Shown piece by piece: positions 1 to 64,000 of a stretch of 64,000 bases of DNA. How positions within the stretch are numbered: position 1 is the first letter of the stretch; each line of letters starts with the position of its first letter. The stretch lies in contig NZ_JAYRCW010000002.1 in the NCBI RefSeq assembly GCF_041909755.1, forward strand, positions 2,565 through 66,564, given 5' to 3'. Under the pieces are notes generated by a model. It searched no databases. It was not told the origin of the DNA and worked only from the letters and a program-made list of their open reading frames with translations. The position numbers were made by a program, and so were the translations under genes. Source of the stretch: Sandaracinobacter sp. (GTDB lineage: Bacteria; Pseudomonadota; Alphaproteobacteria; Sphingomonadales; Sphingomonadaceae).

Positions 1-596
1 TGCATGTTGCCGTCGCAACTGCCCACGGCCCTGAGGATGGCGCGCAGGGTGGAGACATAGGCGCCGGCCTGTGCAGGCGAACGCATGTCGGGCTTGGAGA
101 CGATTTCCATCAGCGCCACGCCCGATCGGTTGAGATCGACGAACGAGCGGTCCGGCGACAGGTCGTGCACGGATTTGCCCGCATCCTGTTCCAGGTGGAT
201 GCGTTCGATGCCGATGGTCACCGCTTCGCCATCGTCGGTTTCGATGTCGATTGCGCCTTCGCCAACCACCGGGTGCTGGAATTGCGAGATCTGGTAGCCC
301 TGCGGCAGATCGGCATAGAAGTAGTTCTTGCGGTCGAACCGGCTCCACGGGTTGATCTTCGCGCCCAGCGCGAGCCCGGTGCGAACCGCCTGCCGCACGC
401 ATTCGCCGTTCAGCACGGGCAGCATGCCGGGCATGGCGGCGTCGACCAGGCTGACCTGGCTGTTGGGCTCGCCGCCGAACGCCGTTGCAGCGCCGGAAAA
501 CAGCTTGGCGTTGGAGACGACCTGGGCATGAACCTCCAGCCCGATCACCAGTTCCCACGGGCCCGTCCGGCCTTCGATCGCATATGCGGATGCCAT
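1..596 (-). CDS. gatB: Asp-tRNA(Asn)/Glu-tRNA(Gln) amidotransferase subunit B, N-terminal part (3' end lies beyond the window start)
   Basis: Not in the ORF track because it runs off the edge. My translation of the reverse complement from ATG at 596 gives [36 protein letters not shown]...[15 protein letters not shown]...[12 protein letters not shown]...[16 protein letters not shown], the conserved GatB N-terminal region. Confidence 0.88.
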
Positions 597-741
597 GGCC
601 CGCCTCTAGGCCCGGCGGGGGGCATGGGGCAAGTGGAAGCTGCCCCGCGCAGTTAACGCGGGCGACCTCTGCTTGTTTCACCCTGCCCATGCGGTTAGAC
701 AGTCTCGCTGCACCGCAGCGCCGGGCACGGACGGGGATCGC

Positions 742-2373
742 ATGATGGGGAACAGCGCTGCACGTCCGGAAGGCGCGATCGCCCGCGCACCGATCTGGGT
801 GCTTGCGCTGATGTTCCTGCTGATGCTGGCGCCGCTGGCGCTGACCCCGCTGGTGCCGGCCGTCGATTTCAACGACCATGTGCTGCGTTACTGGATCCTG
901 GCAGACAATGGGCAGACGCAGGCGCTGGCGGACAATTACACGCCTGTCTGGTCGCTGATCCCGAACCTGGGCATGGATGTGCTGGGTACCGGGCTGCTGA
1001 AGATCATGGCGCCGATGCCCGCCGGGCGCATCATTGCAATGCTGGTGTTGCTGGCACCCTTTGCCGGTGCGCTGGCGCTGGCGCGCGCCGTGCAGGGGCG
1101 CATCACGCTGTTCACCTGTTTCATTGCGGGATTCCTGGGCTTCAGCCACATCTTCGGCTGGGGTTTCGCCAACTATCTGCTTGGAACCGGGCTGATGCTG
1201 CTGGGGCTGGCCTGGTGGATCGCCATGAAGGACCGGCCATGGCTGCAACTGGCGGGGGCGATCCTGCTTGGCGCTGTTCTGATGATCGTGCATGCGCTTG
1301 CGTTCGCGGTCTTTGGCCTGATGCTGGGCATGGTGGAACTGGCGCTGGCCTTTGCGGCGGGCTGGCCCGGCCTCGGCAATCTTGTGGTTCGCGGCGCACG
1401 GCTGGTTTCGGTTGCGATCCTCCCCGTATTCATCTTCCTGTCGTCGCGCACGGCGGAAGCGCCGCAGGGCGTGACGGCGGCCGTTTCCAACCTGGGCGCC
1501 TATCGCGAGAAGCAGGGGCTTTTCACCAGGCTGTTCGAGGAGGCGCTGAGCCGGGCCGACCTGCTCATCCGTTTCGCGGATTCCTTCAATCCATGGGCGG
1601 ATCGGGCGATCGGCCTGGGCCTGTGGGCAATCGTGCTGGCCGGCCTGCTGGCGGGCGCCTTGCGGCTGGCGCCCGCGCTTCGGCTGGCGGCGGCGCTGGC
1701 GCTGTTGCTGGTTCTGGTGCTGCCGCCCAACCTGTTCGGCAGCGGCTACACCAATGATCGCATGCCGCTGCTGCTGTGGTCGATGCTGGTGGGGACGCTG
1801 GTGCTGAACCCCGGCCACCGGCTGGCCCGGCCGTTGACGGTGGCGGCAGGTTTGCTGTTCGCGGCGCATCTGTCGCTGGTTGCCGCCAGCTATCAGCGCG
1901 CAGGCGCGCATTTTCGCGCCTTCATGGCGCAAACGTCAACGATCGAACTCGGCCCGCTGGCGACACCGCTTCATTTCAGCGGGTCCGGGCGATCGGATAA
2001 CCTTCCTTATTGTTCGGGCCTTCTGCCCCTGCTGGCCTTCACCAAGGGGATGGCCGTGCCCACCTTCGCCTTCCCCACCCAGCAGCCGCTGGAACTGGAT
2101 GGGCCGCTGAAGGCCGCCGGCGCCAGAAAGGCAGAGCTGTCCCCGCGGAAAGACAGGCTGAAGGACCGGGACCTGACCGACGTTGGCGAACGGCAGGACC
2201 GCATCGCCCGGCAGTTCGGCTTCGGCTATACGGCCGTGGTGGTATGCGATGCGGCGGGGCCGGTGCCGTCCGATGCCCGGATCGAGCGCGTTGCGGCCGG
2301 CCCGTTCTGGGCTGTCTATAGGGAACAGGCGGGGGATATGCCCGAAGCGGCGGTTGGAGGATCGACGGAATGA
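742..2373 (+). CDS. polytopic membrane protein of unknown family; candidate GtrC-type glycosyltransferase by position only
   Basis: Track ORF 673..2373 starts at TTG. The first in-frame ATG pair at 742/745 precedes the first hydrophobic span. Many hydrophobic helices are followed by a charged soluble tail. The stop overlaps the gtrB-like start (ATGA at 2370). I recognise no family motif. Confidence 0.6.
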   Translation: MMGNSAARPEGAIARAPIWVLALMFLLMLAPLALTPLVPAVDFNDHVLRYWILADNGQTQALADNYTPVWSLIPNLGMDVLGTGLLKIMAPMPAGRIIAMLVLLAPFAGALALARAVQGRITLFTCFIAGFLGFSHIFGWGFANYLLGTGLMLLGLAWWIAMKDRPWLQLAGAILLGAVLMIVHALAFAVFGLMLGMVELALAFAAGWPGLGNLVVRGARLVSVAILPVFIFLSSRTAEAPQGVTAAVSNLGAYREKQGLFTRLFEEALSRADLLIRFADSFNPWADRAIGLGLWAIVLAGLLAGALRLAPALRLAAALALLLVLVLPPNLFGSGYTNDRMPLLLWSMLVGTLVLNPGHRLARPLTVAAGLLFAAHLSLVAASYQRAGAHFRAFMAQTSTIELGPLATPLHFSGSGRSDNLPYCSGLLPLLAFTKGMAVPTFAFPTQQPLELDGPLKAAGARKAELSPRKDRLKDRDLTDVGERQDRIARQFGFGYTAVVVCDAAGPVPSDARIERVAAGPFWAVYREQAGDMPEAAVGGSTE

Positions 2374-3398
2374 ACAGCCTGAACGCAGGCCAGCCTGTGC
2401 CGGCCGGGCCCCTGCCGGCCCGCCGCGCTGCGCCGCGCAGCCTGACCCTGGTGGTCCCGGTGTTCAACGAAGCGGAGGCCGTGCATCATTTCGTGCGGCG
2501 GATTTCGGAGTTGTTCGCAGCACCCGGCGGGCCGGCCATCGAAATGCTGTTCGTGAACGACGGCAGCCGTGATTCCACGCTGGAAGAGCTTCTGTCCCTG
2601 CAGAGGCTGGACCCGCGCATCCGCGTCGTCGATCTGTCGCGCAACTTCGGCAAGGAAGCTGCGCTGAGCGCGGGGCTGGACGTGGCGAAGGGCGACGTGG
2701 TGGTGCCGATCGACGTGGACCTGCAGGACCCGCCCGAACTGATCGGCGAGATGATCGAAAAGTGGCGCGATGGCTATGATGTGGTTGCGGCGCGGCGCGC
2801 CAGCCGCAAGGCCGACAGCTGGGCGAAACGGGTGACGGCGGGCTGGTTCTATCGCATCCACAACCAGATCTCCGACATCGACATCCCGGAAAATGTGGGC
2901 GATTTCCGGCTGATGGACCGAAGCGTGGTGGAAGCGCTGCGGCAGATGCCGGAATCCCGCCGCTTCATGAAGGGGCTGTTCGCCTGGATGGGGTTCCGCA
3001 CCGCGACCGTGGAATATGCCCGGCCTGAGCGGGTGGCCGGCACCAGCAAGTTCAACGGCTGGAAGCTGTGGAACTTCGCGCTGGAGGGCACGACGAGCTT
3101 TTCCACCGTGCCGCTGCGCATCTGGACCTATATCGGTGGTTCGGTTGCGTTGCTGTCCATCGGATTTGCCCTGTACACGGTGGTGAAGGTGCTGATCTTC
3201 GGCATCGACGTGCCCGGCTATGCCTCCATCGTGGTGGCGATCTCCCTGCTGGGTGGATTGCAGCTGATGGGGATCGGGGTGCTGGGGGAATATCTGGGCC
3301 GGACCTATATGGAATCGAAGCGGCGCCCGGTGTTCCTGATCCGCACCATCTATGAAGGCGCAGCCGCCGACGCGCTGCAGGGCGAAAGCCGCCCGTGA
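2370..3398 (+). CDS. gtrB: GT2 polyprenyl-phosphate (bactoprenol) glycosyltransferase, GtrB-like
   Basis: LVVPVFNEAEA, FVNDGSRD, SRNFGKEAALSAGL, PIDVDLQDPPE, ENVGDFRLMDR, KFNGWKLWNFALEGTTSFSTVPLRIWTYIG and a C-terminal two-helix anchor ending GVLGEYLGRTY. This is collinear with Shigella/E. coli GtrB as I recall it. Confidence 0.85.
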   Translation: MNSLNAGQPVPAGPLPARRAAPRSLTLVVPVFNEAEAVHHFVRRISELFAAPGGPAIEMLFVNDGSRDSTLEELLSLQRLDPRIRVVDLSRNFGKEAALSAGLDVAKGDVVVPIDVDLQDPPELIGEMIEKWRDGYDVVAARRASRKADSWAKRVTAGWFYRIHNQISDIDIPENVGDFRLMDRSVVEALRQMPESRRFMKGLFAWMGFRTATVEYARPERVAGTSKFNGWKLWNFALEGTTSFSTVPLRIWTYIGGSVALLSIGFALYTVVKVLIFGIDVPGYASIVVAISLLGGLQLMGIGVLGEYLGRTYMESKRRPVFLIRTIYEGAAADALQGESRP

Positions 3399-3811
3399 GC
3401 CAGCCGCAGGCCCGCAGTTTCCTGGGGCGCTTCATCCGGTTCGGGCTGACCGGCCTGTTCGTGACGGGCGTTCATTTCGTGGTGGCGATCGCGCTGGTGG
3501 AGCTGCTGGGCGCGTCCCCGCCGCTGGCGAACGGGGTCGCCTTCGTCACATCCACCATCATTTCCTATGTCATCAACACGATGTGGAGCTTCCAGACCGG
3601 CTTCGACCGGCGGACGTTCGCGCGCTATGTCACCGTCGCCGGGATCGGGCTGACCGTCGCCGTCAGCCTGGCCGCCATTCTGGACAGGCTGGGCGTGCAC
3701 TACATCCTGGGCATCTGCATCATCACGGTCACGAATCCGCCGCTGATCTTCGCCCTGCACAATTTCTGGACCTACAGGGCCGCCCCGGCAAAGCCGGACG
3801 GCGGCGCCTGA
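3395..3811 (+). CDS. gtrA: GtrA-family small membrane protein
   Basis: 138 aa with four hydrophobic helices. N-terminus FIRFGLTGLFVTGVHFVV and C-terminal NFWTYR are typical of the GtrA family. Its start overlaps the gtrB stop (GTGA). Confidence 0.75.
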   Translation: MSQPQARSFLGRFIRFGLTGLFVTGVHFVVAIALVELLGASPPLANGVAFVTSTIISYVINTMWSFQTGFDRRTFARYVTVAGIGLTVAVSLAAILDRLGVHYILGICIITVTNPPLIFALHNFWTYRAAPAKPDGGA

Positions 3812-3817
3812 AGCCGC

Positions 3818-5296
3818 TTACCACCAGCGCGCCGGTGCTGCCTTGAAACCGGCCCGCTGTTCCAGCGCGAAGGCTGCGTCCAGCACACCCATCTCGTCGA
3901 GCGGCCTGCCGATCAGCTGAAGCCCCAGCGGAAGCCCCTGCGCATCGAGCCCGGCCGGGATCGACATGGCGGGCACGCCCGCGAGCGAGGCAGGCACCGT
4001 GAACACGTCGTTCAGATACATGGCGAGCGGATCGGCCGACTTGGAGCCCAGCTCGAACGCGCCCGTGGGGGCCGTCGGCGTCAGCAACAGGTCGCAGGAG
4101 TCCCACGCGCGCTCGAAATCCTGCGCGATCAGGGCGCGAACCTTCTGCGCTTTCAGATAATAAGCGTCGTAATAGCCGGCCGACAGCACATAGGTGCCGA
4201 TCATGATCCGCCGCTTCACCTCTGCGCCGAAGCCGGCGGCACGGGTGGCGCCATACATGTCGGCCAGGTTGCCGCCTTCGGGGGCGACGCGCAGGCCATA
4301 GCGCACGCCGTCATAGCGGGCGAGGTTGGAGGACGCCTCTGCCGGGGCGACGATATAATAGGTGGGCAGCGCTTCCTTCGTGTGCGGCAGCGAAACCTCG
4401 ACGATCTCGGCACCGGCGTCCCGCGCCCAGGCGACACCGTCCTCCCACAGCTTCACCAGCAGCGGATCCATGCCATCCACCCGATATTCCTTCGGGATGC
4501 CGATGCGCTTGCCCTTCAGGCTGCCGGTCAGCCCGCCGGCATAATGGGGCACCGGCTCGTTGAGCGAGGTGGAATCCTTGGGATCGAAGCCCGCCATCGC
4601 CTCCAGCACCAGCGCGCAATCGGTGACGTCGCGGGCCAGCACACCGGCCTGATCCAGCGAGGAGGCGAAAGCGATCACCCCCCAGCGCGAGCAGCGGCCA
4701 TAGGTGGGCTTGATGCCCGCGATGCCGGTGAAGGCGGCGGGCTGGCGGATGGAGCCGCCGGTGTCCGTGCCGGTGGCTGCCGCGCACAGCCGCGCGGCAA
4801 CAGCGGCAGACGATCCGCCAGACGAACCGCCCGGAACCAGCTTCGCGGTGGAGCCTTCGGCTTGCCAGGGCGAGATCACCGGCCCGAAGGCCGAGGTTTC
4901 GTTGGACGACCCCATGGCGAATTCGTCGAGGTTCAGCTTGCCCAGCATCGCCGCGCCCGCCGCGAACAGGTTCGCGGTGACGGTGCTGTCATAGGTCGGC
5001 CTGAAGCCCTTCAGGATGTTGCTGCACGCGGTCGTTTCCACGCCCTTCGTGCAGAACAGGTCCTTGATGCCCATCGGGATGCCGGCCAGCAGGCCCGCGG
5101 TTCCGGCCGCGATCGCCGCATCGGCCGCGTCGGCGGCGGCCAGCGCATGATCCGGGGTCTCCACCGTGAAGGCGTTCAGCGGCCGGGCCGCCTCCACGGC
5201 AGTCACATGGGCAGACACCAGCTCGCGCGCGGAAAACTGCTTCGCGGCAAGACCCGCCTTCATCGCAGCCAGCGACAGATCGGTCAGCGCCGCCAT
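3818..5296 (-). CDS. gatA: Glu-tRNA(Gln)/Asp-tRNA(Asn) amidotransferase subunit A
   Basis: 492 aa with the amidase signature [13 protein letters not shown]...[14 protein letters not shown]. It directly follows gatC with a 1-nt overlap. Confidence 0.95.
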
Positions 5297-5583
5297 TATT
5301 CGATCACCTTCGGAACCGCGAAAAAGCCGTGGCGCGCTTCCGGCGCATTCGCCAGCACATCGGCCTGGATGTCGCCGTCCGTCACCACATCGGCGCGCCA
5401 GTCACGCTTCAGTGGGATCACCGCCGTCATCGGCTGCACATTGCCGGTTTCAACCGCCTGAAGCTGATCGATCCAGCCCAGGATATTGTTCAGTTCCGCA
5501 GTGAGGTGGGGCACCTCCTCCGCGCTCAGCGTCAGCCGCGCGAGCCCGGCCACGCGCTGAACCATCTTGTCGTCTACTGCCAT
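5296..5583 (-). CDS. gatC: amidotransferase subunit C
   Basis: 95 aa containing [28 protein letters not shown], immediately upstream of gatA. Confidence 0.9.
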
Positions 5584-5645
5584 GGCCCGCGCCTAGCAGC
5601 GGCCCGGCGGCGGGGCAACAACGTCGGTCCGCATTCGGCGCGGCC

Positions 5646-6782
5646 CTAGAGCATGGTCGCGTCTGTCGGAAGGCCCAGCAGCACGCGGCCCGCCAGTTCC
5701 AGCGTGGCGGGTTGCACCATCACATGCTGGGTCATCGCATGGGCATCGCGGAAGCGGCGCTGCAGGGGGTTTTCCAGGAACAGCGCCGCGCCACCGCCCA
5801 GATCATAGGCCGCGCGCGCGACATCGGCGCCGGTGCGAACCATGTGCGTGGCGGCCAGCCGCAACCGGGCGCGGGTTTCCAGATCGACCTCGCCGCTGGC
5901 GTTCGCCCGCTCCCATGCGCGGTCCAGCGTTTCGAACAGCAGGGCGCGGGCCGATGACAGCCGCGCTTCGGCGGTTGCTATCTCCACCTGCACCGTCGCG
6001 CGTTCGGCCGCCGACTTCGCAGCGCCCGGCGCGCGGCGCGCAGCGAGCGCCTGCTTCACCGTCTCCAGCGCGGCGCGGGCATTGCCGCTGGCGACGCCCG
6101 CGATCCCCAGCGCCAGCAGCCCGAACACCGGAAACAGATAGAGCGCGCCCTGTTCCACCGGCGGCGCGGTGAGCGCGACCATATGGTCCGGCGGAACGGC
6201 GAGATCGCGGACCGCCATGTCGCCTGAGCCGGTGCCCTTCAGCCCTGCGACCTGCCAGCTGTCGATCAGCTCCACCGCCTCTCGCGGGAACAGCAGCATC
6301 CGCGTGTCCGGGCGGCCGTCGGGCAGGAGGATGGGCTTGCCGCCCTCCATCAGCAGGCAGCCGCCGAACAACCAGCGGCAGTTGGCGCTGCCGGATGCCC
6401 AGCTCCACCGGCCGGTCACGCGCCAGCCCGCCTCGCCCCGTTCAGCCCGGCCCATGGGGGCGAACACGCCGCCCGTGATCACCAGCGGATCGGCGGCGAC
6501 CTCGCCGGCGACCGCAGGCGGCAGCCAGGCGAGGCTGAGATTCGTTGTCGCCCCGATCATCACGCACCAGCCGGCCGACGCATCGGCTTCGGCCACCTGC
6601 TCGATGGTGCGCACGATGGCCGACGGCGGCATTTCCGCCCCGCCCAGCGAGCGGGGCATGGCGATGCGGAACAGGCCTTCGGCGGCCATCTTCGCCGCGA
6701 GGTCGGCGGGCAGGCGGCGGGCCTCCTCCATCTCCGCGGCGCGGGCGGCGATTTCCGCCAGAAGCGGGGCGGAGGCCGTCAT
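5646..6782 (-). CDS. acyl-CoA dehydrogenase-fold flavoprotein (type-2 ACAD / group-D flavin monooxygenase-like)
   Basis: 378 aa with the VAGLKGTGSGD motif and the C-terminal helical bundle typical of the ACAD fold. ATGA overlap with the upstream ACAD gene. Confidence 0.75.
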   Translation of the reverse strand: MTASAPLLAEIAARAAEMEEARRLPADLAAKMAAEGLFRIAMPRSLGGAEMPPSAIVRTIEQVAEADASAGWCVMIGATTNLSLAWLPPAVAGEVAADPLVITGGVFAPMGRAERGEAGWRVTGRWSWASGSANCRWLFGGCLLMEGGKPILLPDGRPDTRMLLFPREAVELIDSWQVAGLKGTGSGDMAVRDLAVPPDHMVALTAPPVEQGALYLFPVFGLLALGIAGVASGNARAALETVKQALAARRAPGAAKSAAERATVQVEIATAEARLSSARALLFETLDRAWERANASGEVDLETRARLRLAATHMVRTGADVARAAYDLGGGAALFLENPLQRRFRDAHAMTQHVMVQPATLELAGRVLLGLPTDATML

Positions 6783-7939
6783 AGCTTCATCAGGCTCGCG
6801 AGATTGTTCTTCTGCATGTCCGACGAGCCGCCGACGATCGGCATGCCCAGCAGATCGCGCACATGGCGCTCCATCTCATAGCCGTCTGACAGGGCATAGG
6901 CCCCCATCACCTGCTGGCATGCCAGCGCGATTTCCAAGCCGGTATCCGCCACGAACAGCTTGGCCATCGACGTTTCGATGGAACAGGGGCGGCCTTCGTT
7001 GGCGAGCCATGCGGCGTGGTGGAGCATATGGTCCGCCGCCCTCAGCTTCGTGGCCGCCGTCACCAGCTTGTGGCGGATCGACTGGTGCTGGCTGATGGGC
7101 TTCCCGAACTGCACCCGCTCCTGCGCATAGGCCCAGGCCTCGTGGAAGGCCGCCTTCGCGATCCCAAGCGCGCAAGCCGAGATCTCCAGCTTCTCCACAT
7201 CGAGCGCGCGGCCCGCCAGCAGTTTCCAGCCCTGGTTCCACATCTGCTCGCCGCCGACGATGGCGGATTTCGGCAGGCGCACATTGTCGAAGAAGACATC
7301 CTGGCTGTCGGTGTAGCGCAGGTTGGCGTGGGCGATCCCCCGCATGCTGATGCCCGGCGTGTTCGTGGGGATCAGCAGGAAGCTGAGATTCCGGTAGCGC
7401 GCATCGGCCGGGCCGGAACGGACGAGGCAGTAGATGACATCCGCCCAATCGGCGCCCGTGCACCAGCGCTTGGCGCCGTTCACGACCACCTCGTCGCCAT
7501 CCAGTTCGGCGCGGGTTTCGACACTGGCGAGGTCCCCGCCCACATTCGGCTCCGACAGGCCATAGGCGAAGAAAAGCTCGCCACGCGCCAGCCGGGGCAG
7601 ATATTCGGCCTTCTGTTCGGGGGAGCCATTCTCGGACAGGTTCATGCCGCCATAGAAGGCCGTGTGGATGAACGGCCCCGCAAGGAACGCGCCCGCCTGG
7701 GCCAGTTCCTCGATCACGGCGACGGCGGCCACCAGATCCTGCCCGGCCCCGCCATGCTCGGCCGGGACGGTCAGGGCCGTCAGCCCCATCCCGTTCAGCT
7801 TCGCATAGACATCGCGCGGCCAGCGGCGGTCCCTGTCCCACTGGATGCGCTTCTCGCGCGGGGCATGGGCGGCGATGAAGCGGCGAAGCTGGTCGCGGAT
7901 TTCGCGGACGTGCGCGGGTTCGTCCTGAAAGCTCTGCAT
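6779..7939 (-). CDS. acyl-CoA dehydrogenase
   Basis: 386 aa with YGLSEPNVGGDLASV, NGAKRWCTGA and a C-terminal GGSSDMQKNNLA. Confidence 0.9.
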   Translation of the reverse strand: MQSFQDEPAHVREIRDQLRRFIAAHAPREKRIQWDRDRRWPRDVYAKLNGMGLTALTVPAEHGGAGQDLVAAVAVIEELAQAGAFLAGPFIHTAFYGGMNLSENGSPEQKAEYLPRLARGELFFAYGLSEPNVGGDLASVETRAELDGDEVVVNGAKRWCTGADWADVIYCLVRSGPADARYRNLSFLLIPTNTPGISMRGIAHANLRYTDSQDVFFDNVRLPKSAIVGGEQMWNQGWKLLAGRALDVEKLEISACALGIAKAAFHEAWAYAQERVQFGKPISQHQSIRHKLVTAATKLRAADHMLHHAAWLANEGRPCSIETSMAKLFVADTGLEIALACQQVMGAYALSDGYEMERHVRDLLGMPIVGGSSDMQKNNLASLMKL

Positions 7940-8736
7940 CAGTCCCCCGAAAGAACCGGCGCGCGCCGCTCGCGGAAGGCGGCGACCGCCTCGGCACGAT
8001 CCGCTGTCATGTTGGAAAGCGTTTCATAGGGGATGGAGGCGTCCATCGACTGCACCGCCAGTTGCCGGAGCGTCTGGTTCATCACCACCTTGGTCCAGCG
8101 CACGGCGAAGCGGGGATTTCCCAGGATCTTCGCGGCGACCTCCGCCACCTTTGCATCCAGCTGCTCGGCCGGGACGGCGTGGTTCACCAGCCCCATGCCG
8201 ACGGCGTCCTTCGCACGGATCAGATCGCCGGTGAGCAGATATTCCTTGGCGCGGGCCATGCCCACAAGCGCGGGCCAGATCACGGCCCCGCCATCACCGG
8301 CCACCAGCCCCACCTTCACATGCGGGTCGCCGATGGCGGCGGTTTCGTCGGCGATGATGATGTCGCACAGCAGCGCCACCGTCGCGCCCAGCCCGGCCGC
8401 CGCGCCGTTCATCCGGCAGATGATGGGCTTTTCCAGTTCCAGCAGCGAGGTGACGATCCGCTTGGCTTCCCAGCCGATCTCGCGGAACTTCTGCGGGTTG
8501 GCGATCTGCTCGTCGAACCAGTCGAAGTCGCCGCCGGCGCAAAAGGCGCGGCCCTTGCCCGTCAGCACGATCAGGTCGCTATCTGGATCATGCTGAAGAT
8601 CCGCGAACACGCGCGCCAGCTCGGCGTGCAGCGCGGCATCCACCGCGTTCACCGGGCCGGGGGCGCTGATCGTCGCCGTCAGGATGCGCCCTTCGCGCGC
8701 GAATTCGAACCTTTCATAGCCTTCGAACGCCATCAC
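7939..8736 (-). CDS. enoyl-CoA hydratase/isomerase (crotonase family)
   Basis: 265 aa with FCAGGDF and MNGAAAGLGATVALLCD, the oxyanion-hole segments of the crotonase fold. Confidence 0.9.
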   Translation of the reverse strand: MMAFEGYERFEFAREGRILTATISAPGPVNAVDAALHAELARVFADLQHDPDSDLIVLTGKGRAFCAGGDFDWFDEQIANPQKFREIGWEAKRIVTSLLELEKPIICRMNGAAAGLGATVALLCDIIIADETAAIGDPHVKVGLVAGDGGAVIWPALVGMARAKEYLLTGDLIRAKDAVGMGLVNHAVPAEQLDAKVAEVAAKILGNPRFAVRWTKVVMNQTLRQLAVQSMDASIPYETLSNMTADRAEAVAAFRERRAPVLSGD

Positions 8737-9752
8737 TTCCCTCCCACCCGGGCGATGCGGCGGCCGAAATCGCCGCCCGCGAACAGGCCCGCAAACAGCC
8801 CGGGCAGGCTTTCGATGCCCTCGCCCACAACCTCGCGCGTCTTCAGCCAGCCATCCGTCAGCAGCCCGGCCACTTCCGATTGCGCCCCGGCGAACCGGGG
8901 CAGATCGTCGAACACCACCAGGCCCTCCATCCTCAGTCGCCGGGCGATGAACTCGCGGGTGTTGCGCAGTCCGGGCACCTCATCAGGCGGGGTGTTATAG
9001 TCCGCGACCTGCCCCGACACGACGATGCGGCCGCGCATCTTCATCTTCGGCAGCATGCGGTCGATCATCGCGTTGCCGACATTGTCGAACAGGATGTCGA
9101 TGCCGTCGGGCAGCTCGGCGGCGACCTGCGCGTCCAGACCCGCCGCCCGGTAATCCAGCGCCGCGTCGAACCCGCACGCCTCCACCAGCCAGCGGCGCTT
9201 GTCTGCCGATCCTGCCAGCCCCACCACCTTCGCAGCGCCGAAATGGCGGGCAAGCTGGCCCGCAGTCGCACCCACGGGCCCGGCGGCCGAGGTGACCAGC
9301 ACCGTTTCGCCCGGCTGGATCTGCGCCACGCGCTTGAGGCCGAACCAGGCCGTCATCCCCGGCACACCCAGCACCCCGATCCACGCCTGTTCGGGCACGC
9401 CGATATCGGGCAGGCCAATGCAATAGCCGCGCCCCGCGCTCAGCGTGTGCGTCGCCCAGCCACCGCCATGGGTGACAAGCGCGCCGACGGGGAAGCGCTC
9501 GTTCCGGCTTTCCACGACGCGGCCGACGCAGAAGCCGTCCACCACATCGCCGGGGTTCAGCGGCGGCGCATAGCTGGCGCCAGGCGACAGCCGCGAGCGG
9601 GTGCCCGGATCGGCCGAAACATAGTGGTTGGCAATCAGGAACCGGCCATCGGGCACGTCCGGCAGCGGCGCCTCTTCCAGCCGGAAATCGGCCGCCGTCG
9701 GCACGCCCGCGATATGGCGCGCCAGCACCACGCGCTTCATCAAATTCGTCAC
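8733..9752 (-). CDS. NADP-dependent oxidoreductase, medium-chain reductase family (YncB/enone reductase-like)
   Basis: 339 aa with Rossmann segment SAAGPVGATAGQLARHFGA. GTG start preceded by GGGGAGGG. Overlaps the start of the downstream hydratase gene. Confidence 0.85.
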   Translation of the reverse strand: MTNLMKRVVLARHIAGVPTAADFRLEEAPLPDVPDGRFLIANHYVSADPGTRSRLSPGASYAPPLNPGDVVDGFCVGRVVESRNERFPVGALVTHGGGWATHTLSAGRGYCIGLPDIGVPEQAWIGVLGVPGMTAWFGLKRVAQIQPGETVLVTSAAGPVGATAGQLARHFGAAKVVGLAGSADKRRWLVEACGFDAALDYRAAGLDAQVAAELPDGIDILFDNVGNAMIDRMLPKMKMRGRIVVSGQVADYNTPPDEVPGLRNTREFIARRLRMEGLVVFDDLPRFAGAQSEVAGLLTDGWLKTREVVGEGIESLPGLFAGLFAGGDFGRRIARVGGK

Positions 9753-9787
9753 TTGCCCTCCCCAGGGGTCCGGATTGAAAAGGGATT

Positions 9788-10210
9788 ATGGAACAGCGAA
9801 TATCGATCGTCACCCTTGGAACCGCCGATCTGCCACGAGCCTGCGCCTTCTGGGAGGCGATGGGGCTGGCGCGGAAGGCGAAACAGACGCCGGGCATGGC
9901 CTTCTTCCAGCTGAACGGCCTGCTGCTGGGCATCTATCCGTTCGACAAGCTGGCGGAGGACTGCCACCTGCCCGGTGGTCAGCCTTCGGGCGCCGTGACG
10001 ATCGCGCAGAATGTGCGGAGCGAGGCCGAGGTGGACGCCGTGCTTGCGCAGGCCGTGGCAGCAGGCGCGACGCTGCATGTGCCCGCCCACAACGCCTTCT
10101 GGGGCGGCTATTCCGGCTATTTCCTCGATCCAGACGGGCATCCCTGGGAAGTCGCCCACAACCCCTTCTTCGCGCTTCAGGCGAACGGCGACCTCGTCCT
10201 GCCCGGCTGA
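9788..10210 (+). CDS. VOC (glyoxalase/bleomycin-resistance fold) family protein
   Basis: 140 aa with N-terminal ISIVTLGTADLPRACAFWEAMGL and C-terminal GYFLDPDGHPWEVAHNP, as expected for the VOC fold. Confidence 0.8.
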   Translation: MEQRISIVTLGTADLPRACAFWEAMGLARKAKQTPGMAFFQLNGLLLGIYPFDKLAEDCHLPGGQPSGAVTIAQNVRSEAEVDAVLAQAVAAGATLHVPAHNAFWGGYSGYFLDPDGHPWEVAHNPFFALQANGDLVLPG

Positions 10211-10211
10211 A

Positions 10212-10862
10212 TCAGGCCGGATCGAGCGCCGCCATCTTCCTGAGCGCGATCGCCAGCCGTTCGGGTTCCTGCGCGCCCATTATCAGGCCATTTTCGGCAA
10301 GGATCATGGCCGGCACGCCGGTGATGCCCATTTCACCCCAGCGCTGCTCCAGCGCGCGCACGGTTTCGGCATTTCGGCCATCGGCCAGCACGTCCGCCGC
10401 CTCGGCGCGGTTCAGGCCAGCTGCTTCGGCGGCGTTCAGCAGCACCTCTCGGTCGCTGACATTCTCACCTGCGGTGAAATAGGCTTCGAACAGCTTCAGC
10501 TTAAGCGCCGTCTGCCTGCCCGTGTCCTGCGCCCACAGCAGCAGCTGGTGCGCGTCGAAGGTGTTCCAGATGCGCTTGGAGCGGCCCGAAAAGTCTATCC
10601 CCAGCGGCTCCGCGATGGATTTCATATGGCTGCGCGTGCTGGCGGACTGCTCGGGCGTGGCGCCATATTTGCGGGCGATATGCTCTGCGGTGTCCTCGCC
10701 CTCGGGCGCCATCGCCGGGTTCAGCTCGAAGGGGTGCCAACGAATATCACCCTCCAGCCCGGCGATCTCCAGTGCCTTTTCCAGCTGCCGATAGCCGATG
10801 AAGCACCAGGGGCAGACCACGTCCGAAATGATGTCCACCTGAATCTTCTGCGCCACCTGCAT
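10212..10862 (-). CDS. DsbA-family thiol:disulfide oxidoreductase (FrnE-like)
   Basis: 216 aa with the active site SDVVCPWCFIG near the N-terminus. ATG preceded by GGGAGG. Confidence 0.85.
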   Translation of the reverse strand: MQVAQKIQVDIISDVVCPWCFIGYRQLEKALEIAGLEGDIRWHPFELNPAMAPEGEDTAEHIARKYGATPEQSASTRSHMKSIAEPLGIDFSGRSKRIWNTFDAHQLLLWAQDTGRQTALKLKLFEAYFTAGENVSDREVLLNAAEAAGLNRAEAADVLADGRNAETVRALEQRWGEMGITGVPAMILAENGLIMGAQEPERLAIALRKMAALDPA

Positions 10863-10908
10863 CCTCCCGCCGATTGAGGCCGCTTCATAATCGCGCTAGG
10901 GGCCGCGC

Positions 10909-12444
<1,536 letters not shown>

Positions 12445-12475
12445 GGCATCGGGCCCGGAATGATGGGAGCATGAC

Positions 12476-12907
12476 ATGCGCAAGATCCTTGTCCTGGCCT
12501 TGCTCCTCCTCCCGGTGCCGCTCCACGCCTCCGACGATCCGCCTGAGCAGGCCGTTGCGCAATTTCTCGATGCCTTTCGGGCGATGGAACCCACGCGCTT
12601 CGACAGTTTTTTTGCGCCGGACGCGACTGTCTTTTTCCCCGACGGCCGGTTCCCGACGAACCGGCTCCTCCCCCGCGCCGAGGCGCTCGCCGCCTTTCAC
12701 GGATTCTTTGAAACGCTGAAGGCGCAGGGGCTGACAAGGCTGCAGATCGACCCGGTTGACCTGCGTATCGAACGCTTCGGGGATGTGGCCGTCGTCACCT
12801 TCCTGCTGAAGGGCGCTGAATCCATGGGCCGGCGCACCATGGTGTTCAGCAAGGCAGAAGGCGGGTGGCGCATCGTCCACCTGCATGCATCGCGGTCAGT
12901 GCCTTAA
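12476..12907 (+). CDS. secreted NTF2/SnoaL-like (DUF4440-type) protein
   Basis: 143 aa with signal peptide MRKILVLALLLLPVPLHA, then a small alpha+beta domain ending GGWRIVHLHAS. Confidence 0.6.
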   Translation: MRKILVLALLLLPVPLHASDDPPEQAVAQFLDAFRAMEPTRFDSFFAPDATVFFPDGRFPTNRLLPRAEALAAFHGFFETLKAQGLTRLQIDPVDLRIERFGDVAVVTFLLKGAESMGRRTMVFSKAEGGWRIVHLHASRSVP

Positions 12908-12982
12908 GCCGCAGTGCGCGGCGGCAGGCTCGGCGCCCCCTTCATCCCTTTCGCACGTCAATCTGCGCGCTATGGTGGCGCC

Positions 12983-14440
12983 ATGCGCATCCTGACCCTC
13001 GCCGTCGCCGCCATCGCCCTCGCCACCCCCGCCGCTGCCCAATCCACCGGGCTGGAGGCTGCCCTGCCGGAGATCCGCAAGGGCTTTGCCGACTGGCAGC
13101 TCGACAACCGCGTACCGGGCCTTGTGTGGGGCATCGTGAAGGACGGCAGGCTGATCCATGTGGAGGGGGTTGGCGTGCAGGATCTGGAGGCGAAGCGACC
13201 CGTCACCGCCGACAGCGCATTCCGCATCGCCTCCATGTCGAAGGCGTTCACCGCGTATGAAATCCTGCATCTGGAAGCGCAGGGGAAGCTGAGCCTGTCT
13301 GACCCTGCCTCGAAACATGTGCCCGAACTGAATGGCTGGGCGGCCGGGGTCACGGTGGGCGATCTGCTGCACCACACGGCCGGGTTCGTGACCGACGATC
13401 CCTGGGGAGACAGGCAGCAGGTGCGCACCCCGGCGGAGTTCACCGCCATGCTGAAGGCCGGGTTCCCGCTGCAGTCCGCGCCGGGTTCGGCCTATGAATA
13501 TTCCAACTTCGGCTATGCGACGCTGGGGCGGATCATCACCAACGTCTCCGGCAAACCCTATCAGCGGCAGATCGGGGACACCGTGCTGACGCCGCTGGGC
13601 ATGGGCGCCACCACCTATGACGTGTTCAAGGTGCCCGATGCCCGGCTGGCGCGCGGCTATCGCTGGGAAAACGGCCAATGGGTCGCAGAACCCATGATGA
13701 AGGATGGCGAGTTCGGCGCGATGGGCGGCGTCGTCACCACGGCAATCGACTATGCGAAGTGGGTGTCGCACCTGCTTTCGGGCTGGCCGGCGCAGGCGAA
13801 GGCGGGCGGAAACGGGGCCGTGATCCGCGCCATGCGCACCGGTGGCGGCATCCCGCATGGGCGGGGGCGGCCGGGCAAGGATGCCCCCGATTGCCGGATG
13901 ACCTTCATCTATGCGGGCGGGCTGGTTTCCGGGAATGACTGCCTGCTGGGGCCGGTTTTGTTCCATTCTGGCGGATACCCCGGCTACGGATCGCACATGC
14001 TGCTGCTGCCAGAGGCGGGGGTGGGGCTGTTCGCCTTCGCCAACCGCACCTATGCAGCGCCCCTTCCGCCGGTGTGGGATGCCGCCGGCGCGTTGCAGCG
14101 CGCCGGGCTGGTGAAGCGACATGGCACGCCGCTCTCGCCGCAACTCGCCGCCGCTTACGCGGTGGCGCAGCGGCTGTGGGAAGCCGGGCGGATCGATGCC
14201 GAGCCGGGTGTGCTGGCCGAGAATATGCTGATGGACCGGTCCGCCGAAAGCTGGGCTGCCGAGTTCCAGCGGCTGAAGGCGGAAAGCGGCACCTGCGACA
14301 CTAGTGCGCCCATAATCCCCACCGGTGCTATGTCGGGCCAGTTCCAGTGGCGCTGCACCGTGGGGCGGATCAACGGCCAGCTGCTGCTAGCACCCACCCC
14401 GACGCCACAGATCCAGGCGCTGAGGCTTTCCCGCCCCTGA
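12983..14440 (+). CDS. secreted serine hydrolase, beta-lactamase/PBP4*-like (class C fold)
   Basis: The track ORF begins at 12914, but ATG 12983 gives a clean signal peptide, MRILTLAVAAIALATPAAAQ. It has the S-x-x-K motif (ASMSKAF) and a Y-x-N motif (YEYSNFGY). Confidence 0.85.
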   Translation: MRILTLAVAAIALATPAAAQSTGLEAALPEIRKGFADWQLDNRVPGLVWGIVKDGRLIHVEGVGVQDLEAKRPVTADSAFRIASMSKAFTAYEILHLEAQGKLSLSDPASKHVPELNGWAAGVTVGDLLHHTAGFVTDDPWGDRQQVRTPAEFTAMLKAGFPLQSAPGSAYEYSNFGYATLGRIITNVSGKPYQRQIGDTVLTPLGMGATTYDVFKVPDARLARGYRWENGQWVAEPMMKDGEFGAMGGVVTTAIDYAKWVSHLLSGWPAQAKAGGNGAVIRAMRTGGGIPHGRGRPGKDAPDCRMTFIYAGGLVSGNDCLLGPVLFHSGGYPGYGSHMLLLPEAGVGLFAFANRTYAAPLPPVWDAAGALQRAGLVKRHGTPLSPQLAAAYAVAQRLWEAGRIDAEPGVLAENMLMDRSAESWAAEFQRLKAESGTCDTSAPIIPTGAMSGQFQWRCTVGRINGQLLLAPTPTPQIQALRLSRP

Positions 14441-14443
14441 CCG

Positions 14444-14962
14444 TCAGCCGGCGAGCGTGCGATTCGCCGCCGTCACCTGCGCCTGCGCCTTTTCGGATGC
14501 TGCCGCCGTCCGCTTCATGAGCGCGTCCACCGCCTGCCGGTCGGCATCTGCAGCGGGCAGGCTGTCCACCATGCGGGCCAGCGGCACCAGCCGCGCGCCG
14601 ATGGCGTCCAGCGGTGCCCGCGCCTGATCATAGCGCGACAGCGCCATCTGCGCGTTGGACCAGCCCTCCGAGCCGATCCCCTGCCCCCGCGCGGCCGCCA
14701 GCGCCCGATCCAGTTCCGCGCCAAGTCGCTTCAGGTCCGATTCGACGGCGGCCAGCGCCTCGCCTTCGCGCGCCAGGTCTGCCCTTAGGCTCGCCTGCTG
14801 TTCGGGCAGCAGGGCCGGCGTCGTATCGGCGCCGGGCGCCTCGATCAGCCGCTCCGCCTCCCCCGGCCGGGGGGCGAGCGACGGGTAAGGGCCGCGGCTG
14901 CCGGCACAGGCGGACAGGGCAATGGCGGCGGACAGGGCGAGGACTGGAATGGGGCGGCGCAT
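14444..14962 (-). CDS. hypothetical lipoprotein, coiled-coil-like
   Basis: ATG at 14962 gives MRRPIPVLALSAAIALSACAG with a lipobox (LSAC). The longer track ORF (to 15067) would run into the tRNA gene. Confidence 0.6.
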   Translation of the reverse strand: MRRPIPVLALSAAIALSACAGSRGPYPSLAPRPGEAERLIEAPGADTTPALLPEQQASLRADLAREGEALAAVESDLKRLGAELDRALAAARGQGIGSEGWSNAQMALSRYDQARAPLDAIGARLVPLARMVDSLPAADADRQAVDALMKRTAAASEKAQAQVTAANRTLAG

Positions 14963-15039
14963 GAAAATCGCTGTAGCGGTGTGCTGCCTGCGCTTGCAAT
15001 CCGCTGGCGCGTCCCTTAAAGGACCGCCCTCCAAGGCGC

Positions 15040-15116
15040 GCGCCCGTAGCTCAGCTGGATAGAGCACCAGACTACGAATCTGGGGGTCGGACGTTCGAAT
15101 CGTTCCGGGCGCGCCA
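15040..15116 (+). tRNA. tRNA-Arg (anticodon ACG)
   Basis: The 77-nt sequence folds by hand into a cloverleaf. Acceptor stem GCGCCCG/CGGGCGC, D arm GCTC-AGCTGGATA-GAGC, anticodon arm CCAGA-CTACGAA-TCTGG, T arm GGACG-TTCGAAT-CGTTC, and an encoded CCA. Confidence 0.92.
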
Positions 15117-15195
15117 TTTTCCTTGATCCATCACCTTCCGTCAGAACCCCTTGTCCCCTGTGCTTGCGCTGTCGCGCCGTACGGGCCATCTTGCA

Positions 15196-15207
15196 TAGAA
15201 TACTAAG
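15196..15207 (+). promoter_or_regulatory. TAG-N4-CTAAG upstream motif, copy A (TAGAATACTAAG)
   Basis: AT-rich 12-mer in the intergenic region, ending 25 nt before the GST start at 15232. Identical to the copy at 28700. Confidence 0.4.
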
Positions 15208-15231
15208 GAATCAGGCGAAGGGGCAGCCCGG

Positions 15232-15933
15232 ATGATCACACTTTACGGCGGGCCGACGCCCAATGCGCGCAAGATCGCCATTGCGCTGCTGGAAATGGGG
15301 CTGGACTGGCGGCTTGAATATATCGACATCCTGGCCGGCGATCAGCTGACGCCGGAATTCCTGGCGCTGAACCCCAACAACAAGACGCCGGTGATCGTGG
15401 ACGAGGACGGCCCTGCTGGGCGCTTCGTGCTGTGGGAAACCGGGGCGATCCTGCTGTATCTCGCGGAAAAGACCGGGCGTTTCGTGCCCCTTGATCCGGC
15501 GAAGCGGGCGATCTGCTGGCAATGGCTGATGCTGCAGGTTTCCGGCATCGGCCCGATGTTCGGGCAGGAAGCGCACTTCACCCATTATGCGAAAGACCGG
15601 CACCCCTATGCCATCGAGCGTTATTCCCGCGAGGTGGAGCGGCTGATGCGGGTGCTGGATCAGCGGCTTGGCGAGGCGGAATGGCTGGCAGGCGATGAAT
15701 ACAGCATCGCCGACATGGCAACGCTGCCCTTCCTGCGCCGCCAGCTGATCGACAAGGCGGGGCGCTACCCCAACGTCGACCGGTGGGGCGCCGCAATGCT
15801 GGCGCGGCCGGCCGTGGCCGAGGGGATGACGACGGGCACCGCCCGGGCCGAGACGATCGAAGGCGGCCTCACCGGCTTCACCGATGAGCATCGGTCGATC
15901 CTCTGGGGCGAGCGGCAGCACGCCCCGCGCTGA
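15232..15933 (+). CDS. glutathione S-transferase, YfcG/Nu-class-like
   Basis: 233 aa with N-terminus MITLYGGPTPNARKIAIALLE, then LNPNNKTPVIVD and WETGAILLYLAEKTGRF. This pattern matches E. coli YfcG as I recall it. Confidence 0.88.
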   Translation: MITLYGGPTPNARKIAIALLEMGLDWRLEYIDILAGDQLTPEFLALNPNNKTPVIVDEDGPAGRFVLWETGAILLYLAEKTGRFVPLDPAKRAICWQWLMLQVSGIGPMFGQEAHFTHYAKDRHPYAIERYSREVERLMRVLDQRLGEAEWLAGDEYSIADMATLPFLRRQLIDKAGRYPNVDRWGAAMLARPAVAEGMTTGTARAETIEGGLTGFTDEHRSILWGERQHAPR

Positions 15934-15936
15934 CGC

Positions 15937-16662
15937 CTATCGGCGCACGGCACTGCGATTGGCGTCTCCGAACATGTTCGACCATTCCCGGTCATCCAGC
16001 GTCTGGTTGCGTCCGAGATATTTGGCGGGGGCTGCAAGATCCGGGCGGGACATCGCGCGGCCGACTGCCGGGCGCTCGCGGATCGCCTCGAACCAGCGGC
16101 GGGTGGCGGGCCAGTCATCCAGCGACAGGCCCATCACGAAGGCCGATGCACGGCCCGGCCAGATCGCGATATCGGCAATGCTGTAGCCGGCTCCCCCAAC
16201 ATATGGGCTTTCCGCCAGCCGCCCTTCCAGCACGGTCAGCAGCCGGTTCAGTTCGCTGGTGTAGCGCTTGACGGCATAGTCCTGCCCCGGCGGCGCATAG
16301 CGCAGGAAATGGCTGGCCTGCCCGCCCATCGGCCCCAGGCCCGCCACCTGCCAGGTCAGCCAGGAAAGGGCGGTCGCGCGTTCCGGGCCGGTGGCGGCGA
16401 GGAAGCGGCCGGATTTTTCCGCGAGATACTGCAGGATCGCGCCGGATTCGAAGACGGTGACGGGCGCGCCTCCCCAGGCCGGCGCATGATCGACGATCGC
16501 GGGCAGCTTGTGGTTCGGATTGATCCGGCCGAACTCGGCGGTCAGCTGGTCGCCGTCGAAGATGTCATAGGGGATCACCCGGTACGGCAGCTCCGCTTCT
16601 TCCAGCAGGATCGCGATCTTCTGGCCGTTGGGCGTGGCGCAATAATGCAGGTCGATCATCAC
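15937..16662 (-). CDS. glutathione S-transferase, YfcG/Nu-class-like
   Basis: 241 aa with MMIDLHYCATPNGQKIAILLEEAELPY, INPNHKLPAIVDH, FESGAILQYLAEKSGRF and YSIADIAIWP. Confidence 0.9.
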   Translation of the reverse strand: MMIDLHYCATPNGQKIAILLEEAELPYRVIPYDIFDGDQLTAEFGRINPNHKLPAIVDHAPAWGGAPVTVFESGAILQYLAEKSGRFLAATGPERATALSWLTWQVAGLGPMGGQASHFLRYAPPGQDYAVKRYTSELNRLLTVLEGRLAESPYVGGAGYSIADIAIWPGRASAFVMGLSLDDWPATRRWFEAIRERPAVGRAMSRPDLAAPAKYLGRNQTLDDREWSNMFGDANRSAVRR

Positions 16663-17165
16663 AGAATCTCGTGAATCACATGGCGAACGCCGAAATCGGT
16701 GCGTTCGCCGACGCCGACGGCCAGAATGCCGTTCAGCCAGCCATAGCGCTCGCTCGCGGTTTCGAAGACCGGGGCGATGCGCAGATAATAGCGTGACGGA
16801 TCGACATCCGGCGCCGACGGATCGGCGAACAGCGCGCGCACATCATCCGGCACCACGCTGCGCCCTGTGTAAGACAGCTGGATCAGCGCGCCGTCCTGCG
16901 TGCGCCACACCGATCGCGCGTCGAACGTCCCCACCGCCGAATCGGCGGACAGGCGGCCACCCTGAGACCAGTTCCCCCCGCCCGGCAGAACCTCGCCGCT
17001 GAGGCGGGGCCCGAAAACCCGCCCGCCCGTGATGAAACCCAGCCGCCTGTCTCCGAAGGGCGTGGCGCCGATGCCGACCAGCCCGCCGCCGACTTCGAAT
17101 TCGACCGTGCAGAGATAGGCCGACCTCAGCGCCGCCCTGCCCTTTTCCGCAGCATCCCCCGTCAT
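16659..17165 (-). CDS. DUF3237 (UPF0311) family protein
   Basis: ATG 17165 gives MTGDAAEKGR... The sequence TPFGDRRLGFITGGRVFGPRLSGEVLPGGGNW fits the DUF3237 pattern. The stop overlaps the start of the downstream GST by 4 nt. Confidence 0.7.
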   Translation of the reverse strand: MTGDAAEKGRAALRSAYLCTVEFEVGGGLVGIGATPFGDRRLGFITGGRVFGPRLSGEVLPGGGNWSQGGRLSADSAVGTFDARSVWRTQDGALIQLSYTGRSVVPDDVRALFADPSAPDVDPSRYYLRIAPVFETASERYGWLNGILAVGVGERTDFGVRHVIHEIL

Positions 17166-17210
17166 TGCATGCCTCCTCCCGCGAAACCCACTGGACAAGC
17201 TTAAAGCCAT

Positions 17211-17222
17211 TAGTAAACTAAG
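17211..17222 (+). promoter_or_regulatory. TAG-N4-CTAAG upstream motif, copy B (TAGTAAACTAAG)
   Basis: Intergenic, ending 72 nt before the TonB-receptor start at 17294. TGGACA lies 16 nt upstream of TAAACT. Confidence 0.4.
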
Positions 17223-17223
17223 G

Positions 17224-17238
17224 GTCAATCAGATTGAC
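17224..17238. promoter_or_regulatory. perfect palindrome GTCAAT-CAG-ATTGAC (candidate operator)
   Basis: 15-bp inverted repeat, 2 nt after motif copy B and 56 nt upstream of the receptor start. Related sites occur at 21533 and 25761. Confidence 0.45.
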
Positions 17239-17293
17239 GGATGAGGACCGGAGATCCCGTACCGTCGACGAACCACTCAAGGGAGGATTCCGA

Positions 17294-19537
17294 ATGAAGT
17301 CCTGCAACTGGATTCTGCTGTCCAGCGTGGCCGCTGCGGCCATGCTGGCTGCTGCGCCTGCCGCCGCTGAAGACGCCGACCAGGCGGAAACCGCCGCCGT
17401 CGACACGCCATCGGGCGGGTCCACCGACATCATCGTCACTGCCACCAAGCGCGCGCAGAATGTGCAGGACGTGCCGATCTCGATGGTGGTCGTGTCGGGT
17501 GAACAGCTTTCGAAGTTCAATGTCGCCGATGCCCGGGCGATGATGAACTACACGCCGAACGTCTTCGTGCAGACGACAGCTGGCAACAATGTGATCTACA
17601 TCCGTGGCTTCGGCTCGCCGCCGGCGAACTTCGCCTTCGACCAGTCCGTCTCGCTCTATGTCGATGGCATCTATGCCGGCCGCTCGCGGCAGGCGGAATC
17701 GCCCTTCTTCGATCTGGAGCGGGTGGAAGTGCTGCGCGGTCCGCAGGGCGCGCTGTTCGGCAAGAACACCGCGGCCGGCGCCGTCAGCGTCGTGTCCGCC
17801 GGGCCAACGCGGGAATTCGAGGGAAAGGTGTCCGGCCTGTACAGCTTCGACATGAAGGGCCCGGACATTTCCGGCTATTTCGCCGGCCCCATTTCCGAAA
17901 CGCTCGGCTTCCGCGTCGCCTATAATGTCGTCCGGCAAGACGGCTATATCTACAACCGCGCGACCGATCAGGACGATCCGAAGCTGGAACAGGAAACCGT
18001 TCGCGGCACGCTGAAGTGGGAGCCTTCGGACCAGTTCGACTACACCGCCAAGGTGCAATATTCGAACCGGCGCTATTCGGGCGGCATCTCCGTCTCCAGC
18101 TCGCTCACCGGCCCGCAGGATCCGCAGGAAGATCGCTATCTGGAAGAGTCTGCGCTGGGGCCGGAGGGCATCTGGAACAAGTCGTGGATGATTTCCGGCA
18201 CCGGAAACATCCAGTTCGGGGATTACACGCTCACGCTGATCACCGGTTACAGCAAGTTCGACGCCAACATCGTCAACGGTTTCGATCAGACGATCCCCAA
18301 CAGTGGCGGGGCTATCACCAACAACAGCGTTTACAACAGCTTCCCCGAAAAATTCGATCAGTTCTCCCAGGAAATCCGCCTGCTGTCCCCCACCGGCAAG
18401 CGCTTCGAGTATATCGTTGGCGCCTATTGGGATTATGGGAATTACGAGCTGCAGCAGCTGCAGGGCTTCAATATCCTGAACCTGTTCGGCAACCCCTATT
18501 TCGGCCGCATCGACAGCGTGTTCAATCAACGCGCCGAATCCTATTCGGTGTTCGGTCAGGGGACCTTCAACTTCAACGACGACCTGCGCCTGATCGGAAG
18601 CCTGCGCTACACCCACGCCAGCAAGCGCGGCAGCTTCGCTTCGCGACTGGTCTATGGCCCGTTCGCGATCCGGCCCATCTCCAGCGCGCGTGGCGCGATC
18701 GACGAAAGCAATGTCGATCCGTCGTTCACGCTGCAATATGACTTCACCGACGACATCATGGGGTATGCCACCTATGGTCAGGGGTCGAAGTCGGGCGGCT
18801 TCGTGTCCAACACGCTGGGCACCACCGACAAGACCTTCACCTTCAAGCCGGAAAAATCGACCAACTACGAGGCCGGCATCCGCTCGACGCTGTTCGACCG
18901 CAAGGTGGTCGCCAACGTCTCCATCTACAAGACGACGTTCGAGGATCTGCAGGTGTCCGTCTATCAGCCGGCCACCTCCAGCTACCTGACGGGGAACGCG
19001 GCCAGCGCCACCTCGAAGGGCATCGAAGGCTCGCTCGCCGTCTATCCCGTGCCCAATTTCGACATCACCGGCTCCGCCTCCTATCAGGATGTGAAGTATG
19101 ATGATTATCCGGGCGCGGCCTGCCTTGCCTCGCAGCCGTCCACCTGCACCCCGGCCACAAACAACCTTGCCGGATACCCTGTCGCCTATGCCTCCAAGTT
19201 CACCGGCAACATCACGGCGCATGCGCGCTTCGACATGGGCGACAACTTCAAGTTCGACATCACCGGGGTGGTCGCCGGGCGTTCGAAGTTCTTCAACTCC
19301 GACAACCAGAGCCCGACCTTCGGCGTGCAGAAGGGCTATGCCAAGGTCGACCTTCGGGTCCAGTTCGGCGACCAGGCGGATCGCTGGTACCTCGCCTTCG
19401 TGGGCAAGAACCTGACGAATGAGCGGACGACCGGCAGCGCCTTCAACCTGCCGGCGCCGATCACCGCGGCGCCGCGCGCGATCCTCTACCTGGAGCCGAC
19501 GCGGAACCTCGCGGTCGAGGCCGGCTTCAAGTTCTGA
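17294..19537 (+). CDS. TonB-dependent outer-membrane receptor
   Basis: ATG 17294 follows GGGAGG and gives signal peptide MKSCNWILLSSVAAAAMLAAAPAAA. Plug segment DIIVTATKRAQNVQDVPISM and RVEVLRGPQGALFGKNTAAG are present, and the C-terminus is EAGFKF. Confidence 0.92.
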   Translation: MKSCNWILLSSVAAAAMLAAAPAAAEDADQAETAAVDTPSGGSTDIIVTATKRAQNVQDVPISMVVVSGEQLSKFNVADARAMMNYTPNVFVQTTAGNNVIYIRGFGSPPANFAFDQSVSLYVDGIYAGRSRQAESPFFDLERVEVLRGPQGALFGKNTAAGAVSVVSAGPTREFEGKVSGLYSFDMKGPDISGYFAGPISETLGFRVAYNVVRQDGYIYNRATDQDDPKLEQETVRGTLKWEPSDQFDYTAKVQYSNRRYSGGISVSSSLTGPQDPQEDRYLEESALGPEGIWNKSWMISGTGNIQFGDYTLTLITGYSKFDANIVNGFDQTIPNSGGAITNNSVYNSFPEKFDQFSQEIRLLSPTGKRFEYIVGAYWDYGNYELQQLQGFNILNLFGNPYFGRIDSVFNQRAESYSVFGQGTFNFNDDLRLIGSLRYTHASKRGSFASRLVYGPFAIRPISSARGAIDESNVDPSFTLQYDFTDDIMGYATYGQGSKSGGFVSNTLGTTDKTFTFKPEKSTNYEAGIRSTLFDRKVVANVSIYKTTFEDLQVSVYQPATSSYLTGNAASATSKGIEGSLAVYPVPNFDITGSASYQDVKYDDYPGAACLASQPSTCTPATNNLAGYPVAYASKFTGNITAHARFDMGDNFKFDITGVVAGRSKFFNSDNQSPTFGVQKGYAKVDLRVQFGDQADRWYLAFVGKNLTNERTTGSAFNLPAPITAAPRAILYLEPTRNLAVEAGFKF

Positions 19538-19541
19538 CGGC

Positions 19542-20024
19542 ATGAGCGCCGCCGCTTACCTTGACAGGCAAGCGGCGGCGGATGCCGTGCTGGCCTATGC
19601 CGAGGCGCTCGACGCCCGCGACTGGGCCGCGTTCCGGGCGCTGTTCACCAACGAGATCCGGCTGGACTATGGTGCCATCGGATCGGTGGTCGGGCCGATA
19701 AGCGCCGACGAATGGACGGCCCGCTGCCGCTCTCTCGAAGGCTTTGCCGCCACCGCCCACCGCCTGCACAATATCCGCGCGCATGTGGACGGTGATGGCG
19801 CGCGCGCGTCGAGCATCGTCGACGCCGCGCATTTCGTTGAGATCGGGGGCGAGATGCGCATGGGCGACCTGATCGGGCGCTACTCCCATGACCTTGTGCG
19901 GGACGGCGGGTGGAAGATCGCGGGCGTCACGCTTTCCGTCAGCGGCTATCCCGCCGGGCGCGCCGCCTTCGAAGCCGTATTCACCGCGGCACGCGCCAAC
20001 CATGCGGAAAGGCAGGCCCGATGA
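19542..20024 (+). CDS. SnoaL-like / NTF2-fold protein
   Basis: ATG 19542 lies 5 nt after the receptor stop. The 160-aa product reads LDRQAAADAVLAYAEALDARDWAAFRALFT...LDYG, typical of SnoaL-like polyketide cyclase-fold proteins. ATGA overlap with the next GST. Confidence 0.7.
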   Translation: MSAAAYLDRQAAADAVLAYAEALDARDWAAFRALFTNEIRLDYGAIGSVVGPISADEWTARCRSLEGFAATAHRLHNIRAHVDGDGARASSIVDAAHFVEIGGEMRMGDLIGRYSHDLVRDGGWKIAGVTLSVSGYPAGRAAFEAVFTAARANHAERQAR

Positions 20025-20731
20025 TCGACGTCTATTTCACGCCCACGCCCAACGGCCACAAGATCTCCATCATGCTGGAGGAAGTCGGCCTGCCGCACCA
20101 GCTGCTGAAGATGGACATGCTGGCCGGCGACCATCTGACGCCCGATTACCGGCGCATCAATCCCAACGGACGGCTGCCGGCCATCGTGGATCATGCGCCG
20201 GTCGGCGGCGGCGCCCCACTGCCGGTGTTCGAGAGCGGAGCGATCCTGTTGTATCTGGCCGAGAAGAGCGGGCAGCTGATGCCGGCCGATCCGCGCCGCC
20301 GCAGCCAGGCGCAGCAATGGCTGATGTGGCAGATGGCGAGCTTCGGGCCGATGCAGGGGCAGGCGCATCATTTCATCCGCTATGCGCCAGAGGGGCAGGA
20401 CTATCCGGTGGCGCGCTATCGCAACGAGACGATCCGCCTGCTGCATGTGCTGAACGGCCGCCTGAAGGAGGCCGAATATCTGGCCGGCGATTACAGCATC
20501 GCCGACATCGCCTGCTGGCCCTGGACGCGGGCCATCCGCGCCATCGGGCTGACGCTGGATGACTTTCCCGATGTCGCACGCTGGTTCGCGGCCATCGGAG
20601 AGCGCCCCGCCGTGCAGCGCGGCACCGACGTGAAGAATGCCGCAAACCTGTCCAGCGCGCGGCCCGTGCTGACGGAAGAGCAATGGTCGAACCTGTTCGG
20701 CACCAACATGCTGGCGGCGCCGACGCGCTAG
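20021..20731 (+). CDS. glutathione S-transferase, YfcG/Nu-class-like
   Basis: 236 aa with MIDVYFTPTPNGHKISIMLEEVGLP, INPNGRLPAIVDH, FESGAILLYLAEKSG and YSIADIACWPW. This is the closest of the three to E. coli YfcG as I recall it. Confidence 0.9.
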   Translation: MIDVYFTPTPNGHKISIMLEEVGLPHQLLKMDMLAGDHLTPDYRRINPNGRLPAIVDHAPVGGGAPLPVFESGAILLYLAEKSGQLMPADPRRRSQAQQWLMWQMASFGPMQGQAHHFIRYAPEGQDYPVARYRNETIRLLHVLNGRLKEAEYLAGDYSIADIACWPWTRAIRAIGLTLDDFPDVARWFAAIGERPAVQRGTDVKNAANLSSARPVLTEEQWSNLFGTNMLAAPTR

Positions 20732-21495
20732 ACCGTGTCGGCCGTGCCCCATTGATGCTCGATACGGCCGTCGATCTTGCGCACGGCAACCCAGTCTCCG
20801 CCCTTGCGGCTGTCGTCCGTGACGAGGGCGATCATTCCGTCCGCGATATCCTCGGGCCGGCAGGCCTCGTTGTTCGCAAGCACGTTCAGCATCCAGTCCG
20901 ACGGGCCGTCGGCGCCTGTCTTGTTGAGGATGGGCGTGTCGGTGAGGCCGGGCAGCACGCCCAGCACGCGGACGTTCCACCGCGCATGAAGTCCGGCGCA
21001 GCAGCGGGTGAACATCATCACCCCGGCCTTGGTGGTGGCGTACATCGCATCATGGAAGCCGGTGCCGAGCGCGACGGTGGAGACCGTGTTGACGATGACG
21101 CCCCCGCCGCGCGCGTGCATGGCCTGTGCGGCGATCTGGGTCGCGATCACGAGCGAGCCGAGGTTCACGTCGATGATCCAGCCCAGGCGGCCGACATCCG
21201 CTTCGGGAAACTGCGGGCCGCCCGCAACCACCCCGGCATTGTTGTGCAGGATGTCCACGTCGCCATGGGCGCGGAACCAGCTTTCGGTCGCGGACAGATC
21301 GGCCAGATCAAGGCGGTGAACGGTCGCGATCGCGCCCAATTCGCGCACCTGCCGCGCCGTCTCCTCCAGCCCCGGCCCATCGATGTCGACAAGCGCGATC
21401 CCGGCGGCCCCTGCACGCGCAAGCGCAACGGCGCTGGCGCGACCGATACCAGCGGCCGACCCGGTGACGATGGCCGTTTTCGCGCAGATATCCAT
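20728..21495 (-). CDS. short-chain dehydrogenase/reductase
   Basis: ATG 21495 follows GGAGGAGGGG. It has TAIVTGSAAGIGRA (TGxxxGxG), NNAG and the YATTKAGV catalytic YxxxK. Confidence 0.9.
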   Translation of the reverse strand: MDICAKTAIVTGSAAGIGRASAVALARAGAAGIALVDIDGPGLEETARQVRELGAIATVHRLDLADLSATESWFRAHGDVDILHNNAGVVAGGPQFPEADVGRLGWIIDVNLGSLVIATQIAAQAMHARGGGVIVNTVSTVALGTGFHDAMYATTKAGVMMFTRCCAGLHARWNVRVLGVLPGLTDTPILNKTGADGPSDWMLNVLANNEACRPEDIADGMIALVTDDSRKGGDWVAVRKIDGRIEHQWGTADTV

Positions 21496-21532
21496 TTCTC
21501 CCCTCCTCCTTTTGACCGCCATCCCACGCCCA

Positions 21533-21552
21533 TTCGTAAAGCACATTGACAG
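21533..21552. promoter_or_regulatory. degenerate copy of the TCGTCAAT-N3-ATTGACGA palindrome; the right arm contains TTGACA
   Basis: TTCGTAAAG-CAC-ATTGACAG lies in the divergent SDR/MFS intergenic region. Each arm matches 6 of 8 positions of the 25761 palindrome. Confidence 0.35.
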
Positions 21553-21559
21553 ATAAACT

Positions 21560-21571
21560 TAAATACCTAAG
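21560..21571 (+). promoter_or_regulatory. TAG-N4-CTAAG-like upstream motif, copy C (TAAATACCTAAG)
   Basis: Intergenic, ending 40 nt before the MFS start at 21611. One mismatch (TAA instead of TAG). Confidence 0.35.
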
Positions 21572-21610
21572 CATTTTCGGGAGGACGCGGAGAACCGCCT
21601 GGGGAGAGAG

Positions 21611-22918
21611 ATGACGGAACCGACCGCCGTGCTGGAGGCTGGGGCTGCTGACGGGTCGCAGACCGACCGTTCGCTGGAAATTCGCCGCACGGTGGCGCTG
21701 GCGATGCTGTTCCTGGTTGGCACCATCAACTTCGTGGACCGTCAGCTGCTGAGCGTGCTGGTGGAGCCGATCCGGGCCGATATGCAGTTCAGCGACACCC
21801 AGTTCGGGCTGCTGACGGGGCTTGCCTTCGCGCTTTTCTATGCGGCGATGGGGGTTCCCGTTGCCATGCTGGCCGACCGCTGGAACCGGGTGAAGCTGAT
21901 CGCGATCTGCTGCGTGGTGTGGAGCGGCTTCACCGCCGCCTGCGGGCTGGTTTCCAACTTCTGGCAACTCGCGCTCATGCGCTTCGGCGTGGGCGCCGGC
22001 GAATCCGGCGGCACGGCGCCTTCGCTGTCGGTGCTGGCGGATTATTACCCGGCGGCCCGGCGGCCGCTGATCATCGCCATCTTCACCCTGAACGGCCCGT
22101 TCGGCGTGTTCGTGGGGGCGGCGTTCGGCGGCTGGGCCGCGCACAGCATCGGCTGGCGCAATGCCTTCCTGCTGATCGGGGCCGTCGGCATCCTCGTCGC
22201 GCCGCTGCTCTACCTGCTTGTGCGCGAACCGGCGCGCGGCGCGATGGACGGGCACAAGCCGGCCGACACCGCCCTTCCCTTCCTCCAGAGCCTTGCCATG
22301 TTCGTCAGCCGCCCGTCGCTCAGGCTGGTGATGATCGGCAGCGGCCTGTCGGCCTTCGTCAGCTATGGCATGCTGAACTGGATCCCCGCCTATCTGATGC
22401 GCACGCAGGGAATGCCGATCTCCGCGATGGCGACCTGGTTCGCGCCCGCCGCCGGCATCACATTCGGCATCGGCATGCTGGGCGGCGGCTGGCTGGTCAC
22501 GCACCTCGCCGCCCGGTCACCCCGCGCCTATGGGCTGATCCCCGCGATCGCCAGCCTCATCATCGCGCCCTCCCTGATCGCGGCCCTTATGGCCGACAGC
22601 TGGCAGCTATCGCTGGCGCTGATGATGATCCCGATGGCGGCCTGCACCGCCTATGTGGCGCCCGCCCTTGCGCTTGTGCAGAACCTCACGCCGCCGCGTT
22701 CGCGGGCGACGGCGGCGGCCGTGCTGATGCTGATGTTCAACATCGTCGGCCTTGGCCTGGGGCCGCTGTTCGTCGGCGGCGTCAGCGATTGGCTGAAGCC
22801 CGTGCATGGCGATGCCAGCCTGCGCTGGGCGCTGATGACATTGGTGCCGTTCGCGATTGCGGCGGCCGTGGCGCAGCTGGCGATGACACGCCACCTTGAA
22901 AAGGATCTGGCGGAATGA
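21611..22918 (+). CDS. MFS transporter
   Basis: 435 aa with about twelve hydrophobic helices and the MFS loop motif MLADRWNR. ATG preceded by GGGGAGAGAG. Confidence 0.85.
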   Translation: MTEPTAVLEAGAADGSQTDRSLEIRRTVALAMLFLVGTINFVDRQLLSVLVEPIRADMQFSDTQFGLLTGLAFALFYAAMGVPVAMLADRWNRVKLIAICCVVWSGFTAACGLVSNFWQLALMRFGVGAGESGGTAPSLSVLADYYPAARRPLIIAIFTLNGPFGVFVGAAFGGWAAHSIGWRNAFLLIGAVGILVAPLLYLLVREPARGAMDGHKPADTALPFLQSLAMFVSRPSLRLVMIGSGLSAFVSYGMLNWIPAYLMRTQGMPISAMATWFAPAAGITFGIGMLGGGWLVTHLAARSPRAYGLIPAIASLIIAPSLIAALMADSWQLSLALMMIPMAACTAYVAPALALVQNLTPPRSRATAAAVLMLMFNIVGLGLGPLFVGGVSDWLKPVHGDASLRWALMTLVPFAIAAAVAQLAMTRHLEKDLAE

Positions 22919-23796
22919 CCGATGTTGCCGGCAAGACCGCGTTCATCACCGGCGGCGCCAGCGGGCTGGGGCTCGCCACAGCGCGGGCGCTTGCGGCAAG
23001 GGGCGCATCGCTGGTGCTGGCCGACATCGACACCGACCGGGTGACGGCGGCCGCGAGGGACCTCTCCGATGCGGGCGCACGGGCCATGGGCGTGACGCTG
23101 GATGTCACCAGCGAAGCCGGCTGGGCAGCCGCAGGAGAGGCCGCGCGCGCCTTTGGCCCTGTCAGCATCCTGTTCAGCAATGCGGGCGTCGGCGGCGGGT
23201 CGGGGCCGTTCGAACGATATGACACCGAGGTATGGCGCTGGAACTATGCGGTGAACGCGCACGCCCATCTCTATGCCTGCCGCACCTTCCTGGGGGACAT
23301 GAAGGCCAGCGGAAATCCGGCGCACCTCGTCATCACTTCGTCGATGGTCGCGATCGTGCCGCCGCCGATCTCGGTCGCCTACATCAGCTCCAAATATGCG
23401 ACGCTGGGGATCGCCATGGCGCTCAGGAACGAACTGGCGCCAACCCGTGTCGGCATCTCGGTGCTGATGCCGGGCATGTCGGCCACGCGGATCGTGGAAA
23501 CCACGCGCGATCTTCGACCGGCAGAGGTGGAAGCGGGGCAGGCGGCGGCGACCAGCCAGGCGATGCAGGGCGTGCTGGCGGGCGGCATGTCGCCGGCGCG
23601 GATCGGCGAGCGGGTCGTGCGGGCGATCGAGGACGACGAGTTCTGGATCTTCACCCACCCGGAGTGGAAGGACATGGCCGAGGCGGTGACGGGCGACATG
23701 CTGGCGGCCTTCGGCCCATCGGCCGACCCGGATTACCGTGGTGACGACATCGCGGGGCTGATCGCGGCCAATGGCGGCCGCATGTTCGGACGCTGA
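22915..23796 (+). CDS. short-chain dehydrogenase/reductase
   Basis: 293 aa with KTAFITGGASGLGLA, NAGV and YISSKYAT (YxxxK). ATGA overlap with the MFS gene. Confidence 0.9.
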   Translation: MTDVAGKTAFITGGASGLGLATARALAARGASLVLADIDTDRVTAAARDLSDAGARAMGVTLDVTSEAGWAAAGEAARAFGPVSILFSNAGVGGGSGPFERYDTEVWRWNYAVNAHAHLYACRTFLGDMKASGNPAHLVITSSMVAIVPPPISVAYISSKYATLGIAMALRNELAPTRVGISVLMPGMSATRIVETTRDLRPAEVEAGQAAATSQAMQGVLAGGMSPARIGERVVRAIEDDEFWIFTHPEWKDMAEAVTGDMLAAFGPSADPDYRGDDIAGLIAANGGRMFGR

Positions 23797-23807
23797 GGAG
23801 GACGGAA

Positions 23808-24197
23808 ATGGCGGAACAGGACGAGATCCGGGCAATGGCGACGCGCTTCTTCGACGCCATCGAGCAGGGCGACATCGAAACCATGCAGGCAAGCTTCACG
23901 CCCGACGCCGAGATCTGGCACAACACCGACGAACTGATCGTGACCCCTGAACAGACGGCGAAGACGCTGACCGGCATGGTCGCCCGCATCACCGACCGCG
24001 AATATGCCGACCGGCGGCTGACCACATTCCCCGGCGGCTTCGTCCAGCAGCATGTGCTGAAGGGAAAGCGCACGCACGACGGCGGATTGGTGCGCCTGCC
24101 CTGCGCCATCATCTGCCGGGTCGTCGATGGCAGGATCACCCGGCTGGACGAGTATTTCGACTCTGCCCATGTCGCCGAATTCCGCAAATTTGCCTGA
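23808..24197 (+). CDS. SnoaL-like / ketosteroid-isomerase-fold protein
   Basis: 129 aa. FFDAIEQGDIETMQASFTPDAEIWHN...DGRITRLDEYFD is a typical NTF2-like pattern. RBS GAGGAGGA. Confidence 0.7.
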   Translation: MAEQDEIRAMATRFFDAIEQGDIETMQASFTPDAEIWHNTDELIVTPEQTAKTLTGMVARITDREYADRRLTTFPGGFVQQHVLKGKRTHDGGLVRLPCAIICRVVDGRITRLDEYFDSAHVAEFRKFA

Positions 24198-24207
24198 GGA
24201 GGCCCGA

Positions 24208-24852
24208 ATGCCAATCCTGCGCCAGGTTCCGCGCGCCGAAGTCACCAACGAAACGGTGCTGGCCTATTACAACCGCCTGTTCGGAGACCGCGATCCCGTC
24301 GCCGAGCCGGGAACCGCCACCGGCACGCCCGGCGACTGGTGGACGGTCTATGCGCTGGCGCCCGACATCTTCAAGCATGCGATCGACGGCTTCGCGGTCT
24401 ATCGCCACCCGGACCGCAAGATCGATCCGGTGCTGCGCGAACTGGGCCAGACCCGCGCCGGCTGGGTGAAGCAGAGCCAGTTCGTCTTTTCCCAGCATTG
24501 CAAGTCGCTGCGCGGCCTCGGGGTCAGCGAGGAAAAGATCGCCGGCATCCCCTTCTGGCAGGTGGCGGACTGCTACAACGACCAGGAGCGCGCCGTGCTC
24601 GCCTATGCCGATTGCCTCAGCCAGGCCGGCGGCCGCGTGCCGGACGAGGTGTTCGCCAAGCTCAAGAGCTTCTGGAGCGACGAGCAGATCTTCGAATTCA
24701 CCTACATCACCTGCCTCTATGACATGCATGCCGTGATCACGCGCGCGCTCCGGATGGAGTATGACAATCGCACGGATCCCATCGTGGAAATCGCCGCGCC
24801 GGAGGGCTTCAGCGCCGCCGACTTCCTGAGCGCCCCGCGTCCCAGGGAATGA
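24208..24852 (+). CDS. carboxymuconolactone decarboxylase (AhpD-like) family protein
   Basis: ATG 24208 follows GAGGAGG. The 214-aa all-helical protein has the pattern ERAVLAYADCLSQ. The family assignment is by resemblance only. Confidence 0.6.
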   Translation: MPILRQVPRAEVTNETVLAYYNRLFGDRDPVAEPGTATGTPGDWWTVYALAPDIFKHAIDGFAVYRHPDRKIDPVLRELGQTRAGWVKQSQFVFSQHCKSLRGLGVSEEKIAGIPFWQVADCYNDQERAVLAYADCLSQAGGRVPDEVFAKLKSFWSDEQIFEFTYITCLYDMHAVITRALRMEYDNRTDPIVEIAAPEGFSAADFLSAPRPRE

Positions 24853-25823
24853 GCGGTTACGGCACCCCCGAAGTGGTCGCGACCGGCCTTCGCTTTCCCG
24901 AAGGCCCGGTGGCGCTGGCCGACGGATCGGTGCTGCTGGTCGAAATCGCCCGCGGAACGCTGACGCGCGTTTCGCCGGACGGCACGCTTGCGGTGGTGGC
25001 CGAGCTGGGCGGTGGCCCGAACGGGCTGGCGATCGGTCCCGACGGCGCCGCCTATGTGTGCAACAACGGCGGCTTCCAGTGGCACGAAGCCGGCGGGCTT
25101 CTGTTCCCCGGCCACGCTGCGAACGACAAGGCTTGCGGCAGCATCCAGCGCGTCGATCTGACGACGGGGGACGTGACGACGCTGTATGACAGCTTCGAGG
25201 GCGAGCGGCTGAAAGGGCCGAACGACCTGGTGTTCGATGCCCATGGCGGCTTCTGGTTCAGCGACCATGGGCAGGTTCGTGACAGCGGCCGGGATCATGG
25301 CGCGCTCTATCATGCAGCCGCAGACGGCTCGCGCATCAGCCGGCAGCGGGCGCAGATGATGGGGCCGAATGGCGTCGGGCTTTCAGCCGACGGCCGCACC
25401 CTGTTCGTCAGCGAGACGATGACCGCCCGGCTCTGGGCGATGGAGATTGTCTCGCCCGGCGTGCTTGCGCCGCCCGGCCCCTGGTCCCCGGGGCGGTTTA
25501 TCGGAACGCCGCCGGCCTTCCGCCTGCTGGACAGTCTGGCGGTCGAGGAATCCGGGCATGTCTGCGTGGCGACGATGGTGGAAGGCGGGATCAGCATCTT
25601 CGGGCCGGATGGCGACCAGGCATTTCTGCCCCTGCCCGACATCGGCATCACCAACATCTGCTTCGGCGGGCCCGACAGGCGGGACGCCTATGTGACCGCC
25701 TCGACCACCGGCACCCTCTATCGCATCCGCTGGCCGAGGCCGGGGGTACCATTGCACAATTCGTCAATCAAATTGACGATTGCCGGCGAATGGCCGTATA
25801 GAGAGGCAAGAGGACGGGCATGA
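24849..25823 (+). CDS. SMP-30/gluconolactonase/LRE-like lactonase
   Basis: 324 aa with beta-propeller repeats: LRFPEGPVAL, GGPNGLAIGPDG, LKGPNDLVFD and MGPNGVGLSADG. The last ~25 codons run through an AT-rich palindromic region (see findings). Confidence 0.8.
   Translation: MSGYGTPEVVATGLRFPEGPVALADGSVLLVEIARGTLTRVSPDGTLAVVAELGGGPNGLAIGPDGAAYVCNNGGFQWHEAGGLLFPGHAANDKACGSIQRVDLTTGDVTTLYDSFEGERLKGPNDLVFDAHGGFWFSDHGQVRDSGRDHGALYHAAADGSRISRQRAQMMGPNGVGLSADGRTLFVSETMTARLWAMEIVSPGVLAPPGPWSPGRFIGTPPAFRLLDSLAVEESGHVCVATMVEGGISIFGPDGDQAFLPLPDIGITNICFGGPDRRDAYVTASTTGTLYRIRWPRPGVPLHNSSIKLTIAGEWPYREARGRA
25761..25779. promoter_or_regulatory. perfect palindrome TCGTCAAT-CAA-ATTGACGA (candidate operator)
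   Basis: Two 8-bp arms with a 3-nt spacer. It lies inside the 3' end of the lactonase ORF, 41 nt upstream of the GST start at 25820. Confidence 0.45.
25773..25802 (+). promoter_or_regulatory. candidate internal sigma-70-type promoter TTGACG-N18-TATAGA
   Basis: The -35-like hexamer is the right arm of the palindrome. The -10-like TATAGA ends 18 nt before ATG 25820. Confidence 0.3.
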
Positions 25824-26440
25824 AATTCTACAACTCGGTCGGGCCGAATCCGCGTGTCGTGAAGATGTTCATGGCCGAACGGGGCGTGACGATCCCCGAA
25901 GTGGAAATCGACCTGCGCGGCGGGGAGAACCGGCGCGCGCCCTATAATGTGTCGGTCAATCCGGCCGGGCAGACACCGGCGCTGGAGCTGGACGATGGCT
26001 CGGTGCTGACCGAGGTGACGGCCATCTGCGAATATCTGGACGAGGTTTCCCCCGGCCAATCCCTCATCGGGGATACGCCGGAGGCGCGCGCCATGACCCG
26101 CATGTGGACCCGCCGCATCGATCTGAAGATCTGCGAGCCGCTGACCAACGGCTTCCGCTTCGCCGAGGGGCTGCCGATGTTCACCCCCCGGATGCGCGTG
26201 CTGCCCGAGGCGGCCGCCGGGCTGAAGGCCATGGCGCAGGATGGCTACAGATGGCTCGATCCGATGATCGCCGGCCGCGCCTTCGTCGCCGGAGACCGGC
26301 TGACCCTGGCCGACGTGTTGCTGTTCGCCTTTGTCGATTTCGGCTTCCAGGTTGGCCAGCCGGTCGCCCCGGAATGCACCAATCTGCTGGGCTGGTATGA
26401 GCGCATGAAGGCTCGCCCCAGCGCCAACCCGACTGTCTGA
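25820..26440 (+). CDS. glutathione S-transferase (non-Nu class)
   Basis: 206 aa with a thioredoxin-like N-domain (NPAGQTPALELDDGSVLTEVTAICEYL) and a helical C-domain (LTLADVLLFAFVDF). Confidence 0.85.
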   Translation: MKFYNSVGPNPRVVKMFMAERGVTIPEVEIDLRGGENRRAPYNVSVNPAGQTPALELDDGSVLTEVTAICEYLDEVSPGQSLIGDTPEARAMTRMWTRRIDLKICEPLTNGFRFAEGLPMFTPRMRVLPEAAAGLKAMAQDGYRWLDPMIAGRAFVAGDRLTLADVLLFAFVDFGFQVGQPVAPECTNLLGWYERMKARPSANPTV

Positions 26441-26451
26441 GGAGGAAGATC

Positions 26452-27060
26452 ATGGCCGAGACAAACACCCAGTTCGAGTTCCGGGGCGTCAATCACCTCG
26501 CGCTCGTCTGCAAGGATATGGCGAAAACCGTCGAGTTCTACCGCGACGTGCTGGGCATGCCGCTGGTGAAGACGCTGGACCTGCCCGGCGGCAACGGCCA
26601 GCACTTCTTCTTCGATATCGGCAATGGCGACAGCCTGGCCTTCTTCTGGTTCCCCACCGCCCCAGAGGCCGTTCCGGGCATCTCCGCCCCGGAAGCGCTG
26701 CCGACGCGCGGCAACTTCATGTCGGCGCATGGATCGATGAACCACATCGCCTTCAACGTGCCGGCCGAGAAGTTCGATGAATATTACCAGCGCCTCATCG
26801 ACAAGGGCGTGGATGTCACCCAGGTGCTGAACCACGACAATTCGCCCACCCAGTCTTCGCCGGAAATGAACGACGGCGTCTATGTCCGCTCGGTCTATTT
26901 CTTCGATCCGGACGGCGTCTGCCTGGAATTCGCCGCCTGGACCCAGACCTTCGACGAAAGCGACGTGGCGCACGATCCGATGCAGGCCGATGGCACCAAG
27001 CGCCAAGGCCTGATCCTCGCGCATGCGCTGGCCCGCAATGATGCGGCGATGGCGAAATAG
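26452..27060 (+). CDS. VOC family protein (glyoxalase / extradiol dioxygenase fold)
   Basis: 202 aa with VNHLALVCKDMAKTVEFYRDVLGMPLV, NHIAFNV and YFFDPDGVCLEF. Confidence 0.8.
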   Translation: MAETNTQFEFRGVNHLALVCKDMAKTVEFYRDVLGMPLVKTLDLPGGNGQHFFFDIGNGDSLAFFWFPTAPEAVPGISAPEALPTRGNFMSAHGSMNHIAFNVPAEKFDEYYQRLIDKGVDVTQVLNHDNSPTQSSPEMNDGVYVRSVYFFDPDGVCLEFAAWTQTFDESDVAHDPMQADGTKRQGLILAHALARNDAAMAK

Positions 27061-27083
27061 GCGTGTGAACGGGGCCCGGGCCG

Positions 27084-28649
27084 TCAGCCGACTGCCCGGC
27101 TCTGCCCTTCCCAATAAGGCTGGCGAAGTTCGCGCCGCAGCACCTTGCCGGACGGGTTTCGCGGCAGCGCCTCGATGAAATCCACGCTCTTGGGTGCCTT
27201 GTAGCCGGCGATCCGCGCCCGCGCCCAGGCGATGATGTCCTCCCGCGCGGGGCTGTGGCCGGGGGCGGCGACGATCAGCGCCTTCACGGCCTCGCCCCAT
27301 TTCGCGTCGGGCACGCCGATCACCGCCACATCTGCGACACCGGGGCAGCCCATGATCGCGCTTTCGACTTCCGCCGGATAGACATTCTCGCCGCCGGACA
27401 CGATCATGTCCTTGATGCGGTCGTGGACGAAATAGAAGCCGTCGGCGTCGCGATAGCCGACATCGCCTGTCCGCAGCCAGCCGCTGCCGATCGCCTCTTC
27501 CGTGGCGGCGTCCCGGTTCCAGTATTTCTTCATCACCACGTCGCCGCGAATGACGATCTCCCCGATCTCGCCGTCGCCCAGCGGATTGCCGTCGGCATCG
27601 ATGATCGCCATGTCCGTGCCGGGCCAGGGCTGACCGCAGGAGGTGAGCTTGCCCGGCAGATCATGCGCGGACGGGGAGAGGTAGGAGCCGCCGCCCGTCG
27701 ATTCCGTCATGCCGTAGAATTGCACGAACTTGCAGCCAAAGGTGGCCCGCGCGCCCCGCAACACGGCTTCCGCAATCGGCGAGGCGCCATAGGCGATGGA
27801 CCTGAGCGCGGAATAATCGCCGCCCCCGGCTTCCGGCTGCTGCAACATCATCTGGATCATGGCGGGTGCGAGGAAGGCGTGGGCGACCCGTTCCGCCGCA
27901 AACAGGCGGATGGCGTCTGCGGCTGAGAAATCCTTCACCAGCACGATGCGGCTGCCCTGTGCCAGCCCCGCGAAGCTGACGTTGGTGCCCGCCACATGGA
28001 ACAAGGGCATGACGATCATCACCGTCTCGCCCTCGTCATAGGCGAAGCCGTCCACCTCGGCCGCCATCTGCAGGAAGCGGCTGTAGTTGCGGTTTTCCAG
28101 CACCACGCCCTTGGGAAGCCCGGTGGTGCCGCTGGTGTAGAGCTGGAGGACGTCATCCTCCTGCCGGGGCCGGTCGGCCGGCGGCGTCGCCGGCGCAGCG
28201 CCGATCCATTCGTTTAGCGGCTGGAATGCCGGATGCGCGCCATACAGCGCGACGAGCTGCGGCCTGTCCGCCATGCCGTCGACAGCGGCGAGCGCGGTTT
28301 CGAAGAAATCCTCGCCCACGAACAGCAGTTTCGGGGCGGCATCGCCCAGGATGAAGGCGATTTCCCGCGCCGTCAGGCGGCAGTTGATGGGGGCAAGGCA
28401 CGCCCGCGCCCGCGCCGTGCCGAAGAACAGCGGATACCAGAAATCATGGTTCTTGCTGAGCACGGATACCCTGTCGCCTGGCCGGATGCCGGATGCCGCC
28501 AGCCGGTTCGAGATCCGGTTCGAAACGGCATCAAGCTGGGCGAAACTGGTTTCCCGGTCACCGAACCTGATCGCGATATCCTGCCCGTGGCGCGCGGCAT
28601 GGGCGGCCGGAATGTCCGCCAGTGTCCGGATTGCCTCCAGATCGATCAT
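27084..28649 (-). CDS. AMP-dependent acyl-CoA synthetase/ligase
   Basis: ATG 28649 gives MIDLEAIRTLADIP. It has the AMP-binding motif LYTSGTTGLPKGVV, the hinge WLRTGDVGYRDADGFYFVHDRIKDMI and a C-terminal PRNPSGKVLRREL. Confidence 0.9.
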   Translation of the reverse strand: MIDLEAIRTLADIPAAHAARHGQDIAIRFGDRETSFAQLDAVSNRISNRLAASGIRPGDRVSVLSKNHDFWYPLFFGTARARACLAPINCRLTAREIAFILGDAAPKLLFVGEDFFETALAAVDGMADRPQLVALYGAHPAFQPLNEWIGAAPATPPADRPRQEDDVLQLYTSGTTGLPKGVVLENRNYSRFLQMAAEVDGFAYDEGETVMIVMPLFHVAGTNVSFAGLAQGSRIVLVKDFSAADAIRLFAAERVAHAFLAPAMIQMMLQQPEAGGGDYSALRSIAYGASPIAEAVLRGARATFGCKFVQFYGMTESTGGGSYLSPSAHDLPGKLTSCGQPWPGTDMAIIDADGNPLGDGEIGEIVIRGDVVMKKYWNRDAATEEAIGSGWLRTGDVGYRDADGFYFVHDRIKDMIVSGGENVYPAEVESAIMGCPGVADVAVIGVPDAKWGEAVKALIVAAPGHSPAREDIIAWARARIAGYKAPKSVDFIEALPRNPSGKVLRRELRQPYWEGQSRAVG

Positions 28650-28699
28650 CCAACTCTCTCCCCACGTCACCGAATCTGTTTCATTCTGCTTGAATTGGG

Positions 28700-28711
28700 T
28701 AGAATACTAAG
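28700..28711 (+). promoter_or_regulatory. TAG-N4-CTAAG upstream motif, copy D (TAGAATACTAAG)
   Basis: Intergenic between the divergent ligase and MetE-like genes, ending 38 nt before the TTG start at 28749. Identical to copy A. Confidence 0.4.
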
Positions 28712-28748
28712 CAATGCCGTCGAGACTGACAATCTGAAGGGAATTGCC

Positions 28749-29795
28749 TTGCGCGGCCATCCTATCCTGCCGACGACCATCGTGGGAAGCTATCCCCAGC
28801 CGGACTGGCTGATCGACCGGGAGCGGCTGAAGGCCAGCCTGCCGCCGCGCGTGCGCGCCGAAACGCTGTGGCGGATTCCGGAGCCGTGGCTGGCCGACGC
28901 GCAGGAAGCCGCCACGCTGATGGCGATCCGCGACCAGGAAGAACTCGGCATCGACATCGTCGGCGACGGCGAGATGCGGCGGGAAAGCTATTCCAACCGG
29001 CTGGCGACCGCCCTTTCCGGCATCGATACCGAAAAGCACGGCACCGCCATCGACCGCACGGGGAAGGCGAACCCGGTGCCGCTCGTTTCGGGCCCGATCC
29101 GGCGGTTGGGCCCCATCGAGGCGCAGGATGCGGCCTTCCTGCGGCGGCACACCACGAAGCCGGTGAAGCTGACGCTGCCCGGCCCCTTCACCATGACGCA
29201 GCAGGCCGAAAATGGATTCTACCCGGACGCCCGCGCGCTGGCGATGGACTATGCCGATGCGGTCAATGCCGAAGTCCGCGACCTGTTCGCAGCCGGCGTC
29301 GACGTGGTGCAGCTGGACGAACCCTATCTGCAGGCCCGTGCGGCCGAAGCGAACGCCTATGCCATCGAAGCGATCAACCGTTCGCTCGACGGGGTGGAGG
29401 GCACGACCGCGCTGCACATCTGCTTCGGCTACGCGATGGTGCATGGCGCGCATGTCGCAAAACCCAAGGCCTATGATTTCCTCGCCGAACTCGATGCCTC
29501 GGTGGTGGATGTGATCTCCATCGAGGCGGCGCAGCCGGGGCTGGATCCCGCCATCCTCGAAGACCTGCCGAACAAGATCATCATGTATGGCGTGCTGGAT
29601 CTCTCCACGCCCGAGGTGGAGACACCGGAAACGGTGGCGGCGCGCATCCGGCAGGCGCTGCGGCATGTCGATGCCGAACGGCTGTGGATCGCGCCCGACT
29701 GCGGGATGAAATATCACAGCCGCGAACAGTCGCAGGCGAAGCTGAGGGCAATGGTGCAGGGGACGGAACTCGTCCGCGCCGAACTGAAGTCCTAG
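28749..29795 (+). CDS. cobalamin-independent methionine synthase (MetE C-terminal domain)-like protein
   Basis: The homologous region starts at ...GHPILPTTIVGSYPQPDWL. It also has VGDGEMRRESY, LHICFGY and WIAPDCGM. There is no in-frame ATG here. TTG at 28749 lies 8 nt after GAAGGGA. The upstream part of track ORF 28233.. overlaps the ligase gene. Confidence 0.72.
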   Translation: MRGHPILPTTIVGSYPQPDWLIDRERLKASLPPRVRAETLWRIPEPWLADAQEAATLMAIRDQEELGIDIVGDGEMRRESYSNRLATALSGIDTEKHGTAIDRTGKANPVPLVSGPIRRLGPIEAQDAAFLRRHTTKPVKLTLPGPFTMTQQAENGFYPDARALAMDYADAVNAEVRDLFAAGVDVVQLDEPYLQARAAEANAYAIEAINRSLDGVEGTTALHICFGYAMVHGAHVAKPKAYDFLAELDASVVDVISIEAAQPGLDPAILEDLPNKIIMYGVLDLSTPEVETPETVAARIRQALRHVDAERLWIAPDCGMKYHSREQSQAKLRAMVQGTELVRAELKS

Positions 29796-29804
29796 GGAAA
29801 CGGC

Positions 29805-30497
29805 CTAGCCGTCGAGGAACGCCGCCAGCATCGGAACGACGATTTCGGGCGCTTCGATCGTGGGCAGATGCCCGGCCCCCGCAATCGTCTCCAGGCGGGC
29901 GCCGGGGATCGCGGCCAGCATCTCCTGCTGCTGCGCGTCTGTCGTGATGCCGTCACCCGCGCCGCGCAGCAGCAGCGTGGGAACCTTGATGTCCTTCAGC
30001 GCCGGGCGACTGTCCGCCCGGGCCATGATCGCGCGCTGCTGGCGCAGGAAGGTCTCAGCGCCGGTGTCGGCGGCCATCTGCCGCGCGATGCCCAGAAACC
30101 GCTCGTCGCTGCGCCGATGCTCCGGGAAAAGGATCGGAATGCGTTCCTCCACCACCTGATCGAAGCGGCCCGATTCCACCAGGTCGATATAGCCCTGCCG
30201 CCGCGCCGTCTGGGCAGGCCCGTCCGCCGAGGCGAGGGTGGCGATGAGGACGAGCCTGCGGACGCGGCCGGGGGCGCGGCGCATCACTTCGAAGGCGACA
30301 AAACCGCCCATGGCATGGGCGATCAGATCAAACTCCGGCGGGGCGGCGGCGAGCAGCCAGTCAGCGAAACCGGCAATGCTGTCGTCGTGCCGATTGTCGG
30401 CAAGGATGATGTCGCGCCCGGGCCAGGCATCGATCAGCGGCTGCCAGACGGCGTCGGTGAGAAGCTGGCCGGTGATGAGAACGACGGGACAGGACAT
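29805..30497 (-). CDS. alpha/beta-hydrolase-fold protein with Ala in place of the nucleophile Ser
   Basis: 230 aa. The nucleophile elbow reads LIAHAMGGF rather than GHSMGG. Asp (GAGDGIT) and His (GAGHLP) positions are retained. Last gene of the six-gene operon. Confidence 0.8.
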   Translation of the reverse strand: MSCPVVLITGQLLTDAVWQPLIDAWPGRDIILADNRHDDSIAGFADWLLAAAPPEFDLIAHAMGGFVAFEVMRRAPGRVRRLVLIATLASADGPAQTARRQGYIDLVESGRFDQVVEERIPILFPEHRRSDERFLGIARQMAADTGAETFLRQQRAIMARADSRPALKDIKVPTLLLRGAGDGITTDAQQQEMLAAIPGARLETIAGAGHLPTIEAPEIVVPMLAAFLDG

Positions 30498-31417
30498 TAG
30501 ACCACCTGATGCAAAAGGGGTTCCGCGCCGAACAGGCGACGGCAGTTTTCATGGGCGACGGTCAGGCTCCGCACCAGCGTTTCCGGCGTCAGCCAGGCGA
30601 TGTGCGGCGCCAGTACGACATTGGGCAGGGAGAGGAGCGGACTTTCGGCCGGCAGCGGCTCCTGCGCAAAGACGTCCAGCCCCGCCCCGCGCAGATGCCC
30701 TTCGGACAGCGCCTGCACGAGCTTCGCTTCGTCCACCAGTTCCCCGCGCGCCGTGTTCACCAGCACGGCGCCACGCTTCATCGCCAGCGGGTCGATCCGC
30801 CCGCGCGTCTCGTCGGTGAGCGGAATATGGAGGGAAAGGATGTCGGATTCCGCGCTCAGCTTCTCCTGCGGCCAATATTCGTAAGGCACGTCGCGCGAAG
30901 TGCGCGCGGTGTAGGCAACGCGCGCACCCAGCGCCGCCAGCGCCGGGGCGAGCCGCCCGGCGGAATGGCCGAATCCGACGAGGCCGACAGTTCGGCCCCC
31001 GATCTCGCCGACGCTGTCCAGTTCGGACGGATCCGCGGTCCAGCCCTCCCCTGCCCTTGTGCGCCGGTCGAAGAAGGGCGTGCGGCGCAGCACCGCCAGC
31101 ATCAGCGACAGCGCCATCTCGGCAACCGCCTGGCTGTTGGTGCCGGGCATGTTGCAGACCGCCACGCCATGCTCGCGCGCGGCATCCAGCGCGATGGTGT
31201 TGACGCCCACGCCCAGCTTCTGGATCAGCTTCAGCTTCGGCGCGGCGGCAATCACCTCCCGCGTGACCGGCGTGAGGACATGGAGCAGCGCCGTCATCTC
31301 CGGCGCGACTTCGTCGAGCGGGGCGGCCTCATCGACATGGACGACGACCCCGGCGCCGAAGATGCGATCGACGGCGGCGCGAAATCCAGGGCTGGGTCGG
31401 GCGTGGAGGACGATCAT
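30497..31417 (-). CDS. D-isomer-specific 2-hydroxyacid dehydrogenase
   Basis: ATG 31417 forms an ATGA overlap with the enolase stop. 306 aa with VGLVGFGHSAGRLA (NAD site), NTARGELVDE, LDVFAQEP and PHIAW. Confidence 0.9.
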   Translation of the reverse strand: MIVLHARPSPGFRAAVDRIFGAGVVVHVDEAAPLDEVAPEMTALLHVLTPVTREVIAAAPKLKLIQKLGVGVNTIALDAAREHGVAVCNMPGTNSQAVAEMALSLMLAVLRRTPFFDRRTRAGEGWTADPSELDSVGEIGGRTVGLVGFGHSAGRLAPALAALGARVAYTARTSRDVPYEYWPQEKLSAESDILSLHIPLTDETRGRIDPLAMKRGAVLVNTARGELVDEAKLVQALSEGHLRGAGLDVFAQEPLPAESPLLSLPNVVLAPHIAWLTPETLVRSLTVAHENCRRLFGAEPLLHQVV

Positions 31418-32703
31418 GCCAGAGCCTGCGCCACCGGCGCGAAGAATGCCGACGCCCCGGCGAACTCGGCGTCGGCGCCCATGGCTTCCTCGATCCGCAG
31501 CACCTCGTTCCATTTCGCCATCCGCTCGGACCGGGTGAAACTGCCCACCTTCAGCTGCCCGGCGTTCCAGCCGGTCGCCAGATGGGCGATGGTGACATCC
31601 TCCGTCTCCCCGGAGCGGGCGGACACCAGCGCGCCCCAGCCATGCGCGACGGCGGCGTCCAGCGCGGCCTTTGCTTCGGTCACGGTGCCGACCTGGTTCA
31701 CCTTGATGAGGGCGGCGTTGCAGACTCCGGCCTTCGCCGCCGCCTCCACCCGCGCGGCGTTCGTCACCAGCACATCGTCGCCGATCAGCTGCACATGGCT
31801 GCCGATGGCCGCATTCACCGCCGCCATCGTCTTCCAGTCGTCCTGGCCCGCCGGGTCCTCGATGGACAGGATCGGGTAGCGCTTCGTCCATTCGATCATA
31901 CGTGCGGCCATGTCCGCGCCAGACAGGCGGCGCCCATCCAGCGCCAGCCGGTAGCCGCTTTCGTCGCCCAGTTCGTTGGCGGCGATGTCGAGCGAGATGA
32001 ACACATCCCTATGGCCGCTCGCCTCGATGGCGCGGGTCAGCGTTTCCAGCGCATCCTCGTTCGAGGCGAAATTGGGCCACCAGCCGCCTTCGTCCGCCAC
32101 GCCCGAAAGCGGCCCTTTTTCCTCCATCAACCGGCCGGCCGCCCGGAACACATCGTGGGTTATTTCCATCGCCCGACGGAACGAACCGGCCTTCGGGCAC
32201 ATCACCATGAAATCCTGCACGTCGGTGCGGCGGCCGGCATGCGCGCCGCCGCCGAAAATCTGGATTTCCGGCAGCGGGATTCGAACCTTGCGGCCCTGGG
32301 CCAGCCAGCGCCACAGCGGCTCGCGCGCATCGGCCGCAGCGGCGTGCAGCACCGCCATCGACACGGCGACCACGGCATTCGCCCCAAGCCGCGCCTTGTT
32401 GGGCGTGCCATCCAGATCGCAGAGCGCCCGGTCCACCGCCGCCTGCTCACGCGCATCCATGCCGGCGATGGCGGGGGCGATTTCGGCAGCGATCCCGGCG
32501 ACGGCCCGGTCGACGCCAAACCCGCCGAAGGCCGCGCCGCCGTCGCGCAGGTCGATCGCCTCATGGGCCCCTCTCGACGCGCCGGCCGGGGCGATGGCGC
32601 GGCCCACCGCACCCGAGTCCAGCCGGACTTCGGCTTCCACCGTGGGGCGGCCCCGCGAATCCCAGAGGCGGCGGCCCGTCACCGTGGCGATGCGTGCGGT
32701 CAT
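31414..32703 (-). CDS. enolase-family protein (divergent paralog)
   Basis: ATG 32703 forms an ATGA overlap with the kinase stop. 429 aa with DSRGRPTVEAEV, GASRGAHEAIDLRD, FGGGAHAG, VADEGGW, SIEDP, GDDVLVTN, IKVNQVGTVTE and SARSGETED. Confidence 0.9.
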   Translation of the reverse strand: MTARIATVTGRRLWDSRGRPTVEAEVRLDSGAVGRAIAPAGASRGAHEAIDLRDGGAAFGGFGVDRAVAGIAAEIAPAIAGMDAREQAAVDRALCDLDGTPNKARLGANAVVAVSMAVLHAAAADAREPLWRWLAQGRKVRIPLPEIQIFGGGAHAGRRTDVQDFMVMCPKAGSFRRAMEITHDVFRAAGRLMEEKGPLSGVADEGGWWPNFASNEDALETLTRAIEASGHRDVFISLDIAANELGDESGYRLALDGRRLSGADMAARMIEWTKRYPILSIEDPAGQDDWKTMAAVNAAIGSHVQLIGDDVLVTNAARVEAAAKAGVCNAALIKVNQVGTVTEAKAALDAAVAHGWGALVSARSGETEDVTIAHLATGWNAGQLKVGSFTRSERMAKWNEVLRIEEAMGADAEFAGASAFFAPVAQALA

Positions 32704-33668
32704 TCCAGTCCTTTCCAGTCCGCGACCAGCCGGTCGAGGGACGCAGGGCGGCGCAGCAGCGCCCGCGCCTGTCCGCGCACGCAGTCCCGGTGCGCAGGGT
32801 CGATGAGATAGGGCGCGGGGGATTTTCCCTCCACGCGGGCGAGAAGTAGGGCGGCGGTCAATGGGCCTGCGCGTTCGAGAACAGCGTCCGGCGCTTCCCA
32901 GTCGACCCGGCCCGCATAGGCTGCAACCAGCGCTTCGGCCGCAGGCCGCACGCCGCCCAGCCACACATGCTTCAGCAGCAGGTGCGTGGTGCAAAAGGCG
33001 AGGTCGAAGGCCGGATCGCCAAAGACCGCGCATTCGGCATCCAGAAACACCGGCCCGTCCGCATGGACGAGGATGTTCTTGGGGCTGACATCGCCATGCA
33101 CCAGCGCGACCTTGCGGGCCGTCAGATCGTCGGCAATCGCATGAAGGACCGGGGCAAGTTCGGCGTCGGCACGGGCGACATGCAGGATGAACGGATCGAC
33201 CCGCAGGGCGCGGAACATCTCGTCGGTCGGAAAGGCCGCGCGGTCCGCGTCGCTGAAGGCCGTCGCCGAATGGAGGGCGGCAATGCGCAGGCCCACGGCA
33301 GCGGCGAATCCGGGCGCCCCATGCCCAGCCACAAGCTCGTCCTTCCAGACCGGCGCATCGGGCAGGAAGCGCAGCACGAAGCCGTGGCCGGGCAGTTCGG
33401 CCAGCACCTCGGGTGCCATGCGGGGATCCACTTCGCGCGCCCGGCGCAGCCAGCGCACCTCGCTGGCGCCGCGCTCCACAGGCGCGCGCCAGTCCGCCGC
33501 GACGCGCAGCTTCGCCAATGGCCGCTTCACCACCACCGGCCCCTCAGCTGTCTCCAGCTTCCACACATCGCAGGAAACGCCGCCCGCCAACGGCACCAGC
33601 CGGGGCTCTTCCGCGCCGATCAGGCCGGCGCGGCGCAAACCCTCCACGATGCCGGCATCGGCCAGCAT
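32700..33668 (-). CDS. phosphotransferase-family kinase (APH/choline-kinase fold)
   Basis: 322 aa with nucleotide-lysine segment PVVVKRP, catalytic loop LVHGDVSPKNILV and metal loop LDAECAVFGDPAFDLAF. Confidence 0.8.
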   Translation of the reverse strand: MLADAGIVEGLRRAGLIGAEEPRLVPLAGGVSCDVWKLETAEGPVVVKRPLAKLRVAADWRAPVERGASEVRWLRRAREVDPRMAPEVLAELPGHGFVLRFLPDAPVWKDELVAGHGAPGFAAAVGLRIAALHSATAFSDADRAAFPTDEMFRALRVDPFILHVARADAELAPVLHAIADDLTARKVALVHGDVSPKNILVHADGPVFLDAECAVFGDPAFDLAFCTTHLLLKHVWLGGVRPAAEALVAAYAGRVDWEAPDAVLERAGPLTAALLLARVEGKSPAPYLIDPAHRDCVRGQARALLRRPASLDRLVADWKGLE

Positions 33669-34795
33669 TACAGTTTCGACCGGATCCAGCTGCCCACGAG
33701 ATCGGCGGCATCCTGTCGTTCGGCCAGGCTGTCCTCGAAATAGTGCGCGCCCGGAATCAGCTCCAGCCGCTTGTCGGCGCTGCCCAGGAAATCGAAGATC
33801 TTGCGGGCATCACTGGGGAAGACGCCCGTATCCGCCAGCCCCTGCACCACCAGCGCGGGGGTGTCGTGCTTCGCCAGATGCGGCGCGCCCTGGCAAGGCG
33901 ATGTCTCAAGGCTCCACATGTTCAGCCAGGTCCGGATCATGTTGGCGCGGCCGATGCTGGGGGTGCGGTTGGCGATCTTCGGATCGCCGCGATAGCACCA
34001 GTTCGGCTTGCGGTCCGACGGATCGATGGACGGATCCACGCAGCGGACATCGCCCCAGCAGCGGAACATAGGGAACAGCCGGTCGGGCACCCCGGCCGCA
34101 TTCAGCCGCGCCAGTTCCGCCTTCGCCCAATCGGTGATGCGCTGGTTCCGCGCGCGCTGGGCGGCACGATATTTCGCGATGAAGGCGTCCGAATAGGGCG
34201 GTCCGTTGTCGGGGTTGAAGGGATCCAGCTCCGGATCGGTCGCCACCGGATCATTCTCGTCGATCACCGAGGCGTCCATCCAGTCGGTCAGCACCTCCGG
34301 CCGCCCCTGGTGCGCGTTGAAGGAAATGTAGAGATCGCCCTTGATGAGCTGTGCCAGCGCATCCTGCCCCGCGCTTGGCAGACGGTCCGACAGGGTGGGC
34401 GATATGGCCTCGGCCTGATAGGCCCCCATCAGGGAACCGCCGCCGGAATTGCCAAGGATGACGATCCGCTCGACCCCGGCCTCCTCCTTCAGCCAGCGCA
34501 TCCCCACGCCGATGTCAAGCACGGCATGTTCCAGCAGGAACTGGTCCTCCACCCCGCGATAGCGGGTGTTCCAGCCCAGAAAGCCGAACCCCTGACGGGC
34601 AAAATAGGGCGCGATATAATGTTCGGAAAAATCGACATTATAGTGGGTGGCGATGATCGCCACTTTCGGCCGCGTGCCCGATTTCGTCCAGTAGATCCCC
34701 TGGCACGGATGCCCGCCCGCCATGATGCGCGGCATGGTGGGCGATACCCGGCCAATGAATTGCGCGTCCAGCCCTTCGATCCCGTTCGGATCCAT
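33668..34795 (-). CDS. alpha/beta hydrolase (intact GNSGGG nucleophile elbow)
   Basis: ATG 34795 gives MDPNGIEGLD... 375 aa with IVILGNSGGGSLM (G-x-S-x-G). The upstream part of track ORF 33668..35131 overlaps the ligase gene. Confidence 0.72.
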   Translation of the reverse strand: MDPNGIEGLDAQFIGRVSPTMPRIMAGGHPCQGIYWTKSGTRPKVAIIATHYNVDFSEHYIAPYFARQGFGFLGWNTRYRGVEDQFLLEHAVLDIGVGMRWLKEEAGVERIVILGNSGGGSLMGAYQAEAISPTLSDRLPSAGQDALAQLIKGDLYISFNAHQGRPEVLTDWMDASVIDENDPVATDPELDPFNPDNGPPYSDAFIAKYRAAQRARNQRITDWAKAELARLNAAGVPDRLFPMFRCWGDVRCVDPSIDPSDRKPNWCYRGDPKIANRTPSIGRANMIRTWLNMWSLETSPCQGAPHLAKHDTPALVVQGLADTGVFPSDARKIFDFLGSADKRLELIPGAHYFEDSLAERQDAADLVGSWIRSKL

Positions 34796-34821
34796 CCCAC
34801 TCTCCCCGTGATTGCGTCTGT

Positions 34822-36456
34822 TCAGCGTGCGGCTTCGAAGGGCAGCCGATAGCCCGTCAGCCCGGCGCGGATGGCACGCTTGTCGATCTTGCCCGTCGGC
34901 CCCAGCGGGATCTCGTCGACGAACAGCACATCGTCCGGCATCCACCAGCGGGCAATCCTGTCCGTCAGATAGGCTTTCAGCCCCTCGGCATCGGCGCTGG
35001 CGCCGGGCTTCAGCTGGCACAGCAGGATCGGCCGTTCGTCCCATTTCGGGTGGGCGACGCCAACGACCGCGGCCAGCGCGACGGCGGGGTGGCCCGTGGC
35101 GATATTCTCGATTTCGATCGAACTGATCCACTCGCCGCCGGACTTCACCACATCCTTGGCGCGATCGGTGATCTGCATATAGCCCTCGGCGTCAAGGGTA
35201 GAGACGTCGCCGGTATCGAAAAAGCCTTCCGCGTCCAGCACATCGCCCGCTTCGCCGCCGAAATAGGCCGACGCGATCGTCTCCCCGCGGATCATCAGCC
35301 GGCCCGGCGTCTTCCCGTCGTGCGGCAGACGCCTGCCTTCGTCGTCCACCAGCTTCAGGTCCAGCCCGCACAGCAACCGGCCCTGTTTCAGCTTGTAGGC
35401 GATCTGCTCGTCCGCAGGCTTTGCCGCAACGCTGGCGTTCGGCACCGAAACGGTCGCCAGCGGCGAGGTTTCCGTCATCCCCCAGCCCTGGATCACGTCC
35501 ACGCCATAGTCATCCCGGAAGGCGCGGATGATCGATTCCGGGCAGGCCGACCCACCGATCGTCACCCGTTCCAGCGTGGAAAATCTGTGGCCGCCATCGC
35601 GCATGTGCTGCAACAGCATCTGCCACACGGTGGGCACGGCGGCGGAATAGGTGACGCCTTCCTGCTCGATGAGATTGTAGATGGATTCACCATCCATCCG
35701 CTGCCCCGGCATCACCAGCTTTGCGCCGACCGCGGGCGCCGAATAGACGACGCCCCAGGCATTGGCATGGTACATCGGCACCACCAGCAGCACGGAATCG
35801 CGCGCGCAAAGCCCCAGCGCATCGCGTTGCAGCGTCATCAGCGCGTGGATGCTGTTAGACCGGTGCGAATAGAGGACGCCCTTCGGATTCCCCGTGGTGC
35901 CCGAGGTATAGCAAAGGCCGCAGGCGGTCCGCTCGTCAAAGCCGCCCCAGCGATACTCGGCCGGGTATCCGGCGATCCAGTCATCGAAGGCGGTCGCCGG
36001 ATAGGGCGTTTCCGGCAACGAGGCGCGGTCGCAGAAGAAGATCACCCGCTCGATCGAGGGCACCTGCGGCAGCAGTTGCGCGACAAGATCGGCGCAGGCC
36101 GGGTCGGCGATCAGCAGCCGGTCTCCGGCGTGGTTGGCGATATAGGCGATCTGCTCCAGATAGAGGCGCGGGTTCAGCGTATGCAGCACGGCCCCCATGC
36201 CGCAGGCGCCATACCAGGCGGCGAGGTGCCGGGCGCTGTTCCAGGCGAGCGTCGCCACCCGGTCCCCCAGCCGGATGCCGGCATCGGACAGGGCGTTCGA
36301 AACCCGCTTCGCGTCGGCATGCACCGCCGCATAGCTGGAGCGGGTGACCCGCCCCTCCGCATCGCGCGAAACCAGCTCCCGCGTGCCGTGCCACGCGGCG
36401 GCATGGTCCAGAATCCGGTCCACCGTCAGCGGCACATCCTGCATCAAACCCAGCAT
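34822..36456 (-). CDS. long/medium-chain fatty-acid--CoA ligase-like adenylating enzyme
   Basis: ATG 36456 gives [16 protein letters not shown], a typical N-terminus for this family. It has [54 protein letters not shown] and [11 protein letters not shown]. Confidence 0.9.
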
Positions 36457-36507
36457 GGCGGTGCTCTCTCCCCCCGGTTGCAGCCTTCCGGCCATTATGG
36501 AAAAAGA

Positions 36508-36519
36508 TAGTATCCTAAG
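36508..36519 (+). promoter_or_regulatory. TAG-N4-CTAAG upstream motif, copy E (TAGTATCCTAAG)
   Basis: Intergenic between the ligase operon and the divergent MarR gene, ending 75 nt before the GTG start at 36594. Confidence 0.35.
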
Positions 36520-36593
36520 GAAATTGCCCTGACAACGCCGGCAAGGCGTCGCACGGGCTTGCGCCGCGCCACTGCTGCATCTAGCCCGTTCAG

Positions 36594-37022
36594 GTGCGTT
36601 CCGATCAGCTCATAATAGCCCTTTTCCAGCGTTTCTGCTGGATGGACGAGGGATTGCAGGCCGCCCTGCATGCGAAAGGCTGGCCGGATGTGAACCGGCC
36701 GCAGTCGATGGTGATGACGAATGTCGTCAGCGGCATCGTCCGCCCGTCCGAGATCGCCCGCAACCTCGGCATCTCGCGGCAGGCGATCCACAGCACGCTG
36801 GCGCAGATGGTGAAGCTGGGGATGATCGAGCTGGATGTCGATCCGCTTGATCGGCGCCACCATGTGGTGTCCCTCACGGAAAAGGGCGCCCGCATGCGCC
36901 AGGATGCCCAGCTCGCGATGGATGCACTGTCCGCGCAGATCGCCGGCGCGCTGGGGCCGGACCGATATGCCGCCATGATCGCCGGGCTTGAGGCCGACTG
37001 GGGCGAGAATATCCCCCGCTAG
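36594..37022 (+). CDS. MarR-family transcriptional regulator
   Basis: 142 aa with a GTG start. Winged-helix segment PSEIARNLGISRQAIHSTLAQMVKLGMIELDVDPLDRRHHVVSLTEKG. Confidence 0.75.
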   Translation: MRSDQLIIALFQRFCWMDEGLQAALHAKGWPDVNRPQSMVMTNVVSGIVRPSEIARNLGISRQAIHSTLAQMVKLGMIELDVDPLDRRHHVVSLTEKGARMRQDAQLAMDALSAQIAGALGPDRYAAMIAGLEADWGENIPR

Positions 37023-37594
37023 GCGGACAGCGCCGCCGCCACCTTCACCAGCCGCGCCGCCGTCATCTCCACCAGCGAGGCCGGCAGCGCCTCTTTCAGC
37101 GCGCCCGCCTCGTTGAAGGCGGAATGGGCGTTGGGCACCATCACCTGCTCCGGAATCACCAGCATCTGCACCGTCGTCAGGATCTGCCGCAGGTGCATCA
37201 GCCCGCGCAGCCCACCGAACGGGCTGATCGAGGCGGACATGATCGCCGCCACCTTGCCGCGATAGGCCGTCAGCGCGACGAGGCTTTCCGAACCGGTCGG
37301 GCGCGACGCCCAGTCGATGGCGTTCTTCAGCAGCGGCGACACGGACCCATTATATTCCGGGGACGCGATCAGCAGCCCATCCTGCGCGACCAGCAATTCT
37401 TTCAGCCGCAGCGCGTCGGCCGGGAAGGCATTTGCTTCCAGCGCAAGCGAATAGATCGGCAGGTCGAACGCGCCCAGGTCGATCTCGGTGACCTCCGCGC
37501 CATGCCCCCTGAGCGCCCGGGCCGACAGCGCCGCCAGCATCCCGTTGAACGATCCTTCGCGGGTGCTGCCCGCGATCACGGCAATGCGCGGCAC
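37019..37594 (-). CDS. NAD(P)H-dependent FMN reductase
   Basis: 191 aa with MPRIAVIAGSTREGSFN, a flavodoxin-like P-loop for FMN, and SPEYNGS. Confidence 0.85.
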   Translation of the reverse strand: MPRIAVIAGSTREGSFNGMLAALSARALRGHGAEVTEIDLGAFDLPIYSLALEANAFPADALRLKELLVAQDGLLIASPEYNGSVSPLLKNAIDWASRPTGSESLVALTAYRGKVAAIMSASISPFGGLRGLMHLRQILTTVQMLVIPEQVMVPNAHSAFNEAGALKEALPASLVEMTAARLVKVAAALSA

Positions 37595-37598
37595 CGGA

Positions 37599-38111
37599 TC
37601 AGGCCCTCACGTCGGACAGGAATTTCAGCTTCGCCGTCTCGTCGGCCAGATTGGCGATCACCCGGCGCAACAGGCTCTGGAGGACATCGACTTCCTCGTC
37701 CGTCATGCCGCGCGTCGCGATCTCATGCACCTCGGCGTTCATCGGCGCCAGGATCAGCTCCAGCTTGCGGGCGTGCGGCGTCAGGTAGATGAAGGTCTTG
37801 CGGCGATCCTCGGTCGATTTCTTGCGGATGATGAAGCCGGATTTTTCCAGCCCGTTCAGCGCAACCACGGTCGTCGGTTCGCGCATGCCCACCCGCTCGC
37901 TCAGCTCGCGCTGGGTGATGCCGTCCTGCCGCCAGAGCTGGCGCAGGAACCGCCACTGCCCGGCAGAGACATCCTGCGTCAGCGTCCCCTGCTCCAGCAG
38001 GCGCGAAAACGACCGGAAGACGACGCGAGCGAGATAGCCGATGCTGTTCTCGGGATTTGTGTAGAACTCCGGCGGATGCCGAAACCGCTTCTCCGAACCA
38101 GCCAACGCCAA
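37599..38111 (-). CDS. MarR-family transcriptional regulator
   Basis: 170 aa. TTG start 7 nt after AAGGAGGGGG. It reads GITQRELSERVGMREPTTVVALNGLEKSGFIIRKKSTEDRRKTFIYLT. Sits 4 nt upstream of the FMN reductase gene. Confidence 0.82.
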   Translation of the reverse strand: MALAGSEKRFRHPPEFYTNPENSIGYLARVVFRSFSRLLEQGTLTQDVSAGQWRFLRQLWRQDGITQRELSERVGMREPTTVVALNGLEKSGFIIRKKSTEDRRKTFIYLTPHARKLELILAPMNAEVHEIATRGMTDEEVDVLQSLLRRVIANLADETAKLKFLSDVRA

Positions 38112-38140
38112 CCCCCTCCTTCACCGCATGCGGCAGAATG

Positions 38141-38152
38141 CTTAGTTTGCTA
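38141..38152 (-). promoter_or_regulatory. TAG-N4-CTAAG upstream motif, copy F (minus strand TAGCAAACTAAG)
   Basis: Plus strand reads CTTAGTTTGCTA. On the minus strand it ends 30 nt before the MarR start at 38111. Confidence 0.35.
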
Positions 38153-38169
38153 TGTTTATCGGCAGATGT

Positions 38170-38186
38170 CTTGCAGATTCTGCAAG
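38170..38186. promoter_or_regulatory. perfect 17-bp palindrome CTTGCAGA-T-TCTGCAAG (candidate MarR operator)
   Basis: 8-bp arms around a single central base, too tight to be a hairpin loop. It lies 59-75 nt upstream of the MarR start at 38111. Confidence 0.4.
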
Positions 38187-38248
38187 CATCGCCAATCACA
38201 GCCCTGCATGCAATGGCCGGAGGGGGCAGCCGCCCTGATCGCGCCGGG

Positions 38249-40327
38249 TCAGCCGAAGGTGCGCTTCAGCGTCAGCGACATGGTGATATGCTCCTGCCGG
38301 GTCCGGAACGCGTGCAGGAAGGGCTCGGGGTTCGACCGATCGGGCGAGAAGAAGGTGCGCTCGCGGTAGAATTTCACGTCCAACAGGTTTTCCGCCCGCA
38401 GCGTCAGCGTGGTGCGCGGATCGGGCCGGAATTCCGCAAACGCTTCCACGAAGGGGTTCTGCCGGAAGTTCCGGTCCTCCTCGTTGCGGCGGAACTGGGT
38501 CGATCCGGGGTTGGAATAGCTGTCCACGCCCCAGGCGAAGCGGCCCAGATCCTGTCGGAACCCCGCATCCAGCAGCCACAGCGTATAGCCGCTGAAATGC
38601 CGGTCCTTCAGCGTGTAGGGATCCTGCACCTCGGTATCGACAAGCGAAAAGCGCATCGTCGCGCGGCCGCCGGGGATGCCCAGCCGTTCCAGCGGCACAT
38701 CCAGGTTCAGCCGCGCAATGCGCATGCGGCCCGAACCCAGGTTTCCGGGTGCGTCCAGCCCGCCTTCCACGGGCACGCGATCCTGAACCTGCTGCACGAA
38801 GTTCATGCCCAGTTCGCCCCGGATCACGCCCGATCCCAGGATGGGCCGTTCCGCCGTCAGCAGGAATTCCCAGGCGGTCTGCGGCACCAGATCGGCATTG
38901 CCGCCGTTCACCCGGTCGTTCGTCAGTTCGGCTAGGCTGATGAAATCACCGAAGTTCAGCTGGTTGACGGTCCGTTCCGCCTTCGCCTGCAGCTGCCAGC
39001 GCCCGGTCCGCCAATCGAGGCTCGCCTTGGGCTTCAGATAGGACAGCGTGCGTTCAGCCGTCGCGTCGCCGCTGACGGTCAGGCGGGATCGTTCGAAGGT
39101 CAGCCCGAAATCGACGCGCAGGCCGTTCGCCAGCTTCCGCCCCATGTTCACGAAGGGCTCAACCCGGATCTCGCGGACGACTGCATTGGCCAGCGGAAGG
39201 TCGATCGGCGTCTGCCCGCCGTCCGCCCCGATCTCATACAGGTCAACCTCGCTGTCGAGCCGGTTCATCACCGCCTCCCCGCCCAGCTCGACCGACCAGC
39301 CGCTGGTTGACGGCAACGACCAGACGAGCCGCGCCACGCTTTCCGCTTCCTTCAGGTGCTGCAGCTGGGAAATCCCGCCCAGGATCTGGCCGGACGCCTG
39401 GTTCAGCACCAGCTCCTCCCGGTCGCGATCGGTGCGGGTGGCCAGCAGGATCAGCTTGATGGCCCCGTCGCCCAGCGGGCGCGTCACGTCGCCGCCCAGC
39501 TCGAACTGGCGGCCACGATAGTCCTGCTCCAGCACATCGTCGCGCACCTGCCCGCCCACGGGCGTCACATGGTTGGTCTGCCACAGCTGGAAGCGGCCGA
39601 TGGCGAAGCGGCCGTTCAGATTGGCCTTCCGGTCTGTTCCGCCATCGTGCGACCATCCGAACGAGACATTCGCTTCCGGATCATGGGTGGCGTTGTGCTT
39701 GTCGCGCACCTCCACCAATTCCCCGCCGGGCAGCGTCGTCAGCACGTCGCGGCCGTAATCGGTGATCTCGTCATTGTTGTAGTCCAGCGCGACATTGAAG
39801 CTGGACCGGCCCCGCTTCAGCAGCGCCGATGCCTGCCCGTCCGCCCGGATCCTGCCTTCGAACGGCCGCCGCAGCCTCAGCTGGGCCGTGCCGGCGACGC
39901 CGGCATCCTCCGTCAGCACCAGGTTCAGCACCTGCGGGCGGCCCGCAAACTCCGCCCCGAAGCCATCGCCGGGCCCCACTTCCACCCGCAGCACCCGCGC
40001 TGCCGGGATCCTGCCCAGAATCGTCTCCAGGTCATCGCTCTTCGTGCTGGGGCGTTCCCCGTTGATCACCACATTGCCGGCCGCCTGCCCGAAGCCGCGC
40101 ACATCCTGGTCGATATCTTCCAGCTGAAATCCCGGCACCCGCTGCACCAGCTGCAGCGCCGTCGCGGGCGCGAAGGTCGTGAAGAAGGCGGCCTGATAAA
40201 CGGTGCGCGCGCCCACCCGTTCCTGGGCATGGCCAGCGGCGGGAAACAGGGCGCAGGCCAGCAGGGCCAACACCGGGCGGCCGACAAGGTTCGACATCTG
40301 AAGAAACATCCCCCCGAAATGGGTCAT
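38249..40327 (-). CDS. TonB-dependent outer-membrane receptor
   Basis: 692 aa at the maximal ORF. Alternative ATGs at 40309 and 40297 both keep the signal peptide ...LVGRPVLALLACALFPAAGHAQ. The plug segment reads VQRVPGFQLEDIDQDVRGFGQAAGNVVINGERP. Confidence 0.85.
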   Translation of the reverse strand: MTHFGGMFLQMSNLVGRPVLALLACALFPAAGHAQERVGARTVYQAAFFTTFAPATALQLVQRVPGFQLEDIDQDVRGFGQAAGNVVINGERPSTKSDDLETILGRIPAARVLRVEVGPGDGFGAEFAGRPQVLNLVLTEDAGVAGTAQLRLRRPFEGRIRADGQASALLKRGRSSFNVALDYNNDEITDYGRDVLTTLPGGELVEVRDKHNATHDPEANVSFGWSHDGGTDRKANLNGRFAIGRFQLWQTNHVTPVGGQVRDDVLEQDYRGRQFELGGDVTRPLGDGAIKLILLATRTDRDREELVLNQASGQILGGISQLQHLKEAESVARLVWSLPSTSGWSVELGGEAVMNRLDSEVDLYEIGADGGQTPIDLPLANAVVREIRVEPFVNMGRKLANGLRVDFGLTFERSRLTVSGDATAERTLSYLKPKASLDWRTGRWQLQAKAERTVNQLNFGDFISLAELTNDRVNGGNADLVPQTAWEFLLTAERPILGSGVIRGELGMNFVQQVQDRVPVEGGLDAPGNLGSGRMRIARLNLDVPLERLGIPGGRATMRFSLVDTEVQDPYTLKDRHFSGYTLWLLDAGFRQDLGRFAWGVDSYSNPGSTQFRRNEEDRNFRQNPFVEAFAEFRPDPRTTLTLRAENLLDVKFYRERTFFSPDRSNPEPFLHAFRTRQEHITMSLTLKRTFG

Positions 40328-40539
40328 TCTGGTTGTGGCGGCCGTTCAACCTGCATTCGCGGGCAGGGGCAACGGCTGTTCGATGAACGCCGTTCGTCGG
40401 AAACAGATGGGGACTGCGACGTTTGTCGCACTGAAATCGGGCCGCAATGAAACGGTCTGAATAGTGTCTTCCAACAGCCTCCGTGCCGAAACAGTCGGGC
40501 GCTAGCGGCCCATCACTCACTCGAAAAGGGGCTCGCAAG

Positions 40540-43140
40540 ATGGCTGTACTGTTCCCGCGTTTCAGGCTCACCGCGTCCGTCGCCGCACTTGGCGTCGCCA
40601 TGATTTCCGTTCCGGCAGCCGCCCAGACGGCGCCCGCCGCGGATGAATCCGATGGCGAAACCATCACCGTCTATGCGCCGATCCGCGATGCCCAGGCGCT
40701 CGCCGTGGAAGAGCAGCGCAACGCCGACAACCTTGTCGCCATCGTGGCGGCGGACTCGATCGGCCGCTTCCCCGACCAGAACTCGGCCGCCGCGCTCGCC
40801 CGGCTTCCGGCGGTCGCCGTGCAGCGCGATCAGGGGCAGGAACGCTATATCCAGGTGCGCGGCGCCCCCAATCGCTGGACCAGCGTCAGCTTCGACGGCG
40901 TGCCGGTGATCGGCGTGGACGAAGGCGGCGCGACGCGCGCCTTCCGCTTCGATGCCGTGCCGTCGGTGATCCTGTCGTCGATTGCGGTCAACAAATCGCT
41001 CACGCCCGACATTCCGGCCGAAGCGATCGTGGCCCAGATCGACATGCGCACCTTTTCCGCCTTCGATGCCAAGGGGTTCGCGCTGTCGGGCGACCTTGGC
41101 TATGGCTGGATGGAGCTGGGCGGCGGCGAGCAGCGGCAGGGCTCGCTCAGGGCTTCCTGGTCGAACGACACCTGGGGTGTGATGCTCGCCGGTTCCCATT
41201 ATCGCCGCGACCAGATCACCGACAACCGCGAGTTCGCCTATGACGCGAACGATGTCGTCAGCACCATGGACTTCCGCAACTATCTGCTGACACGGGAAAA
41301 CAACGGCGCCTCCGCCGGCGTGGAATTCCGCCCGGCCGACGGGCAGACGCTGTTCCTGAAGGGCGTCTGGTCGGAATTCCGCGACCATGAGCTTCGCAAC
41401 CAATATGTGTTCAACCTGGCAGGCGCACAGGCGGGCGGCGTGCGCGGAAATGATGCCGGCGACCTGGTGGCGGTGCCGGTGCGCGGCTCCCTCAGCGACG
41501 GCCGCTATTACAACAGCAACCTGATCCTGACAGGCGGCGGCGGCCATGAACTTCCGGACGACTGGAAGCTGGACTGGCGCGCCAACTACACCCGCATCCT
41601 CAACACGACCGACCTGCCGCTGATCCTGCAGAACCAGCAGTTCAACCGCACCTTCCGCCCCTCGCTCACCTACACGCGCGACGATGTGGACCTCCCGATC
41701 GTGCAGCTGTTCACCACCGTTCCCGGCGCGACCGCCGGCACCTATGCGCGCGGATCCGGCACGCGGGCGCTGAACCAGGGCGCCTTCGATCTGAACGTCG
41801 CCCTGCCGCTGGAATCCCGCATCGAAGCCGACAGCTGGACGGCAAAGGCCGACCTCGACGGCCGCTTCGGCGACATGCCGGTGCGCTTCGGCCTCCAGTA
41901 TGACAAGCGCGACATCAGCGGGAATGTGCTGGCCACGTCCACGCAAGTGGTGGTGCCGGGGCTCCCGGCCGCCAGCTATGTCACCACGCGGCCCTGGCGC
42001 ACGAATTTTCCCAGCGGCATGCAGTTCTTCTATGTCGACAACGCGCGCCTGCGCGGCGACCTCGAATCCGCACTGGCGCAACTGGAAGCGGCAGGCCGCT
42101 ACAATCCGGACAACAATATCCGCCCGATCGATCGCTACGAGATCGACGAGAAGCTGTTCGCCGCCTATGCGCGGGCCACCTGGGAACTGGCCTCAGGCCA
42201 GATCGTCTTCGGCGCCCGGCTCGAAAATTTCCGCCAGACGTCGAGCGGGGTGGTGCAGGTGGGCGCGGTCTATGAGCCGCTCGATGTCTCGTCCGACCGG
42301 TGGGATCTGTTCCCCAGCGTCAACGCGAAGTTCGACCTCAGCGACGACATCGTCGCCCGCGCGTCGGTCCAGCGCGGGGTCGCCCGCCCCTCGTTCGGGC
42401 AGATCCGCGTGGGCGCCGCCATCAGCGACACCAGCATCCCGGGCACGGTGACAGGGGGCAACCCCTATCTGAAGCCGGAATACACCTGGGGGGCGGACGC
42501 CAGCCTCGAATATTATCTGCCCGGCGACGGGCTCGTCTCCGTCTCGGGTTTCTATCGCCGGGTGGAAAATGTCCTCTACGACAGCCGCGTGAAGGTCGGG
42601 GACGACCGCTACGACATCGATGGCATCGACCGGTCCGGCTATGATTTCATCTCCACCCTGAACGGCGACAAGGGCAAGCTCTATGGCGTGGAGCTGGCCT
42701 ATCTCCAGCAGTGGACCTTCCTGCCCGGCCCGCTCGACGGCTTCGGCTTCCAGGGCAACATCGCCTTCATCGGCGGCAGCTTCGACACACCTGACCGCCA
42801 GGGCGCAGCCTTCCCCGGCACATCGGACACAGTCGTCAACGCCTCGCTGTTCTACGAGAAATTCGGCGTCTCGACCCGGCTGTCCTACCAGTGGCGGTCG
42901 GATTGGGTGGATACGCTGGGCGGCCTCGGAGTCGGCTCGGCGGGCGACGAGAAGCGGGCCGGCTATGGCAACCTCGACCTCGCGGTACGCGTGCAGGTCA
43001 GCGAGAACATCGGCCTGTTCTTCGACGCCAACAACCTGACCGACGAAATCTATGTCGCCTACCAGGGCGAGCGGGTGCGCCCGACCGAGGTCGAGCAGAT
43101 CGGCCGCCGCTTCATGGGCGGCGTGCGCTTCAACTTCTGA
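40540..43140 (+). CDS. TonB-dependent outer-membrane receptor
   Basis: ATG 40540 gives MAVLFPRFRLTASVAALGVAMISVPAAAQ. It has ITVYAPIRDAQ, LARLPAVAVQRDQGQERYIQVRG and the C-terminus GGVRFNF. Confidence 0.9.
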   Translation: MAVLFPRFRLTASVAALGVAMISVPAAAQTAPAADESDGETITVYAPIRDAQALAVEEQRNADNLVAIVAADSIGRFPDQNSAAALARLPAVAVQRDQGQERYIQVRGAPNRWTSVSFDGVPVIGVDEGGATRAFRFDAVPSVILSSIAVNKSLTPDIPAEAIVAQIDMRTFSAFDAKGFALSGDLGYGWMELGGGEQRQGSLRASWSNDTWGVMLAGSHYRRDQITDNREFAYDANDVVSTMDFRNYLLTRENNGASAGVEFRPADGQTLFLKGVWSEFRDHELRNQYVFNLAGAQAGGVRGNDAGDLVAVPVRGSLSDGRYYNSNLILTGGGGHELPDDWKLDWRANYTRILNTTDLPLILQNQQFNRTFRPSLTYTRDDVDLPIVQLFTTVPGATAGTYARGSGTRALNQGAFDLNVALPLESRIEADSWTAKADLDGRFGDMPVRFGLQYDKRDISGNVLATSTQVVVPGLPAASYVTTRPWRTNFPSGMQFFYVDNARLRGDLESALAQLEAAGRYNPDNNIRPIDRYEIDEKLFAAYARATWELASGQIVFGARLENFRQTSSGVVQVGAVYEPLDVSSDRWDLFPSVNAKFDLSDDIVARASVQRGVARPSFGQIRVGAAISDTSIPGTVTGGNPYLKPEYTWGADASLEYYLPGDGLVSVSGFYRRVENVLYDSRVKVGDDRYDIDGIDRSGYDFISTLNGDKGKLYGVELAYLQQWTFLPGPLDGFGFQGNIAFIGGSFDTPDRQGAAFPGTSDTVVNASLFYEKFGVSTRLSYQWRSDWVDTLGGLGVGSAGDEKRAGYGNLDLAVRVQVSENIGLFFDANNLTDEIYVAYQGERVRPTEVEQIGRRFMGGVRFNF

Positions 43141-43154
43141 ACGGAGGGACGGAC

Positions 43155-44219
43155 ATGCGACATCATTTCCTGATTCCGGCCCTGCTGGCGCTTCCGCTGG
43201 CGATCGCCGCGCCGCTCGACGCCCGAAGCGAGGCGCAAGCGCCCGTCGCGCTGGCAAGCCGCGAGGGCAATATGGTCTCCCTGCGCTGGACGGGGCTGAA
43301 AGGCCCGGTGACCGTGTGGCAGATCCCGGCGGCCGACGCGCCGCCGGGGCGCGGACAGAAGCTGGCGGTCGCGGCCGGCGATTCCGCCACCCTCCCGGTC
43401 GCGCCCTGGCCCCGCGCCTATTTCCTGCTGAAGGACGCACGCGGACAAACGGTGCGAACCGCTGAGCGGCTGCTGCCGCTGGATGGCGGCAGCAACTTCC
43501 GCGATCTCGGCGGCTATCGCACGCTCGATGGCCGGGAAACCGCCTGGGGCAGCCTCTATCGGTCTGCCGTGATGTCGGGCCTGACGCCAGATGATTTCCA
43601 GCGGCTGGGCAAGCTCGGCATCCAGACGATCTGCGACTTCCGCGCCACCAACGAGCGGGCCCGCGACGCCGTGAACTGGCCCGAAGGCGTTCAGCCCACG
43701 GTGCTGGCCACCGATTACGGGCTGGATACCGGCGCGCTGGAAGCAATGTTCCGGGGCGGCCCCGTCACTGTCGAGGCAACGCGCAAGGCGATGGCCGGCT
43801 TCTATGCCCAGATGCCCTTCACCTTCGCGGATCAATATGCCCGCATGATGCGCGAACTGGTGGACGGGCGCAGCCCCCTCGCCTTCAACTGCTCCGCCGG
43901 CAAGGATCGCACCGGCCTCGCGGCCGCGCTGCTGCTGACAACGCTGGGCGTGCCCTTCGAAACGGCGATGGCGGACTATCTGCTGTCCAACCAGACCTAC
44001 CGGCCCAAGCCGCCGTCCGCCGACGATCCGACGGCGCGCATGTTCGCCAGCCTCCCGCCGGATGTGACCCAGGCGCTGATGGGCGTGGATCGCAGCTATC
44101 TCGAAGCCAGCTTCGCCGCCATCGAGGCGAAGGGCGGAATCAAGCGCTATCTGGCGGAGGACCTGAAGCTGACGGACGCCGACATCGCGCGCCTCAAACA
44201 ACTGTACCTCGTGGATTGA
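43155..44219 (+). CDS. secreted protein-tyrosine/dual-specificity phosphatase-fold enzyme (Y_phosphatase3-like)
   Basis: ATG 43155 lies 14 nt after the receptor stop. It has a signal peptide (MRHHFLIPALLALPLAIAAPLDA), NFRDLGG and the C-x5-R active site FNCSAGKDRTG. Confidence 0.8.
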   Translation: MRHHFLIPALLALPLAIAAPLDARSEAQAPVALASREGNMVSLRWTGLKGPVTVWQIPAADAPPGRGQKLAVAAGDSATLPVAPWPRAYFLLKDARGQTVRTAERLLPLDGGSNFRDLGGYRTLDGRETAWGSLYRSAVMSGLTPDDFQRLGKLGIQTICDFRATNERARDAVNWPEGVQPTVLATDYGLDTGALEAMFRGGPVTVEATRKAMAGFYAQMPFTFADQYARMMRELVDGRSPLAFNCSAGKDRTGLAAALLLTTLGVPFETAMADYLLSNQTYRPKPPSADDPTARMFASLPPDVTQALMGVDRSYLEASFAAIEAKGGIKRYLAEDLKLTDADIARLKQLYLVD

Positions 44220-44229
44220 CGGCGGCCGC

Positions 44230-45135
44230 TCAGGCCGCGGAGACCTGCTCCCCGGCCTGACGCGGAATCACGTCCACCGCGACGTCCATCGACTGGTCCG
44301 CGCCGCCGTGGAACACCCCGTCCAGCGGGGCGACATCGGCATAGTCGCGGCCCATGGCGACGAAGATGTGGCTGGCATCCGCCAGGCAGTCGTTGGTGGG
44401 ATCGAAGCCGATCCAGCCCAGCTGCTCCCCGCACCACAGCGCCACCCAGGCGTGCATGGCATCCGCCCCCACCAGCCGCGGCTTGCCCGGTGGCGGCAAG
44501 GTGCGCAGATAGCCGCTGACATAGGCGGCCGGGATGCCATGCGCGCGGGCCGCAACGATCATCACATGGGCGAAATCCTGGCAGACGCCCCGCCGCTTGG
44601 CGAAGGCTTCTTCGGGCGGCGTATCCGTCCGGGTCGCCTTCGCGTCATAGCGGAAGCCGGCGTGGATCGCGGCCATCAGCGCGCGGCCGGCCGCAACCAC
44701 CCCGGCCTCATCCCCCAGCATCGGCCGGGCCCAGTCCGCGATGACGGCCGACGGCCGGGCGACGGACGAGGCATAGAGATAGGCAGACGGCGCCAGCGCA
44801 TCCAGCCCGCCGTGGGTCAGCGCCTCCGCGCGGATCTGCCCGACGCTGGGCGCCGGAACCGTCTGCAACAGGAAGCCGGGCTCGGCCACCTCCACGGTGA
44901 AGCGGCTCTCCACCATCAGCCGCTGGATCGGTTCGCCAATCGCCAGCCTGTCGCGGGTCACATGCCAGGGGCCGAACGCCTGCTGCACGGAGGCCGGGGC
45001 CGGATCGATCAGCAGCTCATGGCCGTGCAGGGTCTGCCCCGGCCAGGGTGCGGGCCGCAGGCGCAGGTTGAACCGGGCCAGCCGGACAGGCCCGGTATAA
45101 CGCACGATCGTCCTGTGGCTGACATCATAGATCAT
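44230..45135 (-). CDS. transglutaminase-fold (papain-like Cys-His-Asp) protein
   Basis: 301 aa. N-terminal domain MIYDVSHRTIVRYTGPV...RLRP, then core RGVCQDFAH, MHAWVALW and GFDPTND. Confidence 0.85.
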   Translation of the reverse strand: MIYDVSHRTIVRYTGPVRLARFNLRLRPAPWPGQTLHGHELLIDPAPASVQQAFGPWHVTRDRLAIGEPIQRLMVESRFTVEVAEPGFLLQTVPAPSVGQIRAEALTHGGLDALAPSAYLYASSVARPSAVIADWARPMLGDEAGVVAAGRALMAAIHAGFRYDAKATRTDTPPEEAFAKRRGVCQDFAHVMIVAARAHGIPAAYVSGYLRTLPPPGKPRLVGADAMHAWVALWCGEQLGWIGFDPTNDCLADASHIFVAMGRDYADVAPLDGVFHGGADQSMDVAVDVIPRQAGEQVSAA

Positions 45136-47594
45136 GCAAGAAACTGGCCGCCGCCCTTCCCGTCCGCGCGCTCGATAGGCAGGAAATAGCGCAGCGAAAC
45201 CGCTTCGGACAACGCCCTCAGCCGCTCGTCCGTTTCAGACAGAAGCGCTTCGCCCACATCCCCTGCTGTCAGCCCGGCAAAGGCGGCCCGCGCCGCGCGC
45301 GACGCCCTGAGCGGGGCTTCGGGAAGGCCATCGTCGGCGAGCGGCGGCAATGCCTCGATATGGGCGTTCAACCGGTTCAGCTGGAACATCAGCGACCGGG
45401 GATTGTCCGGATCCAGCAGCAGCAGATCGAACACGGCGTTGCGCGACGGCCGCGCCAGATAGCGGGAGCGATAGGTGATCTGGCTGTCGCACAGGTCCAG
45501 CATCACCGACAGGGCATCGCTTTCGCCCGGCGCGCGCTGCATCTGCTGCACCATCCGGCAGATCGCCAGCGCCCGTTCCAGCCGTCGGCCGATCTCCAGG
45601 AACCGCCAGGCGGGGCTTCGCACCATGTCCTCCGCGATCAGCCCGGCCAGCGCGCTGAACTGTTCGATCAGGTCCCGCACCAGCCGCTGCTGCTCGCTGC
45701 GGTCGGCCGGCACATCGGGCAGCGGCCGGCTTGCCAGCCGCCAGAAATCCGATGCGAAGCGGTCGCGCAGCGCCAGCCCCGTATCCCTCAGCGCCGCCAG
45801 CAACGAGCCCACGGAACCCGGCCGCCCCGATCCGTTTAGCGCCACCCGGCAGATCTCCGGCACCGCACGATCCGGCATTTCCGTCGGCAGGGCATCCCAG
45901 AGGAACAGCAGCTCCGCCAGCAGCTCCCGCACGCCGGTGTCGCGCACGGCCACCGAATCCAGGTCGATGGAACTGCCCAGCATCGACCGCAGCACCCGGA
46001 CAGTCGCCTCCGCCCGTTCCAGATAGCGGCCGAACCAGAACAGATTGTCCGCCGCCTGGCTGGCAAGGATGCCACCCCCGCGCCGGATCGGCGGGTCGGC
46101 GTGAAACAGCGTCGGCAGCTGCACGCGCCCGGCTTCCTCGTCGACGATGCACACGTCGGCAGACAGATCGCCTTCGCCCATCAGCGAGGACCGCAGCCCG
46201 CCATCCGACGCGATGCGGGCAAAGCCGCCCGGCATCACCATCCACTGCCCGTCCCCGCCCCGCGCCACGAAGGCGCGCAAGGTGAAGGGCCGGGGCTCGA
46301 ACCCCTCGCCCGACAGTACGGGGGTGGTGGACAGGTTCACGATCTCCTGGCCGCAGAAGTCCATCGGGCGGCGGGCCATCGCATCCAGCAGCCGGGTCCG
46401 TGCCGCACCGGACAGGTCGGCGCCCGCAACCGCGTGCGCGCCTTCCAGCCCTTCGACCTCGTCGGAAAAGGCCGGCGAGATCAGCAGGTCGTCCAGCCTG
46501 TCGCGCACAAGGGCGGCTTCGTGCGGCTGCCCGCACCACCAGGTCGCCACATTCGGCAGGATCGGCGCCTGTCCGGTCAGCCGCTGGCAGAGCGCGGGCA
46601 GGAACGCCGCGAACGCGGGCGATTCCAGCAGCTCCACGCCCGGCCAGTTCGCCATCGCCAGCCGGCCGTGCGCCCAGGCATCGAACAGATCGGGCACACC
46701 CAGCCGGGATCGGGAATCGAACCGCAGCGGATCCAGCGCATTGGTGTCGATCCAGCGCCAGATGGCATCGATCCGCTTCGGCCCGGCGATCGTCCGCACG
46801 TAAAGGCGGCTGTCCATCACCGTCAGGTCGCGCCCCTCCACCAGCGGAATGCCCAGATAGCGCGCCAGATGCGCCTGTTCGGGATAGCTCTGGTTGAAAC
46901 GCCCCGGCGTCAGCAGCGCGATCCGGGGGGAGGCCCGCTCGCTCCCCCGGGCGATCCCTTCCCGCAGTCCCGCGAAGAAGCCCGCCAGCCGCCGCACATG
47001 GATGCCCGACAGCAGCGAACCCGTTCCGCGCGAAAGCGCAAGCCGGTTTTCCAGCGCATAGCCGATGCCGTTCGCCAGGCGCAGCCTGTCGGCCAGCACC
47101 CGCCACTGCCCGCGCGGGCCGCGCGCAAGGTCCACGGCATAGACATGCAGATAATGATCCCCGCCGGGCTTCAGCCCCACCATGTCGCGCGCGAACCATC
47201 GGCTGCCCGTCACCACCGCCGCCGGCAGATGGCCTTCCGCCACCAGCCGCTGCGCGCCATAGATGTCCGCGATCACCTGTTCCAGCACCTCGGCCCGCTG
47301 GATCAGGCCGCGTTCCACCGTTTCCCATTCCGCCGCGCCGATGATCAGCGGCATCGGGGTCAACGGCCAGCTGCGCTCCTCCATGTCGCCCGCGATGCGA
47401 AAGCTGAAACCCATCTCCTGCACCTGCCGCGCCAGCAGCTCATGCGGAGTCAGGCCTGCGCCGACCGCAAGATCGAACAGCGCGCCGGCGACATTCGACC
47501 ATTTCTCCGCCACCGAATGCGGGGCGTGGCGAAACAGATCGCCGGCGTCGACATCCACCGGATAGTGCCGCAACCGGCTGTCCACCGGCGGCAT
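45132..47594 (-). CDS. fusion of circularly permuted type-2 ATP-grasp domain and alpha-E domain
   Basis: 820 aa. The N-terminal half has the CP ATP-grasp pattern (...PLTPMPLII...AEWETVERGLIQRAEVLE...YAVDLARGPRGQWRVLADR...). The C-terminal half has the alpha-E signature NLFWFGRYLERAEATVRVLR. ATGA overlap with the downstream transglutaminase gene. Confidence 0.8.
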   Translation of the reverse strand: MPPVDSRLRHYPVDVDAGDLFRHAPHSVAEKWSNVAGALFDLAVGAGLTPHELLARQVQEMGFSFRIAGDMEERSWPLTPMPLIIGAAEWETVERGLIQRAEVLEQVIADIYGAQRLVAEGHLPAAVVTGSRWFARDMVGLKPGGDHYLHVYAVDLARGPRGQWRVLADRLRLANGIGYALENRLALSRGTGSLLSGIHVRRLAGFFAGLREGIARGSERASPRIALLTPGRFNQSYPEQAHLARYLGIPLVEGRDLTVMDSRLYVRTIAGPKRIDAIWRWIDTNALDPLRFDSRSRLGVPDLFDAWAHGRLAMANWPGVELLESPAFAAFLPALCQRLTGQAPILPNVATWWCGQPHEAALVRDRLDDLLISPAFSDEVEGLEGAHAVAGADLSGAARTRLLDAMARRPMDFCGQEIVNLSTTPVLSGEGFEPRPFTLRAFVARGGDGQWMVMPGGFARIASDGGLRSSLMGEGDLSADVCIVDEEAGRVQLPTLFHADPPIRRGGGILASQAADNLFWFGRYLERAEATVRVLRSMLGSSIDLDSVAVRDTGVRELLAELLFLWDALPTEMPDRAVPEICRVALNGSGRPGSVGSLLAALRDTGLALRDRFASDFWRLASRPLPDVPADRSEQQRLVRDLIEQFSALAGLIAEDMVRSPAWRFLEIGRRLERALAICRMVQQMQRAPGESDALSVMLDLCDSQITYRSRYLARPSRNAVFDLLLLDPDNPRSLMFQLNRLNAHIEALPPLADDGLPEAPLRASRAARAAFAGLTAGDVGEALLSETDERLRALSEAVSLRYFLPIERADGKGGGQFLA

Positions 47595-47611
47595 GGATAC
47601 AATGGCCGCGG

Positions 47612-50600
47612 TCAGCGTCCGTCCCCCCGGGGTGCAGCCCGCCTGAGGTCCAGCGACATCGGGAACTCGCCCGGCAGCTCCTCCGCCGGCATCTCGCGCG
47701 CGCCGGGCGAATGGCCATGATCCTGAAAGCGGCTCCGGCGCCGCGCTTCCGCCTCATAGCCGTTCACCGGCACATCGTCATAGGATCGCCCGCCCGGGTG
47801 CGCGACATGATAGACGCAGCCGCCCAGTGAACGGCCGTTCCAGCTGTCGAGGATGTCGAAGGTCAGCGGCGCCTGCGCCTTCATCAGAGGGTGCAGGCAG
47901 TTGGCAGGCGCCCAGGCCTTGTAGCGCACCCCGCCCACGGCCTCGCCGGACACGCCCGTCGGGTGCATCGGAACCCGCCGCCCGTTGCAGCTGATGATGT
48001 GGCGGCCGGGCACCAGCCCCGTCGCGCGCAGCTGAAGCCGTTCGGTCGAGCTGTCCACATAACGCACCGTGCCGCCGATCGCGCCGGTTTCCCCCAGCAC
48101 GTTCCACGGCTCCAGTGCATGGGAAACTTCCAGAGAAACGCCGCCGCCCTCCACCACCCCATGCACCGGGAAGCGGAACTGGCGCTGCGCCTCGAACCAG
48201 ACGGGATCGAAATCAAAGCCCGCCTCGCGCAGATCCGCCAGCACCTCCAGGAAATCGGCCCACACGAAATGCCCCAGCATGAAGCGGTCGTGCAGCGCCG
48301 TGCCCCAGCGCACCAGATGGCCCTCGCGCGGCTGCTTCCAGAACATCGCCGTCAGCGCGCGCAGCAACAGCTGCTGTGCAAGGCTCATCTTCGCGTCCGG
48401 CGGCATCTCGAAGCCGCGAAATTCCACCAGCCCCAGCCGCCCTGTCGGGCCATCGGGGGAAAACAGCTTGTCGATGCAGATCTCGGTGCGGTGGGTGTTG
48501 CCCGTCACATCCACCAGCAGGTTGCGGAACAGCCGGTCCACCACCCACGGCAGCGGCTGGCCCGCCTGCGGCCCCGGCACCTGCGCCAGCGCGATTTCCA
48601 GCTCGTACAGGCTGTCGTGCCGGGCCTCGTCGATGCGCGGGGCCTGGCTGGTCGGGCCGATGAACAGGCCGGAAAACAGGTACGACAGCGAAGGGTGCCG
48701 CTGCCAGTAGAGGACGAAGCTCTTCAGCAGGTCCGGGCGGCGGATGAAGGGGCTGTCGGCGATGCTGGCGCCGCCAAGCACGATATGGTTGCCCCCGCCC
48801 GTGCCGACAGAGCGGCCGTCCACCATGAACTTGTCGGCCGTCAGCGCGCAGCTGCGGGCGCAATCATACAACGTCTCCGTCACCTCGACGAGCTCGCGCC
48901 AGCTGCCAGTGGGGTGGATGTTCACTTCGATCACGCCCGGATCCGGCGTCACTTTCAGCACGATCAGGCGCGGGTCCGGCGGCGGCGGATAGCCCTCGAT
49001 CCTGACCGGCAGGCCGCTCTCTTCGGCCACCGTCTCGATGGCGGCCACAAGATCCAGATAATCCTCCAGCGATTCCACCGGCGGGATGAAGACGGACAGA
49101 TGATCACCGCGCGGCTCGACAGTGACGGCAGTTCTGACAGCGCCTTCGATCGCCACCTGCTCCACCCGCTGCTGCGCGGCGCCTGCCGGGCCTTCCACGG
49201 CGATGGCGGCCTGTTCAGCCAGCGCCTCGCGGACCTGTTCGCCGCGCTCCACCTGCTCGGCGCGGAAATCGGCGAGCGGCCGGCGCGGCTCCGCCGTGTC
49301 GCGCGGGTGGATGTAGGGATAGGCCGATTCCGGCACATACGGCAGCGACCCGAGCGGCAGGCGATAGCCCAGCGAACTGTCCCCCGGCACCGCAAACAGC
49401 GCGCCGCGCCGCACCTTCCACTGCTCGCTCCGCCACCGCGGCATCGGCGACGCAGCAGCCTGCCAGCGCTGAACCGGCAGCACATAGCCCACCGGCTTCG
49501 AAAGCCCGCGCTGGAAGGTTCGCATGAAGCGTTCGCGCACTTCCGGATCATCCAGCGCCGGATCGTCGGGTTTCGTGTTGGCCGGCAGTTCCGCCTCCTT
49601 CACGATCCACTCAACGGCATCCTCATACACCGGCTGCACGAAGCCGGCTTCCAGCCCCAGATTGCCGGCCGCCGCCTTCAGGAAGCGCTCGGCAGAGCCG
49701 CAATCCACCTCCACCTCCGCCACTTCGTCGGGCATCCGCACTCCGGCCAGCAGCGCCTCGTCGCGCCAGATCGGCACGCCATCCCTGCGCCAATAGATGG
49801 AATAGCCCCAGCGCGGCAGGCTCTCGCCCGGATACCATTTGCCTTGCCCATGATGCAGCAGCGATCCGGGCGCGAACTTCGCCCGCAACATTCGGATCAG
49901 CCGGTCGGCATAGGCGGCCTTGGTGGGGCCGACAGCGGCGCTGTTCCATTCCGGGGCCTGAAAGTCGCTGTCGGCGATGAAGGTGGGTTCGCCGCCCATC
50001 GTCAGCCGCACGTCCAGCGCCTGAAGTTCGGCATCAACCTTGTCGCCCAGCGCCAGCAGCGCGGCCCAGCGGCCATCGGTGAAGGGCCTGGTGATGCGCA
50101 CGGCCTCGGCAATGCGCGACACGCTCATCTCGAAATGGAAATCCACCTCGGCCGGCTCCGCCAGCCCGGTAATCGGCGCGGCAGAGCGATAGTGCGGCGT
50201 TGCGGCCAGCGGGATATGCCCTTCGCCCGCGAACAGGCCCGATGTCGGGTCCATCCCCACCCAGCCAGCGCCGGGGATATAGGCTTCCGCCCAGGCGTGC
50301 AGGTCGGTGAAATCCGCTTCAGGCCCTTTCGGCCCCACCTTCGGCTCCACATCGGCCTTCATCTGGATCAGGTAGCCGGATACGAACCGTGCCGCGAACC
50401 CCAGCCGCCGCAGCAGCTGCACCAGCAGCCAGGAACTGTCCCGGCAAGAGCCCGTCCCCAGCGTCAGCGTGTCTTCCGGCGCCTGCACGCCCGGCTCCAT
50501 CCGCACCACATAGCCCACGCGCGATTGCAACGCCTGGTTCACCGCCACAAGGAAGTCGATGGTGCGTCCCGAATGGCCGGCGAATTCGGCCACCAGCGCC

Positions 50601-50980
50601 TCGAACGCGGCCCCCGTCTCGGTCGCCTCGAAATAGGCGGCCAGATCCTCCTTCAAGGCCGGGTCATAGCCGAAGGGCATTTCCTCCGCCTGCGGGTCCA
50701 GGAAGAAATCGAACGGGTTGATCACGGCGAGGTCGGCGAGCAGGTCCACCTCGATCTGGAAATGATCGACCTTCTCCGGAAACACGATCCGCGCCTGCCA
50801 GTTGCCGTGCGGATCCTGCTGCCAGTTCAGGAAATGGTTCGAAGGGCTGATCTTCAGCGAATAGTTGGGCACGGCCGTGCGGCTGTGCGGGGCCGGGCGC
50901 AGCCGCACGATCTGCGGCCCCAGCGCAATGGGCCGGCTATAGCGATAGCGGGTCAGATGGTGCAGGCCGGCCTTGATCAT
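47612..50980 (-). CDS. large transglutaminase-fold protein with DUF2126-type C-terminal region
   Basis: 1122 aa from ATG 50980 ([18 protein letters not shown]..., the same N-terminal pattern as the 301-aa protein). An alternative ATG is at 51010. The core reads [16 protein letters not shown] and GMDPTSG. The track ORF extends to 51142 across the trxC 3' end. Confidence 0.85.
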
Positions 50981-51011
50981 CGCCGGATTGTGCGTCGCAG
51001 GCTGCTGCATC

Positions 51012-51027
51012 GCAACAATATTGTTGC
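51012..51027. promoter_or_regulatory. perfect 16-bp palindrome GCAACAAT-ATTGTTGC (candidate operator)
   Basis: It lies in the gap between trxC and the DUF2126 gene, 32-47 nt upstream of ATG 50980. Confidence 0.45.
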
Positions 51028-51077
51028 CGTCGGCCGCCCTTACGGACCAGCGCGCCGCCTGCCCATCTATCCGGGGC

Positions 51078-51503
51078 CTAAAGCGCCCGTCCGGCGAAGG
51101 CGCGGATCTGCGGCAGGGACAGCGCGCCCGAAACGCGGTCAACCTCCCGCCCGCCCTTCAACAGCAGCATTGTCGGAACCGATTGGATGCCCAGCGCCGC
51201 GGCCAGCGCGGGCGCGGCATCGATGTCCACCTTGGCCAGCCGGATGCGCGGCTCCAGCTCTGCGGCAGCGGCTTCGAAGGCCGGGGCCATCGCCCGGCAC
51301 GGCCCGCACCATTGCGCCCAGAAATCCACCAGCAGCGGCAGCGTTCCGCGATCCCGGTGCAGGCGGAACCCGGCCTCGTCCAGTTGCAGCGCGCGGCCCG
51401 TGAACAGGGGCGATTTGCAGCGCCCGCAGGTCGGCCTGTCGGCCAGGCGCCCGGTGGGCACCCGGTTCACCGCGCCGCATCCGGGGCAGGGCAGTTGTTC
51501 CAT
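51078..51503 (-). CDS. trxC: thioredoxin 2 (zinc-finger thioredoxin)
   Basis: 141 aa with N-terminal CPGC...CGRC zinc-finger cysteines followed by the [10 protein letters not shown] active site. Architecture as in E. coli TrxC. Confidence 0.9.
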
Positions 51504-51507
51504 CGTC

Positions 51508-51891
51508 TCAATCCCCGATCGGCTGCATGTCCAGCCGGGAGGCCGGCAGCCCGGCGTCGCACACGTCGCACAACGCCTCCATCACCGCGCGCACCCGCGC
51601 ATCGGCCAGGCGGTAGCGAACCTGCTGCCCTTCGCGCTGCGGCGCAACGACACCGGATTCGCGCAGAAGCGCCAGATGCTGCGAGACGCGTGATTGCGAA
51701 AGCCCGGTCAGCGCCACCATCTCCCCCACCGTGGGGCGGCGCCCGCCGTCCATGTCGCTCATGCCCATGCGGCACAGCATCCGCAGCCGGTCTGGATTGG
51801 CGAGCAGCTTCAGCACCCGGGCCATCGCATCGGCATCGCGCCCCAGCGGCATCATCTCGCCCTCCTCGGGCGGTGCATGTGCAGTCATCAT
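51508..51891 (-). CDS. ArsR/SmtB-family transcriptional regulator
   Basis: 127 aa from ATG 51891. It reads VLKLLANPDRLRMLCRM, VGEMVALTGLSQSRVSQHLALLRESGVV and QVRYRL. C-terminal cysteines occur in CDVCD. Confidence 0.8.
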   Translation of the reverse strand: MMTAHAPPEEGEMMPLGRDADAMARVLKLLANPDRLRMLCRMGMSDMDGGRRPTVGEMVALTGLSQSRVSQHLALLRESGVVAPQREGQQVRYRLADARVRAVMEALCDVCDAGLPASRLDMQPIGD

Positions 51892-51904
51892 CGTATCGCG
51901 TCTC

Positions 51905-52747
51905 TCATTGCCTGCGGGCCGAAAGCAGCCAGACCGCAGCGTCCATCGGCACACCCTCGTCTGTCGCCACGCCCGCATACAGGTCTTCCAGCGCCGCCGT
52001 GGCCGCCGCCAGCACACCTGGCCCGGCCGCCTCGGCCAGTTCGCCGACAGAAAAAGCCCCAAGGGCAAAGGCGGCCGCCCGGGCCGGTGTCGCCCCCGGC
52101 CCGCCCACCAGCATCGGCTGTTCCAGCAGCTGCCGGTCAAAGCCGGTGAAACCGGCCTCTTCCAGCAGCGCCCGGTGAAAATCCGGATCCGACAGCTGGA
52201 ACGGCCCGGGTGCCAGCGGCTCGGCCTTTGGCAGCTCCACATGCGCGCCCACCACGCGCCGCATCTCCATCATCCAGGGATTGCGGCGGGGTTCCGCCCA
52301 CACCGCCATGTTCAGCTGCGCGCCCGGCGCCAGCAACGACGCCAGGTGCCGGAACGCCGCCGGCGGGTCCGCGAAGAACATCACGCCGAAGCGCGACATC
52401 AGTCGGTCGAAGGGTCCGCCGCCGGGCCGGGCGGTCGCCGCATCCCCCACCTCGAACCGCACCTGCGGCAGGCCTGTGGCGCGTCGCACCGCTTCGGCCA
52501 CCAGCGCGGGGGAAATATCCAGCCCCAGCGCCAGCCCCTGCGGCCCGACCGCCTCGCCGATCCGCCGTGTGGTCCAGCCGCCGCCGCAGCCGATGTCCAG
52601 CACCCGCTCTCCGGCGCGGATGCCGGCCCGATCCACCAGCGCCGCACCAAAGGCGGCCAGCTGGGCTTCCATCAGATCGACATCGCGCAGCCAGCGAAGC
52701 CCGCGCTCCCCCGACCAGTCCTCGGGCATCTGTGCGGCGGCGCTCAT
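51905..52747 (-). CDS. class I SAM-dependent methyltransferase
   Basis: SAM motif I is ERVLDIGCGGGWTT. ATG 52747 forms an ATGA overlap with the cydX stop. The track start at 52753 is GTG. Confidence 0.8.
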   Translation of the reverse strand: MSAAAQMPEDWSGERGLRWLRDVDLMEAQLAAFGAALVDRAGIRAGERVLDIGCGGGWTTRRIGEAVGPQGLALGLDISPALVAEAVRRATGLPQVRFEVGDAATARPGGGPFDRLMSRFGVMFFADPPAAFRHLASLLAPGAQLNMAVWAEPRRNPWMMEMRRVVGAHVELPKAEPLAPGPFQLSDPDFHRALLEEAGFTGFDRQLLEQPMLVGGPGATPARAAAFALGAFSVGELAEAAGPGVLAAATAALEDLYAGVATDEGVPMDAAVWLLSARRQ

Positions 52748-52857
52748 TTCCACCAGGGCTCGCCATCGTCGTCGGCATGAAATTCATGCCACATCCCGTT
52801 CAGGATGCCGAACCCCACCGCGAGGCCGAGGCCGAGAACCCATGTGAAATACCACAT
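52744..52857 (-). CDS. cydX: cytochrome bd oxidase small subunit CydX
   Basis: The 37-aa product MWYFTWVLGLGLAVGFGILNG... matches the MWYF.W.LG start of E. coli CydX. It lies 11 nt downstream of cydB. Confidence 0.75.
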   Translation of the reverse strand: MWYFTWVLGLGLAVGFGILNGMWHEFHADDDGEPWWK

Positions 52858-52868
52858 CGCGGACCCTT

Positions 52869-54017
52869 TCAGTAGTAATCGCCCGAGGAGCGGACCTGTT
52901 CCGTCGTCACCCGCCCGAACAGCACCTTGAACACCCAGGCCGTGTACAGCAGCACCAGCGGCAGCAGGATCACCGTCGCCAGCAGCATGATCCACAAGGT
53001 GAGGTGGCTGGACGAGGCATTCCAGACCGTGAGGCTGGAGGACGGATCGACCGTGCTGGGCAGGATCACGGGGAACATCGACAGGCCCACGGTGGAAATG
53101 ATGCCGACAACGGCAGCGGACGACCCGATGAAGACACCCTTATCCCAGCGCCGGGCGATGCCCAGCATGGCCAGCGCCGTTCCGGCAAAGCCCAGAACCG
53201 GGGCCAGCAGCATCCAGGGGTGGGCGGCATAATTCTTCACCCAGGCGCCCGGCGACGCCACCGCGCCGTGCAGCAACGGGTTTGAGGGGCCGTTCGGATC
53301 CACGCCGGCCGCGATCTCCACCCCCATGTCGCCCATCGCCACGAACAGCCCGCCGCCCGCGAACAGCAGCAGGCTCAGCACGCCTGCCCATTGCCCCAGC
53401 CGGCGCGCCCGGTCCAGCACGGGCCCATGCTCGATCTTCAGGCTGAGCCACCCGGCCCCGTGCAGCACCAGCATCGAGACAGAGAGCAGCCCGGCGAGCA
53501 ACGTGAAGGGGGAGAACAGGTCCATGAGCCCGCCATCCCAGAAGGCGCGAAGGTCGCTGTCCAGGTGGAACGGCACGCCCTTCAGCACGTTGCCGACCGC
53601 CACGCCGAACACCAGCGCGGGCACGAAACCGCCCACGAACAGCGCCCAGTCCCAACGGGCGCGCCAGGCCGGATCATCCTTCTTCGACCGGTATTTGAAG
53701 CCGACAGGTCGCAGGATCAGCGCCATCAGCACCAGGAACATCGCGAGATAAAATCCGGAAAAGCTGATCGCATACACATGCGGCCAGGCCGCGAAGATCG
53801 CGCCGCCGCCCAGGATGAACCACACCTGGTTGCCTTCCCAGGTCGCGCCGATCGAGTTGATCACCAGCCGCCGCTCCTCGTCGGTGCGGGCGACGAAGGG
53901 CAGTACGGCAGCCACCCCCAGATCGAAACCGTCCGTCAGCGCGAACCCGATCAGCAGCACCCCCAGCAGCAGCCACCAGATCAGGCGAAGCGTCTCATAG
54001 TCGAAGGGAATGGGCAT
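52869..54017 (-). CDS. cydB: cytochrome bd ubiquinol oxidase subunit II
   Basis: ATG 54017 follows GAGGAGAGAGG and gives MPIPFDYETLRLIWWLLLGVLLIGFALTDGFDLG, the canonical CydB N-terminus. Confidence 0.92.
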   Translation of the reverse strand: MPIPFDYETLRLIWWLLLGVLLIGFALTDGFDLGVAAVLPFVARTDEERRLVINSIGATWEGNQVWFILGGGAIFAAWPHVYAISFSGFYLAMFLVLMALILRPVGFKYRSKKDDPAWRARWDWALFVGGFVPALVFGVAVGNVLKGVPFHLDSDLRAFWDGGLMDLFSPFTLLAGLLSVSMLVLHGAGWLSLKIEHGPVLDRARRLGQWAGVLSLLLFAGGGLFVAMGDMGVEIAAGVDPNGPSNPLLHGAVASPGAWVKNYAAHPWMLLAPVLGFAGTALAMLGIARRWDKGVFIGSSAAVVGIISTVGLSMFPVILPSTVDPSSSLTVWNASSSHLTLWIMLLATVILLPLVLLYTAWVFKVLFGRVTTEQVRSSGDYY

Positions 54018-54028
54018 CGCCTCTCTCC

Positions 54029-55612
54029 TCACTCGGCCGGCAGCGGCACGAAGCCGCCGCGCGCGCGATCCTCGGTCGCGGCCGGGCCGCGTTCCTCGCC
54101 CCTGTCAGGCCCGTGCCGGATCGCCGCCAGCATCAGCCGCACCATGATCACCGCCAGGATTCCATAGGCGAGCGTGAAGCCCGCGATCGTCGTCCAGATC
54201 TGCGGCAGGGTCAGGCTGGACGAGGCAAGGAAGGTGGGCAGCGCCCCTTCCACCGCCCAGGGCTGGCGGCCATATTCCGCCAGCACCCAGCCCATTTCAG
54301 CCGCCGCCCAGGGCAGCGGGATCACCGCGACCGCCAGCTTCTGGAACCAGCGCACCCCGAAGCGACGCTTGCTGGCCAGCCAGAAGGCCGTTCCGAAAAA
54401 GGCGATGAAGAAGAAACCCAGCCCCGCCATGCCCCGGAAGGCCCAGAACAGCACCGGCACATTGGGCACCGTGCTCCAGGCCGCCTTGTCGATGTCGTCG
54501 GCAGTCGCCGCGCGCGGATCGGCCACGAAGCGCTTCAGCAGCATCGCATAGCCAAGGTCGGTGCGGTGCTGCTCGAACTGCTCCCGCGCCGCCAGGTCCG
54601 TCCGGTCCACCTTCAGCTTCTCCAGCGCGTCATAGGCGAGGATTCCGCGCCCGATGCGCACCTCGGCGGTTTCCACCAGCTCGCGGATGCCCGTGACTTC
54701 GCCGGTGAACGACCGCGTCGCGATCAGCCCCAGCACGGCAGGCACGCGGATCTCGAAATGCGTCACCTGGGCCTGCTTGTCCGGGATGCCGAAGATGGTC
54801 AGCCCGGCGGGCGCGGGTTCGGTTTCCCACATGGCCTCGATGGCGGCCAGCTTCATCTTCTGGTTGTCTGTCAGCGCATAGCCCGATTCATCGCCCAGCA
54901 CGACGACCGACAGCGAAGAGGCAAGCCCGAAGGCCGCCGCCACCACGAAGCTGCGCCGGGCGATCGGCCCGAAGCGCCCCTTCAGCAGATACCAGCTGGA
55001 AACCCCCAGCACGAACACCGCCCCCGTCACATAGCCGGCGGAAACCGTGTGCACGAATTTCGCCTGCGCCACCGGGTTCATCAGCACCGCCATGAAATCG
55101 GTGACTTCCATGCGCATTGTTTCCGGGTTGAAGCGCGAGCCGACCGGGTTCTGCATCCAGCCGTTGGCGACAAGGATCCAGAGCGCAGACAGGTTCGACC
55201 CCAGCGCCACCATGAAGGTGACGAACAGGTGCCCCACGCGGGTCAGCCGGTCCCAGCCGAAGAACATCAGCCCCACGAAGGTCGCCTCCAGGAAGAAGGC
55301 CATCAGCCCCTCGATCGCCAGCGGCGCCCCGAAGATGTCGCCGACATAGTGGCTGTAGTAGGACCAGTTGGTGCCGAACTGGAACTCCATGGTGATGCCG
55401 GTCGCCACGCCCAGCACGAAGTTGATCCCGAACAGCTTGCCCCAGAAGCGTGTGGCGTCGCGCCACACCGCCTTGCCCGTCATCACATAGACACTCTCCA
55501 TGATGACGAGCATGAAGGAGAGGCCGAGCGTGAGGGGGACGAACAGGAAATGGTACATCGCCGTCAGCGCGAACTGCAGGCGGGACATCTCGACGACGGC
55601 CAGATCGACCAT
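54029..55612 (-). CDS. cydA: cytochrome bd ubiquinol oxidase subunit I
   Basis: 527 aa with LSRLQFALTAMYHFLFVPLTLG and the Q-loop region GDESGY...KLAAIEAMWET. Confidence 0.95.
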   Translation of the reverse strand: MVDLAVVEMSRLQFALTAMYHFLFVPLTLGLSFMLVIMESVYVMTGKAVWRDATRFWGKLFGINFVLGVATGITMEFQFGTNWSYYSHYVGDIFGAPLAIEGLMAFFLEATFVGLMFFGWDRLTRVGHLFVTFMVALGSNLSALWILVANGWMQNPVGSRFNPETMRMEVTDFMAVLMNPVAQAKFVHTVSAGYVTGAVFVLGVSSWYLLKGRFGPIARRSFVVAAAFGLASSLSVVVLGDESGYALTDNQKMKLAAIEAMWETEPAPAGLTIFGIPDKQAQVTHFEIRVPAVLGLIATRSFTGEVTGIRELVETAEVRIGRGILAYDALEKLKVDRTDLAAREQFEQHRTDLGYAMLLKRFVADPRAATADDIDKAAWSTVPNVPVLFWAFRGMAGLGFFFIAFFGTAFWLASKRRFGVRWFQKLAVAVIPLPWAAAEMGWVLAEYGRQPWAVEGALPTFLASSSLTLPQIWTTIAGFTLAYGILAVIMVRLMLAAIRHGPDRGEERGPAATEDRARGGFVPLPAE

Positions 55613-55702
55613 GAATCACCTCATAGAGTCGCAGGCAGTGAGTCGCTTGCCGGCCCGCCGCCGCACCTTATATGAGGATTTCCTAATTAAAAAGCCGATG
55701 GA

Positions 55703-57265
55703 ATGAAAGCGTCAGAACAGCGCACCCGGCACCATGGCAGCCATGCCGCGACCATCAGCTGGCTGGCCGATGCGCTGGGCGCTGCGCTGGCGGCCGCAGG
55801 GCTGGCGCTGGGCGTCGCCGCCGTCGCACATCCCGGATCGGCCGCCATGTGGCAGGCGGCGCTGCTGCTGGGCGCGGGCGGGGTGGTTCGCGCCGCCGCC
55901 CAATGGATGGCGACCGATCTCGGCCTGAAGGCCGCCTTCGCACGGAAGGCTGCGGAGCGCGCCCGCCACTGGCCCGCGCTGCTCGCGGCGCCGCGCGCCA
56001 CCAGCCTCTCGGGCGACGATCTGGGCCGCGCCATCGATTCGATCGAGATGCTGGAAGGGCTGGAGGCCCGCTTCCGCCCCCTGCGCCTCGCAGCCGTGGC
56101 GGCGCCGCTTCTCATCGCGCTGATCGTGGCGGCGGCCAGCCCGGTTTCGGCCGTCATCCTGCTGGCCACCCTGCCCCCCTTCATCGCAGGGCTGGCGCTG
56201 GCGGGCACCGCCGCGCGCGCCACGGCGGCGCGCCAGCTGGGCGCATTGCGGGATCTGAACGCGCTGTTCGCCGACAGGCTGCGGGCGCTGCCCGAAATCC
56301 GCCATTTCCGGGCGGAAGATCGCATCCTCCGCCAGATGGGAGACAGCAGCCGGGCGCTGGCGGATCGCACCATCGCCACGCTCAGGATCGCCTTCCTGTC
56401 GGGCGGCGTGATCGAGTTCTTCGCGGCAATCGCCGTCGCGCTCGTCGCCCTCTACGCGGGCTTCAGCCTGCTGGGCATCCTGCCGTTCCGCGTGCCGGAA
56501 ACGCTGTCGCTGCTGTCGGCCTTCTTCGTGCTGGCGATGGCGCCGGAATTCTACCTGCCGTTCCGCCGCCTCGCCGCCGCCTACCACGACAAGCAGCTGG
56601 GCGAGGCGGCAGAAGCCGCCCTGGCAGCGCCCGATGCCGTCCCCGCGCCGGGAACCGCCCCCTTTGCCGGCGTTTCGGCAACCGGCCTGCTGCTGCGCCA
56701 TGCCGAGGGCCCCCTGATCGGGCCGTTGGACTTCCGGCTGGACCCAACCGGCCTCATTGCGCTGGTCGGCCCCACCGGATCCGGCAAATCCTCCGTGCTG
56801 GCCGTCGTCGCAGGCCGCGCGCCCATCGTGGGCGGAACGCTGACATGGGCCGAACGCGCACCGCCGCCGCTGGCCTGGGCCGGTCAGCGGGCCCTGATTC
56901 TGGCCGGCACCCTTGCCGACAACCTCGGCCTCGCCCGCCCCGGCGCACCAGACGCCGAGCTGGAGACGATGGCGGCCCGCCTCGGCCTTTCGCCGCTGCT
57001 GGCCACGCGCGGTCTCCACGGCGCGATCGACTGGCGCGGATCGGGCCTTTCCGGCGGAGAGCGCAGGCGCATCGGCGTGGCGCGGGCGCTTCTGTCCGGC
57101 CGGCCGCTGCTGCTGCTCGACGAGCCCACCGCCGATCTCGACGCCGACAGCGCTGCACTGGTCCGCGCCGCAGTGGAAGAGGCTGGCCGCAGCCGCGCCA
57201 TCCTCGTCGCCACGCATGATGACCAGCTCGCCGCCCTTGCCGCCCAAGTGGTGCGGCTGCCATGA
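55703..57265 (+). CDS. cydD: thiol-reductant ABC exporter subunit CydD
   Basis: 520 aa with an N-terminal six-helix membrane domain, Walker A GPTGSGKSS, signature LSGGERRR and Walker B LLLLDEP. Divergent from cydA. Confidence 0.8.
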   Translation: MKASEQRTRHHGSHAATISWLADALGAALAAAGLALGVAAVAHPGSAAMWQAALLLGAGGVVRAAAQWMATDLGLKAAFARKAAERARHWPALLAAPRATSLSGDDLGRAIDSIEMLEGLEARFRPLRLAAVAAPLLIALIVAAASPVSAVILLATLPPFIAGLALAGTAARATAARQLGALRDLNALFADRLRALPEIRHFRAEDRILRQMGDSSRALADRTIATLRIAFLSGGVIEFFAAIAVALVALYAGFSLLGILPFRVPETLSLLSAFFVLAMAPEFYLPFRRLAAAYHDKQLGEAAEAALAAPDAVPAPGTAPFAGVSATGLLLRHAEGPLIGPLDFRLDPTGLIALVGPTGSGKSSVLAVVAGRAPIVGGTLTWAERAPPPLAWAGQRALILAGTLADNLGLARPGAPDAELETMAARLGLSPLLATRGLHGAIDWRGSGLSGGERRRIGVARALLSGRPLLLLDEPTADLDADSAALVRAAVEEAGRSRAILVATHDDQLAALAAQVVRLP

Positions 57266-58845
57266 ACCGGCCCGGCAGCGGGATCGAGGAGATCGTGGCG
57301 AACCGGGCCAGCGCGCGCGCCCGCACCATGCGCGCCGCCATCCTGTGCGCGGTCGCCGCCGCTTTCGCCGGATCAGCGCTGCTGGGCCTTTCCGGCTGGT
57401 TTCTGGTCGGGGCCGGGCTTGCCGGGCTCGCCGGCGCGGCGGGCGCCTTCAACTATCTCGTCCCCAGCGCCTTCATCCGGCTGGCCGCCATCCTGCGCAC
57501 CGGCGGCCGCTATGGCGAGCGGCTGCTGTCCCACAAGGCGGCAATCCTTTCGCTGGCCGAAGTGCGGACGGATCTTCTCGCCCGGCTCGCCGCGACCGAC
57601 CCGCGCCTTGCGACCTCCTTTTCGACGGGCCAATCGGTCGCGCGGCTGACAGGCGGGGTGGACGCGCTCGAGGCCCGGATGGTGCAGGCTCCGGCGCGCC
57701 CGGCGGCCATCGCGGCCGCGCTGGTCGCGCTCGCGCTGTGCGGCTGGGCGAGCCCGATGGCGCTCCCCCTGCTGGCGCTGGCGCTGCTGGCGCTCCCGGC
57801 CGCGCTGGGGCGGCTCGCCGCCCGGATCGTCGATCCCCACATCGCACGCGCCGAAACCCTGCAACAGCGCCTGAAGGCCGAACTGGCCGAACTGCTGATG
57901 TCGGGGCCGGAACTCGCGGCCTATGGCCTCGCGGAAACAGCGACGGCCGGGCTGCGCCGGTCAGCCGCCGAGATGGACAGCGCGCGCCTCGCCGCCGCAC
58001 GGGGCGGCGCAGTCGCATCGGGGCTGCTCGCGGCGGCCGGGCCGCTCCTCGCGGCGCTTGTCTTCGCCCTGTCGCGCGGCGACGCCGCCGCCACGGCCGC
58101 CGCCGCACTTGCCGTCCTCGTCTCGGCGGAATCCCTGGGCGGCCCGCTGCGCTTCCGGCTGGAACAGGCCCGGTCGCAGACCGGCCTTGCTGAACTGGAT
58201 CTCCTGGCCGCCGAAGCCGCACAGCCCTCGCGCCCGTTGCCGGCAGGTCCGCAACCCCTCGGCCTTGCAGGCGAACATCTGAACCCCGGGGAGAGGATGA
58301 TTCTCACCGGCCGCTCGGGCTCGGGCAAGACCTCGCTGCTGGAAACGCTCGCCGGGCTTCGGGGGCATCCGGCTGTTCAGGCCGGTGTGGGCGGCCTCAG
58401 GGCGCAGGATGTGGCGTTCGAAGGGCTGTCCGCCCAGTTCGCGCTGGCTCCGCAGCACCCGGCCCTGCTGGCCGGCACGGTAGAGGACAATCTGCGCCTC
58501 GCCCGATCCGGCCTTGCGGAGGAGGAATTGTGGGCGGCGCTGGAAACGGCCTGCCTTGCTGCGGATGTCCGGGCGCTGCCGCACGGCCTCGCCACATTCC
58601 TGGGCGATGGCGGTGCGCGGCTGTCGGGTGGGCAGGTCAAGCGGCTGGCACTTGCCCGCGCCCTCCTCGCCGGCCGGCCATGGCTGCTCCTCGACGAGCC
58701 GACGGAGGGGCTGGACGCCGCCACCGAAGCGGAAGTCGCCCGCCGCCTGACGATCTGGCTGGACGAAACGGGAAGCGGGGCGGTGATCGCAACCCACCGC
58801 CCCGCCGTCCGGGCCATCGCGGCCCGGCATCTCGATCTGGGATAG
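57262..58845 (+). CDS. cydC: thiol-reductant ABC exporter subunit CydC
   Basis: 527 aa with Walker A GRSGSGKTS, signature LSGGQVKR and Walker B WLLLDEP. ATGA overlap with cydD. Confidence 0.8.
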   Translation: MNRPGSGIEEIVANRASARARTMRAAILCAVAAAFAGSALLGLSGWFLVGAGLAGLAGAAGAFNYLVPSAFIRLAAILRTGGRYGERLLSHKAAILSLAEVRTDLLARLAATDPRLATSFSTGQSVARLTGGVDALEARMVQAPARPAAIAAALVALALCGWASPMALPLLALALLALPAALGRLAARIVDPHIARAETLQQRLKAELAELLMSGPELAAYGLAETATAGLRRSAAEMDSARLAAARGGAVASGLLAAAGPLLAALVFALSRGDAAATAAAALAVLVSAESLGGPLRFRLEQARSQTGLAELDLLAAEAAQPSRPLPAGPQPLGLAGEHLNPGERMILTGRSGSGKTSLLETLAGLRGHPAVQAGVGGLRAQDVAFEGLSAQFALAPQHPALLAGTVEDNLRLARSGLAEEELWAALETACLAADVRALPHGLATFLGDGGARLSGGQVKRLALARALLAGRPWLLLDEPTEGLDAATEAEVARRLTIWLDETGSGAVIATHRPAVRAIAARHLDLG

Positions 58846-58851
58846 CGCCGC

Positions 58852-59862
58852 TCAGGCGGCCTTCGTCGCCCCGCCTGCCGGCACGCGGAACCCGGCCAGC
58901 CGCTGGTCCAGGATGGCTTCCGCCTCCCCGATGATCCGGCGGATCAGCTCGTCGCAGGTGGGAATGTCGTGGATCAGGCCCTGCACCATGCCCGCCCAGA
59001 ACACGCCCTTCGAAAGATCGCCGGTTTCCAGGAGTTCCTTTCCGGCCACGCCAGAGACCAGCTCGCGCACATCCTCGAACTTCGCGTCCGGGTTCTTCAG
59101 GCGGCGCACCACCTCGTCAGAGACATCGCTCTTCCCCACGCGGGCAGTGTTGTGGAAGTTGCGGAAGATCAGGTGGCTGCCCCGTTCGTCATTCTCGATA
59201 TATTTCTGCTTCACATTGTCGTGAACGGGCGCTTCCTTCGTGGCGCAGAAGCGGGTGCCCATGTTGATCCCTTCGGCCCCCAGCGCCAGCGCGGCAACCA
59301 GCCCGCGCCCGTCGCCGAACCCGCCAGAGGCCAGCATCGGGATCTTCACCTTGTCGGCCGCCGCCGGGATCAGGATCAGGCCGGGGATATCATCCTCGCC
59401 GGGGTGGCCGGCGCATTCGAAGCCGTCGATCGAAATGATGTCCACGCCCTTGCGCTCGGCCGACAGCGCGTGGCGGACGGCGGTGCACTTGTGCAGGATG
59501 ACGGTGCCGGGAACGGCCTTCACCACTTCCCACACCTCCGCCACAGCCTGCGTGCCGGCGGTTTCGAAGATGCGCACGCCGGCATCCAGCGCGGCCTTCG
59601 CAAAGCCCACATAATCGGGCGACATCGTCGTGGGGAACACGGTGACATTCACGCCGAACGGCTTCGACGTCATCCCCCGGCAGCGCTCCACCTCTTCGGC
59701 CAGCGCCTTCGGGCTGGGCTGCGTCAGCGCCGTCAGGATGCCGAGACCGCCCGCGTTCGAAACGGCGGAGGCCAGTTCGGCAATCCCGATGGACTGCATT
59801 CCCCCCTGGACGATCGGATGCTCGATCCCGAGCATGTCCGTGATGCGGGTACGAAACGGCAT
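58852..59862 (-). CDS. nitronate monooxygenase / NAD(P)H-dependent flavin oxidoreductase (NMO family)
   Basis: 336 aa with IVQGGMQSIGIAELASAVSNAGGLGIL and GFECAGHPGE. Confidence 0.85.
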   Translation of the reverse strand: MPFRTRITDMLGIEHPIVQGGMQSIGIAELASAVSNAGGLGILTALTQPSPKALAEEVERCRGMTSKPFGVNVTVFPTTMSPDYVGFAKAALDAGVRIFETAGTQAVAEVWEVVKAVPGTVILHKCTAVRHALSAERKGVDIISIDGFECAGHPGEDDIPGLILIPAAADKVKIPMLASGGFGDGRGLVAALALGAEGINMGTRFCATKEAPVHDNVKQKYIENDERGSHLIFRNFHNTARVGKSDVSDEVVRRLKNPDAKFEDVRELVSGVAGKELLETGDLSKGVFWAGMVQGLIHDIPTCDELIRRIIGEAEAILDQRLAGFRVPAGGATKAA

Positions 59863-59956
59863 GGCTAGAAACTCCCTCTGATCTCGCCTTCCCCCTAGCG
59901 CGTCTGCCGCACCGCCCGCACCTCACCTCAATGCCAGCCGCGCAAGCGTTTCCGGC

Positions 59957-60394
59957 TCAGGCGACCGCCAGGCTGACGTCGATGTTGCCGCGCACCGCAT
60001 GGCTGTAGGGGCACACCGCGTCGGCCGCCGCCACAAGCGCCTCGGCCGCCGCGCGATCCACGCCCGGAACCGAAACCTTCAGCGCCACTTCCAGCCCGAA
60101 GCCGCCGTCCGGGCGCGGGCCGATGCCCACCGTCGCCTGCACGGTTGCATCCGCAGGCACCCGCGCCAGCGAACCGTCGCGCGCGGACACAGCCTTCATC
60201 GCGCTCAGGAAGCAGGCAGCAAACCCGGTTGCGAACAGCTGCTCGGGGTTCACGCCCTTGCCGGCGCCGCCCAGTTCGCGGGGCATGCCCATCGTCACTT
60301 CGAAACTGCCGTCGTCCAGCCCGGAGGTGCCGTCGCGGCCGCCAACGGCGGTGGCGCTGGTGCGATAAAGCGTCTGGATTGCCATCAAAGTCAT
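59957..60394 (-). CDS. ohr: organic hydroperoxide resistance protein
   Basis: OsmC/Ohr fold with the two conserved cysteines in GFAACFLSA and AVCPYSHA. An alternative start at ATG 60385 has better spacing from GAAGAGG. Confidence 0.9.
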   Translation of the reverse strand: MTLMAIQTLYRTSATAVGGRDGTSGLDDGSFEVTMGMPRELGGAGKGVNPEQLFATGFAACFLSAMKAVSARDGSLARVPADATVQATVGIGPRPDGGFGLEVALKVSVPGVDRAAAEALVAAADAVCPYSHAVRGNIDVSLAVA

Positions 60395-60434
60395 CCTCTT
60401 CCCGAATGTGCAGCGGCCCGGCCCGCGCCGAACT

Positions 60435-60465
60435 ATATCGCTATCGATTTCATCGTGTGCGATAT
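60435..60465. promoter_or_regulatory. inverted repeat ATATCGC-N17-GCGATAT in the ohr/ohrR intergenic region (candidate OhrR operator/promoter)
   Basis: 7-bp arms in the only AT-rich patch between the divergent ohr and ohrR genes. Confidence 0.35.
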
Positions 60466-60527
60466 GAATGGCGAATCAGCCCGTGTCAATGCTTGCGATA
60501 AGGTCGTGCACGATCTATCTGTCCGCC

Positions 60528-60980
60528 ATGGCAACGCACCCGCATCCGGACCCTGTCGATCCCTTCGCGGACTATCTCTGCTTTTCGCTCTATGCCGCGA
60601 ACCTGGCCGTCGGCCGGCGCTACAAGCCGCTGCTGGATCCGCTCGACCTCACCTATCCGCAATATCTGGTGCTGGTGGCGCTGCGCGAAACCGGTGCCCA
60701 GCCTGTCGGCGCATTGGGGGACAGGCTTTGCCTCGAAACCAACACCCTCACCCCGCTGCTGAAGCGGATGGAGGCGGCCGGGCTCGTCACCCGGCGGCGC
60801 AATCCGGCCGACGAACGGGTCGTGCTGGTCGGCCTGTCTGCGAAGGGCGCCGATCTGGCCGAACGGGCCCGCGCGGTGCCCGCGCAGCTGATGGACGGCC
60901 GCATGGCGGATATTCCCCGGCTTTCAGCGCTGAACGCCGAATTGAAGGCGCTGCGCGCCGCCCTCGGCGAACCGGCCTGA
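60528..60980 (+). CDS. ohrR: MarR-family organic hydroperoxide sensor/repressor
   Basis: ATG 60528 gives 150 aa. The N-terminal sensing Cys lies in YLCFSLYAAN, and the winged helix reads PQYLVLVAL...LKRMEAAGLVTRRRNPADERVVLV. Divergent from ohr. Confidence 0.8.
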   Translation: MATHPHPDPVDPFADYLCFSLYAANLAVGRRYKPLLDPLDLTYPQYLVLVALRETGAQPVGALGDRLCLETNTLTPLLKRMEAAGLVTRRRNPADERVVLVGLSAKGADLAERARAVPAQLMDGRMADIPRLSALNAELKALRAALGEPA

Positions 60981-61082
60981 CACATCCGGCGCGGCCCTGC
61001 ACCGGACTTGCCGCCGCCGATCGCGCAAAGTCTGCCAAATGGGTTGATATGTGCCCTCCACAGGCGCATTGGGCATGCCAAG

Positions 61083-61538
61083 ATGCTGAACATGAAGTCG
61101 CGCTACGCCATGCGTGCGCTCCTCTATCTGGCCGGCCGCCATGGCGAAGGGCCCGTTCAGATCGGCGAGATCGCCGACACCCAGCGGATTCCGCGCAAGT
61201 TCCTCACCGTGATCCTCTCGGAACTCTCCCGCGAAGGCATCATCGGCACGAAGCGCGGCCGGGCCGGCGGCTACTGGCTGGAAAAAGGCCCGTCCGAGAT
61301 CAGCTATGGCGACATCGTCCGCATCACGCGCGGATCGCTGGCGCTGGTGCCCTGCGCCGCCCGGCTCGCCTATGAACCCTGCGACAATTGCGTGCCGGAA
61401 AGCGAATGCCATCTGCGGCTGGTGATGCTGGCCGTGCGCGACGCGACCGCCGACGTGCTCGACCGCCTGACGCTGGCGGATCCGCCGCCGGGCACGGTCG
61501 ACCTCTCCCCTCCTCCGATCGCCGCCGCCGCGCACTAA
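61083..61538 (+). CDS. Rrf2-family transcriptional regulator with a Cys cluster
   Basis: MLNMKSRYAMRALLYLA...IGEIADTQRIPRKFLTVILSELSREGIIGTKRGRAGGYWL, with a C-terminal PCAARLAYEPCDNCVPESEC. An alternative ATG is at 61092. Confidence 0.8.
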   Translation: MLNMKSRYAMRALLYLAGRHGEGPVQIGEIADTQRIPRKFLTVILSELSREGIIGTKRGRAGGYWLEKGPSEISYGDIVRITRGSLALVPCAARLAYEPCDNCVPESECHLRLVMLAVRDATADVLDRLTLADPPPGTVDLSPPPIAAAAH

Positions 61539-61672
61539 CCTCCGTTTCCGGCTGAAGGCCCCGCGCACAAGCCGCGCTTTGCCGCCGCAAAGCCTCGCTT
61601 GACCATTTCCCTTCTTGTCTATCGGTTCAGTTGAGTTACCCTCATGCACCATTCAGGAAGAGGGAGACGACG

Positions 61673-61858
61673 ATGCCGAACGACAGTCGATTCGCCGCCC
61701 CGGCCACACCGCGCGCCGAGGCCGTGCCGGAGGCCGCCGTCGCGCAGATCGTCGCGGCGCTGGGGCGCATCCGCTTCGGCGACATCCGCCTCACCGTCCA
61801 TGAGGGCCGCCTCGTCCAGCTCGACATCACGGAGCGCACGCGCTTCGCCCAGACCTGA
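61673..61858 (+). CDS. YezD/DUF2292-family small protein
   Basis: ATG 61673 follows GAAGAGGGAGA. The 61-aa product contains IRFGDIRLTVHEGRLVQLDITERTRF, the DUF2292 pattern. Confidence 0.65.
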   Translation: MPNDSRFAAPATPRAEAVPEAAVAQIVAALGRIRFGDIRLTVHEGRLVQLDITERTRFAQT

Positions 61859-61932
61859 CCCCACAAGCCAACTGCCTGGCGACCGGACCACCGGAGTCAT
61901 GCCTCTCTCCAGACAACTGACGGAGGATCCGC

Positions 61933-64000
61933 ATGATCTCTCATTTCCTGCTCGCCCCAGCCGCTCTCGCCGTCGCAAACCCTGCCCCCGCGCAGCCTGC
62001 CGCCGAACCTCAGGTCGCCGCCGAAGCCGGCGCGGACGACACTGCGATCGTCGTCACTGCCCGCCGCCGGGCGGAAAACATCCAAGACGTGCCTGTCGCC
62101 ATTTCGGTGGTCGATGGCGCGACCCTGGATTCGAAGGGCGTTTTCAACCTGAACCGGCTGACGCAGCTGCAACCCTCGCTGCAATTCTTCTCCACCAACC
62201 CGCGGAACACCTTCATCAACATTCGCGGCATCGGCGCGCCCTTCGGCCTCACGAACGACGGCTTCGAACAGGGCGTCGGCGTCTATGTCGATCAGGTCTA
62301 TTACAACCGCATCGCCTCGGCGACGCTGGATTTCGTGGACGTGGAACAGATCGAGGTGCTGCGCGGCCCGCAAGGCACGCTCTACGGCAAGAACACCACC
62401 GCCGGGGCCATCAACATCACCACCCGCGCGCCCAGCTTCGAGTTCGAGGGGCGCGCCGAAGTCTCCATCGGCAACCTCAATTTCAAGCAGGCGAAGGCCT
62501 CCGTCTCCGGCCCGTTGAGCGACACTCTGGCGGCGCGCATCAGCGTCTCGGCAACAGACCGGCGCGGCACGATCTACAATGTCGCGACAGACACATGGAT
62601 CAACTCGCAGGATAATGTGGGCGTGCGCGCTGCGCTGCTGTGGAAGCCGACGGAAACCTTCCGCATCACCTTCTCCGGCGACTGGAACCTTCAGGATCCC
62701 ATCTGCTGCGGCCAGATCTATGCGCGGCTCGGCACCACGCAGCGGGTCGCCAGCCGTCAATACCCGGCGCTGACGGCGCTGTTCCCCGGCTATCAGGTGC
62801 CCAGCACCAATCCGTTCGACAGGGTGACCGATCTCGATGCCGACATCGCCGCCCGCAACGAACTGGGCGGCCTGTCCGTCCGCGCCGAATGGGATGTCGG
62901 GCCGGGCACCATCACCTCCATTTCGGCCTGGCGCTACTGGAACTGGGGGCCAAAGAACGACCGGGATTTCACCGGGCTGCCCGTCTACACCAAGGTCAAC
63001 AACCCGACGAAACAGGATCAGTGGACGCAGGAGCTGCGCTATGCCTTCGATACGGGCAGGATCGACGCCGTCGTCGGCGGCTTCCTCTTCTATCAGAAGA
63101 TCCGCACCAGCGGCGTGCAGGAATCCGGCCCGGCCGCCAGCGCCTGGCTGCTGAACCCGTCCAGCGCGCTGTCGAAGAACCCGGCCGTGCTGAACGGGGT
63201 GATCGCCGAGAACGACATCCGGCTCGACAATCTGAGCCTTGCCGGTTTCGCCAAGCTGAACTGGAAGGCGGGAGACCGCTTCACCGTCTCGCCCGGCGTC
63301 CGCATCAACTATGACAAGAAGGACGGCTATTATGATTCCGTGGTGACGGGCAACGCCTCGAACGGCACCCGCCAGCTCGTCACCAACGATACGACGCACC
63401 CCTACTATAATGATCCATGGATCGCGGCGCAGCGCGGCCTGCAATCCTCCCAGTTCTTCGAACCCGGCTTCTCCGCCTGGAACCTCTCGTTCGACCTCAA
63501 CCTGTCCTACCAGCTGTCGGACGATGTGCTGGGCTATGCCACCTATGCGCGCTCCTTCAAGACGGGCGGCATCAACCTGAACGGCGTGCCCAACCTGTCC
63601 AACGGGCTTCCGGCACTGGAAGTCGCCCAGATCAAGCCGGAAAAGGTGGATCATTTCGAGCTGGGCCTGAAAAGCCAGTTCTGGGATCGGCAGGCCACCC
63701 TGAACCTCGCCGCCTACTGGACGGAGATCCGCGATTTCCAGGCCAGCGTGATCAGCAACATCTCAGGCTCCAGCACATTGCGCGGCTATCTGGCGAATGC
63801 CGACAAGGTGCGGGTTCGCGGGGTGGAGGCGGATTTCTCCGTCCGTCCGTCGGACCGCTTCAACGCCTATCTGTCCGGCGCCTTCACCGATCACCGGTTT
63901 GTGCGCTTCGTCGACGCCCCCTGCCCGCCCGAACTGGCCGGCGGCGGCACCGGCACGCCCCCTGGCCCACCCTCCACGCCGGGCGCCAACAGCCCCGCCA
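61933..64000 (+). CDS. TonB-dependent outer-membrane receptor (3' end beyond the window)
   Basis: Not in the ORF track because it has no stop in the window. My translation from ATG 61933, which follows GGAGGA, gives MISHFLLAPAALAVANPAPAQ...TAIVVTARRRAENIQDVPVAISVV...IEVLRGPQGTLYGKNTTAGAINITT...KPEKVDHFELGLK...YWTEIRDFQ. It stays open to position 64000. Confidence 0.88.
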   Translation, partial: MISHFLLAPAALAVANPAPAQPAAEPQVAAEAGADDTAIVVTARRRAENIQDVPVAISVVDGATLDSKGVFNLNRLTQLQPSLQFFSTNPRNTFINIRGIGAPFGLTNDGFEQGVGVYVDQVYYNRIASATLDFVDVEQIEVLRGPQGTLYGKNTTAGAINITTRAPSFEFEGRAEVSIGNLNFKQAKASVSGPLSDTLAARISVSATDRRGTIYNVATDTWINSQDNVGVRAALLWKPTETFRITFSGDWNLQDPICCGQIYARLGTTQRVASRQYPALTALFPGYQVPSTNPFDRVTDLDADIAARNELGGLSVRAEWDVGPGTITSISAWRYWNWGPKNDRDFTGLPVYTKVNNPTKQDQWTQELRYAFDTGRIDAVVGGFLFYQKIRTSGVQESGPAASAWLLNPSSALSKNPAVLNGVIAENDIRLDNLSLAGFAKLNWKAGDRFTVSPGVRINYDKKDGYYDSVVTGNASNGTRQLVTNDTTHPYYNDPWIAAQRGLQSSQFFEPGFSAWNLSFDLNLSYQLSDDVLGYATYARSFKTGGINLNGVPNLSNGLPALEVAQIKPEKVDHFELGLKSQFWDRQATLNLAAYWTEIRDFQASVISNISGSSTLRGYLANADKVRVRGVEADFSVRPSDRFNAYLSGAFTDHRFVRFVDAPCPPELAGGGTGTPPGPPSTPGANSPA

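What the first reader, a model, noticed from the sequence alone, without database searches (positions are those of the whole stretch)
29805..36456. Six-gene translationally coupled operon: CoA ligase, hydrolase, APH-fold kinase, enolase paralog, 2-hydroxyacid dehydrogenase, nucleophile-less hydrolase
Gene order on the minus strand, with junctions:
- acyl-CoA ligase 36456..34822, then a 26-nt gap.
- alpha/beta hydrolase 34795..33668, then a TAATG overlap.
- APH-fold kinase 33668..32700, then an ATGA overlap.
- enolase-family protein 32703..31414, then an ATGA overlap.
- D-2-hydroxyacid dehydrogenase 31417..30497, then a TAATG overlap.
- alpha/beta-fold protein 30497..29805.

A MarR regulator is divergent upstream. 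An enolase embedded between a small-molecule kinase and a 2-hydroxyacid dehydrogenase is not the glycolytic context.

One reading, which is inference only: reduce a 2-oxoacid to the 2-hydroxyacid, phosphorylate it, then carry out an enolase-type dehydration of the phospho-hydroxyacid. This would be analogous to hydroxypyruvate to glycerate to 2-phosphoglycerate to PEP, but with a kinase from a fold not used by known glycerate kinases, and with CoA-ligase and hydrolase steps feeding it. I do not recognise this combination as a described pathway.
Basis: partly seen in the sequence, partly recalled or inferred. Interest (0 to 1): 0.7.

Follow-up and report, generated by a model that had tools for sequence, protein, structure and literature searches.

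The report
Kinase plus variant-enolase acid-salvage operon
The six genes form a real operon built around a widely conserved, uncharacterised pair: a sugar-kinase-like enzyme and a second enolase with two altered catalytic residues, which probably turns a glycerate-like acid into a PEP-like compound.

Summary
Six minus-strand genes lie at the stated coordinates, with the stated junctions and a divergent MarR gene.

Gene order is conserved in Sphingopyxis, Sandaracinobacteroides and a Sphingomonas.

The main new result is the core. Of 70 kinase loci from at least six phyla with enough flank, 58 have an enolase directly downstream on the same strand. A D-2-hydroxyacid dehydrogenase is adjacent in 27 of those 58. 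In three loci a PanE-type 2-oxoacid reductase takes its place.

Every kinase-linked enolase has E168D and H373A (yeast numbering). About ten other clade-specific changes sit next to catalytic residues. All metal, phosphate and acid/base residues are kept.

This clade is 42–46% identical to 115 canonical Sphingomonadales enolases. It also occurs on plasmids next to ppc, FAH hydrolases and sugar-acid genes.

The CoA ligase and the two alpha/beta-fold proteins are additions found in Sphingomonadales and Caulobacterales.

The substrate is unidentified. The altered residues argue against plain 2-phosphoglycerate.

My literature searches found no description of this module. It is most likely a new enolase subfamily paired with an MtnK-like kinase.

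The parts
34822..36456 (-). Acyl-CoA ligase (ligase1), first gene of the operon. A lineage-specific addition to the core.
   Evidence: PF00501 and PF13193. NF004674/PRK06018 scores 835 bits against a cut-off of 766. The DmdB equivalog NF005426 scores 719 bits, below its cut-off of 822. Orthologs are found next to the kinase only in Sphingopyxis, S. hominis and one Caulobacterales MAG. It is replaced by HMGL-like plus FAH genes in L093.
33668..34795 (-). Capped alpha/beta-hydrolase (hyd1), probably a carboxylesterase.
   Evidence: The GNSGGGS elbow, the Asp (ADTG) and the His (GAHYF) are conserved. The AF2 model has pLDDT 80. Its top Foldseek hits are monoacylglycerol lipases (Rv0183, human MGL), YcjY and cinnamoyl/feruloyl esterases. 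It also lies directly upstream of the kinase in Caulobacterales (L009) and an Actinomycetes MAG (L059).
32700..33668 (-). APH-fold small-molecule kinase, closest to MtnK (core gene 1).
   Evidence: PF01636 scores 60 bits. The only PDB sequence hit is A. thaliana MTR kinase 2pyw. The Foldseek top 10 are MtnK structures, but the model is poor (pLDDT 62). K48, G192-D193, N198 and D210-x-E212 are invariant and H191 nearly so, as are R66, R156, K233, R278 and Y287, across 61 diverse homologs. At E<=1e-30 there are 454 clusters at 50% identity.
31414..32703 (-). Divergent enolase paralog of the E168D/H373A clade (core gene 2).
   Evidence: TIGR01060 scores 458 bits. The alignment to Chloroflexus enolase 4yws shows QDFMVM and SARSGETED. 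All 61-62 kinase-linked enolases have D and A at these sites, and all keep S39, H159, E211, D246, E295, D320, K345, R374, S375 and K396. Further clade-invariant changes are listed. The clade is monophyletic, with 62% mean identity within it and 46% to canonical enolases. It is 42-46% identical to 115 canonical Sphingomonadales enolases.
30497..31417 (-). D-isomer-specific 2-hydroxyacid dehydrogenase (core gene 3, present in roughly half of the loci).
   Evidence: PF02826 and PF00389. The best NCBIfam and PDB matches are SerA-type PGDH and glyoxylate/hydroxypyruvate reductases, all below the equivalog cut-offs. It is adjacent to the pair in 27 of 58 loci. CtBP-like 2-Hacid_dh genes occupy this position in the Rhodococcus and Rhizobium plasmid versions.
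29805..30497 (-). Alpha/beta-fold protein lacking the nucleophile Ser (hyd2), last gene of the operon.
   Evidence: PF12697 and PF00561. There is weak similarity to PcaD. The elbow is H-A-M-G-G. Ala is conserved in 9 of 10 orthologs (Gly in L015), and Asp and His are kept. L093 has AHALGG.
36594..37022 (+). Divergent MarR-family regulator (MarRa).
   Evidence: PF12802 scores 33.8 bits against a cut-off of 27. It is syntenic in all Sphingomonadales versions.
36507..36535 (-). Sigma-70-like promoter candidate upstream of the ligase gene.
   Evidence: TTGTCA-17-TACTAT, 9 of 12 matches. This is a consensus match only.
37019..38111 (-). A second MarR gene (37599-38111) followed by an FMN_red-type NAD(P)H oxidoreductase (37019-37594). 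A syntenic neighbour that may belong to the same regulon.
   Evidence: Pfam assignments. It is syntenic in Sphingopyxis, S. hominis and L093. An FMN_red homolog also lies near the module in Rhizobium and Cupriavidus plasmids. Rhodococcus plasmids carry a nearby gene annotated as NAD(P)H-dependent oxidoreductase.
28749..29795 (+). Short MetE-like (Meth_synt_2) gene, convergent with the operon end. A syntenic neighbour; the start codon is uncertain.
   Evidence: PF01717 scores 138 bits. It is syntenic in Sphingomonadales and Caulobacterales (L023, L052). Candidate starts are listed.
27084..28670 (-). Second acyl-CoA ligase (ligase2), a syntenic neighbour.
   Evidence: PF00501 and PF13193; NF004837 scores 515 bits against a cut-off of 476. 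Synteny is shown.

Best explanation
The operon is a lineage-specific extension of an ancient cassette. The cassette has two or three genes: a 2-oxoacid reductase, an MtnK-like APH-fold kinase, and a dedicated enolase paralog.

**Most likely route**
1. A small 2-oxo-3-hydroxy acid (hydroxypyruvate or a close homologue) is reduced to the D-2-hydroxy acid (D-glycerate-like) by the 2-Hacid_dh enzyme.
2. The kinase phosphorylates the 2-OH.
3. The enolase paralog abstracts the C2 proton and eliminates the C3 substituent. It uses the unchanged Lys345/Glu211 pair, two Mg2+ ions and the Arg374/Ser375 phosphate site. The product is PEP or a C3-substituted phosphoenol acid, which enters central metabolism.

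In this genome the upstream esterase (hyd1) and the CoA ligase probably release and split the precursor. An acyl part would go to CoA, and a hydroxy-acid part would go to the cassette. MarR would control expression.

**Shown here**
- Operon structure and synteny.
- The strict kinase-enolase linkage.
- The conserved active-site signature.
- That the enolase is not the order's housekeeping ortholog.

**Inferred**
- Every chemical step.
- The identity of the substrate.
- The site of phosphorylation.
- The roles of ligase1, hyd1 and hyd2.
For: **Structure and synteny**
- Overlapping or tightly spaced junctions.
- The six-gene order is conserved in the Sphingomonadales genomes examined.

**Linkage**
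- An enolase lies directly downstream of the kinase on the same strand in 58 of 70 loci. These come from Alpha-, Beta- and Gammaproteobacteria, Acidobacteriota, Chloroflexota and Actinomycetota.
- The pair is also linked on plasmids of Burkholderia, Paracoccus, Azospirillum, Methylobacterium, Rhodococcus, Rhizobium and Cupriavidus.
- Some database proteins are called as kinase+Enolase_N/C fusions.

**Reductase step**
- A 2-Hacid_dh gene is adjacent in 27 of 58 loci.
- In three loci without it, a PanE/ApbA 2-oxoacid reductase sits directly upstream.

**Enolase active site**
- All residues for the 2-phospho-carboxylate, the metals and acid/base catalysis are 100% conserved.

**Product and substrate clues**
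- ppc precedes DH-kinase on a Rhizobium plasmid.
- On a B. pseudomallei plasmid the pair follows SDR, UxuA, SDR, lactonase and FAH genes. This set predicts pyruvate plus glycerate.
- A UxuA-kinase fusion exists.
- Varied enzymes from families that include C-C-cleaving members lie directly upstream in other lineages: FAH, HMGL-like and ICL/PEP-mutase family. An RraA-family gene lies a few genes downstream on the B. pseudomallei plasmid.

**Kinase**
- Catalytic motifs are intact, and several Arg/Lys residues are invariant. That fits an anionic substrate.
Against: - E168D and H373A change exactly the residues that hold the C3-OH or attacking water. Roughly ten further clade-invariant changes lie next to catalytic residues, and a new Arg appears in loop 2 (role of Glu163/Glu204 in PMC10619443). 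If the substrate were plain 2-PG, a canonical enolase would do.
- The kinase's closest relatives (MtnK, NahK, PsiK) phosphorylate sugar anomeric or phenolic OH groups, not 2-hydroxy acids.
- Most cassette neighbourhoods are heterogeneous and give no common transporter or feeder enzyme.
- No biochemical data exist.
- The presence of a canonical enolase in this same genome could not be checked.
Confidence: 0.5

Rival explanations
1. The same kinase-then-enolase logic applies, but the group eliminated from C3 is not hydroxyl. One example is (R)-3-sulfolactate converted to 2-phospho-3-sulfolactate and then to PEP plus sulfite, the reverse of ComA chemistry. Other possible leaving groups are phosphate or a thiol. 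The altered E168/H373 pocket and the new loop-2 Arg would accommodate the different, possibly anionic, leaving group.
For: The only catalytic-site substitutions are at the residues that contact the leaving group. Arg159 is present in 59 of 61 clade members where canonical enzymes have N, S or P. A D-specific 2-hydroxyacid DH would make the (R)-2-hydroxy acid needed. ppc adjacency fits PEP as the product.
Against: No sulfite exporter or oxidase, sulfonate transporter or comparable marker recurs among the operon mates. The sugar-acid contexts predict glycerate. No precedent was found in the literature searches.
Confidence: 0.15
2. The kinase acts on a longer sugar acid (aldonate or tetronate), or on a sugar as MtnK does. 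The enolase paralog then dehydrates the resulting 2-phospho-aldonate to a C3-substituted phosphoenol acid. This would be a phosphorylative alternative to the usual sugar-acid dehydratases.
For: The closest relatives by sequence and fold are sugar kinases. UxuA-kinase and NTP-transferase-kinase fusions exist. The Paracoccus plasmid cluster has dehydrogenases, an FAH gene and sugar transporters but no classical dehydratase. The smaller residues at 168 and 373 could make room for a C4+ chain.
Against: A209W and other bulky clade-specific replacements may fill the space gained. Most cassettes stand alone next to unrelated genes, without sugar genes. The DH and PanE partners point to a 2-oxo acid precursor.
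Confidence: 0.15
3. This is an lva/ACAD10-type route. The CoA ligase makes an acyl-CoA, the dehydrogenase makes a hydroxyacyl-CoA, the APH-fold kinase phosphorylates it, and phosphate is then eliminated. The enolase would be a bystander or would have some other role.
For: LvaA and the ACAD10/11 kinase domains are APH-family kinases that act on 4-hydroxyacyl-CoA (PMC10802472 and PMC11342911, listed). This operon contains a CoA ligase and a reductase. ACAD and 3-hydroxyacyl-CoA DH genes lie near the module in Rhizobium and Rhodococcus plasmids.
Against: The ligase is absent from nearly all kinase loci, whereas the enolase is present in 83% of them. No ACAD lies in this operon. The enolase keeps a complete 2-phospho-carboxylate site. 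The PDB sequence search found only MtnK, with no ACAD10/11-type hit.
Confidence: 0.06
4. The clustering is fortuitous. The enolase is simply the housekeeping glycolytic enzyme that happens to sit in this operon.
For: The protein passes the TIGR01060 'eno' equivalog cut-off. A second enolase in this genome could not be demonstrated with the tools available.
Against: The linkage to the kinase spans at least six phyla. The clade carries an invariant D168/A373 signature. It is monophyletic and only 42-46% identical to 115 canonical Sphingomonadales enolases, all of which have E and H. It is carried on accessory plasmids, including a conjugative B. pseudomallei plasmid.
Confidence: 0.03

Closest known systems
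Glycolytic enolase (phosphopyruvate hydratase, EC 4.2.1.11; TIGR01060)
   Same: Two-domain fold. About 46% identity to canonical enzymes, and the score is above the equivalog cut-off. Identical metal ligands (D246, E295, D320), base K345, acid E211, K396, the phosphate site R374/S375, the loop Ser39 and H159.
   Different: E168D and H373A, plus S36A, N->Q, N->G, G->A, A->W, T->V, Y->W and a new loop-2 Arg, all clade-invariant or nearly so. It forms a separate clade from the order's own enolase. It is always paired with a kinase rather than with glycolytic or housekeeping neighbours.
Serine-cycle / glycerate-pathway segment: hydroxypyruvate reductase, glycerate 2-kinase, enolase, PEP carboxylase
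   Same: The same order of enzyme types: a D-2-hydroxyacid DH, a kinase and an enolase. In one plasmid version ppc is also present.
   Different: The kinase has an APH/MtnK-like fold, not the fold of glycerate kinase class I (GlxK/GarK), class II (MOFRL) or class III (GLYK). That statement rests on my knowledge of those classes. The enolase has an altered C3-OH pocket. No sga, mtk or mcl genes are present.
5-Methylthioribose kinase MtnK (TIGR01767; PDB 2pyw, 2pun)
   Same: It is the nearest solved relative by sequence and by fold. The HGDxxxxN catalytic loop and the DxE metal motif are shared.
   Different: The score is 40.6 bits against a cut-off of 275. The kinase is about 60-95 residues shorter than the solved MtnK chains. 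No mtnA or mtnB partner is present. It carries its own invariant Arg/Lys set.
Diketo-hydrolase branch of non-phosphorylative L-fucose/L-rhamnose catabolism: SDR, lactonase, dehydratase, 4-dehydrogenase and an FAH-family hydrolase giving pyruvate plus L-lactate
   Same: The B. pseudomallei and Paracoccus plasmid clusters carry most of this enzyme set next to the kinase-enolase pair; the Paracoccus cluster lacks a lactonase and a classical dehydratase. FAH-family genes flank the pair in at least five lineages.
   Different: With a 6-hydroxy hexonate the C3 product would be glycerate, not lactate. The kinase and enolase would be the extra steps needed. This is inference from pathway logic and from my knowledge of the published fucose and rhamnose routes.
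PhpH-type enolase homologue of phosphinothricin tripeptide biosynthesis (forms carboxyphosphonoenolpyruvate)
   Same: It is a precedent for an enolase-family enzyme working on a 2-PG analogue. This is recalled from memory and was not tested here.
   Different: In that case the change is on the phosphoryl group and the enzyme sits in a phosphonate gene cluster. Here the phosphate site is unchanged and no phosphonate genes are present. One locus has a PEP-mutase/ICL-family gene upstream (L013).
LvaA / ACAD10-ACAD11 kinase domains (4-hydroxyacyl-CoA kinases)
   Same: An APH-family kinase is used to activate a hydroxyl group ahead of an elimination step. A CoA ligase and a reductase lie in the same operon here.
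   Different: The partner is an enolase, not an acyl-CoA dehydrogenase. The ligase is not conserved with the kinase.

Membership tests
Enolase, EC 4.2.1.11 (TIGR01060 equivalog) | Enolase_N plus Enolase_C architecture and a score above the curated cut-off. | tested here: met
   PF03952 scores 155 bits and PF00113 scores 283 bits. TIGR01060 scores 457.8 bits against a cut-off of 300.
Enolase, EC 4.2.1.11 (TIGR01060 equivalog) | Metal ligands D246, E295 and D320; base K345; acid E211; K396; R374/S375; S39; H159. | tested here: met
   All are present in the window protein and in 60-62 of 62 linked homologs; the few exceptions are alignment gaps.
Enolase, EC 4.2.1.11 (TIGR01060 equivalog) | Glu168 and His373, the residues that bind the C3-OH or activate the attacking water. 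| tested here: not met
   Asp and Ala occupy these sites in the window protein and in all 61-62 linked homologs and the plasmid copies. Five PDB enolases and 115 Sphingomonadales enolases all have E and H.
Enolase, EC 4.2.1.11 (TIGR01060 equivalog) | Orthology with the lineage's housekeeping enolase. | tested here: not met
   Identity to 115 canonical Sphingomonadales enolases is 42-46%. The protein falls in a separate monophyletic clade in the NJ tree.
Enolase, EC 4.2.1.11 (TIGR01060 equivalog) | Catalyses 2-phospho-D-glycerate <-> PEP. | not testable with these tools
   This needs an enzyme assay or complementation of an eno mutant.
5-Methylthioribose kinase MtnK (TIGR01767) | Score above the equivalog cut-off and full-length similarity. 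| tested here: not met
   The score is 40.6 bits against a cut-off of 275. Only residues 166-236 align.
5-Methylthioribose kinase MtnK (TIGR01767) | Methionine-salvage gene context (mtnA, mtnB and so on). | tested here: not met
   The Pfam assignments made for neighbours in the window and in a sample of the related loci include no isomerase or class II aldolase-type dehydratase.
APH / protein-kinase-like small-molecule kinases (PF01636) | ATP-binding Lys, HGDxxxxN catalytic loop and DxE metal-binding motif. | tested here: met
   K48, G192-D193, N198 and D210-x-E212 are invariant, and H191 is at least 90% conserved, in 61 diverse homologs. PF01636 scores 60 bits.
Known glycerate kinases (class I GlxK/GarK, class II MOFRL, class III GLYK) | Membership of one of the three known folds or families. 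| tested here: not met
   The only Pfam hits are APH-type families. If the enzyme is a glycerate kinase, it would represent a fourth class.
lva / ACAD10-11 hydroxyacyl-CoA kinase systems | The kinase is coupled to an acyl-CoA dehydrogenase-type eliminase and a CoA ligase. | tested here: not met
   There is no ACAD in the operon. The ligase co-occurs with the kinase only in Sphingomonadales and one Caulobacterales MAG, whereas the enolase co-occurs in 58 of 70 loci.
D-isomer-specific 2-hydroxyacid dehydrogenases (PF02826/PF00389) | Both domains present. | tested here: met
   PF02826 scores 161 bits and PF00389 scores 80.5 bits. The GxGxxG, NTARG and PHIA motifs can be read in the translation.
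SerA / GhrB / PdxB equivalogs | Score above an equivalog cut-off. | tested here: not met
   The best scores are 180 bits (PGDH, cut-off 454) and 179.6 bits (glyoxylate reductase, cut-off 455). PdxB scores 92 bits against 434.
Alpha/beta-hydrolases with a Ser-Asp-His triad | A nucleophile in the GxSxG elbow. | tested here: met
   hyd1 has a conserved GNSGGGS elbow, Asp and His.
Alpha/beta-hydrolases with a Ser-Asp-His triad | A nucleophile in the GxSxG elbow (hyd2). | tested here: not met
   hyd2 has HAMGG. Ala is found in 9 of 10 orthologs, Gly in one, and L093 has AHALGG.
DmdB 3-(methylthio)propionyl-CoA ligase (NF005426) | Score above the equivalog cut-off. | tested here: not met
   The score is 718.7 bits against a cut-off of 822. 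The PRK06018 subfamily model is passed instead.

The most novel reading that the evidence does not exclude
The E168D/H373A clade would be the first enolase-subgroup enzyme whose natural substrate is not 2-phospho-D-glycerate. Candidate substrates are a C3-modified 2-phospho acid, one with a different leaving group, or one with a longer chain. Its obligate partner would be a new class of MtnK-like 2-hydroxyacid kinase. Together they would form an ancient, widely distributed two-enzyme cassette that makes PEP or a PEP analogue from a metabolite not currently linked to central metabolism.
Probability: 0.35. Interest if true: 0.85.

Novelty: new variant of a known kind. Interest (0 to 1): 0.68.

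Why it matters
To my knowledge, the enolase subgroup is treated as isofunctional, and automatic annotation names every member 'phosphopyruvate hydratase / glycolytic process'. That is how the plasmid copies here are labelled.

This work finds a deep clade with two replaced catalytic-pocket residues. It is strictly coupled to a kinase of a fold not used by known glycerate kinases. It occurs in at least six phyla and on plasmids.

That points to either a fourth class of glycerate kinase with a dedicated enolase isozyme, or a new enolase-type reaction.

Either result would correct widespread annotation. It would add a route into PEP for products of sugar-acid, ester or CoA-dependent catabolism. 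It would also give enzymologists a natural experiment on the roles of Glu168 and His373.

Tried and rejected
- **Literature.** Seven full-text searches found no paper describing the module. Terms covered enolase paralogs, APH kinase plus enolase, novel glycerate kinase, PF01636, and MtnK plus FAH. only retrieved the lva/ACAD10 papers used as a rival model.
- **Riboswitches.** Rfam scans of the window and seven diverse loci found only tRNAs. One larger Rfam call failed because of its size.
- **A common feeder gene or transporter.** A Pfam census of 109 operon mates showed no dominant family. The most frequent was SDR, in 5 of 109.
- **Kinase structure.** The AF2 model from a shallow alignment was poor (pLDDT 62). 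The Foldseek result (MtnK first) is only corroborative.
- **A canonical enolase in the same genome.** A probe with Z. mobilis enolase returned 120 canonical Sphingomonadales enolases, none from Sphingopyxis or Sandaracinobacteroides. A cluster look-up of unnamed hits added nothing. One look-up of encoding contigs (P0354) found nothing on record.
- **First gene caller.** My GC3-based caller mis-called antisense ORFs and was replaced by a codon log-odds caller.
- **Explanations rejected.** Housekeeping enolase or chance clustering. Methionine salvage (no mtnA or mtnB). DMSP/MMPA catabolism (the ligase scores below the DmdB cut-off, and there is no dmdC or dmdD).
- **Mechanisms considered and set aside.** Phosphate elimination from 2-phospho-D-malate, because the geminal phosphate-carboxylate site is fully conserved. 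An itatartarate/hydroxyparaconate route suggested by L093, which remains speculation with no test available.

Full report
**1. Observation**

The junctions can be read directly from the reverse-complement sequence:
- ligase stop TGA, then 26 nt containing GGGGAGAG, then the hyd1 ATG
- TAATG between hyd1 and the kinase
- ATGA between the kinase and the enolase
- ATGA between the enolase and the DH
- TAATG between the DH and hyd2

Pfam and NCBIfam confirm the family assignments:
- an AMP-binding CoA ligase (PRK06018 subfamily passed; DmdB equivalog not reached)
- a weakly matching alpha/beta-hydrolase
- an APH-fold kinase
- an enolase that passes TIGR01060 (458 bits against a cut-off of 300)
- a D-2-hydroxyacid dehydrogenase below every equivalog cut-off
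- an alpha/beta-fold protein whose elbow reads HAMGG instead of GxSxG

A MarR gene is divergent at 36594-37022. A sigma-70-like site lies upstream of the ligase. No terminator-like or promoter-like site interrupts the operon on its strand. G+C content is about 67%. The closest named relative is Sandaracinobacteroides hominis, whose kinase is 85% identical.

**2. Conservation of the whole operon**

Look-ups of kinase orthologs show the same order in S. hominis and Sphingopyxis granuli. The order is MarRb, FMN_red, MarRa, then ligase1-hyd1-kinase-enolase-DH-hyd2, then a MetE-like gene, then ligase2, then a VOC-GST-(SGL)-CMD-SnoaL-(SDR)-MFS block. The bracketed SGL and SDR genes are missing in S. 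granuli.

A tblastn map extends this to four more Sphingopyxis-type genomes or MAGs.

Candidatus Sphingomonas colombiensis keeps hyd1-kinase-enolase-DH-hyd2 with 1-nt overlaps. There the ligase is replaced by an HMGL-like lyase plus an FAH-family gene. A family III CoA-transferase and a LeuCD-like aconitase pair lie beside the two MarR genes.

The operon is conserved.

**3. The conserved core is smaller and much older**

A HMMER scan of 1.84 billion representative proteins found 454 clusters (at 50% identity) of the kinase family at E<=1e-30. Some members are called as kinase+Enolase_N/C fusions. One is a UxuA-kinase fusion and one is an NTP-transferase-kinase fusion.

I scanned one genome per species with an alignment of 61 diverse kinases. 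This returned 80 loci from Alpha-, Beta- and Gammaproteobacteria, Vicinamibacterales, Bryobacterales, a Chloroflexota MAG, Streptomyces and other Actinomycetes.
- Of the 70 loci with at least 1.4 kb downstream of the kinase, 58 have an enolase directly downstream on the same strand.
- In three more loci the enolase lies within a few kb.
- A 2-Hacid_dh gene is adjacent to the pair in 27 of the 58.

After my own gene calling and clustering, no other family occurs in more than 16 loci.

In three loci that lack the 2-Hacid_dh gene, a PanE/ApbA ketopantoate-reductase-family gene sits directly upstream on the same strand. One of these is Chloroflexota and two are Burkholderiales. I read this as non-homologous replacement of a 2-oxoacid to D-2-hydroxyacid step.

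ligase1 and hyd2 accompany the kinase only in Sphingomonadales, Caulobacterales and one Rhizobium-labelled MAG. hyd1 is additionally next to the kinase in an Actinomycetes MAG.

**4. The enolase is a distinct paralog with an altered catalytic pocket**

The alignment to Chloroflexus enolase (4yws) shows QDFMVM where canonical enzymes have QEFMI, and SARSGETED where they have SHRSGETED. In yeast numbering these are E168D and H373A.

All 61-62 kinase-linked enolases carry D and A at these positions. All of them also keep S39, H159, E211, D246, E295, D320, K345, R374, S375 and K396.

I compared the clade with five canonical PDB enolases from four phyla. Further clade-invariant differences sit next to catalytic residues:
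- S36A
- N->Q and N->G in the strand and loop before H159
- G->A immediately before D-E211
- A->W after E211-G-G
- T->V after K396
- Y->W
- an Arg in loop 2 (HAGRR), present in 59 of 61

Mean identity within the clade is 62% across phyla. Mean identity to canonical enolases is 46%. The five canonical enzymes are 63% identical to one another. In a neighbour-joining tree the clade is monophyletic.

A probe with Zymomonas mobilis enolase retrieved 115 full-length canonical Sphingomonadales enolases. All have E, H, S, N, N, G, A, T and Y at these sites. They are only 42-46% identical to the window protein.

In the M. tuberculosis enzyme, the equivalents of E168 and E211 (Glu163 and Glu204) are described as the residues that act on the water or C3 hydroxyl (PMC10619443). 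The substitutions therefore fall on the leaving-group side of the site. They do not touch the carboxylate, metal, phosphate or base side.

**5. Plasmid and chromid copies**

A tblastn of the kinase against PLSDB found 30 records. The annotated contexts were as follows.

| Replicon | Arrangement |
|---|---|
| Rhodococcus opacus PD630, R. pseudokoreensis plasmids | FAH - CtBP-like 2-Hacid_dh - eno - kinase - FAH - 3-hydroxybutyryl-CoA DH. A cupin and a DoxX gene lie on the opposite strand upstream. An NAD(P)H oxidoreductase and a Zn-ADH lie downstream. |
| Rhizobium indicum plasmid | LysR - ppc - DH - kinase. On the opposite strand: FMN_red - ADH - SBP - VOC - eno - cupin. |
| B. pseudomallei conjugative plasmid | SDR - uxuA - GntR - uxuA - SDR - SMP-30 lactonase - FAH - kinase - eno - sugar ABC transporter - hypothetical protein - RraA |
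| Paracoccus seriniphilus plasmid | LacI - kinase - eno - FAH - SDR - SDR - sugar ABC transporter |
| Methylobacterium nodulans plasmid | eno - kinase |
| Azospirillum brasilense Sp7 p1 | kinase - eno |
| Cupriavidus necator p1 | DH - kinase, with FMN_red and eno about 6 kb away |

All of these enolases carry D168 and A373 (the Azospirillum and Cupriavidus copies were only located by tblastn, not checked for the signature). The Rhodococcus and Methylobacterium copies form a second, more divergent group at 42-44% identity, with the gene order reversed. An Enterobacter plasmid pairs a 35%-identical kinase with a 34%-identical enolase-like 'hypothetical protein' that has D168 and G373.

Carriage on accessory replicons argues that the protein is an extra enolase, not the housekeeping one. 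I could not verify a second, canonical enolase in the source genome itself.

**6. The other proteins**

*Kinase.* The ATP-binding Lys, the G-D of the HGDxxxxN loop, its Asn and the DxE motif are invariant, and the loop His is at least 90% conserved. So are several Arg/Lys residues: R66, R156, K233 and R278. The only PDB sequence hit is Arabidopsis MTR kinase. Foldseek on a low-confidence model (pLDDT 62) also ranks MtnK first, followed by PsiK and macrolide phosphotransferases.

*hyd1.* It has a conserved Ser-Asp-His triad. Its model is usable (pLDDT 80). The nearest structures are monoacylglycerol lipases, YcjY and cinnamoyl/feruloyl esterases. It is most likely a capped carboxylesterase.

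*hyd2.* It conserves Ala (once Gly) at the nucleophile position and keeps Asp and His. A non-hydrolytic role is likely but unknown.

*DH.* It has both domains and motifs consistent with an active enzyme. Its specificity cannot be assigned.

**7. Mechanism**

A 2-oxo acid is reduced to the D-2-hydroxy acid and phosphorylated. The enolase paralog then converts it to an enol phosphate.

Support comes from:
- the obligate kinase-enolase linkage
- the reductase partners, including their non-homologous replacement
- the complete conservation of the 2-phospho-carboxylate, metal and acid/base machinery
- ppc adjacency on a Rhizobium plasmid
- the B. pseudomallei cluster, whose enzymes predict sugar -> lactone -> aldonate -> 2-keto-3-deoxy acid -> 2,4-diketo acid -> pyruvate + glycerate. 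That leaves exactly a glycerate kinase step and an enolase step for the pair.

Other lineages place different enzymes directly upstream: FAH, HMGL-like and ICL/PEP-mutase family. These families include C-C-cleaving members. This suggests the cassette handles a common small acid fragment.

In this genome, hyd1 (an esterase) and ligase1 may split an ester into an acyl part and a hydroxy-acid part. This is inference only.

The main objection is the E168D/H373A signature together with its co-varying neighbours. If the intermediate were ordinary 2-PG, the housekeeping enolase would suffice. I therefore give about equal weight to two variants:
- a true glycerate/2-PG isozyme, possibly with altered inhibitor sensitivity
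- a C3-modified substrate

Rivals are listed separately with their tests. They are a non-hydroxyl leaving group such as sulfonate, a 2-phospho-aldonate dehydration, an lva/ACAD10-like hydroxyacyl-CoA route, and chance clustering.

**8. Comparison with what is known, and novelty**

The cassette works like the hydroxypyruvate reductase - glycerate kinase - enolase (- Ppc) segment of the serine cycle and glycerate pathway.
- Its kinase is not a member of any known glycerate-kinase family.
- Its enolase fails the E168/H373 criterion.
- It is not the lineage's housekeeping ortholog.

No paper describing the pair was found in seven full-text searches. Databases label the genes 'phosphopyruvate hydratase' and 'aminoglycoside phosphotransferase family protein'.

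I rate it a new variant of a known kind: an uncharacterised enolase subfamily coupled to an MtnK-like kinase. There is roughly a one-in-three chance that it catalyses a reaction new to the enolase subgroup.

**9. Limits**

- No step of the chemistry was tested.
- The substrate is unknown.
- The kinase model is poor.
- Gene calls in the fetched loci are my own heuristic. They were checked against the public calls for one locus.
- The presence of a canonical enolase in this genome was not verified.

Noticed in passing
window 21611-27060 (+): A seven-gene block: MFS, SDR, SnoaL, CMD, SMP-30/gluconolactonase, GST and VOC/glyoxalase. It travels with the kinase-enolase operon in Sphingopyxis and S. 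hominis, and partly in Caulobacterales loci (Phenylobacterium L023 and L030). Its function is unknown. It has an electrophile-detoxification or lactone-catabolism flavour.
   Followed up: partly
window 37019-38111 (-): A second MarR gene followed by an FMN_red-type NAD(P)H oxidoreductase. An FMN_red homolog also lies near the kinase/enolase module on Rhizobium and Cupriavidus plasmids. Rhodococcus plasmids carry a nearby gene annotated NAD(P)H-dependent oxidoreductase. Cupin, VOC, Zn-ADH or DoxX genes are often nearby too.
   Followed up: partly
window 28749-29795 (+) and 27084-28670 (-): A short MetE-like (Meth_synt_2) gene and a second acyl-CoA ligase form a divergent pair. The MetE-like gene is convergent with the operon end. 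The MetE-like gene is syntenic in Sphingomonadales and Caulobacterales. Its start codon is ambiguous (TTG at 28749 or GTG at 28782).
   Followed up: partly
L093 1-19128 (Candidatus Sphingomonas colombiensis CP119315.1): A variant operon in which HMGL-like lyase and FAH genes replace the CoA ligase ahead of hyd1-kinase-enolase-DH-hyd2. A CoA_transf_3 gene and a LeuCD-like aconitase pair lie beside the MarR genes. The same aconitase pair is present in S. granuli (L001).
   Followed up: partly
L013 980-7011: In a Rhodospirillales MAG, a TRAP transporter (DctPQM) and a PEP-mutase/isocitrate-lyase-family gene sit directly upstream of kinase-enolase.
   Followed up: no
L086 6253-8978 (Enterobacter chuandaensis plasmid): A distant kinase homolog (35% identity) is divergent from an enolase-like 'hypothetical protein' (34% identity) that has D168 and G373. 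Both lie at the head of what looks like a small-molecule biosynthetic cluster: U32 peptidase, aminotransferase, iron redox enzyme, M14 peptidase, MFS transporter and nucleotidyltransferase.
   Followed up: no
proteins P0178, P0241, P0192, P0200, P0265 (representative library): Fusion or run-on proteins: UxuA (mannonate dehydratase)+kinase, MobA-like NTP-transferase+kinase, and kinase+Enolase_N/C. The last group may be true fusions or read-through of ATGA-type overlaps in metagenome gene calls.
   Followed up: partly
window 44230-51142 (-): A cluster of a transglutaminase-like gene, a circularly permuted ATP-grasp + Alpha-E gene, and a DUF2126 (putative amidoligase) + transglutaminase gene.
   Followed up: no
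window 52869-58845: Cytochrome bd oxidase subunits I and II on the minus strand, divergent from two ABC-transporter genes that look like CydDC. G+C content peaks at 0.74 between 56 and 58 kb.
   Followed up: no
window 38249-40327 (-), 40483-43140 (+), 17234-19537 (+): Two TonB-dependent receptor genes, plus a 692-aa ORF (38249-40327) with no Pfam hit at 1e-5. In S. granuli a Plug/TonB receptor gene lies on the same side of the MarR genes, though not at the equivalent position.
   Followed up: no
window 15040-15113 (+): A single tRNA gene, the only Rfam match in the window.
   Followed up: no

Follow-up and report, generated by a model that had tools for sequence, protein, structure and literature searches.

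Gene clusters of the Rv2566/Rv2567/Rv2569c type (COG4196-COG2308/2307-COG1305) are known from comparative genomics (Iyer et al. 2008, PMC2588565). The M. tuberculosis example, named in an earlier note on this DNA, was borne out in the literature: Rv2566 combines a transglutaminase with a ligase (PMC2588565), and Rv2567 is an uncharacterised ATP-binding candidate enzyme (bioRxiv 10.64898/2026.04.15.718621). Another relative is the Anbu operon, which shares circularly permuted ATP-grasp, Alpha-E and transglutaminase-like families with the locus studied here (PMC5666114, PMC6376114, PMC3235984); it is uncharacterised, and in Pseudomonas it is induced by nitrogen limitation (PMC8050072). For the DUF2126 region of this locus, the closest structural matches are gamma-glutamyl ligases of the GS family (GS, GmaS, PA5508/4hpp and 1-naphthylamine GS), with which the wider carboxylate-amine ligase superfamily (GCS2/YbdK, PafA) is grouped as the nearest systems. 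Coupling of a papain-like thiol amidase to an ATP-dependent ligase, and two differently folded ligases working in series, are represented by GspSA and by GshA + GshB. A further comparative-genomics description of the Rv2566-type cluster, cited in PMC5666114, is said to be that of Iyer et al. 2009 (Mol BioSyst 5:1636).

The window, a stretch of 64,000 nucleotides from Sandaracinobacter sp., holds a new, plain three-gene example of this cassette, which is already known from many phyla. The ORF list and translations reproduced the coordinates and strands of three co-directional minus-strand genes, and all motifs quoted for them earlier are present in the translations of genes 1, 2 and 3. Gene 1 (47612..50980) was identified by its ORF, translation and Pfam matches and encodes 1122 aa, a length taken from the earlier note; gene 2 (45132..47594) encodes an 820 aa fusion of a circularly permuted type-2 ATP-grasp with Alpha-E; and gene 3 (44230..45135) encodes a stand-alone transglutaminase-like thiol enzyme of 301 aa. 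The ATGA overlap of 4 nt between genes 2 and 3 (45132-45135) and the gap of 17 nt between genes 1 and 2 (47595-47611) were found as described before and imply co-translation, and a GC3 of 0.84-0.88 indicates that the three cassette frames are the coding ones. The cassette has the same three architectures as the Rv2566-type cluster, in the same order and with tight coupling, and no essential difference was seen. It differs from the Anbu operon in lacking an Anbu gene, in having ATP-grasp and Alpha-E fused rather than separate, and in the addition of gene 1 with its GS-like ligase. With GspSA and GshA + GshB it has in common the logic of thiol amidase plus ligase and two ligases of different folds; in GspSA, however, the amidase is of the CHAP type and not transglutaminase-like, while in the window the ATP-grasp is permuted and the trxC neighbourhood is not conserved. 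We conclude that the window cassette is a real, intact copy and an ordinary member of a described family.

HMM searches of gene 1 found the expected Bact_transglu_N (residues 6-81), Transglut_core (residues 129-245) and DUF2126 (residues 275-1113, E = 0) domains, and the Pfam matches in all three genes scored far over the curated cut-offs. The two transglutaminase modules of the cassette, at the N-terminus of gene 1 and in gene 3 respectively, gave 63 and 75 bits with Transglut_core and 86 and 64 bits with Bact_transglu_N, and are paralogous over their whole length (25% identity over 279 aa, E 5e-13). The gene 1 module (residues 1-273; 50162..50980, minus strand) contains the triad Cys179-His228-Asp244 and was matched by Foldseek to 3isr, a putative cysteine protease of Cytophaga (E 1e-10). 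C179, H228 and D244 are invariant among 40 close relatives; the catalytic Cys, kept in the window copy, has been lost in 4 of 17 divergent representatives.

The DUF2126 region of gene 1 (47642..50158, minus strand) scored 1276 bits against PF09899, covering model positions 1-826 of 826. Its AlphaFold model (pLDDT 82.4, pTM 0.86) was compared with the PDB by Foldseek, and about 30 of the top 38 matches belonged to the GS family, with a probability of at most 0.96, an E value of only about 1e-2 and TM of 0.15-0.3; among them were glutamine synthetase, gamma-glutamylmethylamide synthetase (GmaS), gamma-glutamyl-arylamine synthetase, 4hpp and 1-naphthylamine GS. The conserved motifs are GGEPTF, GTGGGNH, HRxE and ExRxxEMPP, with HRxE and ExRxxEMPP invariant; GGEPTF, GTGGGNH and ExRxxEMPP presumably resemble GS active-site motifs. 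No match was found by sequence to the PDB or to other Pfam ligase families such as GS, and gene 1 further differs from the GS family in being about twice the size, with inserted and C-terminal extra domains and an N-terminal thiol-enzyme fusion. The earlier call of the DUF2126 domain holds, but its description as a long C-terminal region was incomplete, since the Pfam description ('Putative amidoligase enzyme'), the low-scoring fold search and the profile-based assignment of the Rv2566-type protein as transglutaminase plus ligase (PMC2588565) agree on a GS-like putative amidoligase. With this putative second amidoligase, the cassette would encode two ligases unrelated to each other, along with a pair of thiol peptidase/transamidase domains.

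In gene 2, both domains named in the earlier note were detected, CP_ATPgrasp_2 at residues 82-462 (46209..47351, minus strand; 431 bits, 4e-129) and Alpha-E at residues 510-804 (45183..46067, minus strand; 216 bits, 1e-63), the latter with the ER motif NLFWFGRYLERAE. Residues 54-467 match PDB 3n6x (E 1.6e-59), the deposition title of which reads 'putative glutathionylspermidine synthase'. The ATP-grasp/Alpha-E fusion was present in 66 of the 67 loci with gene 1 upstream. An operon-encoded ATP-grasp homologue from Yersinia bercovieri releases phosphate from ATP (PMC6376114), and a lysate with Rv2567 made no GABA-trehalose, a result that excludes that product alone (bioRxiv 10.64898/2026.04.15.718621).

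Gene 3 likewise has the predicted Bact_transglu_N and Transglut_core domains, with the Cys-His-Asp motifs GVCQDFAH / MHAWVALW / GFDPTND, and it matches PDB 6g49 (6.7e-11) and 3isr (1.8e-9). Its homologue Rv2569c has been claimed to be a 'serine protease' cleaving E-cadherin (PMC11081392), from which gene 3 could be read as a secreted general protease or virulence factor with incidental operon partners. We find this scarcely credible. The Rv2569c activity was sensitive to serine-protease inhibitors but unaffected by E-64 or NEM, which its authors themselves note to conflict with a cysteine-peptidase domain (PMC11081392); the claimed activity does not fit the fold and leaves the operon unexplained. 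In addition, the N-terminus of gene 3, MIYDVSHRTIVRYTG, lies inside Bact_transglu_N (residues 3-82), where no hydrophobic signal-peptide-like stretch was seen by inspection; the translation of the gene is coupled to that of cytoplasmic ligases; and the cassette is widespread among free-living bacteria of soil and water.

Our preferred reading, which we put at about an even chance, is that the locus forms a self-contained unit, active in the cytoplasm and served by a promoter region of its own, making and trimming an amide or gamma-glutamyl conjugate by ATP-dependent amide-bond chemistry. The GS-like domain of gene 1 would act as one carboxylate-amine ligase and the circularly permuted ATP-grasp of gene 2, with its fused Alpha-E helical domain, as the other, each converting a carboxylate to an acyl-phosphate that is then joined to an amine. 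The papain-fold thiol enzymes (gene 1 N-terminus and gene 3) would, by way of a Cys thioester, hydrolyse or transfer the amide or gamma-glutamyl linkage so formed. We infer these ligase and amidase activities, and with them the type of substrate: the product may be a small non-ribosomal peptide, a gamma-glutamyl-type conjugate or such a group on a protein, built and trimmed by the same module. The retention of the Cys-His-Asp triad in both transglutaminase modules supports such a module; counting against it, proteins of the Anbu operon showed neither stable complexes nor peptidase activity in vitro (PMC6376114, PMC5666114).

The surroundings of the cassette led the earlier note to imply a different role, in a thiol or redox pathway tied to trxC, arsR and cytochrome bd, in which a small thiol like glutathione or glutathionylspermidine is made and recycled. 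The neighbours it named are indeed there, as the Pfam-annotated genes confirm: trxC (51078-51503; Thioredoxin + Zn_ribbon_Thio2) and an ArsR-type HTH gene (about 51508-51900) lie upstream on the same strand, preceded by a SAM methyltransferase gene and cydABX, so that the cassette is directly downstream of all of them; a convergent tyrosine phosphatase gene comes after gene 3. The two-ligase layout is reminiscent of GshA + GshB and the amidase-ligase fusion of glutathionylspermidine synthetase/amidase, and the title of 3n6x points the same way. However, the neighbourhood survey, of 80 genome and 80 metagenome loci, found trxC, arsR, the methyltransferase gene or cyd beside the cassette in none of the 160. 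About 60 of these loci are from sphingomonads and have a gene 1 that is 70-80% identical to that of the window, and the survey therefore gives no support to the redox link that had been suggested. Upstream gene families are each common to at most 4 of 64 sphingomonad loci, and the cassette has an upstream dyad of its own that is kept at a fixed distance from the ATG whichever gene precedes. The trxC/arsR adjacency in the window is a local accident, and the thiol/redox reading is very improbable.

This dyad, TGTTGC-N3-GCA(A/G)CA, is located at 51003..51017 (minus strand) without mismatch, and no other copy with at most one mismatch occurs within the 64 kb. It was found with at most one mismatch in 39 of 64 sphingomonad loci; in 52 of the 64 its start lies between -39 and -36 relative to the ATG, and it was absent from the 20 non-sphingomonad loci examined. 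We regard it as a candidate for an operator or for the -35 region of a promoter belonging to the cassette itself. It is overlapped by a perfect 16 bp palindrome, GCAACAATATTGTTGC (51012..51027), for which one match was found against 0.08 expected. In the pipeline annotation, gene 1 (P0001, 99% identical) is ten codons longer and starts at ATG 51010. ATG 50980 fits better as the predicted start, because homologues start with MxI[KR] and ATG 51010 falls within the conserved upstream element.

The view of the earlier note that neither a substrate nor a product has been established still holds (PMC5666114, PMC6376114; no later paper was found), but its extension to physiology does not, since transcriptomes in the literature show nitrogen limitation turning on homologous clusters (PMC5491218, PMC3325844, PMC8050072). 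In Burkholderia, I35_5080-5083 depend strongly on NtrC/sigma-54 under nitrogen limitation (PMC5491218), and by gene order this cluster contains a true gene 1 orthologue; P. putida PP_2685-2688 are also induced (PMC3325844, PMC8050072). Sigma-54-like boxes (TGGCAT-N5-TTGC) were found upstream of gene 1 in five Pseudomonas loci and one unclassified gammaproteobacterial locus. At the window copy there is no such box and a different, sphingomonad-specific dyad, so nitrogen control here is extrapolation only. By analogy with the homologous clusters of other proteobacteria, the amide-bond cassette would most likely be used under nutrient limitation, especially of nitrogen, and we infer the same trigger for Sandaracinobacter.

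Nitrogen might also be the very purpose of the cassette. The gene 1 transglutaminase would then be a glutaminase or deamidase that acts on Gln or gamma-glutamyl amides and frees ammonia or an amine, to be captured with ATP by the GS-like domain, and genes 2 and 3 would be another pair of this kind; glutamine amidotransferases or the PuuA/PuuD gamma-glutamylation cycle offer an analogy, although the architecture would be new. The Pfam-defined fusion of a thiol amidase domain to an ATP-dependent ligase domain argues for it, as do the top fold matches, which are enzymes attaching gamma-glutamyl groups to ammonia or amines (GS, GmaS, 4hpp, 1-naphthylamine GS), the nitrogen-limitation induction cited above, and the correlation of the cassette domains with urea-metabolism genes in marine metagenomes (PMC3597751). 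Against it stand the loss of the gene 1 transglutaminase Cys in 4 of 17 divergent clades, a full-length gene 1 model too poor to reveal an inter-domain channel, and the lack of a nitrogen-type promoter in the window, and we consider it unlikely. The stronger claim would have gene 1 encode an amidotransferase or gamma-glutamyl-cycle enzyme of a new type, whose transglutaminase domain passes ammonia or an amine to the GS-like ligase and which with genes 2 and 3 constitutes an unrecognised pathway for nitrogen salvage or for a nitrogen-starvation metabolite. This is distinctly unlikely; if true, such a route would be present in many bacterial species, including M. tuberculosis.

Transglutaminases act on Gln side chains of proteins, and this family property also suits a protein-tagging scheme akin to pupylation, in which a ligase adds a peptide or amino-acid tag, the transglutaminase-like enzymes process or remove it, and Anbu or other proteases degrade the tagged protein. 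PafA and the putative GS-like ligase are assigned to one superfamily (PMC2588565), and paralogous ATP-grasp/Alpha-E/transglutaminase operons encode the proteasome homologue Anbu (PMC5666114, PMC6376114, PMC8050072). Yet junctions of -4 and 17 nt leave no space for a Pup-like small ORF, the neighbour survey found no conserved small ORF flanking the cassette, and no Anbu or proteasome gene was present among the Pfam-annotated genes within 10 kb. A GGGQ near the C-terminus of gene 2 is not conserved, and neither complexes with Anbu nor Anbu activity were found in vitro (PMC6376114). Such tagging is thus improbable.

The triad was said in the earlier note to be widespread, and gene 1 relatives indeed form 2662 clusters at 50% identity (E <= 1e-30), with more than 600 matching stretches in a collection of species-representative genomes. 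No anti-phage defence model of PADLOC matched the window cassette. The arrangement gene 1, fused gene 2, gene 3, all on one strand, recurs in 42 of the 50 informative loci, i.e. those with enough flank, among them loci of Alpha-, Beta-, Gamma- and Deltaproteobacteria, Bacteroidota and Acidobacteriota; a Planctomycete locus has this order too, as does a Nitrospirales locus as far as its contig extends. Other neighbour families are each found in at most 19 of the 80 genome loci. Gene 1 stands without genes 2 and 3 in 7 of the 50 loci, and a Sphingomonas plasmid carries genes 2 and 3 without gene 1, which suggests that the three may not share one substrate. Extended forms, with an extra unfused ATP-grasp and Alpha-E pair upstream and with or without another transglutaminase, were found in a Planctomycete (L164), Geoalkalibacter (L166) and Burkholderia (L078).

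The ORF list and translations placed three minus-strand genes exactly where the earlier note had put them: gene 1 at 47612-50980 (1122 aa, counted from the ATG at 50980), gene 2 at 45132-47594 (820 aa) and gene 3 at 44230-45135 (301 aa). The 17-nt gap between genes 1 and 2, the ATGA overlap between genes 2 and 3 and all the quoted motifs were also found as described. Third-position GC was 0.84-0.88 in the frames of genes 1-3, identifying them as the coding frames of a cassette of about 6.7 kb; long plus-strand ORFs across the region were rejected as shadow ORFs of a 68% GC genome. The domains predicted in that note were all recovered in Pfam searches, far over the curated thresholds: Bact_transglu_N, Transglut_core and DUF2126 (826/826 model positions, E = 0) in gene 1; CP_ATPgrasp_2 (4e-129), the overlapping CP_ATPgrasp_1 model and Alpha-E (1e-63) in gene 2; and Bact_transglu_N plus Transglut_core in gene 3. 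No NCBIfam model and no PADLOC entry matched any of the three proteins, Rfam gave nothing close to the operon, and no paralogues of genes 1-3 were found elsewhere in the 64-kb window. RefSeq names the proteins 'transglutaminase family protein' and 'circularly permuted type 2 ATP-grasp protein'. The window derives from a sphingomonad. The nearest match to gene 1 (99% identity) was on a JGI metagenome contig whose gene order is identical, followed by matches of 75-83% identity from Novosphingobium, Sphingobium and relatives.

The family is large. An exhaustive search with gene 1 returned 12110 clusters (at 50% identity) with E <= 1e-3 and 2662 with E <= 1e-30, distributed over many phyla; M. tuberculosis also has a copy of the cassette. 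Scanning one genome per species gave at least 600 matches, and the best 80 of these loci, from Alpha-, Beta-, Gamma- and Deltaproteobacteria, Bacteroidota, Verrucomicrobiota, Nitrospirales and Acidobacteriota, were analysed. Fifty of the best 80 were informative, with 6.5 kb or more of sequence beyond gene 1 on its downstream side; 42 of the 50 carried gene 1, the fused ATP-grasp/Alpha-E gene and the transglutaminase gene in this order on the same strand, seven had gene 1 alone, and one had ATP-grasp and Alpha-E in separate reading frames with no downstream transglutaminase detected. Where both halves were found among the best 80 loci, they were fused in 66 of 67. In all-against-all clustering of flanking ORFs, any additional family was confined to 19 or fewer of these best 80 loci, and the occasional neighbours (a PotA-like ABC ATPase, LysR, a Peptidase_Mx zinc-ribbon protein) were each present in a minority. 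The last of these, a zinc-ribbon plus Peptidase_Mx gene ('putative zinc-binding metallopeptidase'), lay directly 3′ of gene 3 in 7 of the best 80 (among them locus L005, at 15437-16585) and at 14907-15977 of locus L166, and may be an occasional fourth component. Other arrangements included genes 2 and 3 without gene 1 on a Sphingomonas plasmid; an extra unfused ATP-grasp and Alpha-E pair ahead of gene 1 in a planctomycete and in Geoalkalibacter; a Burkholderia row of ATP-grasp, Alpha-E, transglutaminase, gene 1, fused gene 2 and gene 3; and gene 1 alone in Beggiatoa. The window copy is an ordinary member in the plain three-gene form that predominates in Proteobacteria. The cassette ranks among the larger conserved bacterial blocks without assigned function; its family has been described and annotated before and is a familiar case of unknown function.

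Residues 1-273 of gene 1 are paralogous to the entire gene 3 protein (E 5e-13, with 25% identity across 279 residues) and retain Cys179, His228 and Asp244; the fold matches 3isr, a putative cysteine protease of Cytophaga hutchinsonii (Foldseek E 1e-10). The window copy therefore keeps its triad, while the catalytic Cys was lost in 4 of 17 divergent representatives. As DUF2126 is retained in these four homologues (P0146, P0167, P0174 and P0188), it is the thiol domain that is inactivated in their lineages, and the loss suggests that it can serve there as a non-catalytic binding module. In the alignment of gene 1 homologues these were the most divergent full-length sequences (35-40% identity), and one of them also lacked the His.

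The remainder of gene 1 probably holds a second ligase, which the earlier note missed in treating DUF2126 as a mere long C-terminal region. Pfam describes the domain as a putative amidoligase, and Iyer et al. (PMC2588565) placed it by profile searches in the carboxylate-amine ligase superfamily (glutamine synthetase/GCS2/PafA), with Rv2566 as an example. Structure prediction for the 1122-aa protein failed at full length and succeeded for the DUF2126 part: an AlphaFold model of the whole protein built on 40 close sequences was poor (pLDDT 62) and matched only through its transglutaminase domain in a fold search, whereas a model of residues 275-1122 built on 93 more diverse sequences (50-83% identity) was good (pLDDT 82.4, pTM 0.86). 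About 30 of the top 38 PDB matches to the latter (Foldseek) were enzymes of the glutamine synthetase (GS) family, namely glutamine synthetase, gamma-glutamylmethylamide synthetase, the PA5508-like homologue 4hpp and 1-naphthylamine gamma-glutamyl synthetase; these covered about 280-300 columns with Foldseek probability up to 0.96, but with E of only about 1e-2 and low TM-scores. The model is thus consistent with a GS-like core, without being proof of it. Motifs including HRxE and ExRxxEMPP were invariant across the 93 gene 1 sequences, and we take them to resemble the metal- and nucleotide-site motifs of GS. The end of DUF2126 was modelled as a separate beta-sandwich domain matching Cu,Zn-SOD-like folds. 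Sequence searches of the PDB with gene 1 (a single sequence and two profiles) found nothing outside the transglutaminase part, and the DUF2126 region gave no weak GS or GCS2 match in Pfam at E <= 10.

The ATP-grasp half of gene 2 aligned with the structural-genomics entry 3n6x over 414 residues (E 1.6e-59), and the ER motif was present in its Alpha-E half. The cassette is accordingly composed of two unrelated predicted ATP-dependent ligases alongside two thiol enzymes of papain fold, and all of these seem to be cytoplasmic. Among gene 2 homologues in loci L005-L161, those of the sphingomonad/Rhizobiales clade share a conserved C-terminal tail, with RYFLQ, 10-14 variable residues and a terminal [L/F]-[L/G]-A; that of the window ends in GGGQFLA (45132-45190). 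In other clades nothing follows the RYF/AYL motif. The tail might act in degradation or docking, as a signal comparable to the ssrA-like -LAA.

The reading with the best support, to which we give about an even chance, is that the cassette is a cytoplasmic module that makes and trims amide bonds. The two ligases would use ATP to activate carboxylates for coupling to amines, and the two transglutaminase-like thiol enzymes would hydrolyse or transfer the amide or gamma-glutamyl bond so formed; the product would be a small conjugate of peptide-like or gamma-glutamyl type, or else a protein tag. Any specific version of this mechanism is less likely than the general one. As summarised in PMC5666114, PMC6376114 and PMC3235984, the ATP-grasp/Alpha-E/transglutaminase set was recognised from genome comparisons; the proposal made for it was a system for peptide synthesis or peptide tagging, and the proteasome homologue Anbu frequently accompanies it. 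Pup-like tagging of proteins is unlikely, and is weakened by the absence of both a tag ORF and Anbu. A Pup-like 'GGQ' near the C-terminus of gene 2 was discarded, not being conserved among homologues. Experiments on Anbu operons detected no complexes and no peptidase activity, the sole positive result being that the Yersinia ATP-grasp protein released phosphate from ATP (PMC6376114). Rv2567, expressed as a candidate GABA-trehalose synthetase, was inactive in that reaction (2026 preprint, bioRxiv 10.64898/2026.04.15.718621). For Rv2569c, degradation of E-cadherin and further proteins has been reported; this activity was blocked by serine-protease inhibitors and not by E-64 or NEM, and its authors note the conflict with a cysteine-peptidase domain (PMC11081392). 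We do not regard that report as defining the family, and that the cassette should specify a secreted protease is the least credible reading of all. Our literature search found no paper on DUF2126 by name and none since 2018 joining Anbu with ATP-grasp; papers on the RloABC and RimK systems (PMC11957051) and on the Shewanella 'inactive transglutaminase' (PMC12096838) were discarded, as they concern other systems. Identification of the product would give functions to DUF2126, CP_ATPgrasp_1/2, Alpha-E and Bact_transglu_N together, and could also explain Anbu.

Nitrogen limitation is the consistent physiological signal for the family. The B. cenocepacia genes I35_5080-5083 are among the clusters most strongly dependent on NtrC/sigma-54 (PMC5491218), and by gene order include a true gene 1 orthologue; P. 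putida PP_2685-2688 are induced by nitrogen limitation, and attempts have been made to use their promoter as a sensor of this condition (PMC3325844, PMC8050072); and in marine metagenomes the cassette domains vary in concert with urea-metabolism genes (PMC3597751). The Burkholderia and Pseudomonas lead applies to true gene 1 orthologues. In six gammaproteobacterial loci (within L063-L081), five from Pseudomonas and the unclassified L080, we found sigma-54-type -24/-12 boxes, TGGCAT-N5-TTGC (TGGCATAAGTCTTGCG, TGGCACAACTCTTGCC), immediately upstream of gene 1 and no more than about 60 nt from its ORF start, which suggests that in these the three-gene cassette, not the Anbu operon alone, is under NtrC/RpoN control. 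A box search and inspection found no sigma-54 promoter in the window, and nitrogen control of this copy would therefore be an extrapolation. Nitrogen salvage, in which a glutaminase-like transglutaminase domain would supply the GS-like ligase fused to it, would agree with such a signal; as one specific version of the amide-bond mechanism it is improbable, to the same degree as Pup-like tagging.

The earlier note had also hinted at a redox or thiol link from the genes upstream. These were confirmed: in minus-strand order, cydA, cydB, cydX, a SAM methyltransferase gene, an ArsR-type HTH gene and a thioredoxin gene with a Trx2 zinc ribbon (51078-55612) directly precede the cassette, with divergent cydDC-like ABC transporter genes on the plus strand (55703-58845). 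Past the cassette lies a tyrosine phosphatase gene in convergent orientation, with its end 10 nt from the gene 3 stop codon. The linkage itself did not hold up, being found in 0 of the best 80 of at least 600 genome loci and 0 of 80 metagenome loci (3 kb upstream scanned; about 60 were sphingomonads with gene 1 70-80% identical to that of the window). A thioredoxin lay somewhere within 10 kb in 2 of the best 80 genome loci, and ORF clustering of 64 sphingomonad loci found no upstream family common to more than four. This neighbourhood, the sole unusual feature of the window copy, is a local accident, and the copy adds little in itself; a thiol metabolite linked to trxC is very unlikely as the product, the redox neighbourhood not being conserved, and the redox lead can be dropped for the family. 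The methyltransferase-ArsR-Trx2 trio joined to cytochrome bd is unusual and was absent beside the cassette in every related locus. Its mechanically called ORF of 244 aa (51508-52242), with an ArsR HTH in the last third as sole domain, overlaps the methyltransferase ORF (51905-52753) by about 340 nt in another frame; the 127-aa gene call in the related locus L001 shows that the real ArsR gene starts internally near 51891. Elsewhere, a 692-aa minus-strand ORF (38249-40327) had coding-type GC3 (0.85) and no Pfam match at E <= 1e-3; its counterpart in L001 is a domain-less gene call of 682 aa.

The cassette brings its own upstream region. A dyad, TGTTGC-N3-GCA(A/G)CA (TGTTGCGATGCAGCA), has a perfect match on the minus strand of the window at 51003-51017, overlapped by a perfect 16-bp palindrome at 51012-51027. 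Across the sphingomonad loci (L002-L004 and L082-L143), it occurred with at most one mismatch in 39 of 64, and its start lay 36-39 nt before the gene 1 ATG in 52 of the 64, irrespective of the upstream gene. It was absent from 20 non-sphingomonad loci, matched no known regulator motif, and its fixed position could be used for finding the regulator of the cassette. A generic promoter scan gave no sigma-70 site in 43900-56000. A possible -35 arrangement is TTGCGA, 17 nt, CACAAT, 6 nt and the ATG at 50980, in which the TTGC of the dyad falls within the -35 element, and the dyad may be a candidate operator overlapping it. With this spacing, a leaderless or near-leaderless gene 1 transcript might be implied. 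The dyad is further evidence that gene 1 truly starts at ATG 50980 and not at the ATG at 51010 called by the pipelines.
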